Source: Acidobacteriota bacterium (lineage in GTDB: Bacteria; Acidobacteriota; UBA4820; DSQY01). Taken from it: a stretch of DNA of 64,000 nucleotides. The stretch lies in the NCBI GenBank assembly GCA_021787565.1, contig JAJYLT010000012.1, forward strand, positions 28,166 to 92,165. Reading direction: 5' to 3'. The notes beneath the pieces are model-generated. The model saw nothing but the letters and a program-made list of their open reading frames with translations. It was not told the origin of the DNA and did no database searches. The translations under genes were made by a program, and so were the position numbers. Shown piece by piece: positions 1-64,000 of this stretch. Positions within the stretch are counted from its first letter, which is position 1. The number at the start of each line of letters is the position of its first letter.

Positions 1-26
1 TTCATGCGGGTCTCCTCAAAGGGACT

Positions 27-989
27 TCACGAGGGAGGGGTCAGCCGGATGCGCCGCAGGATGGCCGGGATGTCGCGCGGGTAGGCGTGGATCCAGAGGA
101 CCGCCAGGCCGAGGTGCTCGAAGGCGTCCCAGACGGCGCGGCGCGAGGCCGAGTAGCGGATGGCCTCGCGGCTGTCGCCGGGGAGGGGCGCGGGCGGCTT
201 GAGCAGGATGAAGTGGCGGTTGGGGACGGCGAGCTTGCGGGCCAGATCGATCAGCCGCCGCAGGTTCGGGTCCTCCCCCGAGGTGCCGATGAAGAGGCAG
301 GTGGTCCTGGCCAGGAGGTCGATGAAGACGTGGTCCGTCCAGTGGTACGGCTGGTGCAGCCGGTCGTGGTAGTCGTCCTCCGAGAAGATAAGGCTGGTGG
401 AGCGCCGGAGGGAGGGGTCGGCGGGCAGGAACCCGTGGGTGTGGTAGATGGGGATCCGGCAGCGGGGGATCTGGATCGGGGCCTCGAAGATACTCCGGTA
501 GCGCCCCGCTACGCCGAGGCGCTGGGCGAAGGTCTCCAGGAGGTCGTCGAAGTTCAGGGTCAGGATCGCACAGAGGCGCTCCATCGCCAGGATCTCCCGC
601 ACCGTGCCGGAGAGCCGGGGCGGCCGCTGGTAGAGGGCCTTGCGGACCTCGTCCAGGAACCGGTCGCCCAGCTTCGCCTTGACGTAGCGGACGATCATGG
701 GCCGGACGCGCTCCTTGAGGGTGGCCTCGATGTCCCGCACGTGGAGCGGCGCCTCCTCCGGCCCCACGGCGTCGTACAGCCCGGCCAGCGAGCTGCGCAG
801 GAGGCTCCGGGTGAGCTCCTCCCACATGGGCACGCCGCAGGCCTTGGAGACCCCGGCCCCGAGGACGAGGCTGAGCCGGCCCTCCCGGTAGGCCTCCTGG
901 AGGGCCTGAAGCTCGGGAGCGTTCCACTCCCGCTCCTTCTCGACCTCGCGCTCGGCCAGCGCCTTGCGCCTGGCGGATGGTTCAGCCAC
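27..989 (-). CDS. SIR2-like domain protein (SIR2_2/PF13289-type; candidate NADase defence effector)
   Basis: Motifs LVLGAGVSKACGVPMWEEL (GAGxS NAD-binding loop), LNFDDLLE, IYHTHG match the SIR2_2 family. Overlaps the upstream symporter by 8 bp. A further minus-strand gene starts at nt 5 with a GGAGG RBS. Confidence 0.6.
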   Translation of the reverse strand: MAEPSARRKALAEREVEKEREWNAPELQALQEAYREGRLSLVLGAGVSKACGVPMWEELTRSLLRSSLAGLYDAVGPEEAPLHVRDIEATLKERVRPMIVRYVKAKLGDRFLDEVRKALYQRPPRLSGTVREILAMERLCAILTLNFDDLLETFAQRLGVAGRYRSIFEAPIQIPRCRIPIYHTHGFLPADPSLRRSTSLIFSEDDYHDRLHQPYHWTDHVFIDLLARTTCLFIGTSGEDPNLRRLIDLARKLAVPNRHFILLKPPAPLPGDSREAIRYSASRRAVWDAFEHLGLAVLWIHAYPRDIPAILRRIRLTPPS

Positions 990-2326
990 CGGCCTCCTCC
1001 AGCCGCCCCTCCCAGAGGTAGGTCCGCGTCTCGGCCACCAGCACGCCGCTCAGCGCCAGGAGGGAGACGAGGTTTGGCACCGCCATGAGGGCGTTGGCGA
1101 TGTCCGCGAAGGACCAGACCAGGGGCAGGGTGGCCACCGAACCGAGGAGAACCGCCCCCACCCAGAGCAGGCGGTAGGGGAAGATCACCTTCGGGCCGAA
1201 GAGGTACTCGGCGGCCTTCTCGCCGTAGTAGGACCAGCCCAGGATCGTGGAGAAGACGAAGGTGAGCAGGGCGAAGGTCAGGAGGTAGGGGCCGATGGCC
1301 GAAAGGTCCTGGAAGGCGCTGCGCGTGAGGGCGGCCCCCTGCAGCCCCTTGGTCCAATCGGCGGAGATCACCAGGACCAGCCCCGTCATGCCGCAGACCA
1401 CCACCGTGTCCCAGAAGGTGCCGGTGGAGGAGACGAGGGCCTGGCGGACGGGGTTCTTGGTCTGCGCCGCCGCGGCCACGATGGGGGCGCTGCCCAGCCC
1501 GGACTCGTTGGAGAACAGCCCCCTCGCGATGCCGAAGCGCATGGCCTGGAGCACCCCCGCCCCGAGGAAGCCGCCGGCTGCGGCCTGGGCCGTGAAGGCG
1601 TCCTTCACGATGAGCAGGATGGTGGCCGGAATCTCCGGGGCGTGCATGATCAGGATGAAGGCGCAGCCGATGATGTAGACGAGGGCCATGACGGGGACGA
1701 GCGCCTCGCAGACGCGGGCGATGGATTGGATCCCGCCGAGGATGACCACGGCCGTGAGCACCGTCATGGCCGTGCCGGTGACCCACGGCGAGAGGGAGAA
1801 GGTCTCCTTCGCCAGGGTGGCGATGGAGTTGGCCTGCACCATGTTGCCGATGCCGAAGGCGGCGAAGGCCGTCAGGGCGGCGAAGATCAGCCCCAGCCAG
1901 CGGGCCTTCATGCCCCGTTCGAGCACGTACATGGGGCCGCCCGCCATGGAGCCGTTGGGCATCGTCACGCGGTACTTGACGGAGAGGAGCGCCTCGGAGT
2001 ACTTCGTCGCGATGCCAAAGACCCCCGTCAGCCACATCCAGAGCACGGCCCCTGGCCCTCCGGCCGCCACGGCCGTGGCCACGCCCACGATGTTGCCCGT
2101 GCCGATGGTGGCCGCCAGCGCGGTGGTGAGCGCGCCGAACTGGCTCACGTCCCCCTCGCCCTCCCGGCCGCGGCCGAGGGAGAGGCGGATCCCCTTGAAG
2201 GTGTAGCGCTGGACGAAGCGGAGCCGGAAGGTGAGGTAGAGGTGCGTCCCGAAGAGGAGGATGAGCATGGGGGGGCCCCACACCTGGTTGCTCACCGCCC
2301 CCGCCAGTTTCTCCAGGGCTTCCATT
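982..2326 (-). CDS. Na+/alanine (amino acid) symporter, AGCS family
   Basis: N-terminus MEALEKLAGAVSNQVWGPPMLILLFGTHLYLTFRL, multiple TM segments, and a TALAATIGTGNIVGVATAV motif typical of AGCS. Confidence 0.8.
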
Positions 2327-2404
2327 CCGCTCCTCTCCCGGCCCGACGCGCCGCCCGCCCATCCTCGCATCGGGGCCAGCCCCCGGTCAAGGAAAGGAGG
2401 GGGA

Positions 2405-2556
2405 CCCCAATTCCGCGATAGCGGCTCAACGCCTGCGTAGGAGCGGCGCCTCGCCGCGAACCGGGTGACCCTGCGACCAGGATGCGGTGCCCGCGTACGG
2501 TCCGTCGCGCCGGGGGCGGCGCTCCTACGAGTGCAATTCCATCGCGGAATTTGGGG
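2405..2556 (-). repeat. 150-bp REPIN-like element copy 1 (two inverted REP-like GTAGGAGCG hairpins)
   Basis: Near-identical to 19540-19689 and 28007-28158 in inverted orientation. Termini ccccaa(a)ttccgcgat... are inverted repeats, and the internal sequence GTAGGAGCGCCGCCCCCGGCGCGAC forms a hairpin. Confidence 0.7.
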
Positions 2557-2901
2557 AGGAGAAGAGCGGAGCGAAAGACGGGGTCAGGAGTGAAAAGAGA
2601 CAGCGGCACCACCAAGCCATGCGGCAGGCCGATATGGCCGTGGGTGTCGGGATGGCGTGCCATGCTGACGTGAGAACGCCGTGCTCGCGCCCACGCGGCG
2701 CGGTCACGTGGCGGGCGGCTTATGGCAGGACGGAAGCAAGGCCGGCCGAAGCCAGCGTAACGAACCGACCGGGAACTCCGTTCTGTGTACGGTGTCATGT
2801 CATGCCGGGTGCCGGAACGGCACGGCCGTTGCCAATGGGCTTCCTTGGCATTGAAGGAATGGGGAAGTCTGCGGCCTGCCCGGAAGCTCCCCGTATCTTG
2901 A

Positions 2902-5900
2902 GTGACGCCGGGCGGCATGGACGAGTCGGAGAGAGGGGGGTTCACCATGGCAATGGGGAAGGGCTGGACGGCGCGTGGCAGCGCGCGGGCGGTGGCGTGC
3001 ATCTGCTGCATGGTGGCGTCGATGGCCGGCGTCAGCGCGTGGGGGCAGCAGGCGCTCTCGTTTGTCGAGAGCGCTCCTGGGTTTCAAGCGGTCATGCCGT
3101 ATCAAAATTTCGGCAATGGAGAACACATCAACATCGGAAATGGCGGACTGACAGTCATCCATCCTTCGGCCATTTCGCTGCCGCAGAACATGGGCCAGGT
3201 GCTCCGTCCCACGCGCGTATACAACAGCAAGAACCCCAACCTGCCCTTTGGGGTCGATATCGATGATAATTTCAACTACCAGGCGGACCTCCCGTACGGT
3301 CCTCTCGGCATGGGGTGGCAGCTCAACTACGGGCGGGTGTTCTTTCGGATGGGCGAGGCGGACGTTCCCAATACCGGGGCCGGTGCGGAAGGGACAACGG
3401 AAAAAATATCGCTCTGTTTTTATTACTACCAAGACGAGAGTGGCGCCGAACATGAGCTGTATCTGAAGGGGGGCACTGAAAATTACACGGGACCGGGCTC
3501 GAGCAGCCAGAACCCGAACGACTATCCGTGTGCTAATTCGCCGGTGGCCGGAACCTGGTACGTGACGAACGATGGAAGTTACTTGCGAGCGCTCTTTACG
3601 GGAGGGGCGAACGGCGGGACATGGACCATTTATTACCCGGATGGCTCGACGCGGGTTGCGGGGGGAGCGAACGCCTATTTTCAGCCCATTCCAAACGCGG
3701 CGGCTGGAACCGTACACCAGAATGGTGATGGTACGTACTGGTATCAGGCCGGGCTCCAGAACATGCGGACGAATGGTTGGTACGTGACTTCCATCAAAGA
3801 CATCGCGGGCAACACGATTACCCTGAGCTACCTCGCCGCGAACAGCCCCGGCTATCCCGGGTACAATAAGGCTGGTGCCCTTGTTCTTCCCGGGTCCATC
3901 AATCAGATCACGGACGAGTTCAATGTCTCTACTCGCGCTGTCACCTTCCATTACAGCCAGGGACTGCTGTCGAGCATCTCGGCTTACGGATATGGGGGGC
4001 AGGCACTGACGGAGTCGTACACCTATACCACCGGGATTTTCGGCAATCATAATGAGAGCCTGCCCCTGCTCCAGGAAGTCACGACACCAGACGACCTCCA
4101 AACGGTCTACGGGTACACGGCCGTGACCGACGACGCCGGTGTACCATGGATGCTCCTCTCGCAGATCGGCTATCCAACGGGTGCAGTTTCCTCCTACACC
4201 TATGGAACCTGGAGTTTCGAATGGCGCGTACCGGCTGCTATCTTCGAAGCGACGGGGCAGTGGCAGAGCAAGGGGGAAACAGAGGTCGCGGTGACGAGCC
4301 ACACCATCACCCTGGCGCCGCTGAATCTGCCTGAAGGCAGCGGAGGCTTGGGATCACCGAACAACAGCTTGACGTGGACTTATCAATATTACGGGAACAA
4401 CCCGTCAGCGAATCCTCCCGAGAACTATTACTTGAACTACCTGAACCGTTCCGTCAACGATCAACCTATCATGTCCATGCCCGTGCTCGTGACGGATCCG
4501 CTGGGGACTCAGGAGGCCCACTTCATCGCCTTCGGAGATCTCGACAGCTCCGTGAGCACCCTGGTGCCGGCAGGGCACGAAATCGCGGTGATTCGTTACG
4601 CTCAGGGGACGGTCTTTGATCCCAGCAGCGCCACCAGCGTGGAAAACGGGCGGATCTTTGAGAAAGACCTCTATTACTCCTCCGGCTTCGGGGTTCATGA
4701 TAACGAGCGGATGGGGGATGCGGGTTTCTGCGGGGATTATACGGGTGGGGCCGCGCTGACCCCGCTGGACATCATTCCGAACTCGAACCCGCGCATCTGG
4801 AAGGTGGTGGAGACCGAGTATACGCCGGCGTCCGGCTCGCCCGGGACGCCGCAGTGGAGCCGCACCACCCGGCATGCTTTCTGGGACGGGTTCGGCCACT
4901 ATCTGGTGACCGAGGTCGGCCAGACAGCGGACCTGACTGGCACGGGGTCCAGTACCTATCCAGTCATGCGTGTGACAGTGTCCCAATACGCCCTTCAGAC
5001 GGAGGGGAAGACCTCTTACCAGACCAACGAGTTGGTGCAGCAGTACACCGGCGGGAACATGAGCGCCGGTCCCTTTCCGGCCGTCAATGCGCCGCCTGCA
5101 GGAACGACCTCGCTGGCCCTCCTGCAAACGCAGGTGCCCGATTCCGAAGACCAGGCAACGGAATCATCCTCCGGCACCTACTCTATTTCGGAGCCTACGG
5201 GTGGAGGGGGCGGGCTGCGGGCGATCTCCTACACGTACACCACCACGGGTCTCCTCGCCTCCAAGATCGAGTATGAAGCGGTCCAGCATAGCGTCACAGC
5301 GGGGTGGACCCCAGCCACGTCGACCTCTTCCTGGTCCTGGAACATCAGCCCTCCGCAGTCGCCGTCTCCAGAGAATGAAGGCGGGGATGTGACGACCTCC
5401 TATAACTACGATCCCAACGGCAATATCTCTCAGCTCGAGTACTCTCAAACCGGCGACTCCTACACCATGATCTTCGACTGGACAGATGGTGTGGTGAGTT
5501 CTCTCCAATGGAGCCGGAGCGGGTGGCCCGCCGGGCTCTGGACGCGCAAGATCGACCAGTACTCGAGCCTGATCAGGAGCCAGACGGATATCTGTACAAG
5601 CGGCGGACTGACGACCAGCTACGCCTATGATAGTGCCGACCGCCTCTCGATCATCGCACCGCCCGGCGAGTACCCGGTCAATATCGCCTACCCCCCCACG
5701 ACAACGTCGCAGAGTATCGGAAAGGTCCACCAGTGGAACATTGAACACGTTATCGAGTACTACAAGGGCCAGCATGCCATCTCGTCCGGCACCGTCACGG
5801 CGCTGCCCCCCGACGAGAGCCAGCTGGCGACACCCAGCAATTTCGGCCCCCAGGATCTTTACAGCCAGTACACCTTCGACGGCCTGGGGCGGCTGTGGAA

Positions 5901-8900
5901 GACGGACACGGTGCGGCCTGACGGCGGCTGGCGGGAGCAGGTCACCCTCTACGATCCGCTGGGGAGGAAGCTCTTCGCCTCGCTGCCCTACGATCCGGCC
6001 AGTTCGCCCGGAATCAGAACGATAACCTACCCGCTCGCGAGCGGCAGCGCCTTCACCTTCGGCGTGCCGATGGGCACATCGGGCAACGCGCTGGGCACAT
6101 GGGACATGATCCAGTCGGGCAATCCTCTCTCTGGGTGGGGGACGCTGGATCCCTTCTACCGGACGGTGGAGGTGATCCGGCCCGACGGCTCGACCACGAC
6201 CACCACCTACGCCAGCCAGCTTGACTGGACGACCACCATCAACGGCGTCGGCGGCGGAGGGCAGTCCAGCGGTATGGAGTATACGAAGGATATCCTCGGG
6301 GAGCTTCTCACCGCGACCCCCGTGCAGGCGGCCAGCATCGGGGCCAGCGGGACCTATTCCTATGACGGCCTGGGGCATCTCACCAACGTCAGCCTGAGCG
6401 GACAGACGCGAAGCTACCAATACGACGCGCTGGGGCACCTACTCAGCCAAACCAACCCCGAGACGGGGACCATCACCTACGGCAGCTACGACGCCCTGGG
6501 AAACCTTCTGAGCTATACCGACGCCAACGGAAATGCGATCAGCGAGGCCTATGACTTCATGGGGCGTCGCACGAGCGTGAGCAGTAACGGCCAGACCCTG
6601 GCTACGTGGAGCTACGACGGGGGCGGCAGCGGACCCTACGACCGCCTGACCGGGACCGAGACCACCGCGAGCCCTCTCGCGACGCCTCCGCCCTTCGGCA
6701 ACGGCGGTACGGTTACCGAGGCCTTCACTTACGATCCGGCCACCGGCCGGATCGCCGGGAAGAGCGTCTCGTTCAGCCTGGGCAGCCAGATCCCGGCCGA
6801 GAGCTACAGCCTCTCCTACGGATACGACCTGATGGGGAACCTGGCGACGGAGGGTGTGGGGGGATCCAGCTCCTTCGGCTACACCCTCACCTCGGCCTAC
6901 GGGCACGGCGGACTGCTCTCGAAGAGCTTCCAGGACGGACAAGGCGTCTCCGCGATTCAGTACTTTCCTTCGGGGGCGCTCCAGAGCCTCGCCTACACGA
7001 ACGGCACGACCACCTCGTTCGCGCAGGACGCGGTGGAGCGGCTCGACGGGATTGCCGTCGCCAAGGGCTCCTCTTCGCTCTGGTCCACCGGCTCCTACAC
7101 CTACGACGGGGCGGGGAACATCCTCTCGATCGGCTCGGACAGCTTCACCTACGACCTGCTGAGCCGCCTCACCGGCGCGACGGTGAACCACAGGAACCCG
7201 GCGACGGAAGCGGCCGGGTCGGTGCAACTCACGTACGGCTACGACCCCTGGGGGAACCTCACCTCGAGGGTCGCGCAGGTTGTGAACGGCAATAACATGG
7301 ACCCTGGCAGCCCGAACCAGACCACGTTCCTGGGCGAGACGAACTTCACGGCCACGTACAATGCCTCCAACCAGCTCCAGACGCTCAACAACCAGCCGAT
7401 GCCGAGCGGCATCTACGACGCGAACGGGAACCTGACCACGGAAGGCAACAACATCCTCACCTACGACCCGCTGAACCAGGTTCAGCAAGCGGTCACACCG
7501 GGCAGTTCGCAGACGCCCTCCTACAGGGACTACTATTTCTACGATGCCTCAGGCGAGCGCGTGGCTTCGGTCCATACGACCGCCTCGACGAGCCAGTTGA
7601 ACACCGTGACCTACTACGCCCGGACGGGGTCTCAGGTCCTCGCCGAGGAGCACCTGGCGCTGGATGGGAGCACGCCAGCGGACCACGTGAAGGCGTACCT
7701 GTACGTGGGGTCGAACCTGGCCACCTCCGAGGAGGGGGACGTGGGGGGCGCCGGCGGCACCTACAGCATCTCGGGCACCATCACGCTGAACGGCTCGGGG
7801 CTCTCCGGGGTGACGGTCAGCGCCGGGACGGGCGGCACGGCCACTACGGACGGCAATGGCAACTACACCATCAGCAACCTGGCGAACGGCACCTACACGG
7901 TGACGCCGAGCCTGAGCGGGTACACCTTTTCGCCGGCGAGCGCCTCGGAGACGGTGAACGGCGCCAACATCACGGGCGTGAACTTCACGGCTGCGGTGGT
8001 GACCACGACCTACAGCCTCTCGGGCACGGTGACGCTGAACGGCTCGGGGCTCGCCGGGGTGACGGTGAGTGCGGGTTCGGCCTCGGCGCAGACGGACAGC
8101 AGCGGGGTCTACACGATCAGCGGCCTGACGAACGGCACCTATACGGTGGACCCGAGCCTGAGCGGCTACACGTTTTCGCCGGCGAGCGCCTCGGAGACGG
8201 TGAACGGTGCCAACATCACGGGCGTGAACTTCACGGCTGCGGTGGTGACCACGACCTACAGCCTCTCGGGCACGGTGACGCTGAACGGCTCGGGGCTTTC
8301 GGGGGTGACGGTGACGGCCGGGTCCTATTCGGCCTCGACGAACAGCACGGGGGCCTACACGATCAGCGGCCTGGGGAACGGCACCTTCACGGTGACCCCG
8401 AGCCTGAGCGGGTACACCTTCTCCCCGGCCAGCGCCTCGGAGACGGTGAACGGGGCCAACATCACCGGGGTGAACTTCACGGCGAGCGCGGTGATCGGGA
8501 CGACGACGCTCTTCAGCGACGGGTTCGAGGGCAGCGCGTGGTCCACGGCGCAGGTGTCCGGGACCGCGGGTGCCTGGACCATGGTGACCTCCGGGGCCAA
8601 TCCCGGCGCCTCCCCCCATGGGGGCTCTTATATGGCCGATTTCAACTCCCATACCGCCGCCGCGGGAAGCGAGACGCGTCTTTACACGACATCGGGCTTC
8701 GCCATCCCCTCGCAGGCGGGCGCCGTGGTCACGCTGACCTTCTGGATGGATCACGACACGGGCTTTTCGAGTGCGGGCGACGAGGTGCAGGTGCAGGTCT
8801 CCACGAACGGCGGGGGCACCTGGACGGACGTGCCGAACGTGGTGGCGGACGGGTTCTTCCGCGTGAACGGCAGCACGGGCTGGGCCGAGATGAGTCTGGA

Positions 8901-15679: not shown

Positions 15680-16712
15680 GGGGTCAGGTCTTTAGTGTTA
15701 GCCTCACTTGTGCTATGCTCCGGGGGTATGGTCTTTGTGTGGATTCATGAACGGCCCTAGGGAGGTGAATGATGGCCCGTCCGCTTCGGATTGAGTTTTC
15801 TGGTGCGGTTTACCATGTGACGTCGCGCGGGAATGATCGTCGGACGATCTTCCGGGACGACGAGGACCGGCGGCGATTCCTGGAGGTTCTCGGCCGGACG
15901 GTGGTGCGTTGGGGATGGGTGGTTCACGCCTACTGTCTCATGGGCAACCACTACCACCTCGTGATCGAAACGCCCGAGCCGAACCTCTCGCGAGGGATGC
16001 GGCAGCTGAACGGGGAGTATACGCAGGCGTTCAACCGTCGGCACGTGCGGGTGGGGCACCTCTTCCAGGGGCGCTTCAAGGCGCTGGTGGTGGAGAAGGA
16101 GAGCCACCTGCTGGAGCTGTGCCGGTATGTGGTGCTCAATCCGGTTCGCGCGCGTGGCATGCGGGTGGGCTCTCCCGAAGACTGGCCATGGAGCAGCTAT
16201 CGCGCGACAGCGGGAAGGGGCTCGGCGCCGGCATGGTTGACGGTGTCATGGATCTTGTCGCGCTTCGGCAAAGATGGGGCCAAGGCCCGAGAAGGGTACC
16301 GGCGCCTCGTGGCTGCGGGCATGGGACAGAGGCCGGACCTGGACGAGTGGGCAGGCTTGTGGATCGGGTCGGAGGGTTTCGGGGCGCGCCTGAGGGGCCT
16401 GCTCGGGGAAAAGGAAGAGGTCCGCGAGCACCCTAGGCGCCAGCGCCGCCCGGATCGTCCAGATCTGGCGTCCTACCTGCCGTTGGACCTTTGCGAGGAC
16501 CGGGCCAAGAGGGACGAGGCCGTCTACGGCGCCTACATCGAGGGGCGTTTCAGCCAGCGGGAGATCGCGGATCACCTCGGCTTGCACTACGTCACCATCA
16601 GTGGCATCGTCCGTGCCAAGGAGTTGGAGAAGCGACAAGATGGTAAGACCGAAAGGAAAAGGAGATAGCGGCCGGCCGTGGACAGAGACACTAACACTAA
16701 AGACCTGACCCC
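15680..16712 (+). mobile_element. 1033-bp insertion element with perfect 22-bp TIRs (GGGGTCAGGTCTTTAGTGTTAG) encoding a HUH/Y1 transposase
   Basis: Left TIR 15680-15701 and right TIR 16691-16712 are exact reverse complements. It interrupts an Rhs core sequence. No obvious target-site duplication. Confidence 0.75.
15769..16668 (+). CDS. HUH/Y1 tyrosine transposase-like protein (IS200/RAYT-like) with C-terminal HTH
   Basis: HUH motif GNHYHLVIETP. Candidate catalytic Tyr WPWSSYRAT. C-terminal HTH REIADHLGLHYVTISGIV. Confidence 0.7.
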   Translation: MMARPLRIEFSGAVYHVTSRGNDRRTIFRDDEDRRRFLEVLGRTVVRWGWVVHAYCLMGNHYHLVIETPEPNLSRGMRQLNGEYTQAFNRRHVRVGHLFQGRFKALVVEKESHLLELCRYVVLNPVRARGMRVGSPEDWPWSSYRATAGRGSAPAWLTVSWILSRFGKDGAKAREGYRRLVAAGMGQRPDLDEWAGLWIGSEGFGARLRGLLGEKEEVREHPRRQRRPDRPDLASYLPLDLCEDRAKRDEAVYGAYIEGRFSQREIADHLGLHYVTISGIVRAKELEKRQDGKTERKRR

Positions 16713-16923
16713 TGTCTTGACTGTCTTTCACTACTAAGCCGCTATCCGGCTACAGAATTATCTTGGACAGCAGTGATGGGACCTCCTTTTCCCGGCTCCA
16801 GGCTGGCGCTCACCCCTTGCGACACCGCCGAACCCCCTTCCGATTGGTCCGCGGTGAGGCGCGGATCACACTTTCGATGGCGCCTCGGGTAACTTCCCTC
16901 TCGCCGCCATCGTACAATGGCGC

Positions 16924-17895
16924 ATGGAGAAGACCATGACGGAAAGCGGAGAGAGGGTGGAGGATCACGAAGGGGGGCGGAGGGCCAAGGGATCTCCAGT
17001 GGGATGGCTTCGCCGCGTCTTCATCGGGAAGGCGGGCCTCAGAACGGGCTGGAGACTCCTTCTGTTCATCGTTCTGACGGGAGCGGGAATGGGAATCCTC
17101 CGGCTGGGGATCTCGGCCGTCCCCGGTGCCAAGCAGCTTGTTCGGCTCCAAGAGGGGCAGCTGTTCAGTTCGGTGACTCTTCTCGTCTCGGAGGTGATCT
17201 CGTGCCTCGCCCTCCTTGCGGCCGGGCTCGTCATGGCCCGGATCGAGGGAAAGTCCATCTTTACGTACGGCTTCGCGTTGAGGAGGGACCTCGGGCTGCG
17301 GCTCGTGGAGGGGGCCGCATGGGGGTTCGTATTCGTGACAGCCTTGTATGCCCTCCTCGCCGTCGAAGGGGGATTTCTGGTGCAGGGATTCGAGACCGGC
17401 GGCGCTCTGCTCCTTTCCTCAGCAGGCCTATGGGCCGTGGCCTGTCTCGGGGTCGGCCTGGCCGAGGAGTTCTCCTTCCGGGGCTACGGGCAGCACACGC
17501 TCGCCGGCGGAATCGGCTTCTGGCCCGCGGCGGTGATCCTATCCTTCGTCTTTGGAGTTCTTCATCTGGCCAATCCGGGCGAGGGCTGGGCAGGTGCCGC
17601 GAGTGCGGCCGTCTTCGGCCTCTTCTTCTGCTTCTCCCTCAAGAGGACGGGCACCCTCTGGCTCGCGATGGGGATGCATGCTGCGTTCGACTTCGGGGAG
17701 ACGTTCCTCTTCGCAGGCTCGACCGGCCTCCTCGCGACGAAGAGACACCTTCTCGAAAGCGCCGTCCACGGACCCGCGTGGCTGACTGGGGGAAGCGTGG
17801 GGCCCGAAGCCGGAGTCAACGGCCTCGTCCTCTTCCCCCTCCTCTTTCTGGCTTTCCACTTGACCCATCCCGAACAGGCGGAGACTCCGTCCTGA
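16924..17895 (+). CDS. CPBP-family intramembrane metalloprotease (CAAX protease/Abi domain)
   Basis: EEFSFRGY (EExxxR), FGVLHL (FxxxH) and HAAFDF motifs, with several TM helices. Confidence 0.7.
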   Translation: MEKTMTESGERVEDHEGGRRAKGSPVGWLRRVFIGKAGLRTGWRLLLFIVLTGAGMGILRLGISAVPGAKQLVRLQEGQLFSSVTLLVSEVISCLALLAAGLVMARIEGKSIFTYGFALRRDLGLRLVEGAAWGFVFVTALYALLAVEGGFLVQGFETGGALLLSSAGLWAVACLGVGLAEEFSFRGYGQHTLAGGIGFWPAAVILSFVFGVLHLANPGEGWAGAASAAVFGLFFCFSLKRTGTLWLAMGMHAAFDFGETFLFAGSTGLLATKRHLLESAVHGPAWLTGGSVGPEAGVNGLVLFPLLFLAFHLTHPEQAETPS

Positions 17896-18465
17896 GGCGC
17901 ACCCAGGCCCGACGCGGGACATCCCGCGGCTCCATCGGGACTTTGACGGGAATTCCCAACGGGGCGCCGGAGACTTGGTGTTGTGTCCCCGAAATAGCTT
18001 TACGGGGCATCCTGACCAGGGACACAACACTTCCCCAGGGGTTCCGCCCCTGGAACGCCCGCCCGCGGCGGGCTGTAACCTCGAAAGAGCGGGGAAGCCT
18101 CTTCCCCGCGCCCCTTTGGGTGCTGTCTACCACGCAATGCCACTGTCAACCTTTTCAGGGACAGCACCCTAGCGTGGTGTCTCCGAAACGGGTTCAACAG
18201 GAAGGCTCGCCCCATAATTCGTGCACGTCCGGAGGGCAGGCAGGCCTTCCAAGCGTCTTAGGCGCTTTTCCGGGCGAGTAGCGCCGGAGGGAGAGGCCTG
18301 GTCTGGTGCGGATCATCTCGAGGTATTCCCGCGAAGGGCTCCTTTGGAGAACCTGCCCTGAGGGCGTCCTTGCGAAGGGAAGCTCCCAAGGGAATCTCGG
18401 CTGTCCTTTCTCGGCCTTCCCGTTGTCGCCACGGGGGAACGCGGGGTCAGGGGGAACGGGAACGA

Positions 18466-18501
18466 GGGGTCAGGTCTTTCATTGCCACATTTCGCTCATC
18501 C
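18466..18501 (+). repeat. 36-bp junction element (copy 2)
   Basis: Identical to 13804-13839. Lies in a 560-bp noncoding stretch. Confidence 0.6.
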
Positions 18502-18778
18502 GGCCGCGTGCGATTCGGGGGACATGCTGTCCGGTCCGCGGGTCCATGGGATTGAGGGGATCGGCCGATGGGGGCATCGACCGCCAAGGGTGAATGGGAA
18601 CATTCGGGGGCGGACAGGCGGGGCGCCTGTCCCTCCCGAGTCTGGGGGGGCCGAGCCGCTGAGGAGCGGCGCCGCTTCGCCGGTTCTGCGCACCCTGCGG
18701 ATCTCTCTCCCGGCTGTGCCTTCCGTTCCTTTGGCCCGACAGGGAGAGCGCGAGGGCCGGCTTCCGGCCGGGTCCTGC

Positions 18779-19453
18779 TCAGTTGAGGAGGGCCGGGTCG
18801 AGGCGAAGGGAAGCGGGGCGGCGCTTGAGGCGCTCTTCGAGGGAGCCTTTGAGCAGGCGGAAGCGCTCGGGGATGGAGCGCGCCTCCAGGAGCGCCTGCT
18901 TGGCCTCGGGCCCGAGGCGAAGGGCCATGGCCGCCACCACGATGAGCTGGTCGTCCTCGCCCTTGGCCAGCTCGCGGATGACGGTGACCACCTTCTCCGC
19001 CGGGCCCTCCAGGAAGAGCGGGAGGGCCGCCAGGAGGTCGAAGCGCAGGGATTCGACGGAGCTCTCGCTGCCGCGGCCCTCGGTGGAAAGGGGATCGATC
19101 CGCACCTGGCGGTAGCGGGTGAGGGTTTGCAGCTCCTCGGCCACCCGGAACTCCTGCACGCCCAAGAGCCAGATGAGGTAGCGTCCGCCCGTCAGCTCGT
19201 GGTGCCTGGCGATGATTCCTGCGCAGCCCACACCGCGGATGGGGGGCCGCTTCATGGATTCGAGACTTTCCGGTTCGCCCTCCTCGCCTTCGATCTGGAC
19301 CATGCCGATGATGCGGTGACTCGCGAGGGCGTCGCGCACCATGTCCCGATAGCGGCGCTCGAAGATGTGCAGGGGCATGAGCTCGCCCGGCAGGAGCACC
19401 GTGTGGACCAGGGGGAAAATCGGAATGACCTCGGGCACGGCTACGGGCTTCAT
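18779..19453 (-). CDS. LON N-terminal (LON substrate-binding) domain protein
   Basis: IPIFPLVHTVLLPGELMPLHIFERRYRDMV matches the LON N-terminal domain consensus. Start chosen at MKPVAVPEV. Confidence 0.6.
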   Translation of the reverse strand: MKPVAVPEVIPIFPLVHTVLLPGELMPLHIFERRYRDMVRDALASHRIIGMVQIEGEEGEPESLESMKRPPIRGVGCAGIIARHHELTGGRYLIWLLGVQEFRVAEELQTLTRYRQVRIDPLSTEGRGSESSVESLRFDLLAALPLFLEGPAEKVVTVIRELAKGEDDQLIVVAAMALRLGPEAKQALLEARSIPERFRLLKGSLEERLKRRPASLRLDPALLN

Positions 19454-19539
19454 GACCTCTTTCCTCTCGCGGCTCCTGGCTGGATCCTCTCCTCTTGCCC
19501 TAACGCGCCGGAGGGGCTCGACTATTGCGGGAGAAGATA

Positions 19540-19689
19540 CCCAAATTCCGCGATGGAATTGCACTCGTAGGAGCGCCGCCCCCGGCGCGACGGACCGTAC
19601 GCGGGCACCGCATCCTGGTCTCAGGGTCACCCGGTTCGCGGCGAGGCACCGCTCCTACGCAGGCGTTGAGCCGCTATCGCGGAATTGGG
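19540..19689 (+). repeat. 150-bp REPIN-like element copy 2
   Basis: See 2405-2556. Sits in the divergent promoter region between the LON-N gene and the AddB-like gene. Confidence 0.7.
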
Positions 19690-19724
19690 GAGAAAGCTAA
19701 AAGTTGCAGGTTACAAGTTAGAAG

Positions 19725-22553
19725 TTGAAAGTGAAGGGTGAAAAGAGGCGGTGCTTACTTGGATTCGCCTTTCACCGTTCCGTGGTACAACGGCCGGAGG
19801 AGGCTCGGGTGGAAAAAGAGGGGGATCTGATCTTCGAAAGAGCCGAGGAGCTGGAGGCCCGGTGCGCGGAAGCGGCCATGGGGGGGGACCTGGTGCTGGC
19901 CGCCCGCGGGCGCCTCGCCCGGCGCATCCTCCATCGCTGCCGCCTGGCCCGGATCGGCAACGCCTCCGGATGGGTCTCCCCTCGGGTGTTCGGCCTGGAG
20001 CACTGGATCCGCTCCGTGTACGAAGGTCTGTGGGACGAGCGCCGGCCCATGGGCGGGGCCGCCGCCCTGCGCCTCTGGCACGCGGCCGCGGCCCGCGAGC
20101 CGGCGCCCGGCGGACTCTCGCCCGCTCCCTCGCTGTACCTCCAGCTCCAGGAGAGCTTCGAGCTCCTCCAGGGGCGGCGCCTTTCCGTCCAACTGGACCC
20201 ACGAGGCGACGAGCTTCCCGCGTGGCGGGCGCGGGTCACCCGGCAGTTCCGCAAGCTGGCCGCCGCCGAAGGGTGGGCGACCTCGCCGGACAGGATGGAG
20301 GCCGTGTGCGGCGCGCTCGCGGCGGGGCGCGTGGCGCTCCCTCCGCGGGTCGTCCTGGCGGGCTTCGACGATCCCGCGCCCATGGTCGAGGAGATCGCCG
20401 GAGCCGTCGCCTCCCGGATGGGGCTGGTCCGCTGGCGCGCGGGCGCGGCTCCCGAGGAGGGGACGCGGGTGCGGGTCTTTCCGGTGCCCCTCCAGGAATG
20501 CCAGGCGGTGGCGGCGGAGGCCCTCGACGCCTGGAACCGGGGTCAGAGGCGCCTCGGAATCGCCTTCTTCGGCCGCGAGTACGGCGACCTGCTGGCGCGC
20601 TGCCTCGATGAGCTCGCGGCCGGGGCGCCTCTGCGGGAGGGGGCCCTGAGGTACAACCTCACCCAGGGCACGCCGCTCACCGACCACCCGCTGGTCCAGG
20701 CCGCCCTCACGCCGCTGGGCCTCGCCTCCGAAGGGAGGGCGTGGGAGCTCCTGCCCTCCCTGCTCGCCTCGCCCTACGCGCGCCCTTCGCTCGAACGGTG
20801 GAGCAAGCGGACCCTCGACCTCCTCTGCTCCGCCACCCGGACCGGCGGGACACGCGCCGCGGTGGAGGGGCTCTGCGCGCAGGGCCTGCCCCTGCGCGCC
20901 CTCGCGGGGCTCTTGCGGCCCGGCCCCAGGAGACTGGAGGAGTGGCTGGCCGGCCTGGCCCGGCTCTGGCGCGAGCTGGATTTCCCCGTGCGATCGCAGC
21001 GGCGGGAGACCCGGGAGACCGACGAGCTGGCCTGGCGCCACCTGTGTGACGTGGTGGAGGCCCTGAGGCGGGACGCGGGCGATCTGGAGGTGACGGCGTC
21101 GGAGGCCGCGGCCTGGATCGCCGCCGCCTCCTCGGGCATCGAGGTCATCGAGAAGACGCCGGAGACGGCGGGCATCCAGGTCCTGCCCGTCTCGCAGGCC
21201 CGCGGCCTGGCCTTCGACGGCCTGTGGATCGTGGGCTGCCACGGACGGGCTCTGCCTCCCCCGGTGCCGGATCACCCGCTCCTGGCTCCGGCGGAGCGGG
21301 GTCTGCTGGAGGAGGCCAGCCCCCAGGGCCAGTGGGCGGCGGGACGAAGGACGCTGGAGGCGCTGGCGGCGTGCAGCGAGGCGTGCCGCTTCAGCAGAGC
21401 CGCGCAGGCTGGCGACGAGCGCCCCTTTCTGCCCTGCCCCCTGCTGGCGGACGAGCCGCCGGAACGACAGGAGGACCGCCCGCTGGACCTCTGGTCCGAT
21501 CCTCCGGAAGCCTGGCTCCGGGCGCGCTGGCTGCGCGGGGGTCTGACCGGGCTCGCCTCGCCGCCGCCGGCCCCGCGCGCGGGAGGGGATGGTGCGCCCT
21601 TCGCCGTGCCGTCTTCCCTCAACGTGACGCAGGACCTTCAGGCGCTCATGCAGTGTCCCCAGAAGTTCTTCTGCGCCCGGGCGCTCGGGCTGGAGCCCCT
21701 CCCCGAACACCGGGAGGGCATCGCCCCCGAGGTGCGCGGGCAGGCGATCCACTCGATCGTCGCGGCCTTCGTGCAGGGCATTCTGGACGACGCTTCGGGC
21801 TGGCCCGCCGATGGGGCGCTGGCCCGGCGCCGCCTGGAGGCCGCCGCGGACGCGGTTCTGGAGCGCCACGCCCGAGAGGGCGCCCCGGCCTTCTGGCGCG
21901 TCGAGCGGAGGCGCCTTCTGGGCGATGACGACGCGCCCGGGCTCCTGACCCTGTGGCTTGAAATGGAGCGGGAGCGGGCCGCCGCCGGCTGGCGCTTCCT
22001 CTTCGCCGAGGAGCCCTTCGAGGATCTCGCGCTGGAGGGGGCGGAGATGGCGCTTCGCGGCCGGATGGACCGGGCGGACGCGCATCTAGAGGAGGGTCTG
22101 GCGGTCTGGGACTACAAGACGGGCCAGCTTCCTTCGCCGGCCGAGGTCCTCTCCCACTGGGCCCACCCGCAGCTCCCGGCGTACGCGGCCGCTCTGACGC
22201 GCAGGCCGCTGGCCGAGGAGGTGCGCAAGCGCCTCCCCGCCCTTCCCGAAGGCGGGCCGGCGGTGCGCGGAGGCTACGTGGCGCTCCGGCGCGTCAGGGA
22301 TCTCTCCGCGGCCTTCCTGCGCGAGCCGGGCAGGGGCGGTGGCGACGTTGTTCTCTCGGAGAAACTGGGCGAGTGGGAGCGGGCCGTGGCCCTGCGGCTG
22401 GAGGGGCCTAAGGCGGGACGCTTCGCGGCCGATCCGAGACCGCCCTTTCTGGGACCCGGGAGGGAGGGCGCCTGCGCGTTCTGCCCTTACGACAAGATCT
22501 GCGGCTATTTCGACGGCACCGACCGCCGCATGGCCGAGGAGGAGGAGGCGTGA
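19725..22553 (+). CDS. addB: AddB-like PD-(D/E)XK nuclease subunit of a helicase-nuclease complex
   Basis: C-terminal nuclease region with Fe-S Cys cluster CAFCPYDKICG and RMDRAD...DYKTG motifs. Overlaps the downstream helicase gene by 4 bp. TTG start is uncertain; the first ATG is at ~19878. Confidence 0.6.
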   Translation: MKVKGEKRRCLLGFAFHRSVVQRPEEARVEKEGDLIFERAEELEARCAEAAMGGDLVLAARGRLARRILHRCRLARIGNASGWVSPRVFGLEHWIRSVYEGLWDERRPMGGAAALRLWHAAAAREPAPGGLSPAPSLYLQLQESFELLQGRRLSVQLDPRGDELPAWRARVTRQFRKLAAAEGWATSPDRMEAVCGALAAGRVALPPRVVLAGFDDPAPMVEEIAGAVASRMGLVRWRAGAAPEEGTRVRVFPVPLQECQAVAAEALDAWNRGQRRLGIAFFGREYGDLLARCLDELAAGAPLREGALRYNLTQGTPLTDHPLVQAALTPLGLASEGRAWELLPSLLASPYARPSLERWSKRTLDLLCSATRTGGTRAAVEGLCAQGLPLRALAGLLRPGPRRLEEWLAGLARLWRELDFPVRSQRRETRETDELAWRHLCDVVEALRRDAGDLEVTASEAAAWIAAASSGIEVIEKTPETAGIQVLPVSQARGLAFDGLWIVGCHGRALPPPVPDHPLLAPAERGLLEEASPQGQWAAGRRTLEALAACSEACRFSRAAQAGDERPFLPCPLLADEPPERQEDRPLDLWSDPPEAWLRARWLRGGLTGLASPPPAPRAGGDGAPFAVPSSLNVTQDLQALMQCPQKFFCARALGLEPLPEHREGIAPEVRGQAIHSIVAAFVQGILDDASGWPADGALARRRLEAAADAVLERHAREGAPAFWRVERRRLLGDDDAPGLLTLWLEMERERAAAGWRFLFAEEPFEDLALEGAEMALRGRMDRADAHLEEGLAVWDYKTGQLPSPAEVLSHWAHPQLPAYAAALTRRPLAEEVRKRLPALPEGGPAVRGGYVALRRVRDLSAAFLREPGRGGGDVVLSEKLGEWERAVALRLEGPKAGRFAADPRPPFLGPGREGACAFCPYDKICGYFDGTDRRMAEEEEA

Positions 22554-25500
22554 GCCGCCCGGCCCCCGACCGGGAGATTCGACTGAAGGCCCTCGATCCG
22601 CGGGGCAGTTTCGTGTTGGAGGCGCCCGCCGGCTCGGGCAAGACCGACCTTCTCACGGCGCGCTTTCTGGCCCTTCTGGGCACGGTGGCCTCCCCCGGGC
22701 AGATCGTGGCGCTCACCTTCACCCGCAAGGCCGCGGACCAGATGCAGCAACGCATCCTCGGCGTCCTGGAACGGGCCCGGAGGGGAGCGGAGCCGGAGCA
22801 CGAGTGGGACGCGCATCTGTTGGACCTGGCGCGCCGCGCCCTCGACAATCCGGGCTTCGCGGAGGGCGTACTGCGAAACCCCCAGTCCTACCGGGTGGGC
22901 ACCTTCCACAGCTTCTGCTCCTCGGTGGCGGGGGGCTGGCCGCTGGAGGCGGGCGTCCCCCCGGGCGCGAGCCTCCTCGAAGAGCTGGACCAGGGCCGGG
23001 CCCTGGAGGCCGCCGTGGAGTCCTGCTTCGGGGCGATTCTTTCGGGCGGCGCTCCGGATCTGCGCGAGGCCTTCGAGCGGCGGCTGGCGGCCGCCGACAA
23101 TCGGTACGAGCGGCTCAGGGAACAGGTGACCAGCCTGATGGCCCACCGGGACCGACTGCTCGCTTTCGAGGAGTTCCTGCGAAGCGGCGGCGGAGACCTC
23201 GGTGCCGCCGCGGGGCGCGTCCTCTCCGACCTGGTGGCCCTCGCGATCCGGCCGGCGCGCGCGCACTTCCTGGACCACGAGGAGCAGTGGCGCGAACTGC
23301 GCCGCGCCCTGGAGGCGTGCGGGGCGCCGTGCGCGCGGGACTGTCCCCTCGAAATCCCCGGCGAAGGCCTTGAGGCGATCCCGGCCTGGCAGGCGCTTGC
23401 CGGCCTGGTCCTGAAGAGCGATGGGGGCACCTACACGAGCTTCGCCGGCGCCAAGTTCGGCGCCGGGTTCGGGAAGACGGCCGCGGCGCAGTTCCTGAAG
23501 GAGATTCCGGCGGAGGCGGCCGAGGCCCTGGCCACGGTGCGGCGCTGGCCCCCCGCGGGGGAGGACCCGGTGGGACTGGAGGCGCTGGCGGACCTGCTGG
23601 CCCTGGCCGATTCGGCGCGGCGGCACCTGGCGGCGCGGATCCCGGGAGCGGGGCTGGACTACCTCGAACTGGAGCTGGCCGCCCTGCGCTCCCTGCGCTG
23701 GGCCGAGGTCCCGAGCGAGAGCCTCATCTTCTACAACGAGCACCTGAGGCACCTCCTGGTGGACGAGGCGCAGGACATGAACGAGGTCCAGGTGCGGATC
23801 CTCTCGCGCCTGACGGAGGGGTGGGAACCGGGCGACGGGCGGTCGCTCTTCGTGGTGGGCGATCCCAAGCAGAGCATCTTCCGCTTCCGCAGGGCCGAGG
23901 TGAGCCTCTTCACCGGCCTTCAGGAGCGGGGGCTGGCGAGGGAGGGGGAGGCCAGCTATCCGCTCGTCCCCCTCGAACTGACCTCCAACTTCCGCTCCGA
24001 GCCCGCCCTCGTCGGGTTCTGCAACGCCCTCTTCGAGGCCCTCTGGCCCGAACCGGGGAAGGACGGGGAGGGGGTCGCCTTCCGGGCCTCCGAACCGGCG
24101 CGCGAGGCCTCCTACGCGGGGGTGGGGGTGCGGGTGCGGGTGGCGCTCTTCACGCAGGGCGAGGAGGCCCGACCGGGAGCGGCTCCCCTGCCGTCCGCCG
24201 CGGAGCGGGAGGCCGCCTACGTGGCGGGCAGGGTCTCCGAGCTGTACGCGGCGGAGCCGGGGGCCACCATCGGCCTGCTCTTCCCCGCCCGTCCGGCCCT
24301 GGGGCCGTTCGTGTCGGCCCTGAACCGGCTGGGAGTGCCGGTCCGCCTCGTGGAGGGCGAGAGCCTCGCCGGCCGGCCCGAGGTCCGGCACCTCGTCAAC
24401 CTCTTCACGGCCCTGGCCCGCCCTTACGACGACGTGGCCTGGGCGGGGTGCCTGCGCTCGCTGTGGCTCTGGCTATCGGACGCCGAACTGCTTCGGCTGT
24501 CCTCGCTGGGCGGCTTCTGGTCGTCGAAGGTGCTGGCGCAGGCCGAGGGCGAAACGCCCTCCTCGCCCTTTGGGCTGGCCGCGCGGGAGGCGCTGGCGGC
24601 CTTCGGCCGGGAGCCCTACGAGAGGACGCTCGCGCGGCTGTGGGAGGACCTCGGGGGCCCGGCGGCCGCCGCGGCGCGATACGGAGCCGCCGGGGTCGCC
24701 AATGCCCGTGCCTTCCTCGATCTGCTGGCGACCTGTTCGGGCAGGCCCGCCGAGGAGGCCCTCTCGCGGCTGGCCGAACTGCTCGATTCGGCCTACACGC
24801 CGCCGGACCCGAGGGCGGCCTTCTCGCCCGTCTCGGCCATGACCGTCCACAAGGCCAAGGGCCTCGAATTCGACCACGTCTTCGCCGTGGCGCTGGGCCG
24901 GGACCCTCTCGGGGGGAGCCGGCAGGAGCACCCCTCCTTCCGCATGGAGCGGGTGCCCCTGCCCGGCAGGCCCGTGCTCGTCGCCGCCGGGCCGGACGCG
25001 GGGCGGGGCGAGCCGAACCTCGCCTACCGGCTCCTGGAGGAGCTCGACCATCGGCGCCAGTTGGACGAGAGCCTGCGCCTCTTCTACGTGGCGGCCACGC
25101 GGGCCAGGCGGAGCCTCACGCTCACCGGCAGGGCCGGCATCACGCAGAAGGGACTTCTCTCGGTCCGCAAGAAGTCCAGCGCGCTGGGGCGGCTGATGGC
25201 CGCCGTGGGCGGGGCGGAGGGGGCCCTCGACGAACCGTGGCGCTCCCTCGGCCTGAGCCTCGAAACGGACCCAGAGCCCGCGCGCGGGGGCGCTCCGGCC
25301 GGCCGGCCGCGCCTTCCGGGCGAGTCTCCGCCCTTCGAGGCCCAGCCCCTGCCCTACCGCATCAGCTCTCCGTCGGCCCTGCAGGAGGAGACGGCGCAGG
25401 CCGCGCCCTTCGGTGCGGACGACGCGGCGGATCCCAACGCCAGGCCCCGCGGCGTGGTCCTGCACCGGCTGTGGGAGCGCCTCGCCCTGGGGGCCTCCCT

Positions 25501-25930
25501 GCCGTCCGAGAGGGCCGTGGCCGCCGCCCTGGCGGCCGAGGGGATCGGCCTCGCGCAAGCCTCCGCGCAGGCGCGGGAGGTGCTGGAGGAGGCCAGAAGC
25601 GCGTGGGAGCACGCCTCCTTCGCCGCTCTCCGAGAGGGTGCCCTCGCCCTGCGGCCCGAGGTGGGGCTGGAGGACCACGACGGGGCAGGGGGTCTGCGGG
25701 TGGGCAGGCTGGACCTGCTGATCGAGCGGACCGATGGGTTCATCGTCGTGGACTATAAGACGGGCCGGCCCGACGGCGCGGAAGAGGAGTGGCTGGAAGC
25801 CCAGAGGAAGCACTACGGTCCGCAGCTCCGGGCCTACGTCCAGATGGTCTCGCGGGCCTTCGGCGCAGAGGCCGCGACGGTTCGGGCTTTCCTCTATTTC
25901 ACCTCGTTTCCAAGGCTGGTAGAACCGTGA
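22550..25930 (+). CDS. addA: AddA-like UvrD-family helicase with C-terminal PD-(D/E)XK nuclease
   Basis: Walker A LEAPAGSGKTDLL and UvrD motifs (TFTRKAA, VDEAQD, VGDPKQSIFRFR). C-terminal nuclease GRLDLLIERTDGFIVVDYKTG. Confidence 0.75.
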   Translation: MSRPAPDREIRLKALDPRGSFVLEAPAGSGKTDLLTARFLALLGTVASPGQIVALTFTRKAADQMQQRILGVLERARRGAEPEHEWDAHLLDLARRALDNPGFAEGVLRNPQSYRVGTFHSFCSSVAGGWPLEAGVPPGASLLEELDQGRALEAAVESCFGAILSGGAPDLREAFERRLAAADNRYERLREQVTSLMAHRDRLLAFEEFLRSGGGDLGAAAGRVLSDLVALAIRPARAHFLDHEEQWRELRRALEACGAPCARDCPLEIPGEGLEAIPAWQALAGLVLKSDGGTYTSFAGAKFGAGFGKTAAAQFLKEIPAEAAEALATVRRWPPAGEDPVGLEALADLLALADSARRHLAARIPGAGLDYLELELAALRSLRWAEVPSESLIFYNEHLRHLLVDEAQDMNEVQVRILSRLTEGWEPGDGRSLFVVGDPKQSIFRFRRAEVSLFTGLQERGLAREGEASYPLVPLELTSNFRSEPALVGFCNALFEALWPEPGKDGEGVAFRASEPAREASYAGVGVRVRVALFTQGEEARPGAAPLPSAAEREAAYVAGRVSELYAAEPGATIGLLFPARPALGPFVSALNRLGVPVRLVEGESLAGRPEVRHLVNLFTALARPYDDVAWAGCLRSLWLWLSDAELLRLSSLGGFWSSKVLAQAEGETPSSPFGLAAREALAAFGREPYERTLARLWEDLGGPAAAAARYGAAGVANARAFLDLLATCSGRPAEEALSRLAELLDSAYTPPDPRAAFSPVSAMTVHKAKGLEFDHVFAVALGRDPLGGSRQEHPSFRMERVPLPGRPVLVAAGPDAGRGEPNLAYRLLEELDHRRQLDESLRLFYVAATRARRSLTLTGRAGITQKGLLSVRKKSSALGRLMAAVGGAEGALDEPWRSLGLSLETDPEPARGGAPAGRPRLPGESPPFEAQPLPYRISSPSALQEETAQAAPFGADDAADPNARPRGVVLHRLWERLALGASLPSERAVAAALAAEGIGLAQASAQAREVLEEARSAWEHASFAALREGALALRPEVGLEDHDGAGGLRVGRLDLLIERTDGFIVVDYKTGRPDGAEEEWLEAQRKHYGPQLRAYVQMVSRAFGAEAATVRAFLYFTSFPRLVEP

Positions 25931-26003
25931 GGGCCGGCGCCCCTTCGGGCCCGGGCGGTGCGGCGTGCGCCGCCAGCGACGGGGGCGCGTGGGAGGGAGT
26001 TCG

Positions 26004-27045
26004 GATGCGTGCTTGGACGGCAGTGACCCTTCTTATTCTCGCGTGGATTCCGGCGGCGGGAGGGACGGCCCTCTCTCCCTCGTACGCCGTGAGCGGCTGG
26101 TCTCTGGGAGACGAAGACTCCTTGAACCGCGCCGTGGGGTGCCGGGCCATCGACGAGGTGGACCTGGACTGGTTCTATTCTCGGAGAAACGGCACGGTCA
26201 TCCAGGGCTTCAACGATCCCGCCCTTGTGGCCGCTGCGAGGTCGGCCGGTCTCTCTCTCTTCGCCACGGTCAGCAACTGGAGCGACGCCAGAAACGATTT
26301 CGATCCCGCCGTTCCCAGAGCCATCCTGCAAACGCGCAAGAAAATGCGGCGCCACGCGGCGAACCTCGCGGCGCTCTGTGCCACCTTGGGCTACGACGGC
26401 ATCGACCTGGACTGGGAGTCGCTCAAGGCCAGGGAGCGGGACCGCTTCAGCGATTTCGTGGAGGAGCTCGCCGCCGACCTGCACGCCGAAGGGAAACGGC
26501 TGGCCATCGCCATTTCCGCCAAGACCTCGGAGCCGGGAGACTGGTCCGGAACCAAGGCCGAGGATTGGTTTCGCCTTGGGGCGGCGGTGGACGAGTTCAA
26601 GGTCATGACCTACGACTACAGTGGGCCCTGGTCTTCGCCGGGGCCCATCGCGCCGCCCGGCTGGATGGACGCGGTGCTGACCTTCGCCGAAAGCGAAGTG
26701 CCGCCGGACAAGATCATGATGGGGCTTCCCTTCTACGGCTACGACTGGTCGGGGGGCACGGCCGTGGGGCTGGACTGGGCCGACGCGCAGGTCCTCATCG
26801 CGCAGTACGCGCCGGCCGTCGCGAGGGACCCTTCCGGCGAGGCGACCTTCATCTACACCGACGCCATGGGCATCGTCCACACGGTGTTCTTTCAGGACGA
26901 GGTCTCCATCGCGGACAAGCTCGGGGTCATCACGGGAGACCATCCAGCCATCCGCGGCATCGCCATCTGGGTGCTGGAGCGGGAGGACCCGGGCTTCTGG
27001 GGAGTGATCGACGGCTTGCTGAGGCCGGGGGACTCCTGCCCGTAG
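26004..27045 (+). CDS. Glycoside hydrolase family 18 (chitinase-like) secreted protein
   Basis: Signal peptide MRAWTAVTLLILAWIPAAG. Catalytic DGIDLDWE motif and MTYDY motif. Confidence 0.7.
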
Positions 27046-27144
27046 GAGTCGCGGCGGCGGTCCGGGCTCCCCGCCCGATGCGATACACTGGCAAACGCCA
27101 GGCCATCGGACGGGCGGCCGGGCGATTCGTGGGAGGATGCTGCC

Positions 27145-27897
27145 ATGTTCAAGCTGGTGCTGCTGCGGCACGGCGAGAGCGCGTGGAACCGCGAGAACCG
27201 CTTCACGGGATGGACCGACGTGGACCTCACGAGCCAGGGGGTGGCGGAGGCCGTCGAGGCCGGCCGGCTCTTGAAGGCGGAGGGCCTGGGCTTCGACGAG
27301 TCGTTCACCTCCGTGCTCAAGCGCGCCATCCGCACGCTCTGGCTGGTTCTGGACGAGATGGATCTCATGTGGATTCCGGTGGTCCGCGACTGGCGCCTGA
27401 ACGAGCGGCACTACGGCGCCCTGCAGGGGTTGAACAAGAGGGAGATGGCCGAGCGGTTCGGCGAGGAGCAGGTGAAAATCTGGAGGCGGAGCTACGACGT
27501 GCGCCCCCCCGCCCTGGAGCCTTCCGACGAGAGGTCTCCCGGCAGGGACCCGCGCTATGCGGAGCTACCCCAGAGCCAGATACCCCTCACCGAATGCCTG
27601 AAGGACACCGTGGCGAGAGTCGTTCCCTGCTGGCAACAGCAGATCGCCCCCCGCGTGCGGGAGGGGAGAAGGGTCCTCGTGGTGGCCCACGGCAACAGCC
27701 TGAGGGCGCTCGTCAAACACCTGGACGGCATCAGCGACGAGGCCATCGTGAGCCTCAACATCCCCACCGGCATGCCCTTGGTTTACGAGCTCGACGACGC
27801 CCTGGTTCCCCAGCGGCGCTACTACCTGGGAGACCCGGAGAAGGTCCGCCAAGCCACCGAGGCCGTCGCCAGTCAGGGCAAGGCGAAGAGGGACTGA
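27145..27897 (+). CDS. gpmA: 2,3-bisphosphoglycerate-dependent phosphoglycerate mutase
   Basis: [25 protein letters not shown] and RSYDVRPP hallmark motifs. Confidence 0.9.
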
Positions 27898-28006
27898 CGC
27901 GCCGCCCCGATCAGGCAAGATCATTCCTCAACTCAGGTCATCCGAAACTCTCGGCGATTCGTCTCATTATGCCTTTTCCCGCGCGCCGTGTGAATCGGTG
28001 ATCGAT

Positions 28007-28158
28007 CCCCAAATTCCGCGATGGAATCGCACTCGTAGGAGCGCCGCCCCCGGCGCGACGGACCGGACGCGGGCACCGCATTCTGGTCGCAGGGTCACCC
28101 GGTTCGCGGCGAGGCGCCGCTCCTACGCAGGCGTTGAGCCGCTATCGCGGAATTGGGG
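28007..28158 (+). repeat. 150-bp REPIN-like element copy 3
   Basis: See 2405-2556. Lies between gpmA and the otsA-otsB fusion. Confidence 0.7.
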
Positions 28159-28473
28159 CGATCCATCGCTGCCGGCGATTTCCACCGTTGCGGTGGAAAG
28201 GGCGGTGGAAAATACTGTGAATTCTCCGGCAACATCCTGCAAAGCGAGGGGATGGCCGAACTTGCACTCTCATTCAGCGCCCCCGGGGCTCGGACTCGCC
28301 AGGGCCGGCGGCGAAGGGACGCGCCTTCATCCTGTGCCTCCAGTCGTGGGATACTGCCTGGAACAGAGCCATCGCGGGCTGAATGGATGCATGAAGGCCT
28401 GGGGCCGCCGCCAGAGATGGGGTGGGCCCGCGGGGCCGCCGGCGGAGGGAGTGGGCGCAAAGGAGGCGCGACG

Positions 28474-30648
28474 ATGGGGCGGCTGCTGATTGTATCCAAT
28501 CGGCTCCCCGTGACCGTCAAGGTCGAGGAGGGGGAGTTCCGGATCACGCCCTCGGCTGGGGGCCTGGCCACGGGGATGCGGGGGCTCCACGAGGGCTCCG
28601 ACTCCCTCTGGGTCGGCTGGCCGGGCGAGCTTCCCCGGCTCAGCGAGGCCCGCCGCGAGGAGTTGGAGCAGAGACTCGCCGAGTTCCGGACCGCCCCCGT
28701 CTACCTGAGCCAGACGGAGGTCAACCGCTACTACGAGGGCTTCGCGAACGGTGTCCTCTGGCCCCTCTTCCACTACCTCACGGACCGGGTGCGCAGCGAT
28801 GCCTGGAAAGATTGGCAGACGTACTCCGAGGTGAACGAGCGGTTCGCCCAACGGGTAGCCGCCGAGTACCGGCCGGGAGACACGGTATGGGTGCACGACT
28901 ACCAGCTCTGCCTGGTGCCGGTCCTGCTCCGACAGCTCGTGCCCGAGGCCCGCATAGGCTTCTTCCTCCACATCCCTTTCCCCTCGTCTGACGTGTTCCG
29001 CATCGTGCCTTGGCGGACGGAGATCCTGGAGGGCATTCTGGGCAGCGACCTGGTGGGCTTCCATACCTACCCCTACCTGCGCCACTTCAGCCGCTCCCTC
29101 AACCTCTTGCTGGGGGTGGAACCCGACGGCGAAAGGCTCGTGTACGCCAACCGGGAGGTGCGCCTCGGCGTGTTTCCCATGGGAATCGACGCGACCAGGT
29201 TCTCGGCCCTTGCCGAGAGCGCCGAGGTAGCGGCCGAGGTCCAGTCCATCCGGGAGGAGCTGGGAAAGCGCAAGCTCCTGCTCGGCGTGGACCGCCTGGA
29301 CTACACCAAGGGGCTCCCCGAACGCATGCTGGCGATGGAGCGGCTCCTGGAGCGGGAACCCTCCTGGAGGGGCAGGATCCGCTTCATCCAGGTGGTCGTG
29401 CCCTCCAGGACCAAGGTGGAATCCTACAAGGCCTTCCGCCGCAACCTCGACGAGCTCGTGGGCAGGGTCAACGGACGATACGCCACCATCGATTCGGTGC
29501 CGATCCACTACCTCTACCAGTCCGTTTCGGAGCATCAACTGGTGGCGCTCTACCGCGCGGCGGACGTCATGCTCGTGACGCCCCTGCGGGATGGCATGAA
29601 CCTGGTCGCCAAGGAGTTCGTGGCTTCGCGGTCGGACGGAGACGGCGTTCTGGTCCTGAGCGAGTTCGCCGGGGCCGCCGCCGAGCTCGCCGAGGCCCTC
29701 CAGGTCAATCCCTACGACGCGGACGCGGCGGCCATGGCCATCCACCGGGCTCTGACCATGCCCAGGGAGGAGCGCAGGACGCGGATGGAGGCGCTCCAGA
29801 GGCGGGTCTTCACCTACGACGCCTACCGGTGGGCGGACACCTTCTGGAAAAGGCTCCAGGAGCCTCCCGCCGCCGAGGTGGACAGGATGCTCTCTCCCGC
29901 CGGCCCCATGCAGGAACTGGCAGCCCGCCTGCGCGCGGCGAAACACCTGGTGCTCATCCTGGACTACGACGGGACCCTCGCGCCCTACGCCAGCTCGCCC
30001 CAGCTCGCCGAACCCGACGAGGAGCTCAAGCGCCTCCTCAAGGCCCTCAGCTCCCGCCCCGGCACCTCGGTCCACGTCGTGAGCGGACGCTCCCGCGAGC
30101 TCATGAGCCGGTGGTTTGGCCGGTTGCCGTTGGGGCTCCACGCGGAGCACGGGTTCTGGTCCAGGCCCCAGTTGGGGGGAGAGTGGAGGCCCCTGAAGGT
30201 GCGCGCGCTCGAGTGGAAACGCCGGATCCTTCCGCTGATTGAACTGGTGGCGGCACGGACACCAGGGTCACTGATCGAAGAGAAGACGGCGGCCATCACC
30301 TGGTACTACAGGATGGCCGATCCGGAGTTGGGGGCCCGGCGGTTCGAGGAGCTCAGGCGCCTCCTGGAGAAGGAGGTCAGCGGTCTGCCCCTGGAGGTAA
30401 TGACCGGCCCCAAGTCCCTGGAGATCCGCGTGCGCGGCGTCCATAAGGGGGCAATCCTGGACCGCCTCGGCGCCAAACGGGGGATCACGCTGCTGGCCAT
30501 GGGGGACGACGCGACCGACGAGGACCTCTTTGGGGCGCTCCCCGCGGGCGGTACCGCGGTGCACGTGGGCAGAGGGCCGAGCAGTGCGGCCTACCGGGTG
30601 GCCGACCCCGCCGCCGCGCGGCGCTTTCTCGCATCCCTCCTGGCGTGA
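28474..30648 (+). CDS. otsAB: Bifunctional trehalose-6-phosphate synthase / trehalose-phosphatase (GT20 + HAD)
   Basis: GT20 N-terminus [13 protein letters not shown]...SAGGLATG...WVGWPG. C-terminal [27 protein letters not shown]. Confidence 0.8.
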
Positions 30649-30983
30649 GGATGGATAACAGATCATGCCTGTCCAAGGTAGAAAACGATGCCGGCTCCGA
30701 ACCCCGGCTGGGCCTAGGCCGCGCCTGTGGCGCGGCGCTGGGGGCCTGGTCCGGGCGCGTCCACGCGAGCGTGGCCGCGCTCCGTCCGCAGTCCCTCAGC
30801 CGTCCTTCGGGCGCCAGGCCCAGCCTTTGCTGGAGTACACCGCCCCCCCACTCTCCACGGGTGCGCCGGCGGCGACGGACCTCCTGCTTCGTCAGCCTTC
30901 ATCGCCCACATCCTCAGCGTACATTGAGTACGCTTGCGGTGTGGTCGCCTCGGCTTCCTTGCATGAGGCCCATCGGCGCCGGA

Positions 30984-31018
30984 ACGCGCCTTCCTCCGCT
31001 TCGCTCCGGAAGGCAAAC
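30984..31018 (+). repeat. 35-bp conserved hairpin module ACGCGCCTTCCTCCGCTTCGCTCCGGAAGGCAAAC (copy 1; terminator-like)
   Basis: Identical at 35061-35095. Both copies are followed by GATGATGGATGA, a T-tract and CTCAC repeats. Confidence 0.7.
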
Positions 31019-31100
31019 CGCGCGAATGCAACCTGAAATGGTCTTGGGCAGCCATGATGATGGATGAGGGATGACGGATGAGGGACCGTCGCAGCCTTTT

Positions 31101-31149
31101 TCTTCTCACTTCTCACTTCTTACTTCTCACTTCTTACTTCTCACTCCTC
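31101..31149. repeat. Heptanucleotide tandem repeat (TTCTCAC/TTCTTAC)n
   Basis: About 7 tandem units read directly from sequence. Confidence 0.8.
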
Positions 31150-31462
31150 CTTTGCCCACCACCTGCCGGCAATTCGCATCGCGGCGCCGGAGGCACCCCT
31201 AGGCACTGGATTTTCCTCCAGATTGTGTTATAACTATCCAAGGCCATGGGTGCCGAAGGATGTCTGTGGATGAAGCTTAGTAGGGCGAGTGGATCACCGG
31301 CTCCCGTGCCTTTGGAGGCACGCCCCGATTCGTCCAACGATTCATACGGTGCGGAAATTGTGCGGCGCCCCCCGCGGGTGCGGGGATGGGTGAAGCCGTG
31401 TTCGGCTTCGGCCGGCTCGGGACGGTCCGGCCGGAGAGAGCGGGTTTGAAAAGGGAGGTGTT

Positions 31463-32020
31463 ATGTCCGTCCGGCTGTTTGTAGGGAACCTCTCCTACGA
31501 TGCGACTGAAGAGGAATTGAAGGCGCTGTTCGCCGCCGCGGGTCCCGTGGCCCACGTCCATCTTCCCAAGGACAGGGAAACGGGGAGACCGAGGGGCTTC
31601 GCCTTCGTGGAGTTCCTCGAGAAGTCGCAGGCGGAGGAGGCCATCCGGCGCTTCAACAACCAGGATTTCAAGGGCCGGCCCATGGTGGTCAACGAGGCCA
31701 GGGCCAGGGAGGCGGGCGCGGCTCCGCGCCCGTACTCGCCCAGACCGTTCTCCCCCCGTCCCTCGTCGCCGCGCCCCGACTGGAGCCCGGCTCCCGCGGG
31801 CGAGGAGGAGGAGGGGAAGCCGCGCGGGATCCGCAGGACCTTCGGCGGAGCGGAGAATGGCCCTCACAAGAAGAAGCGCTACGATAAGGGCGAACGGGTT
31901 CCCAAGGGGCCCATCCGGGAACGCCACAGCGGTCGTCTATACGACATCGAGGACGCCGGGGATGACGTCGAGTGGGAAGGCGACGATATCGCCAGGCGCG
32001 CGGACGACGAGGAGGAGTAG
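31463..32020 (+). CDS. RNA-binding protein with RRM domain and disordered R/P/D-E-rich tail
   Basis: RNP2 LFVGNLSY and RNP1 RGFAFVEF. Confidence 0.8.
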   Translation: MSVRLFVGNLSYDATEEELKALFAAAGPVAHVHLPKDRETGRPRGFAFVEFLEKSQAEEAIRRFNNQDFKGRPMVVNEARAREAGAAPRPYSPRPFSPRPSSPRPDWSPAPAGEEEEGKPRGIRRTFGGAENGPHKKKRYDKGERVPKGPIRERHSGRLYDIEDAGDDVEWEGDDIARRADDEEE

Positions 32021-32024
32021 GACC

Positions 32025-32378
32025 TCACTCGTCCTCGTCCCCCTCCTCCGGCTGGAGGAGGAAATCCTCGATGAGCTCGATCAGGGCATCCAGCCGTTGG
32101 ATTCTCTTGGGGTCCGTCGCGCGGTTGGCCTGCACGGACAGGTAGCCGGCGATCTCCTCCCAGTCCTCTTCGGAGAAGGCGACCAGCAGCTTCCCGCCGC
32201 GGACCGCGACGGCCCTTAGCTCCTCGGCGATTCCCAACTCGTCCCCGGCCTCCCTCAGGAGCGTGTCGCGCTCGCGGGGCGTCAACTCCATCTCGAGCTT
32301 CGGAGACTCCTGGGGCACTTCGGTCTCGTCCACGGCTTTCGCACCTCCCGACCCGCCCCGGGTGGCGCCCCGAGGCAT
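32025..32378 (-). CDS. Hypothetical acidic protein
   Basis: 117-aa ORF with plausible composition. No recognised domain. Confidence 0.3.
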   Translation of the reverse strand: MPRGATRGGSGGAKAVDETEVPQESPKLEMELTPRERDTLLREAGDELGIAEELRAVAVRGGKLLVAFSEEDWEEIAGYLSVQANRATDPKRIQRLDALIELIEDFLLQPEEGDEDE

Positions 32379-32606
32379 TCCGGTGCCATCTTATCTCCGG
32401 GAAGAAGTGGCCGTCCAGAATTCGCGCCGGACTTCCGTCGCGCTGTATAGCGCAGGGATCCGGATTGTCGAGTACCTCCCCGCGGTCCCGCCCAGCAGGG
32501 TATGTGGACAGCCGAAGCTTCAGGCTGAACTTCGAGATCGGCTGTTTCACTCACAGCGAGACGCAAGACGGGACGAGAGACTTCAGACGCCAAGGTGCTT
32601 TTCTTT

Positions 32607-32676
32607 CCTAGTCCCCTAGTCCCCTAGTCACCTAGTCACCTAGTCACCTAGTCCCCCAATCCCCCAATCACCCCAC
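32607..32676. repeat. Octa/heptanucleotide tandem repeats (CCTAGTCM)n then (CCCCAAT)n
   Basis: Direct reading. CCCCAAT matches the cyanobacterial STRR1 unit. Confidence 0.8.
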
Positions 32677-32757
32677 CACGAAATTCCCCTTCCGCCTTCC
32701 CTCTGTTATCCTATCGCGCGGCTCGCGTGGGCGGGCCGCCCTCTGGGAGCCGACGCC

Positions 32758-35034
32758 ATGAGCATGCCGCACGCCGAGAAGATCGCCGCCGAGCTTTCCC
32801 TGGCCCTCACCCAAGTGGCCGCGACGGCCGAACTTCTGGCCAGCGGGGCTACCGTGCCCTTCATCGCGCGCTACCGCAAGGAGGCCACCGGCTCGCTCGA
32901 CGAGGTGGCCGTCGCCGCCGTACGCGACCGGCTGGAGCAGCTCCAGGCCCTGGAATCGCGCCGCGCCGCCATCCTGGGCTCCCTCGAGGAACGCGGCCTC
33001 CTCTCGCCCGAGCTGGAGGGCGCCCTGCGCGGGGCCCAGACCCTGGCCCTCCTCGAGGACCTCTACATGCCTTACCGGCCCAAGCGTCGCACCAGAGCCA
33101 CCGTGGCCCGGGAGCGGGGCCTCGAACCTCTGGCCATCAGGCTGTGGGCCCAGGACCCCGAGGACCCCTTCGACCCGCTGGAGGCCGCCCTTCCCTTCGT
33201 GGATGCGGAGAAGGACCTCGCCTCGCCGGAGGAGGTCCTCGCGGGGGCCCGGGACATCCTGGCGGAGATGGCCAGCGAAGACGCGGAGGCCCGGGGGCGC
33301 ATGCGGGAGCTCTTCCTCCGCGCGGCCCGCTTCACGGCGAAGATGGTGGCAGGGAAGGAGACCGAGGGGGCCAAGTACCGCGACTACTTCGACTGGAACG
33401 AGCCCGCGGCCGCGGCGCCGTCCCACCGGGTCCTGGCCATGCGCCGCGGGGAGAAGGAGGGCTTCCTCACGCTCAAGGCCGCCCCCCCGGAGGGGGATGC
33501 GGTGGCGCTCCTGGAGGGGCTTTTTCTGAGGGGGGGCGGACCCGTTACCGAGCAGGTGAGGCTCGCCCTGGGGGACGGCTACAAGCGCCTCCTCGGTCCC
33601 TCCATGGAAACGGAGCTGAGGCTGGAGACCAAGCGCCGCGCGGACGAAGCGGCCATCCGCGTCTTCGCCGAGAACCTGCGGGTCCTCCTGCTGGCCGCCC
33701 CGCTGGGACGCAAGGCCGTTTTGGGCGTGGACCCGGGCCTGAGGACGGGCTGCAAGCTGGCCTTCCTGGACCCGCAGGGCAAGCTCCTCCACCACGACGT
33801 GGTCCACCTCACGGGCTCGGATCGGCAGGCCGGGGAGGCGAAGGAGAAGCTCCTCTCGCTCGTGGGTCGGTTCGGTACCGAGGCGGTGGCGGTGGGCAAC
33901 GGCACGGGAGGCCGCGAGGCGGAGACCTTCCTCCGCGGGATCGGCCTGCCTCCCGCCGTGACCGTGGTGATGGTCAACGAGAGCGGTGCCTCCATCTACT
34001 CGGCCTCGGAGGTGGCGCGGGAGGAATTCCCCGACCAGGATCTCACGGTGCGCGGGGCGGTCTCCATCGGCCGGCGGCTTCAGGACCCGCTCGCGGAGCT
34101 GGTGAAGATCGATCCCAAGTCCATCGGTGTGGGCCAGTACCAGCACGACGTGGACCAGGCTGGGCTCAAGCGCGCGCTGGACGACGTCGTGGCCTCCTGC
34201 GTCAACCGCGTGGGGGTGGAGGTGAACACCGCCAGCCGGCAGCTCCTCGCCTACGCGTCGGGGATGGGGCCGCAGCTCGCGGCCCGCATCGTCGAATATC
34301 GCGAGGCCCGCGGCCCTTTCCGGAACCGGCGGGAGCTGCTGCAGGTCCCCCGGCTCGGCCCGAAAGCCTTCGAGCAGGCGGCGGGCTTCCTGCGGATCCG
34401 CGACGGGGAGGAGCCGCTGGACGCCAGCGCGGTGCACCCCGAGCGCTACACAGTGGTGGAGGCCATGGCTCGGGACCTGGGCAGCTCCGTGGCCGACCTG
34501 CTGCGAAAGCCCGAGCTTCGGGCCCGCATCGAGCCGCGGCGCTACGTCACCGCCGAAGTCGGGCTTCCCACGCTGACCGACATCCTCGCAGAGCTGGAGA
34601 AGCCGGGGCGGGACCCCCGCGAGCGCTTCGAGCCCTTCGCCTTCGCGGAGGGGATCGAAAAGCTCGAGGACCTGCGCCCAGGCATGCGTCTTCCGGGAAT
34701 CGTAACCAACGTCACCGCCTTCGGCGCCTTCGTGGACGTGGGGGTGCATCAGGACGGGCTGGTGCACGTGAGCCAGCTATCCGACCATTACGTCAAGGAC
34801 CCTTCCACCGTGGTCAAGGCGGGCCAGCGGGTAATGGTCAGCGTCCTGGAGGTGGACCTCCAGCGCCGGCGCATCGGGCTCTCCATGAAGGGGGCCACGG
34901 AGTCCAAGCGCCAGGATTCCCCCTCCGAGAGCCGGCCGGCGCCGCGCGAAGGGGGCACGCGGAGGGACCGCTCCTCCAAGCCGCCCCGATCCAACTGGTT
35001 CACCGACGCGATGGAAAGGGGCCGCCGCCAGTAA
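32758..35034 (+). CDS. tex: Transcription accessory protein Tex (YqgF/HhH/S1 domains)
   Basis: ATVPFIARYRKEATGSLDEV at the N-terminus. S1 domain GMRLPGIVTNVTAFGAFVDVGVHQDGLVHVSQLSD. Confidence 0.9.
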   Translation: MSMPHAEKIAAELSLALTQVAATAELLASGATVPFIARYRKEATGSLDEVAVAAVRDRLEQLQALESRRAAILGSLEERGLLSPELEGALRGAQTLALLEDLYMPYRPKRRTRATVARERGLEPLAIRLWAQDPEDPFDPLEAALPFVDAEKDLASPEEVLAGARDILAEMASEDAEARGRMRELFLRAARFTAKMVAGKETEGAKYRDYFDWNEPAAAAPSHRVLAMRRGEKEGFLTLKAAPPEGDAVALLEGLFLRGGGPVTEQVRLALGDGYKRLLGPSMETELRLETKRRADEAAIRVFAENLRVLLLAAPLGRKAVLGVDPGLRTGCKLAFLDPQGKLLHHDVVHLTGSDRQAGEAKEKLLSLVGRFGTEAVAVGNGTGGREAETFLRGIGLPPAVTVVMVNESGASIYSASEVAREEFPDQDLTVRGAVSIGRRLQDPLAELVKIDPKSIGVGQYQHDVDQAGLKRALDDVVASCVNRVGVEVNTASRQLLAYASGMGPQLAARIVEYREARGPFRNRRELLQVPRLGPKAFEQAAGFLRIRDGEEPLDASAVHPERYTVVEAMARDLGSSVADLLRKPELRARIEPRRYVTAEVGLPTLTDILAELEKPGRDPRERFEPFAFAEGIEKLEDLRPGMRLPGIVTNVTAFGAFVDVGVHQDGLVHVSQLSDHYVKDPSTVVKAGQRVMVSVLEVDLQRRRIGLSMKGATESKRQDSPSESRPAPREGGTRRDRSSKPPRSNWFTDAMERGRRQ

Positions 35035-35060
35035 GCGCCCCCGTGCACCACAGCGCCAGG

Positions 35061-35095
35061 ACGCGCCTTCCTCCGCTTCGCTCCGGAAGGCAAAC
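35061..35095 (+). repeat. 35-bp conserved hairpin module (copy 2), 27 bp after the tex stop
   Basis: See 30984-31018. Confidence 0.7.
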
Positions 35096-35171
35096 GGCTC
35101 AGGAGAGGGCAGGAAGCAGGATGGCGGCCGTGATGATGGATGAATGATGATGGATGATGGAAGAGTTTTTT

Positions 35172-35238
35172 CTCCTCACTCCTCACTCCTCACTCCTCAC
35201 TCCTCACTCTTCTCCTTCTCCTTCACCTTCACCCTCCC
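35172..35238. repeat. Heptanucleotide tandem repeat (CTCACTC)n
   Basis: Direct reading. Confidence 0.8.
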
Positions 35239-35283
35239 AACGCCCATTGTGGTTCGGGCCCCGTGCGAGGATACTGAAGAGAA

Positions 35284-36182
35284 TGGAGGAACGCATGCGC
35301 AGCGGCTTCATCGCGGTGGTGGGGCGGACCAACGTGGGCAAGTCCACCCTGGTGAACGGCCTGGTGGGTGAGAAGGTGGCCATCGTTACCCCCAAGCCCC
35401 AGACCACGCGAAACGTCATCCGGGGCATCCTGAACGAGGCGCGGGGCCAGATGGTCTTCCTCGACACCCCCGGGCTCCACAAGCCTCGGACGAGGATGAA
35501 CCAGACCATGGTGCGGCAGGCGCTGGAATCGGTGGAGGGCGTGGACGCGGTCCTCTGGATGGTGGACGCCTCCCATCCCTGGCAGGCCGAGGAGGAGCGG
35601 CTGGCCGCCCACCTGGCCAAGTCCGGCCGGCCGGTGGTCGTGGCCGTGAACAAGATCGATACCCTCGGCTCGCGCGAATCCGTGCTTCCCGTCCTGTCGG
35701 ACCTGGCCGCCCGCGTGCCGGATGGCACGCTCTACCCGCTGAGCGCGCTGGATCCCTCGCACTACCCGGGTTTGCTGGACCTGCTCTTTCCGCTGCTGCC
35801 CGAAGGGGAGCCGCTCTTCCCGCCCGAGCTCTACACCGACCAGCCGGAGAGGCAGCTCGTGGCGGAGGTGGTCCGAGAGCACGTCTTCTCCCGCACCTTC
35901 CAGGAGGTGCCCCACTGCGTGGGCGTCCTGGTGGAGAGCTTCGAGGAGGCGGCGGAGGAGGGGGGCAAGGTGACGCTCCACTGCGCCATCCTCGTGGAGC
36001 GCGAGAGCCAGAAGCCCATCCTCATCGGCAAGGGCGGCCAGAACCTCAAGGCCATCGGCATGGGTGCGCGCAGAGAACTCCAGCGCATCCTGGGCTGCGG
36101 CGTAGAGCTGAGGCTCTTCGTGAAGGTCAGGCCGGATTGGCGGGAGGACGCCTCCATCCTCCGCGAGATGGGGCTGGCGTGA
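35284..36182 (+). CDS. era: GTPase Era
   Basis: G1 GRTNVGKST, G3 DTPG, G4 NKID. C-terminal KH domain KPILIGKGGQNLK. Confidence 0.9.
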
Positions 36183-36289
36183 GGATGGAAACGGAGAGAC
36201 GGTGAAACGGGGAAACAGGGCGTGGAAGGCAGGCCTTCGAGAAGGCTATCGCGTCTTCAACGCCCCATCCCCCGGTCATTACCTGCGGA

Positions 36290-36733
36290 TTACTCGCCGC
36301 TCCCGGCCTTCCCGAACTGCCGGATGAGGTCCTTGAGGGCGACCACCACCCCAGGCTTATCCTTCAGGTCGGGGTTGGGGGCCATGGCCGCGCTCTTGCC
36401 CACGGCCGTCCCGCCCTCCACGATGGCCTTTTCGATGGTTGCGTCCGAGGTGGCCTTCTGCCAGGCCTTGCTGTGGTAGTCCTGCGGCTTGGGATTCAGG
36501 GCCACCGAGGCGGGCCCGTTCCCGCGTCCCTCCTGGCCGTGGCAGACGGCGCAACGCGTTTTGAAGATCTGGAGTGCCTCCGTGCGGTCCGCCGCTGTCA
36601 CCGTCACGCCGGAGCCCGCTCCGCCCGCAGGGGAGGCCGATGCCTGAGGACCTCCGCAGACGATGAGCAGGAAAAGAGAGAAGGCGGCAGCTACGGCCGC
36701 CGTTGTGATTCTCGTGCTGGAAGATGTTCGCAT
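36290..36733 (-). CDS. c-type cytochrome (monohaem, secreted)
   Basis: Signal peptide. Haem-binding CAVCHG motif. Confidence 0.6.
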   Translation of the reverse strand: MRTSSSTRITTAAVAAAFSLFLLIVCGGPQASASPAGGAGSGVTVTAADRTEALQIFKTRCAVCHGQEGRGNGPASVALNPKPQDYHSKAWQKATSDATIEKAIVEGGTAVGKSAAMAPNPDLKDKPGVVVALKDLIRQFGKAGSGE

Positions 36734-36944
36734 TCAAGTCCTCCTTTACAGTCGCCAGAAATCAGCTGGCCGCTTGCACCATGAACGGCAAGGCGGCGTA
36801 ACCGAGGGAGATCACCGCGCCGCCTTTCGGAGCAATGATCGGAGCAGGCCCGCGTCGCGCTTTCCGGTGCGACGCGGAACCTCTCCCCCAAGACAACCCT
36901 CGAAGGCGGGCGGATATGCCCGCCGCGGAGCGAGAACGTTCCCG

Positions 36945-37448
36945 CTAGCCGGCGGTGACCACCTGGATGACCGGCGGCTCCTTCTTGCCCAATTTCTGAA
37001 GCGCGAGGGAGAGCTTGGCGGCCAGGAGGCGCACCGCCCCGTCGAGGCTCTGGACGCCGATGTCGTCGCTCAAGCGGATCACCAGCTCGCCGTTGGGGCC
37101 GTAATGCCAGCTCTGTCCCGGTTGAATCAGGTAGGTGTAGTACTTGCGCAGGATGCGCTCCTCCACCTGCTGGCCTTGAGCCATGGCATCGGCATCGAGC
37201 TTGACGGCGCGAAGCTGCTCGGGGGAGGCCCGCCATCGCTCCAGCACGAAGGGCAGGATCTTGGCGCCCAGCTCCACGCGGCTCCCCTCGCGGCTCAGGA
37301 GCCGGAATCCTCCGGCGTCGGCGGCGGCTGCCACGGACACGGCGAGGGCGAGGAAGGCGAGCGGCGTCAGCCAGGGGCGGTCCAGAAGGAGCGGCAGAAA
37401 GGATCGGCGTGATCGGCTCATCGAGCCTCCCATTTCCATATGTACCAC
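36945..37448 (-). CDS. Hypothetical secreted protein
   Basis: N-terminal hydrophobic segment LTPLAFLALAVSVAAAA. No recognised domain. Confidence 0.35.
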   Translation of the reverse strand: MVHMEMGGSMSRSRRSFLPLLLDRPWLTPLAFLALAVSVAAAADAGGFRLLSREGSRVELGAKILPFVLERWRASPEQLRAVKLDADAMAQGQQVEERILRKYYTYLIQPGQSWHYGPNGELVIRLSDDIGVQSLDGAVRLLAAKLSLALQKLGKKEPPVIQVVTAG

Positions 37449-37496
37449 ACGCGGCCGGCGCGTGCCAGGGCGGTGGGGGGCGCTCCCGCCATCGTC

Positions 37497-38753
37497 CTAC
37501 GGAATCTCCACGGCCACCGGGCAGTATCGCTCCGGCGGCTGATCCGGGGTGATGAGCGGCGTGGCGCTGAGCCGGGGCAGGAAGCCGGCGAGGCGGCCCA
37601 GAAGCACGAATTCGCCGACCTGGAGGTAGGAGCATCCCTGGCGATCGCGGTGGGAGGAGTCCGGACGCAGATAGGCTTGAACCACCGTGTCACCCCTGAG
37701 CAGGCCGCTCCGGACCGCCTCCCGCCACCGCTCAGGTGGAGTGAACCCTCCGGCGAGGACGCCGGAGCCCTCGTAGCCACGGGCGGGTTTCAGGATGAAC
37801 TCCGCGGGCCGCCGAAGGAGGAGGGTCTCCATCTCCGCCTCTTCCCCGTTGAACTCCGTCTCCCCTCTGGCCAGCATGCGCGTCCAGGGTATGGAGGAGG
37901 CCAGACTGGCGCGCACCTTCTCCGGGTACAGATGAGCGAAAGCCGGGTCCGAGAACAGCACGAAGAGGGTTTTGCTCCAGGCCGGGTCGGTCCGGAAACC
38001 GCCCACGAAGCAGGCGGCGTCGCCGAGATAGGCATCAAGGAAGGGGCGCACCTGATCCGCCCGGGCAAAAAGCTCCTCGCTCACGACGCGCCGGTAGACC
38101 AGGTCGATGGAGCCCGAGCGACCCGCCAGCCGGCCATCCTTGAAACGCAGGCCCCGCGGGTCTTCGAGGGCGGCGGCGAAACCGCTCTCCGTGAAGAAGG
38201 CAGCCAGGGCCTCCTGCTCGGGGCGGGTCCCCACCTCCTCCCAGTCCACGATGGCGATGCGCGGGCTCTTGATGCCGCGCCGGTCCCACTGCCGGAAGCA
38301 AGAGATGAGGGCCTTCAGCAGCTTGTCCTGGAGGGGCGCGTGCTCCGGGGGCCGACCCGTCTCCCGACGCCACAGGGCGGAGAGGGCGGCGGCGTAGTGC
38401 CAGCCCGCCGTGCCGTCGGTGTTGAATTCCATGAAGCGGGGACCGCCCGGGAAGAGAAAGGAGTCCATGCGGCCGAGTGGAATGGCCGGCTGGTAGCCGG
38501 GGTCCTTGAGGATGCAGTCGGTCTGAAGGGCCCCGTAGCCGAACAGCTCCCGGAGGCTGGGGGTGCGAACAAAGGCCTCGGAGACGATCTCCGCCGCCCG
38601 CCAGAGCTGCTCCACGGCATCGGTCAGGTTATCCAGCTCTGCCCCGCCTATGTCAAAGGGAGTGCGGGTCACGGGGAGAGGACGGCCCCGGAAGGCGATC
38701 CCATGCTCCAGCAGGAGTTCGTCAGACCAAGGGTTGTCGAAGGATGGGGCCAT
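37497..38753 (-). CDS. Glutathionylspermidine-synthase-like / circularly permuted ATP-grasp family protein
   Basis: About 419 aa. General resemblance to GSP-synth/CP-ATPgrasp_2 families (FNTDGTAGWHY, ILKPARGYEGSGV). Assignment is tentative. Confidence 0.45.
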   Translation of the reverse strand: MAPSFDNPWSDELLLEHGIAFRGRPLPVTRTPFDIGGAELDNLTDAVEQLWRAAEIVSEAFVRTPSLRELFGYGALQTDCILKDPGYQPAIPLGRMDSFLFPGGPRFMEFNTDGTAGWHYAAALSALWRRETGRPPEHAPLQDKLLKALISCFRQWDRRGIKSPRIAIVDWEEVGTRPEQEALAAFFTESGFAAALEDPRGLRFKDGRLAGRSGSIDLVYRRVVSEELFARADQVRPFLDAYLGDAACFVGGFRTDPAWSKTLFVLFSDPAFAHLYPEKVRASLASSIPWTRMLARGETEFNGEEAEMETLLLRRPAEFILKPARGYEGSGVLAGGFTPPERWREAVRSGLLRGDTVVQAYLRPDSSHRDRQGCSYLQVGEFVLLGRLAGFLPRLSATPLITPDQPPERYCPVAVEIP

Positions 38754-38970
38754 CGCGCCTCCGGGGGGGCCGCTCGCGCCACGGAGCCGTATACCACGAT
38801 TGCCGCGCGCGAGTCCACAGAGCAGGTAGGCCGGCCCCCAGGGGCCGCGATGGAATTTCCGCCGGTGCGCCGGTGTGGGAGCCGTCGCCCGACGGCGACT
38901 TCCGCCCATTCGCGATCTGGCGATCATTCCCACGGCGCCAAATGCTGGAAGCGAAAGCTCCCGATCCCGG

Positions 38971-39549
38971 TCAGAATGCCTTGCCCAGCTGGCGAGCCTC
39001 GGCGAGCATGGTCTCGCGAACCTCCGGTGGAACAGACGGGACGGCGAAGAAGGTCTTGTGCTGGACATCGGGGATGCCGCAGAATCGCAGGGTCCCGTCG
39101 GTCATGGGGCGGATGTAGATCTCCTTGGCCTTGCCCGCGTCGTAGCTGTCTTCGGGGCCCCCCGTGGTGTTGACGACGAGGGCCTTCTTGTGTTTCAACA
39201 GCCCCTTGAGGCCCTCCGGGGTAATGGCGAAGGCGAAGCCCTGGAGGAGGACGCGGTCGATCCAGCCCTTGAGGGCCGCCGGCAACCCAAACCACCACAC
39301 CGGGTAGATGAAGACCAGGCCCTCGGCCCAGCTCACTAGGTCCTGCTCCTTCTGGATGTCAGGCGGGGTGGTACCACCCATGATCTGGCCGAAGTCGGTC
39401 CCGTCGAGGGTGGCCTTGAAGGGCTCGGCGTAGAGGTCGTGGACCTTCACCGCGTGCCCGGCCTCCTTCAGGCCCGCGGTGATCGTCTCGAGGACGGCAT
39501 GGTTAAAGCTCTTGGGGTTGGGATGGCTGTAGACGACGAGTACGTTCAT
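38971..39549 (-). CDS. Flavodoxin-like NAD(P)H-dependent oxidoreductase (NQO/FMN reductase family)
   Basis: MNVLVVYSHPNPKSFNHA, VFIYPVWWFGLPAALKGWIDRV. Confidence 0.7.
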   Translation of the reverse strand: MNVLVVYSHPNPKSFNHAVLETITAGLKEAGHAVKVHDLYAEPFKATLDGTDFGQIMGGTTPPDIQKEQDLVSWAEGLVFIYPVWWFGLPAALKGWIDRVLLQGFAFAITPEGLKGLLKHKKALVVNTTGGPEDSYDAGKAKEIYIRPMTDGTLRFCGIPDVQHKTFFAVPSVPPEVRETMLAEARQLGKAF

Positions 39550-39792
39550 CGCTTTCTCCTCTTCAGCTTGGATGGGCACTCTCGCCCCCCACCTGCTCTG
39601 ACAAATACCTAACCGTGCCCCGTTGCCGTTTCTTCCCCAAGAAGGATTCAAACCCTACAGCGGCGCGAAGCGGAATCCGTGGAAACGGCGAGGCCGCGGC
39701 TTGCTGGTTGCGTGCCCCGACGGTTTCGAGCGGCTTGACAGGGTGGCCGGCGGGCCCCATACTCAAGCTAAGTTCAAATAAGGAGGTTAGCC

Positions 39793-40314
39793 ATGGCGAA
39801 GGAAAACACAGCGGTTGCCGTTTTCAATACTCATGTCGAGGCCGAAACTGCCGTGAAGGAATTGCAAAAATCGGGCTACGACATGAAGAGGCTGTCCATC
39901 GTGGGCAAGGACTATCACACCGAGGAGCAGGTGACCGGCTACTATCAGGCTGGTGACCGCATGGTGTACTGGGGCAAGCTGGGCGCTTTTTGGGGGGGGC
40001 TGTGGGGCATTCTATTTGGAGCCGCCTTCTTCTTTGTCCCTGGGATCGGCCCGCTAGTGGTGGCCGGGCCCCTGGTGGCCGCCATCGTTGGGGGCCTGGA
40101 GGGCGCGGTGGCCGTCGGGGGCCTGAGCGCGCTTGGCGCTGGCCTTTACAGTATGGGCATTCCAAAGAACAGCGTCCTCAAGTATGAAACCTCCATCAAA
40201 TCCGACAAGTTCCTGCTGGTGGTGCATGGCTCGGCGGAGGAGATGGCCAGGGCCAAGGGGATCCTGGAAGGCATCGGGCACGAGGTGAACGTTCATCCTC
40301 CCAGTGAGGGATGA
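39793..40314 (+). CDS. General stress protein 17M-like (DUF1269) membrane protein
   Basis: AVFNTHVEAETAVKELQKSGYDMKRLSIVGK followed by Gly-rich TM helices. Confidence 0.6.
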   Translation: MAKENTAVAVFNTHVEAETAVKELQKSGYDMKRLSIVGKDYHTEEQVTGYYQAGDRMVYWGKLGAFWGGLWGILFGAAFFFVPGIGPLVVAGPLVAAIVGGLEGAVAVGGLSALGAGLYSMGIPKNSVLKYETSIKSDKFLLVVHGSAEEMARAKGILEGIGHEVNVHPPSEG

Positions 40315-40466
40315 GCGCGGGAGCCCGGCCAGCAGCATGGACGCCAAAGGCTATCGCAGCTGAGTCTTCGGCGCGCTTGCTGCTGCCATCCGGCGCCGGA
40401 AAAGACTCTTCAGACGTGGTCCGTTCCGTATTTTTGTCGCTGTGATCTTCAGAAGGAGGTAAGAAC

Positions 40467-40910
40467 ATGGGCAGGAAGAACGTGTTCATCCACTTACTCG
40501 CGGCGAGCCTTCTGGGGGCCGCCTTGCTAGCCCTCTCGGGGTGCGCGACGACGGGAGAACGCGCGTCGGGGCCGCTGCCCCAGCCCGTTCGCATAGCCTC
40601 CATCGTCGAGTGGAGCAAAGGCGGCGTTCCGGCCGCGACCATCATCCGGCGGATTCGCGACTCGGGAACGGCTTACCACCTGAGCGCAGGCCAAATGGTC
40701 AAGCTGCACCAAGAGGGCGTTCCGAACGTCGTACTGAATTACATGCAGGCCACCTATGTGGATGCCGTGAGCCGGAACCGGGCCCGCATGGACATCCGGA
40801 ACTGGAACCGCTACGACGACGGCTTTTACTACGGAGGTGCCGGGTACGGCTGGGGTTGGCCCTCGTTTGACGATGAAGAGGGCGGCGATATGGGCGGCGA
40901 AGGGGACTAG
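40467..40910 (+). CDS. Hypothetical lipoprotein
   Basis: Lipobox LLALSGC. Confidence 0.5.
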   Translation: MGRKNVFIHLLAASLLGAALLALSGCATTGERASGPLPQPVRIASIVEWSKGGVPAATIIRRIRDSGTAYHLSAGQMVKLHQEGVPNVVLNYMQATYVDAVSRNRARMDIRNWNRYDDGFYYGGAGYGWGWPSFDDEEGGDMGGEGD

Positions 40911-40977
40911 CAGGCGCGCGGGGGGGGCCGCCTGGCGCCCGAATCATTACGGCGTCAAGAGTCTTGAAGGGCACCCC

Positions 40978-41005
40978 GGTGGGTGCCCTTTTCTTCGCCC
41001 ATGGG
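40978..41005 (+). terminator. Rho-independent terminator
   Basis: Hairpin GGGCACCC-cggt-GGGTGCCC followed by TTTTCTT, downstream of the lipoprotein gene. Confidence 0.6.
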
Positions 41006-41085
41006 TTACTTTTGCGGTTATCGTGCATCTTCTAACTTCTTGGGCACCGGAAAAGAACTGATGCGGGGCCCGAAGGAGAAGACGC

Positions 41086-41505
41086 ATGGCGGACAAAATG
41101 AACCTCATCCTCATGAATGGCACGCTGGACAAGCTGCTGGCCGCGACGACCATTACCTCTGGCGCCGTGGCCATGGGCAAGGAGGTGACGATTTTTGTCA
41201 CATTCTGGGGGCTCAATGCTTTCCGAAAGGGCGCGTGGGCGGACCCGGCCGCACAGAAGCTCCCTGCGGACTACCAGCAGTACGCTCCCGCCTTGAAAGA
41301 GGCCATGCAGCGCATGGGCGTCAAGCCCTGGATCGAAACGCTCAAGACGGCCAAAGAACTCGGCAACGTCAAGGTCTACGCGTGCGGCCTGACCATGGAC
41401 ATGTTCGGGCTCAAGCTCGCGGATTTGGAAGACGTGGTGGACGGGGAGAAGGGGGTCGCCGGCTTCGTCGGTGATTCGGAAGGCGCGCAAGTACTCGTGT
41501 TCTAG
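41086..41505 (+). CDS. DsrE/DsrF-like sulfur-relay family protein
   Basis: Size and pattern (FVTFWGLNAF...VYACGLTMDMFG) are typical of DsrE-like proteins encoded next to TusA. Confidence 0.55.
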   Translation: MADKMNLILMNGTLDKLLAATTITSGAVAMGKEVTIFVTFWGLNAFRKGAWADPAAQKLPADYQQYAPALKEAMQRMGVKPWIETLKTAKELGNVKVYACGLTMDMFGLKLADLEDVVDGEKGVAGFVGDSEGAQVLVF

Positions 41506-41529
41506 GCACCATTCTCCCGGAGGCTCTCT

Positions 41530-41769
41530 ATGCCCGACCTAACGATCAAACAGGAAATCGACGCTCGGGGGAGCGCTTGCCCAGGCCCCCTCATGGAACT
41601 GATCCGAGGGCTCAAATCGGCCAGCGTGGGTGAAGTGGTAGCCGTGCTGTCGAACGACCCTGGTTCCAACAAGGACATCCCGGAATGGGTCCAGAAGATC
41701 GGTTACGAACTCGTGGCCGCTGAAACCACGGGGAACCAGACCCGCTTCGTGGTCCGCAAAACCAAATAA
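41530..41769 (+). CDS. TusA-like sulfurtransferase
   Basis: CPGP active-site motif (DARGSACPGPLMEL). 79 aa. Confidence 0.75.
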   Translation: MPDLTIKQEIDARGSACPGPLMELIRGLKSASVGEVVAVLSNDPGSNKDIPEWVQKIGYELVAAETTGNQTRFVVRKTK

Positions 41770-41849
41770 CCTTTTCCTTTCCTGGAGCCCGGTCACCTCA
41801 GACTCCGGAAAGAAAAACCACGGCCCTTTTGGCTGCGTAGGAGAATGGC

Positions 41850-42989
41850 ATGCACCGAATCGTCATTCTGGGGGCGGGCGTGGGGGGAAGCGTGCTCGCC
41901 AACCACCTGGCGGAGCACCTGAAGGAAGAGATCGCCAGCGGAGCGGTGGGTATCACCCTGCTCACCGACAACCCGGAGCACACCTATAAGCCCGGTTTCC
42001 TGTACGTCGCCTTCGGCAAGGACGAGGCGAGGGTCTTCCGTCGGCCCGTCCGGGAACTGCTCAACCCGCTGGTCACTCTGGAGACCGAGACCGTCACTGG
42101 CGTCGACACCAAGACACGGCATGTGCACACCCAGAGCGGCCGCCGCTTTGCCTTTGACCAGCTCGTTCTTGCCACGGGGGCACGGGTACTGCCCCAAGCT
42201 ACGCCGGGATTGGCCGAAAGGGGCAACTGGTTCTACACCCTGGAGGGCGCCCTCGCGCTGCGGCAAAAGATCGACCAGATTGAAGGGGGACGGGTCGTCG
42301 TCTCCGTCATCGGCATCCCCCACATGTGCCCGGTCGCCCCGCTGGAAGTGACCCTCATCCTGGAGGACCTCTTGCGGCTTCGGGGAATGCGGGAGAAGGT
42401 GGAGATCCTCTACACCTATCCCATCAACCGGGTGCACAGCATTCCCAGCGTGGCGGAGTGGGCGGCGAAGGAGTTCGAGAGCCGTGGCATCCGGAGCGAA
42501 ACCTTCTTCAACGCCGACCACGTGGACCCAGAAAAGAACGTGCTTGCGAGCTTGGAAGGCACGGAGATCCCCTTCGACCTCCTCATCGCCATCCCCGAGC
42601 ACCGGTCGGCCTCATACCTCGAAGACTCGGGCCTGGCCAAGGGCGGCTGGGTCGCTACCGACCGCGGTACGCTCGCCGTGAACGGTCAGGAAGGCATTTG
42701 GGCCCTCGGCGACACGACGGACCTGCCCGTAAGCAAGGCGGGGTCCGTGGCCCACTACCAGGCCTTCGTGCTGGCGAGAAACGTGGTGTGCACCTTCAGG
42801 GGCCGCAAGCCGGCCTTCCAGTACGACGGCAAGACCATGTGCTTCATCGAGACGGGTCTGGACAGCGCCACCTTCATCGAGTTCAGCTATCTGCGTCCCC
42901 CCAGGCCTCAACGCCCCTCCAAGATGATCCACTGGGCTAAGCTCGTCTACAACAACACCTACTGGCTGAACGTCCGGGGTGTTTTCTAA
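41850..42989 (+). CDS. sqr: Sulfide:quinone oxidoreductase-like FAD-dependent oxidoreductase
   Basis: Rossmann fold IVILGAGVGGSVLANHL. SQR-like length. Adjacent to TusA and DUF1641. Confidence 0.65.
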   Translation: MHRIVILGAGVGGSVLANHLAEHLKEEIASGAVGITLLTDNPEHTYKPGFLYVAFGKDEARVFRRPVRELLNPLVTLETETVTGVDTKTRHVHTQSGRRFAFDQLVLATGARVLPQATPGLAERGNWFYTLEGALALRQKIDQIEGGRVVVSVIGIPHMCPVAPLEVTLILEDLLRLRGMREKVEILYTYPINRVHSIPSVAEWAAKEFESRGIRSETFFNADHVDPEKNVLASLEGTEIPFDLLIAIPEHRSASYLEDSGLAKGGWVATDRGTLAVNGQEGIWALGDTTDLPVSKAGSVAHYQAFVLARNVVCTFRGRKPAFQYDGKTMCFIETGLDSATFIEFSYLRPPRPQRPSKMIHWAKLVYNNTYWLNVRGVF

Positions 42990-43004
42990 GGGCGGAGGAC
43001 GGCC

Positions 43005-43616
43005 ATGGCAGACACCCAGCAAACAGTCGCTAACGAAGTCCTGCTGCACAAGATGGATCTCCTCTTGGAGCGGTTGGATCACCTCGAACGGAGGCTCGAC
43101 GCCCTGGAAACGGGCGGCGTGGCGGAGATCGGCCATTCCCTGGAGCTTCTCGAGGGAGCGCTCACGGACGACATGGTGAAGGCCCTCGCCCAAAAGCTCC
43201 GGTTTCTTGGGGAAGCGGCCTTCTCGCCCGAGATCGAGGGATATCTGAGCCAGCTCCGCCAACCTGAGTTCGTGGAGATGCTCCAGAACCTCACCGACCC
43301 GAAGACCTTGGAGCTCCTTAACGGTCTCTTGATGAGCGCCTCCCTCCTGCGGGACGCCCTGACGGACAACATGATCACCGAACTCGTCCAGAAAATCCGG
43401 ACGCTGGCCGAGGTGGTTCTCGACCCCTGGGTGAACGAGTTGCTCGTGCGCTTCAACAGGGCCCTCAAACTGGCCCAGGCCACCTACCCGGACGTGAAAG
43501 TGAAGCCCGTCGGCGGCGTACTGGCTGCCCTGCGGCAGGCCAATGACCCGGATTCCCGGCGGGTAGCGGCTCTCATGCTCGCGGTCATCAAACAAATGGG
43601 CCGCGAGCTCGCCTAA
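43005..43616 (+). CDS. DUF1641-family protein (SQR-associated)
   Basis: Coiled-coil repeats. Conserved position downstream of SQR. Confidence 0.5.
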   Translation: MADTQQTVANEVLLHKMDLLLERLDHLERRLDALETGGVAEIGHSLELLEGALTDDMVKALAQKLRFLGEAAFSPEIEGYLSQLRQPEFVEMLQNLTDPKTLELLNGLLMSASLLRDALTDNMITELVQKIRTLAEVVLDPWVNELLVRFNRALKLAQATYPDVKVKPVGGVLAALRQANDPDSRRVAALMLAVIKQMGRELA

Positions 43617-43634
43617 GGATCCGCGCAGGAAAGA

Positions 43635-44843
43635 GTGTTCGCGGGAGGCGTCATGGAAGACATGCACCCACGAGGGACGGAAGCCGGAGAACCGGTGCGC
43701 CTGGGCGTCCTCTCCTGGGCCCACTTCATGAACGACGGCTACGTCAACTACCTGCCAGGCATCCTCCCCGTGCTTTTGGAACGCCTCCAGGTGCCGCTGG
43801 CGCTGGCGGGGAGCCTCATCCTCGCCGTCCAGGGGCTCGGCTCCCTCCTCCAGCCAGTGGCCGGCTGGTGGGCGGACCGGCGCGGGGGGCGCGCGTTCAT
43901 CATCGGAGGTCTCGCGCTCAGCGCCTTGGGGGGCAGCGTCATCGGCATGGCGCCGACCTACTGGATCCTCATCGCGGTCCTCGTCTTCGCGGGGCTCGGC
44001 AACGCCGCCTTCCATCCCCAGGCGCTCGCCGGCGCGCGGCAGCTCGCGCGCCACCGGGAGGGGCTCACCCTGTCGGTATTCCTCGTGGGAGGCGAGCTGG
44101 GACGGAGCCTCTGGCCGACCCTGGCGGGGCTCGTGGTGGCCTGGCTGGGGCTCCAGGGGCTATGGGTCGTGGCCCTTCCGGGCGCACTCACCCTGTTGCT
44201 TCTGGCACGCATGGCCCCGAGCCTCCCCGCGCGTCCCACTCAGCCGCTGGGCGAGGCTTTCCGGTCTCAGCGCTGGGCGGTCTGGGCGCTGGTGGGCTTC
44301 GTGGGCCTGAGGGCCCTCGTCTCCTACGGCGTTTCGACCTTCGTGCCGCTCCTATGGCACGCGAAGGGCGGCTCCCTGCTCGGGGGCGCGTCGTTGATCA
44401 CCGTCATGCTGGGCGTGGGGATCGCCGGTAACCTGGCGGGTGGGGGGCTGGCCGACCGGATCGGGCGAAGGCCGGTGTTGGTGGGTTCGAGCGTCTTCTC
44501 GGGGCTCTTCCTCGCCCTATTCCTCCTGGCCAGCGGAGCCTGGCTCTGGCTCCTGCTGGGGCTCCTGGGCATGGCGACCTTCGCCACGGCGGCCGTCACC
44601 ATGCTCGTGGGCCAGGACCTCTTCCCGCACCACCACTCCATGGCCTCGGGGTTGGCGCTCGGCGTGGGCAATGCCGCCGGGGCCGCGGCGGTCTTCCTCC
44701 TCGGCTTCGTCGCCGGCCGCTTCGGCCTCGTGGCCGCGCTCTGGTGGATCGTGGTGCTGGCTTTTCTCGGCGTGCCTCTCGCGCTCGCGCTTCCCGAACG
44801 CCCGGCTACCCGGGGCGGAAAGCCGGCGGGCCAGAGCGCGTAA
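43635..44843 (+). CDS. MFS transporter
   Basis: 12 predicted TM helices. MFS motif GWWADRRGGR between TM2 and TM3. Confidence 0.7.
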   Translation: MFAGGVMEDMHPRGTEAGEPVRLGVLSWAHFMNDGYVNYLPGILPVLLERLQVPLALAGSLILAVQGLGSLLQPVAGWWADRRGGRAFIIGGLALSALGGSVIGMAPTYWILIAVLVFAGLGNAAFHPQALAGARQLARHREGLTLSVFLVGGELGRSLWPTLAGLVVAWLGLQGLWVVALPGALTLLLLARMAPSLPARPTQPLGEAFRSQRWAVWALVGFVGLRALVSYGVSTFVPLLWHAKGGSLLGGASLITVMLGVGIAGNLAGGGLADRIGRRPVLVGSSVFSGLFLALFLLASGAWLWLLLGLLGMATFATAAVTMLVGQDLFPHHHSMASGLALGVGNAAGAAAVFLLGFVAGRFGLVAALWWIVVLAFLGVPLALALPERPATRGGKPAGQSA

Positions 44844-44869
44844 GGCCCCGGTCCCGAGCCGGCGGAGGC

Positions 44870-45601
44870 TCAGTCGGAGAGCTTCTGGTAGAGGCGGCCG
44901 GGGGCGAGGCGCGCCATGAGCGCGATGAGGACCCAGCGGCGCGGCACGTAGGCGACCTTGGCCCTGCGGCGGATGGCCCGGAAGATGCCTCGCGCGGCCG
45001 TCTCCGCGTCCACCACCCAGAACATGCCCGGCTGGTCCTCCGTCATGTGGGTGCGGACGTACCCGGGCCGCACGTCGGTGACGCCGATGCCGAATCGGCC
45101 GAGGTTAGCGCGGAGCCCGTCCAGGTACCGTGAGGCGAAGGCCTTGGAGGCGTTGTAGGCGGGGACGGCGGCGCTGCCGCTCAGGGCGGCCACGGAGGAG
45201 ATGCCGACGATGTGGCCGCGCTTCTGCTGGTAGAAGAACCTCGCGGCCCAAGAAGCGCAGCCCACGAAGCCGAGGACGTTCGTGGCGACGGTCACCCGTT
45301 CCTGCTCCCAGGCCAGCTTGCGGTTGTGGGGGGCCACGCCCGCGTTGACGACCATGCAGTCCAGTCCTCGCAGCTCGGCGGCGAGGGCGTCGAGGTGAGA
45401 GGGGAGCGCGTCGGCGTCGGTGACGTCGGCCGCGCGGACCTTGACGGAGGGGCCCAGCTCACCGGCCAGGGCCTCCAGAGCCGCCTGGTTGCGGGCCAGG
45501 AGGCCCAGCGCCCAGCCTTCCCGGGCCATGATCCGCGCCAGCTCGCGGCCCAGGCCCGCGCTGGCTCCCGTGATGATCGCTTTGGGCATTCTCTCCTCCA
45601 T
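44870..45601 (-). CDS. SDR-family oxidoreductase
   Basis: ITGASAGLGRELAR Rossmann motif. YNASK catalytic motif. Confidence 0.8.
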   Translation of the reverse strand: MEERMPKAIITGASAGLGRELARIMAREGWALGLLARNQAALEALAGELGPSVKVRAADVTDADALPSHLDALAAELRGLDCMVVNAGVAPHNRKLAWEQERVTVATNVLGFVGCASWAARFFYQQKRGHIVGISSVAALSGSAAVPAYNASKAFASRYLDGLRANLGRFGIGVTDVRPGYVRTHMTEDQPGMFWVVDAETAARGIFRAIRRRAKVAYVPRRWVLIALMARLAPGRLYQKLSD

Positions 45602-45660
45602 GCTCGATCCACCCTACCGCACGCGGGGCCGGGCGGTGAACGCGCCTGCGCAGTTGGCCC

Positions 45661-45912
45661 TCACGCCTTCTGGCCGTTGATGACGTAGTCGTCTCCGTCC
45701 TTCAGCGGCAGTCCGATGCCGCCGCACTCCTCGGGCTGGGCGGGCGCCCACGGGCCCATCTGCCCGACCTTCCGGCGGAGCCCCTCGGCCTCGCTCTCGA
45801 TGGCCGGGAAGCCCTGGTTGAGGAAGGCCCGCTCCAGCGGGAAGACCTCCCGCTCCATGAACCGCTGCATGAGCTGGATCATGCCCCGGGCCTGCTCGCT
45901 CACCGTGAAATC
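45661..45912 (-). pseudogene. Acyl-CoA dehydrogenase remnant (internal deletion and truncation)
   Basis: MDFTVSEQARGM...PEECGGIGL...KDGDDYVINGQK aligns to the ACAD N-terminal and middle domains with about 95 aa missing between them. Stop falls right after INGQK. Confidence 0.45.
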
Positions 45913-46022
45913 CATCGTCGCCTCCCCTGGCGTGACTCCGCGGTTCTTGGTGCGATCCCCATGGTAGGGCCTGAGGCGGCCCGGGTCAAAGGGAGGCGGG
46001 AGAGCATGGGCTTGCTGTCCGG

Positions 46023-47144
46023 TCAGGAGAGGCCGAATTCCCGGAGGATGGCGTCGGTGTGCTCGCCCAGGGCCGGAGCTGGCGCGGGGGGCGTGACTCC
46101 CAGCGAGGTCACCAGCGGTCCCGGCGCTCGAAGGCTGCCGCCGCCGGGGGCGGGCGTCGCCTCGAAGAAGGGGGCCAAGGGTGAGGCTCCCGAGGCGGCC
46201 TCGGCGAGCCCGTTCACGGCGGAGAGCGGGAGGGCGCGTTCGGTGGCTTTTTCCAGCCAGTGGGCCGAGGGTTCCCGGCCCATGGCCTCCTGAACGCGCT
46301 CGGCCGCGGCGCGCCCCTCGGGGCCGGGGTCGAGCCCCGCCCCCGCCAGCTCGGGCAGTCCGACCAGGTCGAGGAAGGCGGTCCAGAATTTCGGTTCGAG
46401 CGCGCAGAGGGAGACGCTTCGCCCGTCCGCGCACCGGTAGCAACGGTAGGCGGGGAGGACGCCCGCCGACAGACGCTCCCAGAGCCCACCTCCGCCCGCC
46501 GCGGCCTCGGCCAAGGGCCAGAGGAGAAAGGGGAGGGGAGCCGGCGCGAGGGGCTGGTCCAGGAAGGCTCCGCGGCCCGTCCTGGCCCTCCGGAGCAGGG
46601 CCGCCAGCACGGCGGAGGCGGCCAGCAGTCCTCCGCCCACGTCGGCGAGCGGGACCGGCAGCGGGAGCGGTTCGGTGGAGGAGGCGAGGGCCCCGGCGAG
46701 CGCCGCGAAGTTCAGGTCGTGGCCCACTCCGCGCGAGGACGGGCCGGAGGCGCCGAAGCTGCTCATGGAGCAGACCACGAGCGCGGGGTTTCCGGAGGCG
46801 AGCCGGTCGTACCCCACGCCCCACTTCTCCATCGTGCCCGGGCGGAAGCTCTCGGCGAGCACGTCCGCGTGTTTGGCCAGGGCGCGGAGCCGAGCGGCGT
46901 CGGGCGGATCTTTCAGGTTCAGGCAGAGCGACTGGGCGCCGCGGTAGAGGGCCGCGAAGCCGGCCCCGATGCCGCCCACGAGCGGAGGGGTGGCGCGCAG
47001 GAGATCGCCCCCGCGCGGCTCCTCCACCTTGATGACGCGGGCGCCGAGATCCAGCAGCATGCGCGCCAGGACGCCTCCGGGCAGCATGCGCGTGCAGTCC
47101 AGCACCAGCGTTCCATCCAGCGGCGGGGAAGAGGGTGTCTTCAC
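46023..47144 (-). CDS. CoA-transferase family III (CaiB/BaiF)
   Basis: LDGTLVLDCTRMLPGGVLARMLLDLGARVIKVE N-terminal signature. Confidence 0.8.
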   Translation of the reverse strand: MKTPSSPPLDGTLVLDCTRMLPGGVLARMLLDLGARVIKVEEPRGGDLLRATPPLVGGIGAGFAALYRGAQSLCLNLKDPPDAARLRALAKHADVLAESFRPGTMEKWGVGYDRLASGNPALVVCSMSSFGASGPSSRGVGHDLNFAALAGALASSTEPLPLPVPLADVGGGLLAASAVLAALLRRARTGRGAFLDQPLAPAPLPFLLWPLAEAAAGGGGLWERLSAGVLPAYRCYRCADGRSVSLCALEPKFWTAFLDLVGLPELAGAGLDPGPEGRAAAERVQEAMGREPSAHWLEKATERALPLSAVNGLAEAASGASPLAPFFEATPAPGGGSLRAPGPLVTSLGVTPPAPAPALGEHTDAILREFGLS

Positions 47145-47208
47145 GGCTCCTCCTGGTCGAAGATCAAGGGGCGGCAGCCCATCGAACCACCGCCCGCACG
47201 CCGGATCT

Positions 47209-48852
47209 TCAGCGGCTCCGGACCGGCCGGAAGGCCTGGATGAAGCGCATCATCTCCGCCAGGTTGCTCACCTTGACCTTGCCCATCATGAAGGCCGACT
47301 GGGGGTTCACCGTGCCCGTCTCGATGCCCAGGTAGGTGGCCTCCTTCATCTCGACGCGGCAGTCGGGCTCGCCCGCGAAACCCTCCGAGACCGAGACGGA
47401 CTCGCCGTCGATCCGGACCGTCCACTCCGGCGAGGCGGCCCCCTGGATGCGGTAGTGGAAGAGCGAGCGCCAGCCATCGGTCTTGCCCGGTCTCAGCCGG
47501 GTGGGCAGGGAGCGCATGAGCCCCTCCACGGTGCGGGGCGGTTCGGGCGGGGCCGGCAGGTCTCCGGCCGGCGCGGCGGAGGGCGAAGGCTCGGGCGGCG
47601 CGGGCGCCGGCTGGCTGGCCTCGGCGGGCCGCGGCGGTTCGGGGCGTGCCGTCTGGCGGGGCGGCCGGGCCGGGGGCGCGGCCCCCTCCCCCTCTGGCGA
47701 GCCCTGGTCCAGGGCCAGGCGGATGATGATCTCGCGCATGATCTCGGAGGTGCCGGCGGCGATGGTGGCCGCTCGGGCATCCCGGTAGAATCGCGCCGCC
47801 GGGTACTCCTCCATGAAGCCGTAGCCGCCGAAGAACTGGAGGCACTCGTCGGCCACCTTCTTGCCGAGCTCGGTCGCCACGAGCTTGGCCATGGAGGATT
47901 CGAGCACCGCCGGCCGGCCCTCCGACCGCAGCCACGCGGCGTGGTAGGTGAGCTGGCGCGCGGCCTCCAGCTCGGCGTACAGGTCCGCCATGCGGTGGCG
48001 CAGGGCCTGGAAGCGGTCCAGCGGCCGGCCGAAGGCCTTGCGCTCGGCCATGTAACGGCGGGTGAAGTCCAGGGCCACGACGGAGCTTCCGATGGAGATG
48101 GCGGCGCCGCAGAGCCGTTCCAGGGCGAAGGCCTCCATGATCTGATAGAAGCCGCTGTTCTCCTCGCCGATCAGGTTGTCGGCGGGAACGCGGACCTCCT
48201 CGAAGGAGAGCTCCGCCGTGTCCGAGCTGTGCCAGCCCAGCTTGCGCAGGCGGCGCGCCACGCGCACGCCGGGCGCGTCGGCGTCCACGGCCAGGAGGCT
48301 GATGCTCGCCGCTCCGTCCTCGGCGCGGCCGGTGCGCACGGCGAGGGTGAAGAAATCTCCCTCGGCGCCGTTGGTGATGAAGGTCTTGGCGCCACTGACC
48401 ACGAAGTGCTCGCCGTCGCGCTTCGCGCGGGTGCGGATCGAGGCCACGTCGGAGCCCGTATCCGGTTCGGTGATGGCGAGCGCCCCCACCTTGGCCCCGG
48501 CGATGGAGGGGGCGAGGTAGCGCCGCTTCAGCTCCTCCGAACCATTGGCGGCGATGTGGGCCGTGGCCATGAACTGCTGCACCGAGACGGAGGCGCAGAA
48601 GCCGCCCATGAGGGAGCGGGGAAGCTCCTCCAGGAAGGCGACGGCGAAGAAGAGATCGGCCTCCTGGCCGCCGTAGGCCTCGGGATGGAGGATGCCGAGG
48701 AAGCCCAGCTCGCCCATGCGCCGGAAGATGCTCCGGGGGATGCGGCCTTCCTGCTCCCACGCCTCGGCGTGCGGTGCCACCTCCTCCGTGATGAACCGCC
48801 GGACGCTTCGGCGGAAGGTCTCATGCTCCTGCGTGAAGTAGATCGAATGCAT
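47209..48852 (-). CDS. Acyl-CoA dehydrogenase with C-terminal SCP2 sterol-carrier domain
   Basis: ACAD N-terminal/middle/C-terminal domains (FFGGYGFMEEYPAARFYRDA). C-terminal SCP2-like segment. Confidence 0.8.
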   Translation of the reverse strand: MHSIYFTQEHETFRRSVRRFITEEVAPHAEAWEQEGRIPRSIFRRMGELGFLGILHPEAYGGQEADLFFAVAFLEELPRSLMGGFCASVSVQQFMATAHIAANGSEELKRRYLAPSIAGAKVGALAITEPDTGSDVASIRTRAKRDGEHFVVSGAKTFITNGAEGDFFTLAVRTGRAEDGAASISLLAVDADAPGVRVARRLRKLGWHSSDTAELSFEEVRVPADNLIGEENSGFYQIMEAFALERLCGAAISIGSSVVALDFTRRYMAERKAFGRPLDRFQALRHRMADLYAELEAARQLTYHAAWLRSEGRPAVLESSMAKLVATELGKKVADECLQFFGGYGFMEEYPAARFYRDARAATIAAGTSEIMREIIIRLALDQGSPEGEGAAPPARPPRQTARPEPPRPAEASQPAPAPPEPSPSAAPAGDLPAPPEPPRTVEGLMRSLPTRLRPGKTDGWRSLFHYRIQGAASPEWTVRIDGESVSVSEGFAGEPDCRVEMKEATYLGIETGTVNPQSAFMMGKVKVSNLAEMMRFIQAFRPVRSR

Positions 48853-48904
48853 CGGTCACTCCTGACTGGCCCCGCTGAGGTGCGTGGAACGGAACCCGCG
48901 AAGC

Positions 48905-49045
48905 GCCCAATCGCTTAGTCGCCCAATCGCTTAATCGCCCAATCGCTTAATCGCTCAATCGCTTAATCGCCTAGTCCCCTAGTCCCCTAGTCCCCTAGTC
49001 CCCTAGTCCCCTCATCACCTCATCGCCTCATCGCCTCATCACCTA
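48905..49045. repeat. Compound tandem repeats: (CCCAATCGCTTAATCG)n, (CCTAGTCC)5, (CCTCATCR)4
   Basis: Direct reading. Lies between the ACAD start and the fadB end. Confidence 0.85.
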
Positions 49046-49052
49046 CCCCCCC

Positions 49053-51177
49053 TCACCCCTCGTAGAACTTCTTCCCGTTCTTGGCCATCTCGGCGAGGAG
49101 CGGGGCGGGGGTGAAGCGCTGGCCGTGCAGCTTGGCGAGCGCCTCATAGTGGTCCACGGCCTGGCGGGCACCCAGGGCATCCAGGTACCGGAAGGGGCCG
49201 CCCCGGAAGGGAGGGAATCCCAGGCCGAAGACGGCACCCACGTCCCCGTCGCGGGGGCAGGAGAGGACCCCCTCCTGGAGGCAGTGGACGGCCTCGTTGG
49301 CCATGAGGAGGGCGAGGCGTTCGGCCATGGCCTTGCGGTCCACGGGGCGCCTCGGCGCGCCGCCGAGCAGTCCGTAGACCTCCGCGTTGGGCCGCTTCCT
49401 TCCCTTCTTCCCGCGGGGAGGATAGAGGTAAAAGCCCCGGCCGTTCTTGCGCCCCTGGTAGCCGGCCTCAAAGAGCCTGGGCAGGGCGTCGCTCGCCCCC
49501 AGACCGCGGTGGGCGTACACGGGCCCGAGCTCCTTGGCGACGTGCGCGCCCACGTCGATGCCCACCTCGTCCAGGAGCGTGACCGGCCCCACGGGGTAGC
49601 CGAAATCCTTCAGCGCGCCGTCCAGGGCCTCCATGCGCGCCCCCTCCTCCAGCAGCAGCACCGCCTCGTTCAGGAAGGGGGAGAGGATGCGCGTCGTATA
49701 GAACCCGGGGCCGTCCTCCACCACGATGGCGGTCTTGCCCTGTTTCACGGCGAAGGCGCGGGCCGTGGCCACGGCCCACGGCGCGGTCTTCTCGGCGACC
49801 ACGAGCTCCAGCAGGGGCATCTTGGGCACGGGGGAGAAGTAGTGCATGCCGAGAACGCGCTCGGGGTGGAGGGCCTTCTCGGCGATGGAGGCGATGGGCA
49901 GGGCGGAGGTGTTGGAGGCGAAGACGCACTCGGCCGGCACCAGCGCCTCCACCTCGGCGAGCACCTTCCGCTTGAGCTCGAGGTCCTCGAAGACCGCCTC
50001 GATGACGAGGTCGGCCCGCCGCAGGGCCTCCGCCTCCTGGGTGAGGTGCAGGCGGGCGAAGAGGCGGTCGCGCTCGAAGCGCGAGATGGCTCCCGATTTG
50101 ACGCGCTTGGAGAGGCCCGAATAGACGCCCCTGGCGCACCCGTCCAGCGCCTTCTGCGAGAGGTCGCGGACCACCACGGGGGCGAGCTCCAGCGAGACGG
50201 CCGCGATGCCGCTGCCCATGAAGCCCGCCCCCAGCACCGCGAGCCGGCCGACGGGCCTCGGGGGCGTGGCGTCCAGCGGCTTCTTGAGCTCGGTGGTGGC
50301 CTCGAAAAGGCCGATGAGGGCCTTGCATTCCGGTCCCGCCACGAGCTGGCCGAAGAGGACCGACTCCCTGTCGTAACCGGCCGCCGGCCCCTTCGCATAG
50401 CCCGTCCGGACGCAGTCCAGGATGGAGAGGGGCGAGGGATAGAGCCCGCGGGTCTTGGCGAGCACGCTCTTGCGCGCCTGCCGGAAGAGGAGGTTCCGGC
50501 CGGGGGGGGATTCCAGCAGTCTCTCCATCCACGGGCGCTTCCTCTCGCTCCGCTGGATGGAGCCGTCGACCAGCCCGAGGGCCGTGCGGATGGCCGTCTC
50601 CTCGATCCCTCCGGGGGAAGTGAGGGCGTCCACGAGCCCCATCTTCAGGGCCTTGCGGGCCCGCACGCGCTGGCCCGTGAGCATCATGGGGAGCGCCGTG
50701 GGCAGGCCCACGAGGCGGGAGAGGCGCACCGTGCCGCCTCCCGCGGGAAGCAGACCCAACTGGACCTCGGGCAGCCCCAGCACGACCTTGGGATCGTCCG
50801 CCGCCAGCCGGTAGGCGCACGCCAGCGCCACCTCCATCCCGCCGCCCAGGGCGAGGCCCGCGATGGCGGCCACCGTGGGCTTGGAGGAGCCGGCCACGCG
50901 GTCGAGGAGGGCGTGGCCCGCGCGCGAGAAGCGCTCGCCCACCATCGGATCGCGGATGGAAAGGAAGAATTTGAGGTCGGCCCCCGCGATGAAGTTGTCG
51001 GGCTTCGCGCTGACGAGCACGCACGCCTTGACCCCGGGATCGCGCTCGATGTCGTCGATGACGCCGCGGAACTCCTCCACCACCTCCGGCGAGAGGATGT
51101 TCACCCTGCCATTGGGGTTGTCGAAGGTGAGAACGGCCACCCCGTCCGGTCGTTTGGTCACGCGGATCGCGCCCATG
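49053..51177 (-). CDS. fadB: Fatty-acid oxidation multifunctional enzyme (enoyl-CoA hydratase + 3-hydroxyacyl-CoA dehydrogenase)
   Basis: N-terminal crotonase fold (VLTFDNPN...FIAGADLK). 3HCDH NAD site LGAGFMGSGIA. Confidence 0.85.
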
Positions 51178-51178
51178 G

Positions 51179-52469
51179 TCACACCCTCTCCAAGACGATG
51201 GCGTTGCCCACCGCTCCGGCGGCGCAGGCCGCCACCACGCCGTACCGCGCCCCCTCCCGCTCCATGCGGCGGCAGCAGGTGGTCACGAGCCTTCCCCCGG
51301 TGGCGCCGAAGGGGTGGCCGATGGAGAGGGAGCCGCCCCACGCGTTGAGCTTCTCGGGGTCGAGGGCGCCCACAGGCTTCTCCATCCCCAGGCGTTCGCG
51401 CGCGAAGCGCTCGTCCTCCAGCAGCTTGAGCACGGCGAGCATCTGCACCGCGAAGGCCTCGTGGATCTCCCAGACCCCCACCTCGGCGGGGGAGATGCCG
51501 GCGCTCTCCAGAGCACCGGGGATGGCGAAGGCCGGGCCCAGCAGGAGTTCGTCCAGGGGGTCCATGGCCGTGGTGCTCACGGCGCGAAGGGCGGCCAGAG
51601 GTTTGATCCCCTTGGCCCTGGCGCGCTCCTCGCTCATGAGGAGGACCGCCGAGGCGCCGTCCGTGAGGTAGGAGCTGTTGGCCGCCGTCACCGTGCCGAA
51701 CCGCCGGTCGAAGGCCGGCTTGAGGGAGGCCATCTTCTCGTAGGTGGAGTCCCCCCGCACGCCGTTGTCCGCCCCCACGACCTTGAAGGCCGGCGGCGCG
51801 TAGAGCGGCACGATCTGGTCCGCGAAGAATCCCTTGCGGGCCGCCTCGGCCGCCCGCTGGTGGGAGCGCAGGGCGTAGGCGTCCTGGTCGGCCCGGGAGA
51901 TGGCCAGGGGCTTGGCCAGGCGCTCGGCGTTCTGCCCCATGGAGAGGCCCGTGGAGAAGTCGGCGATGGCGGGGACCTCGGGCGCGAGGTCGCGGAACTT
52001 GAGCCCCTTGGCCATGCCGAGCAGACCCTTCAGCCCACGGCCTTTCTGGCCGGCCATGAGGCGCTTGCGGACGTTCCTGGAGACGCGGATGGGCGCGTCG
52101 GAGAGGGTGTCCGTCCCCCCGGCGATGGCCACCTCCGCCTGGCCCAGGGCGATGGCGTTGGCGGCGCTCAGGATGGCGAGATTCGAAGAGACGCAGGCCA
52201 CGGTCACGGTGAAGGCGGGCACCGAGGAGGGCAGGCCGCTCGCCAGGCCCACCTCGCGGGCCACGTTGCTCGTGGCGGGGTCCTGGAGGACCGTCCCCAT
52301 CACCAGGAGCTCCACCTCGCCGGGCTCCACCGGGGCGTGGTGGAGCAGCCCCGCCACCGCGTGGCGGCCGAGGTCGTACGCGGTCAGGTCCGTGAAGGCG
52401 GTCCCCGAGCGGGCGAAGGGTGTGCGCCGGCCGTCCACCACGACGACGCGGCGTCCGTTCATGACGCTT
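51179..52469 (-). CDS. fadA: Acetyl-CoA C-acyltransferase (thiolase)
   Basis: Thiolase active-site Cys region VTVACVSSN. C-terminal GHPFGATG. Confidence 0.85.
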
Positions 52470-52592
52470 TTCATTGCGTTCCCCCATCCATAGGCAACCG
52501 GGTCAGCGTCCGAATCCATGCGGAGCTACCACCCTGTTGTATGCGCCCCTGCCCGGGGTGTCAAGGTTGCCCCGCGCTCTGCGCACTCTCCC

Positions 52593-52656
52593 TTCATCGC
52601 CCAATCGCCCAATCGCTTCATAGCTCCATCGCTCCATCGCTCCATCCCCCAATCCC
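52593..52656. repeat. Tandem repeats (CCCAATCG)n/(CTCCATCG)n
   Basis: Direct reading. Confidence 0.8.
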
Positions 52657-52757
52657 CGTCCAGTGTTATCCTGGTCCCGGCTCGTCCACCGGCAGATCTG
52701 CCTCGTCGCGCACGCGGGATGAAGCGGGCGCCGGCGCCGTCACACCGGATTTCGAGG

Positions 52758-53281
52758 AGATGCGACCCATGGAAGACGATCGGAACGCCGAGGCCCAGGG
52801 ATTGGTGACGATCCGCACCTACATGACCCTGATGGAGGTGGAGTGGGCGCGCTCGGTGCTGGCCTCCGCCGGGCTCTGCTGCTTCGTGCCGGACGCCGTG
52901 GGGGGAACCCTCTTCCCCATGCCCGGCGGCATCCGCCTCCAGGTGCCGGCCTCCGCGGCCGAGGAGGCCGAGCGCGTTCTCGCGGGCCAGGAGCTCGAAA
53001 GGGGACTGGTATCTCAGATGGCGCACGGCGGGGAAGCCGCCGCTCCCGAGGCGGAGCCCAGCTCGATGGAGGAGGAGCCCGAGGCGGTGGAGGCCGTGGA
53101 GCCGCACGACCTCTGCCCGGCGCCTCCGGCCCCGCGCTGTCCGGCCTGCGGTTCCCAAGCCGTGGAGGATACCCCTCCTCCGAAGTACGCCGCCGAGAGC
53201 GCCCTCAGCGGCGCCTTCTCGCGGTTCCTGGGGCGCGGCTGGCACCGCTGCATCGACTGCGGCCACGAGTGGAAGGGCTGA
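52758..53281 (+). CDS. DUF2007-domain protein with C-terminal zinc-ribbon
   Basis: RTYMTLMEVEWARSVLASAGL (DUF2007). CPACGS...CIDCGHEW. Confidence 0.5.
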
Positions 53282-53420
53282 GGGCCGAAGGTTTTCCCCT
53301 CTCCTAGGAGCGGGCTCCTGCGCGCGAACCGCGCCGGCGGCGCTTTTCGCCGGGCAGTGCGACGAAGACCGCCGTCACCGTGAAGAGAGCTTCATCCCGC
53401 TCGCCCTGCCAACGCCGCGT

Positions 53421-54539
53421 CTACCGACGGAACTCGCTGAGGTTGCGCAGGAAGTGCAGGGTGTCCTCGCGGGTGAGCATGCCGACCATGCGCCCGCCCT
53501 CCATCACGGGAAGCTGGTTGAATCCGTCCCGCTGCATCTCGTCCACGGCGCGCCAGAGTTCGGTGTCGGGGGCGAGGACCTGGAGCTTCTCCACGGGGAT
53601 CATGGCCTGCTCGCTCGTCGTGGTGCCCCACGAGGCCCTGGGGATCTCCCGCAGGCGGTGGAGCGTGAGGAGCCCGGCCAGGCTGTCGCCGCGCTCGACG
53701 ACGAAGCACCGCCGCCCGCTGCCCAGGATGTGCTCGTCCACCAGGCGCTGGAGGGTCAGGTCCGCGGGAACGGAGGCGTACTGGTTGGTCATGGCCTCCG
53801 AGACCCGGTGGCCGGCCAGCACGTCGTGCGCGTCCTGGGTGTGGATCTGCCCGGCCGCCGCGCTGTCCAGGAACCATCCGATGAAGGCGATCCACACGCC
53901 GTTCATGAAATTCCCGGTGAGCACCTCCCAGACGCCGTAGAAGATGAAGAGGAGCGCCACGAAGCGCCCGACCCACGCGGCTATCAGCGTGGCCTTGCGG
54001 AAGCTGCCCGTGACGCCCCAGACCACGGCCCGCAGGACGCGTCCCCCGTCCAGCGGAAAGCCGGGGATGAGGTTGAACAGGACCAGCATGCCGTTGATGA
54101 GGGCCAGGTACTCGGCCAGGGCCAGGACGGGCCCCGCGGAGGAGAGGCTCTGCCGCAGAAGCCCGAAGAGGACGGCCAGGGCGAAGCTCACGGCCGGTCC
54201 CGCCACGGCGATCCAGAACTCCGCCAGGGCGCTGGGGGGCTCGGCTCCGATCTGGGCCACGCCCCCGAAGATGAAGAGGGTGATGCTGCGCACGGGGATC
54301 TTGTAGCGCATGGCCACCACCGAGTGCCCCAGCTCGTGCAGCAGGACGCTCGCGAAGAGCAGGATGGCCGTCAGGGCGCCCGTCACCCAGTAGAGCCCAG
54401 CCGGCCAGCCCGGGAACTCGTGGGGGTAATAGCTCGCGGCGAGCGACCAGGTGATCAGGCCGAAGATCAGAAACCAGGTGTAGTCCAGTCCGATGGGAAT
54501 CCCCAGGATGCGTCCCAGGGGGATGGTATTGCGTCCCAT
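53421..54539 (-). CDS. Site-2 protease (M50) family metalloprotease with CBS-domain pair
   Basis: HELGHS zinc motif. LDGG motif. C-terminal tandem CBS. Confidence 0.7.
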   Translation of the reverse strand: MGRNTIPLGRILGIPIGLDYTWFLIFGLITWSLAASYYPHEFPGWPAGLYWVTGALTAILLFASVLLHELGHSVVAMRYKIPVRSITLFIFGGVAQIGAEPPSALAEFWIAVAGPAVSFALAVLFGLLRQSLSSAGPVLALAEYLALINGMLVLFNLIPGFPLDGGRVLRAVVWGVTGSFRKATLIAAWVGRFVALLFIFYGVWEVLTGNFMNGVWIAFIGWFLDSAAAGQIHTQDAHDVLAGHRVSEAMTNQYASVPADLTLQRLVDEHILGSGRRCFVVERGDSLAGLLTLHRLREIPRASWGTTTSEQAMIPVEKLQVLAPDTELWRAVDEMQRDGFNQLPVMEGGRMVGMLTREDTLHFLRNLSEFRR

Positions 54540-54622
54540 GGTTCATCTCCTGTGCATGAGGGCCGCCGCCGCGAGGGGCGGCCGGAGAGAGCCGGCGAAA
54601 GCGGTGGCCCGGGTCCGGCTCT

Positions 54623-55480
54623 CTATTCCACCCTGGGCCCCTGCCGAGCGCTCCTGACCTCCTTGAGAGAATAGAGTAGCGCGGGCAGGGCCACGAACAC
54701 CATGAAGAGCCCCACCAGCACCTCCCCCGAATCCAGGAAGACGTACCGGTTCCACCCCAAGAGGGTGAGGATGCCGGCGAGGGCGAAGAGCAGCCCGCCG
54801 AAGAAGAGCGTGCGGCCGCCGGTCTGGGAGCCGATCCGGCGGATCTCCTCCTCGCTGAGAAGGCGCGTCCAGCGGAGCGAGGCGCCGAAGAGCGCCCCCA
54901 CGGCGGCCAGGGTGATCATGGTCCCCAGGCCGAAGAGGAGGCCTGGGAGGAAGCCCAGCCAGGCGCTCCCCATGGCCGAGGCCGCGACGGTGTTCACGAA
55001 GAGGGAGAAGGGGCCGAAGCCGAAGGCCGCGATGAAGCCGTGCACGAGCGTCCACCGCACGGGCGGCGCCTGCGGAACCTGCGCCTTGTGCGTGTGGTGC
55101 ATCTTCAGGACGTTGCTCGTGCACTCCATCCCTTTCCCCGCCTCGTGGTGGTGTCCCAGCAGGTGCAGGTGGAGGTACCGGTTGCGCCGCAGCACGACGG
55201 CGCCCGCCGCCGTCATCACCACTCCCACCGCCACGTAGACGATGCCTTCGAGCAGGGGAAGGCGCAGGAAGGGCGCCAGGGCCAGGTAGGCGAGCTCGGA
55301 GACGATCATGCGCTGGAAGGTGAAGGCCGCGGAGAAGTACAGGCCCGCCCGCATGCCCTCCCAGCCGCTGGCGCCGCCGATGGCGTAGCTGAAGGTGATG
55401 GGCCAGGTGTGCTCGTCCGGCAGGATCCCGTGCAGGAGCCCGAAGAGGAGCGAATAGGTCAGCGCCAGAAGAGGGCTCAT
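54623..55480 (-). CDS. Polytopic membrane protein with His-rich loop (possible Ni/Co transporter-like)
   Basis: LHGILPDEH and HLHLLGHHHEAGKG segments. Function is uncertain. Confidence 0.35.
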   Translation of the reverse strand: MSPLLALTYSLLFGLLHGILPDEHTWPITFSYAIGGASGWEGMRAGLYFSAAFTFQRMIVSELAYLALAPFLRLPLLEGIVYVAVGVVMTAAGAVVLRRNRYLHLHLLGHHHEAGKGMECTSNVLKMHHTHKAQVPQAPPVRWTLVHGFIAAFGFGPFSLFVNTVAASAMGSAWLGFLPGLLFGLGTMITLAAVGALFGASLRWTRLLSEEEIRRIGSQTGGRTLFFGGLLFALAGILTLLGWNRYVFLDSGEVLVGLFMVFVALPALLYSLKEVRSARQGPRVE

Positions 55481-55921
55481 GGCCGTGCCTCCACGGTATG
55501 CTAACACGCCGGGCCGCCCGCTCGTTCCCCGGCGCGCCCAGAGACGAGAACCGGCGCGGCCCTCCTTGCGTACTCAACGCCCTGGCCGTATGGTGACGGT
55601 CGTCGGAGGAACGGCGTGCGGAGATCTCGACACCTTCGAGAGCCAGGTGCGCTTCTGGGATTTTCATCAGGCCCCGAAGGAATCCGAACCCGCTCGCGAA
55701 CCCACTGAGGGCCGCCAGCTCCCGTAGCGAGCAAAGCCCGAATCGGCCGTCTCCGCAGGGCTTCATTCACATGCGGAGAGGATGATGCCCGCGGCGTCAA
55801 CCCTGCCACTGGAAGCCGCACCGGACGCAGCGGCGCCAGGCGCCGCCTCCGAGCAGCTCCCAGTCCGCCGTGTCCGGGCCGGACACCTCAGGCGCGCGCA
55901 TGCCGTCGGTCATGGGCTCTC

Positions 55922-64000: not shown

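Follow-up and report, generated by a model that had tools for sequence, protein, structure and literature searches.

Does the SIR2-like gene at the left edge of the window, by which we mean the whole stretch of 64,000 nucleotides that was analysed, belong to a defence system? The preliminary description proposed a candidate NAD+-depleting defence module. In that proposal, a SIR2_2-type gene begins inside the end of an AGCS symporter gene and is followed by a partner that leaves the window, so that the type of system depends on the unseen gene. We took the off-window sequence from a public contig (L001; ENA ERZ27233565 k141_47905) that matches window positions 1-2541 at 99.8%. The features of the locus are as follows:

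Positions 1 to 5, minus strand: start of the off-window gene for a 474-aa POT-like MFS permease, with its ATG at 5-3; the continuation lies in L001.
Positions 12 to 17, minus strand: Shine-Dalgarno sequence of the permease gene, GAGGAG, read from the sequence and conserved in loci L007, L008 and L009.
Positions 27 to 989, minus strand: SIR2_2 gene, single-domain, 320 aa, GTG start, stop at 29-27; the first conserved gene of the operon.
Positions 982 to 2325, minus strand: AGCS Na+/alanine-glycine symporter gene, 447 aa (PF01235, 3e-138; TIGR00835, 482 bits against a cut-off of 272). The bounds are those of the gene call in L001; a longer ORF reaches 2370.
Positions 993 to 1000, minus strand: Shine-Dalgarno sequence of the SIR2 gene, GGAGGAGG, read from the sequence and lying within the last AGCS codons.
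Positions 998 to 18767, no strand: inserted segment of ~17.8 kb relative to the MAG KM4345-20 (L009), from the collinear comparison with L009.

The 320-aa protein described earlier, with its GAGxS, NFDDLLE and YHTHG motifs, is indeed encoded here. It matches PF13289 (SIR2_2) in Pfam with E=1.5e-17 (64.5 bits against a cut-off of 24.5), and the motifs fall at G44-A45-G46-V47-S48, N146-F147-D148-D149-L150-L151-E152 and Y182-H183-T184-H185-G186. All three blocks are invariant or nearly so in an alignment of 19 orthologues, and G44, G46, N146, D148, H183, H185 and G186 show no variation across 60 sequences, relatives at 30% identity included. The motif residues align to the NYD and HG motifs of ThsA; the NAD-binding loop GAGxS and the catalytic pair Asn146/His185 are intact. 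The AF2 model has a pLDDT of 93.1. Both this model and Pfam place the C-terminus, residue 320, directly after the SIR2 domain, with no extra domain. Orthologues at 62-97% identity show a dN/dS of 0.06-0.20, similar to that of neighbouring genes, indicating that the frame is coding and no high-GC artefact. The ORF encodes a genuine, selectively maintained single-domain SIR2_2 protein whose structural class is that of ThsA, KomC and DSR2. Sequence and predicted fold alike set it among these anti-phage NADase sirtuins and apart from the deacylase sirtuins, and NADase activity is predicted from the conserved residues.

The gene downstream of SIR2, which had been expected to decide the issue, does so: it encodes a POT-like MFS permease. 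Its ATG was correctly placed, but the spacer from the SIR2 stop (29-27) to the ATG (5-3) is 21 nt and not 22 bp, and the ribosome-binding site reads GAGGAG (17-12) instead of GGAGG. In L001, the 474-aa ORF is followed by a gamma-carbonic-anhydrase-like (LbH) gene, and the genes farther out include a PMT glycosyltransferase. The permease matches PF07690 (1.5e-27) and PF00854 (PTR2; 6.8e-11, 42 bits against a cut-off of 27), and it reaches 85 bits with TIGR00924 (4.8e-24), below the cut-off of 130. The best solved relative is the POT structure PepTSo2, 4LEP (2e-15). The ExxER proton-coupling motif of TM1 was not found: an invariant E23-L24-(L)-H26-C27 stands where 4LEP has E-L-W-E-R. Retained are K121-P122 in TM4, the FSIYY-x-INVGS (FYxxINxGS-like) motif, and the glutamate E392 in TM10.

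The order SIR2 to MFS was observed in all 19 related loci that extend beyond the SIR2 stop, down to 62% protein identity, and the LbH gene comes next wherever the locus sequence suffices. In 8 of the 19 loci, the MFS gene starts before SIR2 has ended, with overlaps of 4, 8 or 16 nt (GTGA or ATGA among them) that recur across separate sub-lineages. Six further loci have a gap of 9-22 nt with a GGAG ribosome-binding site, and five a wider one (60-180 nt in some). From this arrangement, SIR2 and the permease are probably co-transcribed and often translationally coupled, with the gamma-carbonic-anhydrase-like gene linked more loosely. A scan of window positions 1-3000 for sigma-70 promoters and intrinsic terminators returned none, although such a scan is uninformative for Acidobacteriota.

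The 16 GTDB species with matches are all Acidobacteriota/Thermoanaerobaculia MAGs. Pairwise identities of SIR2, MFS and LbH correlate (r=0.77-0.83, Mantel p<=5e-4), and the flanks are syntenic, with a dodecin gene downstream in nine loci and a Lon-N-like gene upstream in four. The SIR2-permease-LbH block carries no mobile-element signature of its own. It is inherited vertically within one Thermoanaerobaculia (Acidobacteriota) clade, in a stable chromosomal neighbourhood. Two loci, L003 and L013, are 99.98% identical downstream, but their SIR2 genes are only 74% identical. If real, this discordance resembles allele replacement as seen at defence loci.

Permeases orthologous or paralogous to this one also occur without SIR2 (L023-L028, L114), so the permease can do without the SIR2 enzyme. 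In a midpoint-rooted NJ tree, the SIR2-linked permeases are not monophyletic, which is compatible with multiple losses or with paralogy. The proteins encoded upstream of the SIR2-less permeases in L026 and L028 were considered as divergent SIR2s and rejected: they have no Pfam match, their hhalign probability is 0.1%, and they are mutually unrelated.

The coupling to the AGCS symporter, which had been judged odd, has a different history. The SIR2 start does lie 8 nt inside the end of the AGCS gene (982-989), whose TGA stop (984-982) falls in the SIR2 start region, but the junction is not conserved. The window, L001, L002 and L008 are the only loci with AGCS upstream of SIR2; L007 and L009 lack it, and it is missing beside SIR2 in relatives whose SIR2 is 94-97% identical. 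L009, a 94%-identical relative, is collinear with window positions 19775-24690, 18768-19529 and 1-997, with just 240 nt in place of 998-18767. By Pfam, that segment contains AGCS, a 2811-aa RHS-repeat protein, unknown ORFs and an IS200-like transposase. The overlap thus results from the left edge of the ~17.8-kb insertion, and the AGCS/SIR2 coupling is a recent, strain-level feature. The insertion would have taken away the native 5' region of SIR2, including about 15 N-terminal codons; SIR2 may since have been expressed through coupling to AGCS, with the 8-nt overlap as a by-product. An Rfam scan of the whole window, with a riboswitch upstream of AGCS in mind, gave no family above threshold. 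The zone immediately upstream of SIR2 is a rearrangement hot spot with RHS cassettes.

Outside these loci, relatives are distant. When 1.84 billion representatives were scanned exhaustively with HMMER, the family formed one isolated cluster at 50% identity, with the next match falling from 450 to 191 bits. The nearest relatives are single-gene TIR-SIR2 fusions (e.g. P0023, P0028, from Vibrio sp.), which are 32-41% identical along nearly all of the 320 aa. They differ in carrying an N-terminal TIR of about 150 aa and in being lone genes in unrelated genomes with no MFS partner. This fusion architecture is typical of conflict systems; the fusions found here sit among housekeeping genes. Many stand-alone SIR2_2 proteins of ~290-410 aa are also among the nearest relatives. 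Among 80 metagenomic loci that carry related SIR2_2 genes, not one has a POT-like MFS gene within 5 kb. Literature searches for SIR2-like genes in operons with MFS genes, and for TIR-SIR2 fusions, found nothing relevant.

The HerA, pAgo/APAZ or TIR/ThsB-like partner suggested earlier was not found, the permease standing in its place. The ~10 kb of recovered flank contains no HerA, pAgo/APAZ, TIR or SLOG gene, and no TIR family gene lies within ~10 kb of SIR2 in L001, L003, L004 and L006. PADLOC, proposed as a check, gave only partial matches for the SIR2 protein, in the SIR2 parts of the ThsA, LmuA and Dsr1 models, and its models matched none of the MFS, LbH, AGCS, RHS and unknown neighbours.

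Comparison with the individual systems agrees with this. The PADLOC model of ThsA (type I Thoeris) was matched only over positions 96-275 of 478, and the alignment to the ThsA structure 6LHX ends at residue 282; the C-terminal SLOG/STALD ligand-sensing domain of ThsA is missing from our protein. Type I Thoeris also has an adjacent ThsB TIR gene, whereas the locus here lacks ThsB, is vertically inherited and is coupled to a permease. KomC, the stand-alone SIR2 NADase of Kongming, has a similar fold, but the likeness in sequence is confined to the N-terminal GAGxS region. KomA/KomB-like genes are absent near SIR2, where the partner is a membrane transporter instead. DSR2/DSR1 were the top Foldseek matches (E~1e-13, TM about 0.6 on the SIR2 domain). 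However, DSR proteins have about 1000-1260 aa and a large C-terminal phage-protein sensor, and the 320-aa protein scores 22.8 (Dsr1) and 14.7 bits with the DSR NCBIfam models against a cut-off of 1400. The adjacent HerA-type ATPase gene of SIR2-HerA (Nezha) was not found, nor was the SIR2-APAZ and short pAgo pair of SPARSA: the protein has no extra domain and no Piwi/MID gene lies nearby. FAM118B, a non-canonical vertebrate sirtuin, is eukaryotic, has very low sequence similarity (E~5e-4) and lacks a link to a transporter.

Thus the class of the protein, that of the anti-phage NADases, bears out one part of the proposed defence module, but its partner is a permease, and the pair is syntenic in 16 Thermoanaerobaculia species. 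The SIR2-permease operon is no known defence module but an uncharacterised enzyme-transporter operon. We hold with high confidence the joint description of the locus: the identity of the partner, the conservation of the operon, the recent origin of the AGCS junction and the lack of correspondence to a known defence system. The preliminary description had named a combination of findings that would speak against defence, a housekeeping gene downstream together with a SIR2 that is a conserved core deacetylase-like protein. This combination was largely borne out, except that the protein is not deacetylase-like. A defence role is less likely than was first assumed.

What, then, might the pair do? 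Our preferred reading, put forward tentatively, is that the operon encodes a resident module in which SIR2 works with the permease to control peptide or amino-acid uptake in a manner linked to NAD+, and not a mobile abortive-infection module of known type. The SIR2_2 protein has no sensor domain, and the permease is its sole constant companion. Functionally associated with this permease, the enzyme would consume NAD+, either hydrolysing it or using it for ADP-ribosyl transfer. The state of the permease would govern the enzyme, or else the enzyme would adjust the permease to the NAD+ of the cell. Such a logic would be akin to that of GlnK-AmtB, in which a cytosolic signal protein is paired with a transporter. 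The gene of the small, cytosolic, nucleotide-binding GlnK shares a conserved operon with that of AmtB, the transporter which GlnK regulates; the likeness is one of logic only, the protein families being unrelated to the SIR2-permease pair. In this scheme, we infer that NAD+ is cleaved, that SIR2 and the permease are coupled physically or functionally, and that the role is not one of defence. The TIR-SIR2 fusions as nearest relatives, the SIR2-less permeases, the L003/L013 discordance and the upstream RHS hot spot were counted against it.

To our knowledge, all bacterial SIR2_2 enzymes characterised so far are anti-phage NADases gated by a fused or adjacent sensor. The characterised close structural relatives that we know of (ThsA, KomC, DSR2, Avs5 and the Nezha SIR2) are all anti-phage NADases, and the homology prior therefore leans to immunity. 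On the unlikely side, but the most probable of the alternatives, is a two-gene defence system fixed in the lineage. The sensor-less SIR2 would be an NAD+-depleting effector, restrained by or activated through the permease, and the permease would be the sensor or 'guardee' for phage attachment, DNA entry or membrane de-energisation, with a logic like that of Kiwa and RexAB, systems that pair a membrane sensor with a cytosolic effector. This fits the closeness in fold and sequence to ThsA, KomC and DSR2, the intact catalytic residues, the kinship with TIR-SIR2 fusions and the tight translational coupling to a membrane protein, as well as the possible swap of SIR2 alleles and the variable RHS/insertion hot spot next to SIR2. 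KomC, too, is a stand-alone SIR2 that relies on a separate partner protein, according to PDB titles. However, the permease is matched by no PADLOC model, keeps the transporter motifs K121-P122, FSIYY-x-INVGS and E392, and occurs elsewhere without SIR2. Vertical inheritance, the housekeeping neighbourhood, low dN/dS and the lack of a mobile-element signature argue against it as well, as do the 80 other related SIR2 loci, of which none pairs with such a permease.

A reading that spans both sides, which we regard as doubtful, is a two-component module, unrecognised until now, that couples a defence-type NADase mechanistically to a nutrient transporter. As a membrane guard, the permease would report phage entry or lost membrane energisation and so release NAD+ depletion. 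As an NAD+-gated transporter, the pair would represent a domesticated immune sirtuin now in metabolic control of peptide uptake.

It is unlikely that SIR2 is self-contained, with no functional tie to its neighbours and a coupling that merely reflects long-standing operon co-expression. Such a protein may be a single-gene NADase that assembles into filaments, as FAM118B and KomC do, and responds to an unlinked trigger. The stand-alone proteins among the nearest relatives, the lone TIR-SIR2 genes amid housekeeping genes, the permeases without SIR2 and the loci with spacers of 60-180 nt are consistent with this, but the gene order holds in every one of the 19 informative loci, at protein identities as low as 62%, and with its recurrent overlaps exceeds the usual neutral synteny.

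A housekeeping protein deacylase of the classical, CobB-like type is very improbable. Its conservation, vertical inheritance and purifying selection would suit such a role, but only SIR2_2 matches were obtained, with none to the classical SIR2 Pfam family (CobB/Sir2, PF02146), and the sequence has neither a CxxC...CxxC zinc module nor the Zn-ribbon small domain. Finally, membership in a known SIR2 system (Thoeris, SIR2-HerA, SPARSA or DSR) with its partner just off the window, to which the partial PADLOC matches might point, is refuted by the recovered downstream sequence (MFS permease, gamma-carbonic-anhydrase-like, PMT glycosyltransferase and other genes) and is contradicted by the end of the protein after the SIR2 domain and by the Dsr1 score.

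A practical lesson is that a SIR2_2 match and an operon overlap alone do not point to a defence system. Here, over a long evolutionary span, a sensor-less member of the SIR2_2 family has been retained as a core partner of a peptide-type permease, to which it is coupled in translation. If this coupling is functional, it could be a new trigger for an immune NADase, with a membrane transporter as the sensor. Alternatively, it could represent an immune enzyme recruited to the housekeeping control of nutrient uptake, which would parallel the vertebrate FAM118 proteins, reportedly descended from the same SIR2 class.

The SIR2 gene at the window edge encodes a product that exceeds the gathering score of the Pfam family SIR2_2 (E=1.5e-17) and carries the three motifs named in the preliminary description. 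As described there, it starts 8 nt inside the end of the gene for the AGCS symporter, a Na+/alanine-glycine transporter: the symporter stop TGA (984-982) falls within the SIR2 start region, which reads GGAGGAGG-CCG-GTG-GCT-GA.

27..989, minus strand, SIR2 ORF, 320 aa, GTG start; GAGVS at residues 44-48, NFDDLLE at 146-152, YHTHG at 182-186
982..2325 (or to 2370), minus strand, AGCS symporter ORF; PF01235 3e-138, TIGR00835 over its cut-off

Behind the SIR2 stop (29-27), the ATG of a further minus-strand gene was found at 5-3, where it had been placed; the spacer measures 21 nt, not 22, and contains GAGGAG, not GGAGG.

The exact SIR2 protein is encoded on public contigs, one of which (L001, ENA ERZ27233565 k141_47905) is 99.8% identical to window 1-2541 and runs on for 10 kb. 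The gene after SIR2 (L001:2537-3961) encodes a 474-aa MFS protein with profile matches to MFS_1 (1.5e-27), PTR2/POT (6.8e-11) and TIGR00924 (4.8e-24, under the trusted cut-off). The best solved relatives of the permease family profile are POT structures (PepTSo2 4LEP, 2e-15), and the POT signature residues of the TM4 Lys-Pro, the FSIYYxINVGS motif and the TM10 Glu are retained. The canonical proton-coupling motif of POT TM1, ExxER, is replaced by an invariant ELLHC across the permease family (alignment A3). The third gene encodes a 183-aa gamma-carbonic-anhydrase (gamma-CA)/PaaY-like hexapeptide protein (NF050158 1.5e-50, below cut-off); beyond it lie genes for a PMT glycosyltransferase and a sigma-54 activator, among others. 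This 10-kb flank contained neither HerA nor Argonaute/APAZ, TIR or SLOG genes, and PADLOC models gave zero matches to the neighbour genes. The off-window gene encodes a POT-like permease instead of a partner of the HerA, pAgo/APAZ or TIR/ThsB-like type.

For SIR2 itself, PADLOC and NCBIfam yielded only partial, low-scoring matches to the SIR2 portions of ThsA, LmuA, Dsr1 and Dsr2. A confident AlphaFold2 model computed from a 60-sequence alignment (pLDDT 93.1, pTM 0.91) matched DSR2 and BcThsA in a Foldseek search of the PDB (E~1e-13). Against ThsA (6LHX), the profile alignment covers the entire SIR2 domain and ends where the SLOG domain of ThsA would start. N146 and H185 align with the NYD and HG motifs of ThsA, which hold its catalytic N112 and H152. 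In the family, as well as in relatives at 30% identity, N146, H185 and the GxG loop are invariant. All this makes SIR2 a complete anti-phage-type SIR2 protein that lacks a sensor and is probably catalytically competent. Among known proteins, KomC and the SIR2 domain of ThsA come closest.

A POT-like permease gene directly follows SIR2 in all 19 related loci that reach past the SIR2 stop, and the gamma-CA-like gene comes next in every locus with sufficient sequence. SIR2 stop and permease start overlap in eight of the 19, by GTGA or ATGA (L006, L017, L019, L021), 8 nt (L003, L033) or 16 nt (L018, L020). Six loci, the window lineage included, have a gap of 9-22 nt with a GGAG RBS, and five a wider one (60-180 nt where the permease start is placeable). 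Translational coupling is frequent in this conserved operon. Short purine-rich tandem repeats (GAGATGAGGAGATGAGGA...; GTTGAGAGTTGAGAG...) enlarge the spacer at L013:4889-5067, L014, L015 and L004:8957-9021. The three genes co-diverge (identity-matrix r=0.77-0.83, Mantel p<=5e-4) with similar dS and low dN/dS (0.06-0.20 for SIR2), and synteny extends to dodecin (downstream, nine loci) and a Lon-N-like gene (upstream, four loci), as befits a vertically inherited chromosomal operon under purifying selection and unlike a mobile defence island. Permease homologues (45-69% identity) also occur in other contexts without SIR2 and the gamma-CA-like gene (L023-L028, L114); the unknown proteins encoded upstream of these copies were considered as SIR2 relatives and rejected as unrelated. 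Among 80 metagenomic loci with related SIR2_2 genes, none had a POT-like MFS gene within 5 kb, indicating that the pairing is specific to the SIR2 family of the window.

The coupling to the amino-acid transporter, previously singled out as odd, exists but is not conserved. An AGCS gene upstream of SIR2 is confined to the window, L001, L002 and L008; it is lacking in L007 (SIR2 97% identical) and in L009 (MAG KM4345-20; SIR2 94% identical). The window is collinear with L009 in these blocks:

19775-24690, AddA/AddB
18768-19529, Lon-N-like gene
1-997, SIR2

Window 998-18767 (~17.8 kb) is replaced by just 240 nt in L009. The insertion, with its junction at ~nt 997, contributes:

982..2325, minus strand, AGCS
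2902-11337, 2811-aa RHS-repeat/CarboxypepD_reg protein
11702-13396, 13820-14815 and 16917-18281, unknown ORFs
15769-16668, IS200-like Y1 transposase

In L009, SIR2 starts 15 codons further 5' (MARMPGEKPKGPWGP...), preceded by its own intergenic region. In the window, the last AGCS codons and stop cross former SIR2 5' coding sequence, and SIR2 now starts at an internal GTG behind GGAGGAGG. Given the collinearity with L009 and the absence of AGCS from such close relatives, the overlap is a recent by-product of the insertion, not a conserved design.

Sequence matching the 3' (C-terminal) part of the window RHS gene lies immediately 5' of SIR2/AGCS in L007 and L008, which marks the site as a rearrangement hot spot. 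A 65-nt repeat occurs at window 10544-10608 (3' part of the RHS gene), 12600-12664 and 14073-14137 (downstream ORFs), and once in L009 (5788-5852, SIR2-upstream intergenic region); RHS C-terminal or orphan cassettes may recombine at this repeat. A ~152-nt element is present in three copies, 98-100% identical:

2405-2556, minus strand, just 5' of AGCS
19540-19690, plus strand, just 5' of the AddB-like gene
28007-28158, plus strand, just 5' of the OtsA/B fusion gene

Each copy is sense-oriented, with terminal inverted repeats of ~16 nt (CCCCAA(A)TTCCGCGAT...ATCGCGGAATTGGGG) and internal palindromes. The element looks MITE- or REP-like and had no match in Rfam. The AddB-like (PD-(D/E)XK) and AddA-like (UvrD helicase + PD-(D/E)XK) gene pair spans 19725-25930, the OtsA-OtsB fusion (trehalose-6-phosphate synthase/phosphatase) 28153-30648.

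In a word-indexed search, the family comprised 21 clusters of SIR2-only proteins (315-355 aa, 62-97% identity), followed by a gap to <=38%. When 1.84 billion representatives were scanned exhaustively with HMMER, it came back as one 50%-identity cluster (450 bits), with the next match at 191 bits and 37% identity. All 16 SIR2 loci are from Acidobacteriota/Thermoanaerobaculia MAGs; the GTDB scan covered one genome per species. Outside the family, the closest relatives are proteins in which a TIR domain precedes SIR2 in one chain, along with further stand-alone SIR2s; both TIR-SIR2 fusions examined are lone genes in housekeeping surroundings. A literature search for SIR2_2-MFS operons and TIR-SIR2 fusions retrieved nothing.

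These fusions among the relatives, together with the homology prior, favor a two-gene defence system fixed in the lineage, whose membrane sensor or guardee would be the permease; we regard this reading as rather unlikely. The same reading draws on L003 and L013, which are 99.98% identical over 5750 bp from inside the permease gene onward but only ~74% across SIR2 and the permease N-terminus (L003:1463-2485 vs L013:3957-5107). Such a discordance could stem from replacement of the SIR2 allele or from chimeric assembly of a MAG; the L003 SIR2 resembles the L033 lineage. It is unlikely that SIR2 is self-contained, with no functional tie to its neighbours, and highly improbable that it is a classical deacylase. 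That SIR2 belongs to a known SIR2 defence system is effectively refuted; the protein fails the defining architecture tests of Thoeris, DSR, SIR2-HerA, SPARSA and Kongming.

The conserved pairing of a defence-type SIR2 gene with a transporter gene is new. We tentatively propose that SIR2 has a resident, NAD+-linked control role with the permease. SIR2 would consume NAD+ and, as the protein lacks a built-in sensor, this activity would be tied to the permease: either the permease would regulate SIR2, or SIR2 would regulate the permease.

What the first reader, a model, noticed from the sequence alone, without database searches (positions are those of the whole stretch)
15680..16712. Y1/HUH transposase element with perfect 22-bp terminal inverted repeats inserted into an Rhs cassette
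HUH single-strand transposases (IS200/IS605, RAYT) normally lack TIRs. Here a 299-aa HuH (HYH) and Tyr protein with a C-terminal HTH is flanked by exact inverted repeats GGGGTCAGGTCTTTAGTGTTAG and has truncated orphan cassette 4. The 14-nt terminus GGGGTCAGGTCTTT recurs twice more (13804 and 18466) with a different internal sequence. All three occurrences are preceded by a GGGAAC-containing G-rich motif, suggesting a target preference or related element family.
Basis: seen in the sequence. Interest (0 to 1): 0.65.

Follow-up and report, generated by a model that had tools for sequence, protein, structure and literature searches.

The report
TIR-flanked tyrosine transposase gene (TIRYT "TIRtron")
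This is a real 1,033-bp unit, a RAYT-like single-strand-DNA tyrosine nuclease gene bracketed by perfect 22-bp inverted repeats, but it belongs to a class already described in 2013 (TIRYT/"TIRtron") and looks like an old resident of this locus rather than a fresh insertion into the Rhs toxin cassette.

Summary
Perfect 22-nt inverted repeats (15680-15701 / 16691-16712) bracket a 298/299-aa Y1-HUH protein with a C-terminal helix-turn-helix.

The architecture is not anomalous. It defines the TIRYT/"TIRtron" class (Di Nocera 2013; subclass 2.1 of Quentin 2018). Its published TIR motif GGGGWSAS is exactly how this TIR starts (GGGGTCAG).

- **Protein:** 35-45% identical to named TIRYTs, against 23% to E. 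coli RAYT. Its best structural match is RAYT (4ER8).
- **Family-wide termini:** all five homologues chosen by protein alone (54-61% identity, five phyla) carry GGGGTCAG[G/A]TCTT at one or both ends (four of five at both).
- **Short derivatives:** the same termini form 48-263-nt hairpin doublets elsewhere.
- **The window's "36-mers":** solo arms of a sister TIR family.

Simple insertion into the Rhs cassette is not supported. The cassette does not resume to the right of the element. A 92%-identical ortholog sits in the same SIR2...LON neighbourhood in a related genome and has diverged as much as its neighbours.

GGGAAC is not a general target motif (0 of 183 termini). A looser purine-rich box does precede termini in close relatives.

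Verdict: a new member of a known but biochemically uncharacterised kind. Interest is low to moderate.

The parts
15680..15701 (+). Left terminal inverted repeat, GGGGTCAGGTCTTTAGTGTTAG. It starts with the published TIRYT motif GGGGWSAS.
   Evidence: Exact match. Homology to orthologs L004 and L005 begins here. Motif taken from PMC3733652 and PMC6006769.
15702..15771 (+). Leader between the left TIR and the start codon. It has a conserved CACTTGTGCTATGCT stretch (TGn-TATGCT, read by eye as an extended -10) and a GGAGG Shine-Dalgarno at 15761-15765.
   Evidence: Conserved in L004 and L005. The consensus promoter scan found nothing, so the promoter reading is inference only.
15772..16668 (+). TIRYT gene: 298 aa from the second ATG, or 299 aa from 15769. 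Y1-HUH core about residues 1-155, middle helical domain, C-terminal HTH about residues 255-285.
   Evidence: Pfam Y1_Tnp 6.6e-13. NCBIfam REP_Tyr_transpos 75.6 bits, cut-off 80. 44.5% identity to TIRYT Smlt4509. AF2 pLDDT 89.7. Foldseek top hit 4er8_A. HTH families in homologues.
16691..16712 (-). Right terminal inverted repeat, the exact reverse complement of the left TIR.
   Evidence: Homology to L004 and L005 ends here.
13804..13839 (+). Solo arm ('36-mer') of a sister TIR family, GGGGTCAGGTCTTTCATTGCCACATTTC... It abuts the 5' boundary of Rhs orphan cassette 2.
   Evidence: The same arm occurs as palindromic doublets in Nitrospirota, Gammaproteobacteria and Actinobacteria MAGs. It has no secondary structure of its own.
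18466..18501 (+). Second solo arm of the sister TIR family, upstream of the LON-substrate-binding-domain gene. It is conserved at the syntenic position in L004.
   Evidence: The blastn alignment to L004 starts exactly at 18466.
18435..18474 (+). Tandem duplication of the junction (GGGAACGN flank plus the first 9 nt of the arm): GGGAACGCGGGGTCAGG ... GGGAACGAGGGGTCAGG.
   Evidence: Repeat family D5. The same type of junction duplication is seen at 17 of 181 termini in other genomes and in L145.
15583..15669 (+). Truncated Rhs core fragment (context, not part of the element). It is followed by a 10-nt linker, AGGGGGGGTA (15670-15679).
   Evidence: Alignment to cassette 2 ends at 15669. No remainder is found to the right of the element.

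Best explanation
Window 15680-16712 is a 'TIRtron'. [quoted passage not shown] TIRYTs are the RAYT-like Y1-HUH branch with a C-terminal HTH, subclass 2.1 of Quentin et al. The outer 13 nt of the repeats (GGGGTCAGGTCTT) are a family-wide box.

**Shown**
- The catalytic residues are intact.
- The unit has exact boundaries.
- The same termini flank homologues in many phyla. They also occur as short hairpin-forming doublets (MITE/REPIN-like) and as solo arms.
- In this lineage the gene is a syntenic, vertically inherited resident. Strain-specific DNA (the Rhs block and an Rce1-like gene) abuts the outer ends of the termini.

**Inferred, by analogy with TnpA-REP and IS608 TnpA**
- On single-stranded DNA the two arms pair into a stem.
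- The enzyme recognises the GGGGTCAGGTCTT box. The HTH probably contributes.
- It nicks at or just outside GGGG through Tyr120, with H61/H63 holding the metal.
- It rejoins strands, moving TIR-bounded units (mostly the short doublets, in trans) without target-site duplication.

The two 36-mers are immobile solo arms of a sister family.
For: **Family identity**
- Y1_Tnp and near-threshold REP_Tyr_transpos hits.
- BLASTP to the named TIRYTs of Di Nocera's Additional file 5: Smlt4509 44.5% over 155 aa (E 1.5e-37), Smlt1152, Pfl 148A, Pcar 3049, Acid345_2776, GSU2396. E. coli RAYT gives 23%.
- The only PDB sequence hit, and the best fold hit, is RAYT 4ER8 (TM 0.79 normalised to the target).
- HTH_23 and HTH_28 in homologues, as described for subclass 2.1.
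- The TIR starts GGGGTCAG, which fits GGGGWSAS.
- The single ends have no hairpin of their own (z +1.3 and -1.5), unlike IS200/IS605 ends or REPs.

**Termini are a family property**
- All five homologues picked by protein alone carry the GGGGTCAG[G/A]TCTT box at one or both ends; four of the five at both ends in inverted orientation, and P0088 (L144) shows it only at the right end.
- So do 7 more with 42-53% identity in the pattern-selected loci.
- There are 47 doublets of 48-263 nt. Those tested fold with z -4.3 and -5.4.
- At least 10 doublets occur in one Thermoanaerobaculia MAG.

**Discrete unit**
- Homology to L004 and L005 spans 15680/15681 to 16713/16718, i.e. the TIR outer ends to within one base on three sides and six bases past the right end for L005.

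**Resident, not recent**
- L004 has the same SIR2 - TIRYT - 36-mer - LON - PDDEXK order.
- The element is 91.9% identical; its neighbours are 92-96%.
- All contigs carrying the identical protein show the same context.

**Mobility exists in the family**
- An element encoding an identical protein (P0102) sits in three different contexts.
Against: - No biochemical data exist for any TIRYT, so the cleavage site, the strand specificity and the role of the HTH are analogy only.
- The NCBIfam RAYT model score is below its cut-off (75.6 against 80).
- Copy number in the whole source genome could not be counted. Only 64 kb plus short contigs were available.
- L005 carries the 89% ortholog in a different neighbourhood, so some movement within this lineage is possible.
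- The exact coincidence of flank changes with TIR ends is also what a mobile element would show.
Confidence: 0.8

Rival explanations
1. One reading: an active, autonomous HUH insertion sequence recently transposed into Rhs orphan cassette 3/4 and truncated it.
For: - The unit is discrete, with exact ends.
- A truncated Rhs fragment ends 10 nt from the left TIR.
- Family members can be mobile: an element encoding an identical protein (P0102) sits in three contexts.
- The 89% ortholog in L005 has other neighbours.
Against: - The rest of the cassette is absent to the right of the element by tblastn and blastn, so it is not a simple insertion.
- The 92% ortholog in L004 lies in the same SIR2...36-mer-LON-PDDEXK frame without any Rhs DNA. 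It has diverged as much as its neighbours.
- There is one copy in 64 kb.
- The identical protein is always found in the same context.
Confidence: 0.12
2. The inverted repeats are ordinary genomic repeats or regulatory sites (for example operators for the HTH domain, or terminators) that merely happen to flank the gene, with no role in DNA cleavage or mobility.
For: - The protein has an HTH, and the left repeat overlaps a possible promoter region.
- The gene is single-copy and syntenic here.
- Solo arms sit in intergenic DNA upstream of genes.
Against: - The termini flank homologues of 42-61% identity in many phyla, at fixed distances.
- They mark the exact limits of homology between contexts.
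- They form families of short doublets.
- The catalytic HUH and Tyr residues are invariant.
Confidence: 0.05
3. It is a canonical RAYT/REPIN system, meaning a domesticated nuclease with REP palindromes, rather than a TIRYT.
For: - The best structural and PDB sequence match is E. coli RAYT.
- JGI names homologues 'RayT'.
- Doublets resemble REPINs.
- The gene shows single-copy, vertical inheritance like RAYTs (PMC5581495).
Against: - Single arms are not palindromes or hairpins.
- There is no consistent GTAG tag.
- The protein is far closer to named TIRYTs than to RAYT.
- It has the extra C-terminal HTH of subclass 2.1.
- The NCBIfam RAYT score is below the cut-off.
Confidence: 0.03

Closest known systems
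TIRYT / TIRtron (Di Nocera, De Gregorio & Rocco 2013, BMC Genomics 14:522; PMC3733652)
   Same: - RAYT-like Y1-HUH gene flanked by terminal inverted repeats instead of REPs.
- The TIR carries GGGGWSAS (here GGGGTCAG).
- TIR copies also occur as singles, dimers and groups.
- 35-45% identity to the named members Smlt4509, Smlt1152, Pfl 148A, Pcar 3049, Acid345_2776 and GSU2396.
   Different: - This protein is longer: 299 aa against 216-238 aa for the listed members. The extra length is a distinct C-terminal HTH.
- It is not in the short Acidobacteria-specific TIRYT group of that paper. Identity is only 21% to aba 1552 (a short Koribacter TIRYT outside that group) and 29% to the group member aba 3477.
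TnpA-Y1 subclass 2.1, probably subgroup 2.1.2 (Quentin, Siguier, Chandler & Fichant 2018, BMC Genomics 19:475; PMC6006769)
   Same: - Long RAYT-related proteins with a C-terminal HTH (Bac_DnaA_C, HTH_23 or HTH_28).
- No REP-like hairpins nearby.
- Equated by the authors with TIRYTs.
   Different: Placement in their tree was not computed here. This protein's own HTH hit is sub-threshold. The HTH_23 and HTH_28 hits come from its homologues.
RAYT / TnpA-REP with REP/REPIN (E. coli YafM, PDB 4ER8; Pseudomonas REPINs)
   Same: - Y1-HUH fold with the YxxxNPV and W-x-W-S-S type motifs.
- Gene bracketed by its own recognition sequences in inverted orientation.
- Short doublets that fold as hairpins.
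- Single-copy, vertically inherited gene.
   Different: - The recognition sequence is a non-palindromic 22-nt arm, not a GTAG-tagged palindrome.
- There is an extra HTH domain.
- Only 23% identity.
- Few copies in the sampled DNA.
IS200/IS605 TnpA (IS608, ISDra2)
   Same: Same Y1-HUH catalytic fold. No target-site duplication is visible at the ends.
   Different: IS200/IS605 ends are asymmetric with sub-terminal hairpins and no TIRs. Here the ends are symmetric TIRs without hairpins of their own.

Membership tests
TIRYT / TIRtron (Di Nocera 2013) | Y1 transposase homologous to RAYT, with an HUH motif, a catalytic Tyr and RAYT-type motifs | tested here: met
   Y1_Tnp 6.6e-13. REP_Tyr_transpos 75.6 bits. 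H61/Y62/H63, Y120, N124-P125 and W139/W141/S142 are invariant or nearly so in 46 homologues. 4ER8 is the best fold match.
TIRYT / TIRtron (Di Nocera 2013) | Gene flanked by terminal inverted repeats rather than by REP palindromes or hairpins | tested here: met
   Perfect 22-nt TIR. Left and right ends fold no better than shuffles (z +1.28 and -1.52).
TIRYT / TIRtron (Di Nocera 2013) | TIR carries the GGGGWSAS motif (majority group) | tested here: met
   The TIR begins GGGGTCAG. Motif as quoted.
TIRYT / TIRtron (Di Nocera 2013) | Closer in sequence to named TIRYTs than to REP-associated RAYTs | tested here: met
   Eleven named TIRYTs give E 1e-26 to 1e-37. E. coli RAYT gives E 1e-7 at 23% identity.
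TIRYT / TIRtron (Di Nocera 2013) | TIR sequences also dispersed as single, dimeric or grouped copies | tested here: met
   A doublet of this TIR type occurs in L005, L093, L126, L128 and L133. The window itself holds only two solo arms of a sister type. The whole source genome was not available.
TnpA-Y1 subclass 2.1 (Quentin 2018) | Additional C-terminal HTH domain (Bac_DnaA_C, HTH_23 or HTH_28) | tested here: met
   HTH_23 in 22 of 46 homologues and HTH_28 in 12 of 46. This protein's own hit is only HTH_Crp_2 at 19 bits, below the cut-off. The C-terminus is helical in the AF2 model.
TnpA-Y1 subclass 2.1 (Quentin 2018) | Position in the authors' phylogeny | not tested
   Their reference sequences and tree were not available in the tools.
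RAYT / REPtron | Flanked by REP palindromes (GTAG-tagged hairpins) that are abundant in the genome | tested here: not met
   Single arms are unstructured. There is no consistent GTAG. Only 4 termini occur in 64 kb.
RAYT / REPtron | Score above the NCBIfam REP_Tyr_transpos equivalog cut-off | tested here: not met
   75.6 bits against a cut-off of 80.
IS200/IS605 | Asymmetric ends with sub-terminal hairpins and no TIRs | tested here: not met
   Perfect TIRs. No significant hairpins at either end.
IS200/IS605 | Multiple identical copies per genome (insertion-sequence behaviour) | tested here: inconclusive
   One copy in the window, with one context for the identical protein. In another lineage an element encoding an identical protein is in three contexts. 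The full genome was not scanned.

The most novel reading that the evidence does not exclude
The outer ends of TIRYT repeats, including solo arms, may be the joints at which the resident TIRYT gains or loses strain-specific DNA. Three boundaries of variable DNA between two 92%-identical genomes fall at or within one base of a GGGG terminus (15680, 16712/13, 18466). A solo arm directly abuts the 5' edge of an Rhs orphan toxin cassette (13804-13842). Junctions are often tandemly duplicated. If this reading is right, a 'domesticated' HUH nuclease would act as a site-specific single-strand recombinase that builds a variable island, including Rhs toxin/immunity cassettes, rather than only moving its own repeats.
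Probability: 0.08. Interest if true: 0.65.

Novelty: new member of a known kind. Interest (0 to 1): 0.3.

Why it matters
TIRYTs are a very large but biochemically untouched branch of the HUH/Y1 nucleases. More than 8,000 relatives were scored in one search, which reached the tool's 8,000-candidate scoring cap.

This locus adds no new class, but the follow-up sharpens three points for the family:
- The conserved terminal box is about 13 nt (GGGGTCAGGTCTT), not 8. It is kept across at least ten phyla while the proteins drift to about 45-60% identity.
- The unit's ends are defined to within a base or so by comparing contexts.
- Both behaviours occur in the family: resident single-copy genes, as here, and insertion-sequence-like copies in several contexts.

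These points give concrete substrates for a first in-vitro test of how a Y1 enzyme handles symmetric, non-hairpin ends.

Tried and rejected
- **Rfam scan of the whole window:** no family at gathering score, so the repeats are not a catalogued RNA or ssDNA motif.
- **Exact look-up of the 299-aa ORF:** not on record. The database protein starts at the second ATG (P0001).
- **Literature search for the terminal sequence itself:** only unrelated primer hits.
- **Target-site duplication:** flanks of three orthologs and of the doublets show none.
- **GGGAAC as a target motif:** 0 of 183 termini elsewhere, and 52 copies in the window anyway. Rejected.
- **Association of termini with Rhs genes:** tblastn of the Rhs core found it in only 2 of 120 unrelated loci (L037, L097). 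This is about what chance would give. Not pursued.
- **Sigma-70 promoter scan of the element:** none found.
- **Metagenome scan for this exact TIR type:** only 8 contigs, so this sub-type is rare in that collection.
- **IS91-type Y2 transposase:** not pursued, since the Pfam hit is Y1_Tnp, not Y2_Tnp.

Full report
**1.
- The 22-mer GGGGTCAGGTCTTTAGTGTTAG occurs exactly twice in 64 kb, at 15680-15701 (+) and 16691-16712 (-). None is expected by chance. The imperfect repeat reaches 30 nt.
- A single ORF lies between the repeats, 15769-16668. The identical database protein P0001 starts at the second ATG, 15772. GGAGG lies 6 nt upstream of that ATG.
- The 14-nt terminus recurs at 13804 and 18466, inside a 47-nt direct repeat.
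- A truncated Rhs core fragment ends at 15669, 10 nt before the left repeat.

**2. The protein is a RAYT-like Y1-HUH nuclease with an added HTH.**
- Pfam Y1_Tnp scores 6.6e-13. NCBIfam 'REP-associated tyrosine transposase' scores 75.6 bits, just under its 80-bit cut-off.
- In an alignment of 46 homologues, H61-Y62-H63, Y120 (in RYVVLNPVR) and W139/W141/S142 are invariant (numbering of the 299-aa ORF).
- The only PDB sequence hit is E. coli TnpA-REP, 4ER8.
- A confident AlphaFold model (pLDDT 89.7) has 4ER8 as its best structural match (TM 0.79 on the target). ISDra2 and IS608 TnpA follow.
- The C-terminal 80 residues are helical. In homologues they hit HTH_23 (22 of 46), HTH_38 and HTH_28.
- The family is very large. 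The search reached its 8,000-candidate scoring cap and every candidate scored passed E <= 0.001, so the true number is unknown; many are labelled 'RayT' by JGI.

**3. The architecture is already described.**
- Di Nocera et al. 2013 named RAYT-like genes flanked by terminal inverted repeats 'TIRYTs' and the units 'TIRtrons'. They noted that many TIRs share GGGGWSAS, lie at similar distances from the gene, and also occur as single, dimeric or grouped copies.
- Quentin et al. 2018 equate TIRYTs with their subclass 2.1: long proteins with a C-terminal Bac_DnaA_C, HTH_23 or HTH_28 domain and no REP-like hairpins nearby.
- The TIR here starts GGGGTCAG, which fits GGGGWSAS.
- I rebuilt the named TIRYT sequences from Di Nocera's Additional file 5. 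The window protein is 35-45% identical to them (Smlt4509 44.5% over 155 aa, E 1.5e-37). It is 23% identical to E. coli RAYT.
- The single ends have no secondary structure beyond shuffled controls (z +1.3 left, -1.5 right). This separates them from IS200/IS605 ends and from REPs.
- No later experimental work on TIRYTs was found in the library.

**4. The termini belong to the gene family, not to this genome.**
I estimated about 17 chance hits. The loci come from many phyla: WOR-3, Thermoanaerobaculia, other Acidobacteriota, Alpha-, Gamma- and Deltaproteobacteria, Actinobacteria, Nitrospirota, Planctomycetota, CPR and others.
- That scan required the 13-mer, so I also chose five homologues by protein alone (54-61% identity; five phyla). 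All five carry the GGGGTCAG[G/A]TCTT box 20-80 nt outside the gene, four of them at both ends in inverted orientation; P0088 (L144) shows it only at the right end.
- Seven further homologues of 42-53% identity in the scan loci are bracketed in the same way.
- The terminal box is therefore much better conserved than the protein.

**5. Short derivatives exist.**
- Forty-seven inverted pairs of 48-263 nt were found, next to four of 0.9-2.0 kb.
- The doublet of this TIR type in L005, 56 nt, folds with z -4.3. The one in L128, 54 nt, folds with z -5.4.
- One Thermoanaerobaculia MAG has at least 10 doublets with identical 34-nt arms.

**6. The window's 36-mer is one arm of another such family.**
- The 36-mer is GGGGTCAGGTCTTTCATTGCCACATTTC...
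- Elsewhere it is seen as perfect palindromic doublets, for example L032, L086, L087 and L119.
- In the window it occurs only as solo, unstructured arms.

**7. It is not a simple insertion into the Rhs cassette.**
- The cassette fragment stops at 15669. Nothing to the right of the element resembles its continuation.
- The contig carrying the 93%-identical protein (L004) has the same gene order: SIR2-like gene, TIRYT unit, 36-mer, LON-substrate-binding-domain gene, PDDEXK gene.
- Nucleotide identity with L004:

| Segment | Identity |
|---|---|
| SIR2-like gene | 95.8% |
| TIRYT unit | 91.9% |
| 36-mer/LON segment | 92.0% |
| PDDEXK gene | 91.9% |

- The unit has therefore diverged together with its neighbours.
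- What differs is the DNA on either side of the unit, at the two junctions below:

| Junction | Window | L004 |
|---|---|---|
| SIR2 to left TIR | 14.7 kb (997-15679: a 462-aa ORF, the large Rhs gene and its orphan cassettes) | 123 nt |
| Right TIR to 36-mer | 1,753 nt with an Rce1-like gene | 241 nt (gene remnant) |

- The alignments start at 15680, end at 16713, and restart at 18466. Variable DNA thus abuts the outer G of three termini to within one base.
- All contigs with the identical protein show the window's context.
- The 89% ortholog in L005 has other neighbours, so some movement in the lineage cannot be excluded.
- In a Thermodesulfovibrionia lineage an element encoding an identical protein sits in three contexts, with homology ending a few bases outside the TIRs. 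The family does include currently mobile, insertion-sequence-like members.

**8. Target motif.**
- GGGAAC is absent from the 30 nt upstream of all 183 termini in other genomes.
- In the window, two of its three occurrences are within the duplicated 47-mer. The third is Rhs coding sequence.
- Across 181 termini, position -2 is A in 46% and position -1 is T in 45%.
- In the close Acidobacteria-type sub-lineage (43 termini), positions -7 to -4 relative to GGGTCAGG are 82% purine, with consensus GARAAN-G.
- These flanks differ between orthologs while the TIR is invariant. They look more like a loose site preference, or a cleavage-site requirement, than part of the element. This is inference.
- No target-site duplication is seen.

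**9. Likely mechanism.**
- Shown: an intact Y1-HUH active site, an added HTH, symmetric non-hairpin ends with a conserved 13-nt box, exact unit boundaries, hairpin-forming short derivatives, and mobility in some lineages.
- Inferred from TnpA-REP and IS608 TnpA chemistry (established knowledge of the HUH superfamily): on single-stranded DNA the two arms pair. The enzyme recognises the box, nicks at the base of the stem through Tyr120 with a 5'-phosphotyrosyl intermediate, and reseals donor and product without duplication.
- Because the ends are symmetric, either strand could serve, unlike IS608.
- The HTH may read the duplex stem. Quentin et al. note that the box does not resemble a DnaA box.
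- In this genome the gene behaves like a resident, RAYT-style single-copy gene. Compare Bertels et al. 2017 on RAYTs.

**10. Verdict.**
- The finding is a correct description of a TIRtron, a new member of a known but experimentally unexplored kind.
- The 'related element family' idea for the 36-mer does hold.
- The coincidence of strain-variable DNA with termini, and the recurrent junction duplications, remain unexplained. They are the only parts with some potential for novelty.

Noticed in passing
window 18435-18474; also L028, L029, L031, L037, L079, L091, L097, L110 and L145 2374-2421: Tandem duplications of the junction, made of 5-9 nt of flank plus the first 7-21 nt of the TIR, repeated 2-4 times just outside the terminus. 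A second GGGTCA lies within 30 nt upstream of 17 of 181 termini. I expected about 1 by chance, and only 4 are found inside the elements. No mechanism is known. They could be footprints of abortive or repeated strand transfer.
   Followed up: partly
window 13796-13842 and 18458-18504: A 47-nt direct repeat (94%) containing the solo arm brackets a 4.66-kb segment. The segment holds orphan cassette 2, its putative immunity gene, the cassette-3 fragment, the TIRYT unit and the Rce1-like gene. The first copy ends exactly where homology of orphan cassette 2 to the main Rhs gene begins (about 13838).
   Followed up: partly
window 997-15679 and 16714-18465, compared with L004 2789-2911 and 3946-4186: Strain-specific DNA between two 92%-identical genomes is confined to the two intervals that touch the TIRYT termini. 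L004 carries a 241-nt fragment that reads by eye like an RCC1-repeat gene remnant, where the window has an Rce1-like (CPBP) gene.
   Followed up: partly
L118 253-1994 (Thermoanaerobaculia MAG) and L055 5483-7465 (Uhrbacteria MAG): Inverted termini 1.7-2.0 kb apart. The L118 pair, which has the same TIR type as the window, encloses ORFs of 362 and 116 aa with no TIRYT homology. It may be a TIR-bounded unit with other cargo, or two unrelated solo arms.
   Followed up: no
L145-L148 113-1318: In an Actinobacteria lineage the TIRYT unit lies directly downstream of an IS91-type Y2 transposase (Zn_Tnp_IS91 + Y2_Tnp) and a phage-integrase gene, so it sits in a mobile-element cluster.
   Followed up: no
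L134-L137 2377-2444: The right end of the 61%-identical Acidobacteriota homologue is itself a 68-nt doublet (+ arm at 2377, - arm ending at 2444). This is a REPtron-like arrangement of TIR arms.
   Followed up: no
window 2902-11337 and 11702-13396: The large Rhs/YD-repeat gene appears as two long ORFs separated by about 365 nt. It may be a frameshift or assembly break, or two genes. The Rhs core domain (TIGR03696) is in the second ORF and again in orphan cassette 2 (13820-14815).
   Followed up: no
L005 5494-5549 and 5512-5982 (- strand): The 56-nt TIR doublet in the 89% ortholog's contig overlaps the 3' end of a 156-aa YD-shell (Rhs-type) gene fragment. This is a second case of an Rhs fragment abutting these repeats. 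The wider test showed no enrichment (2 of 120 loci).
   Followed up: partly
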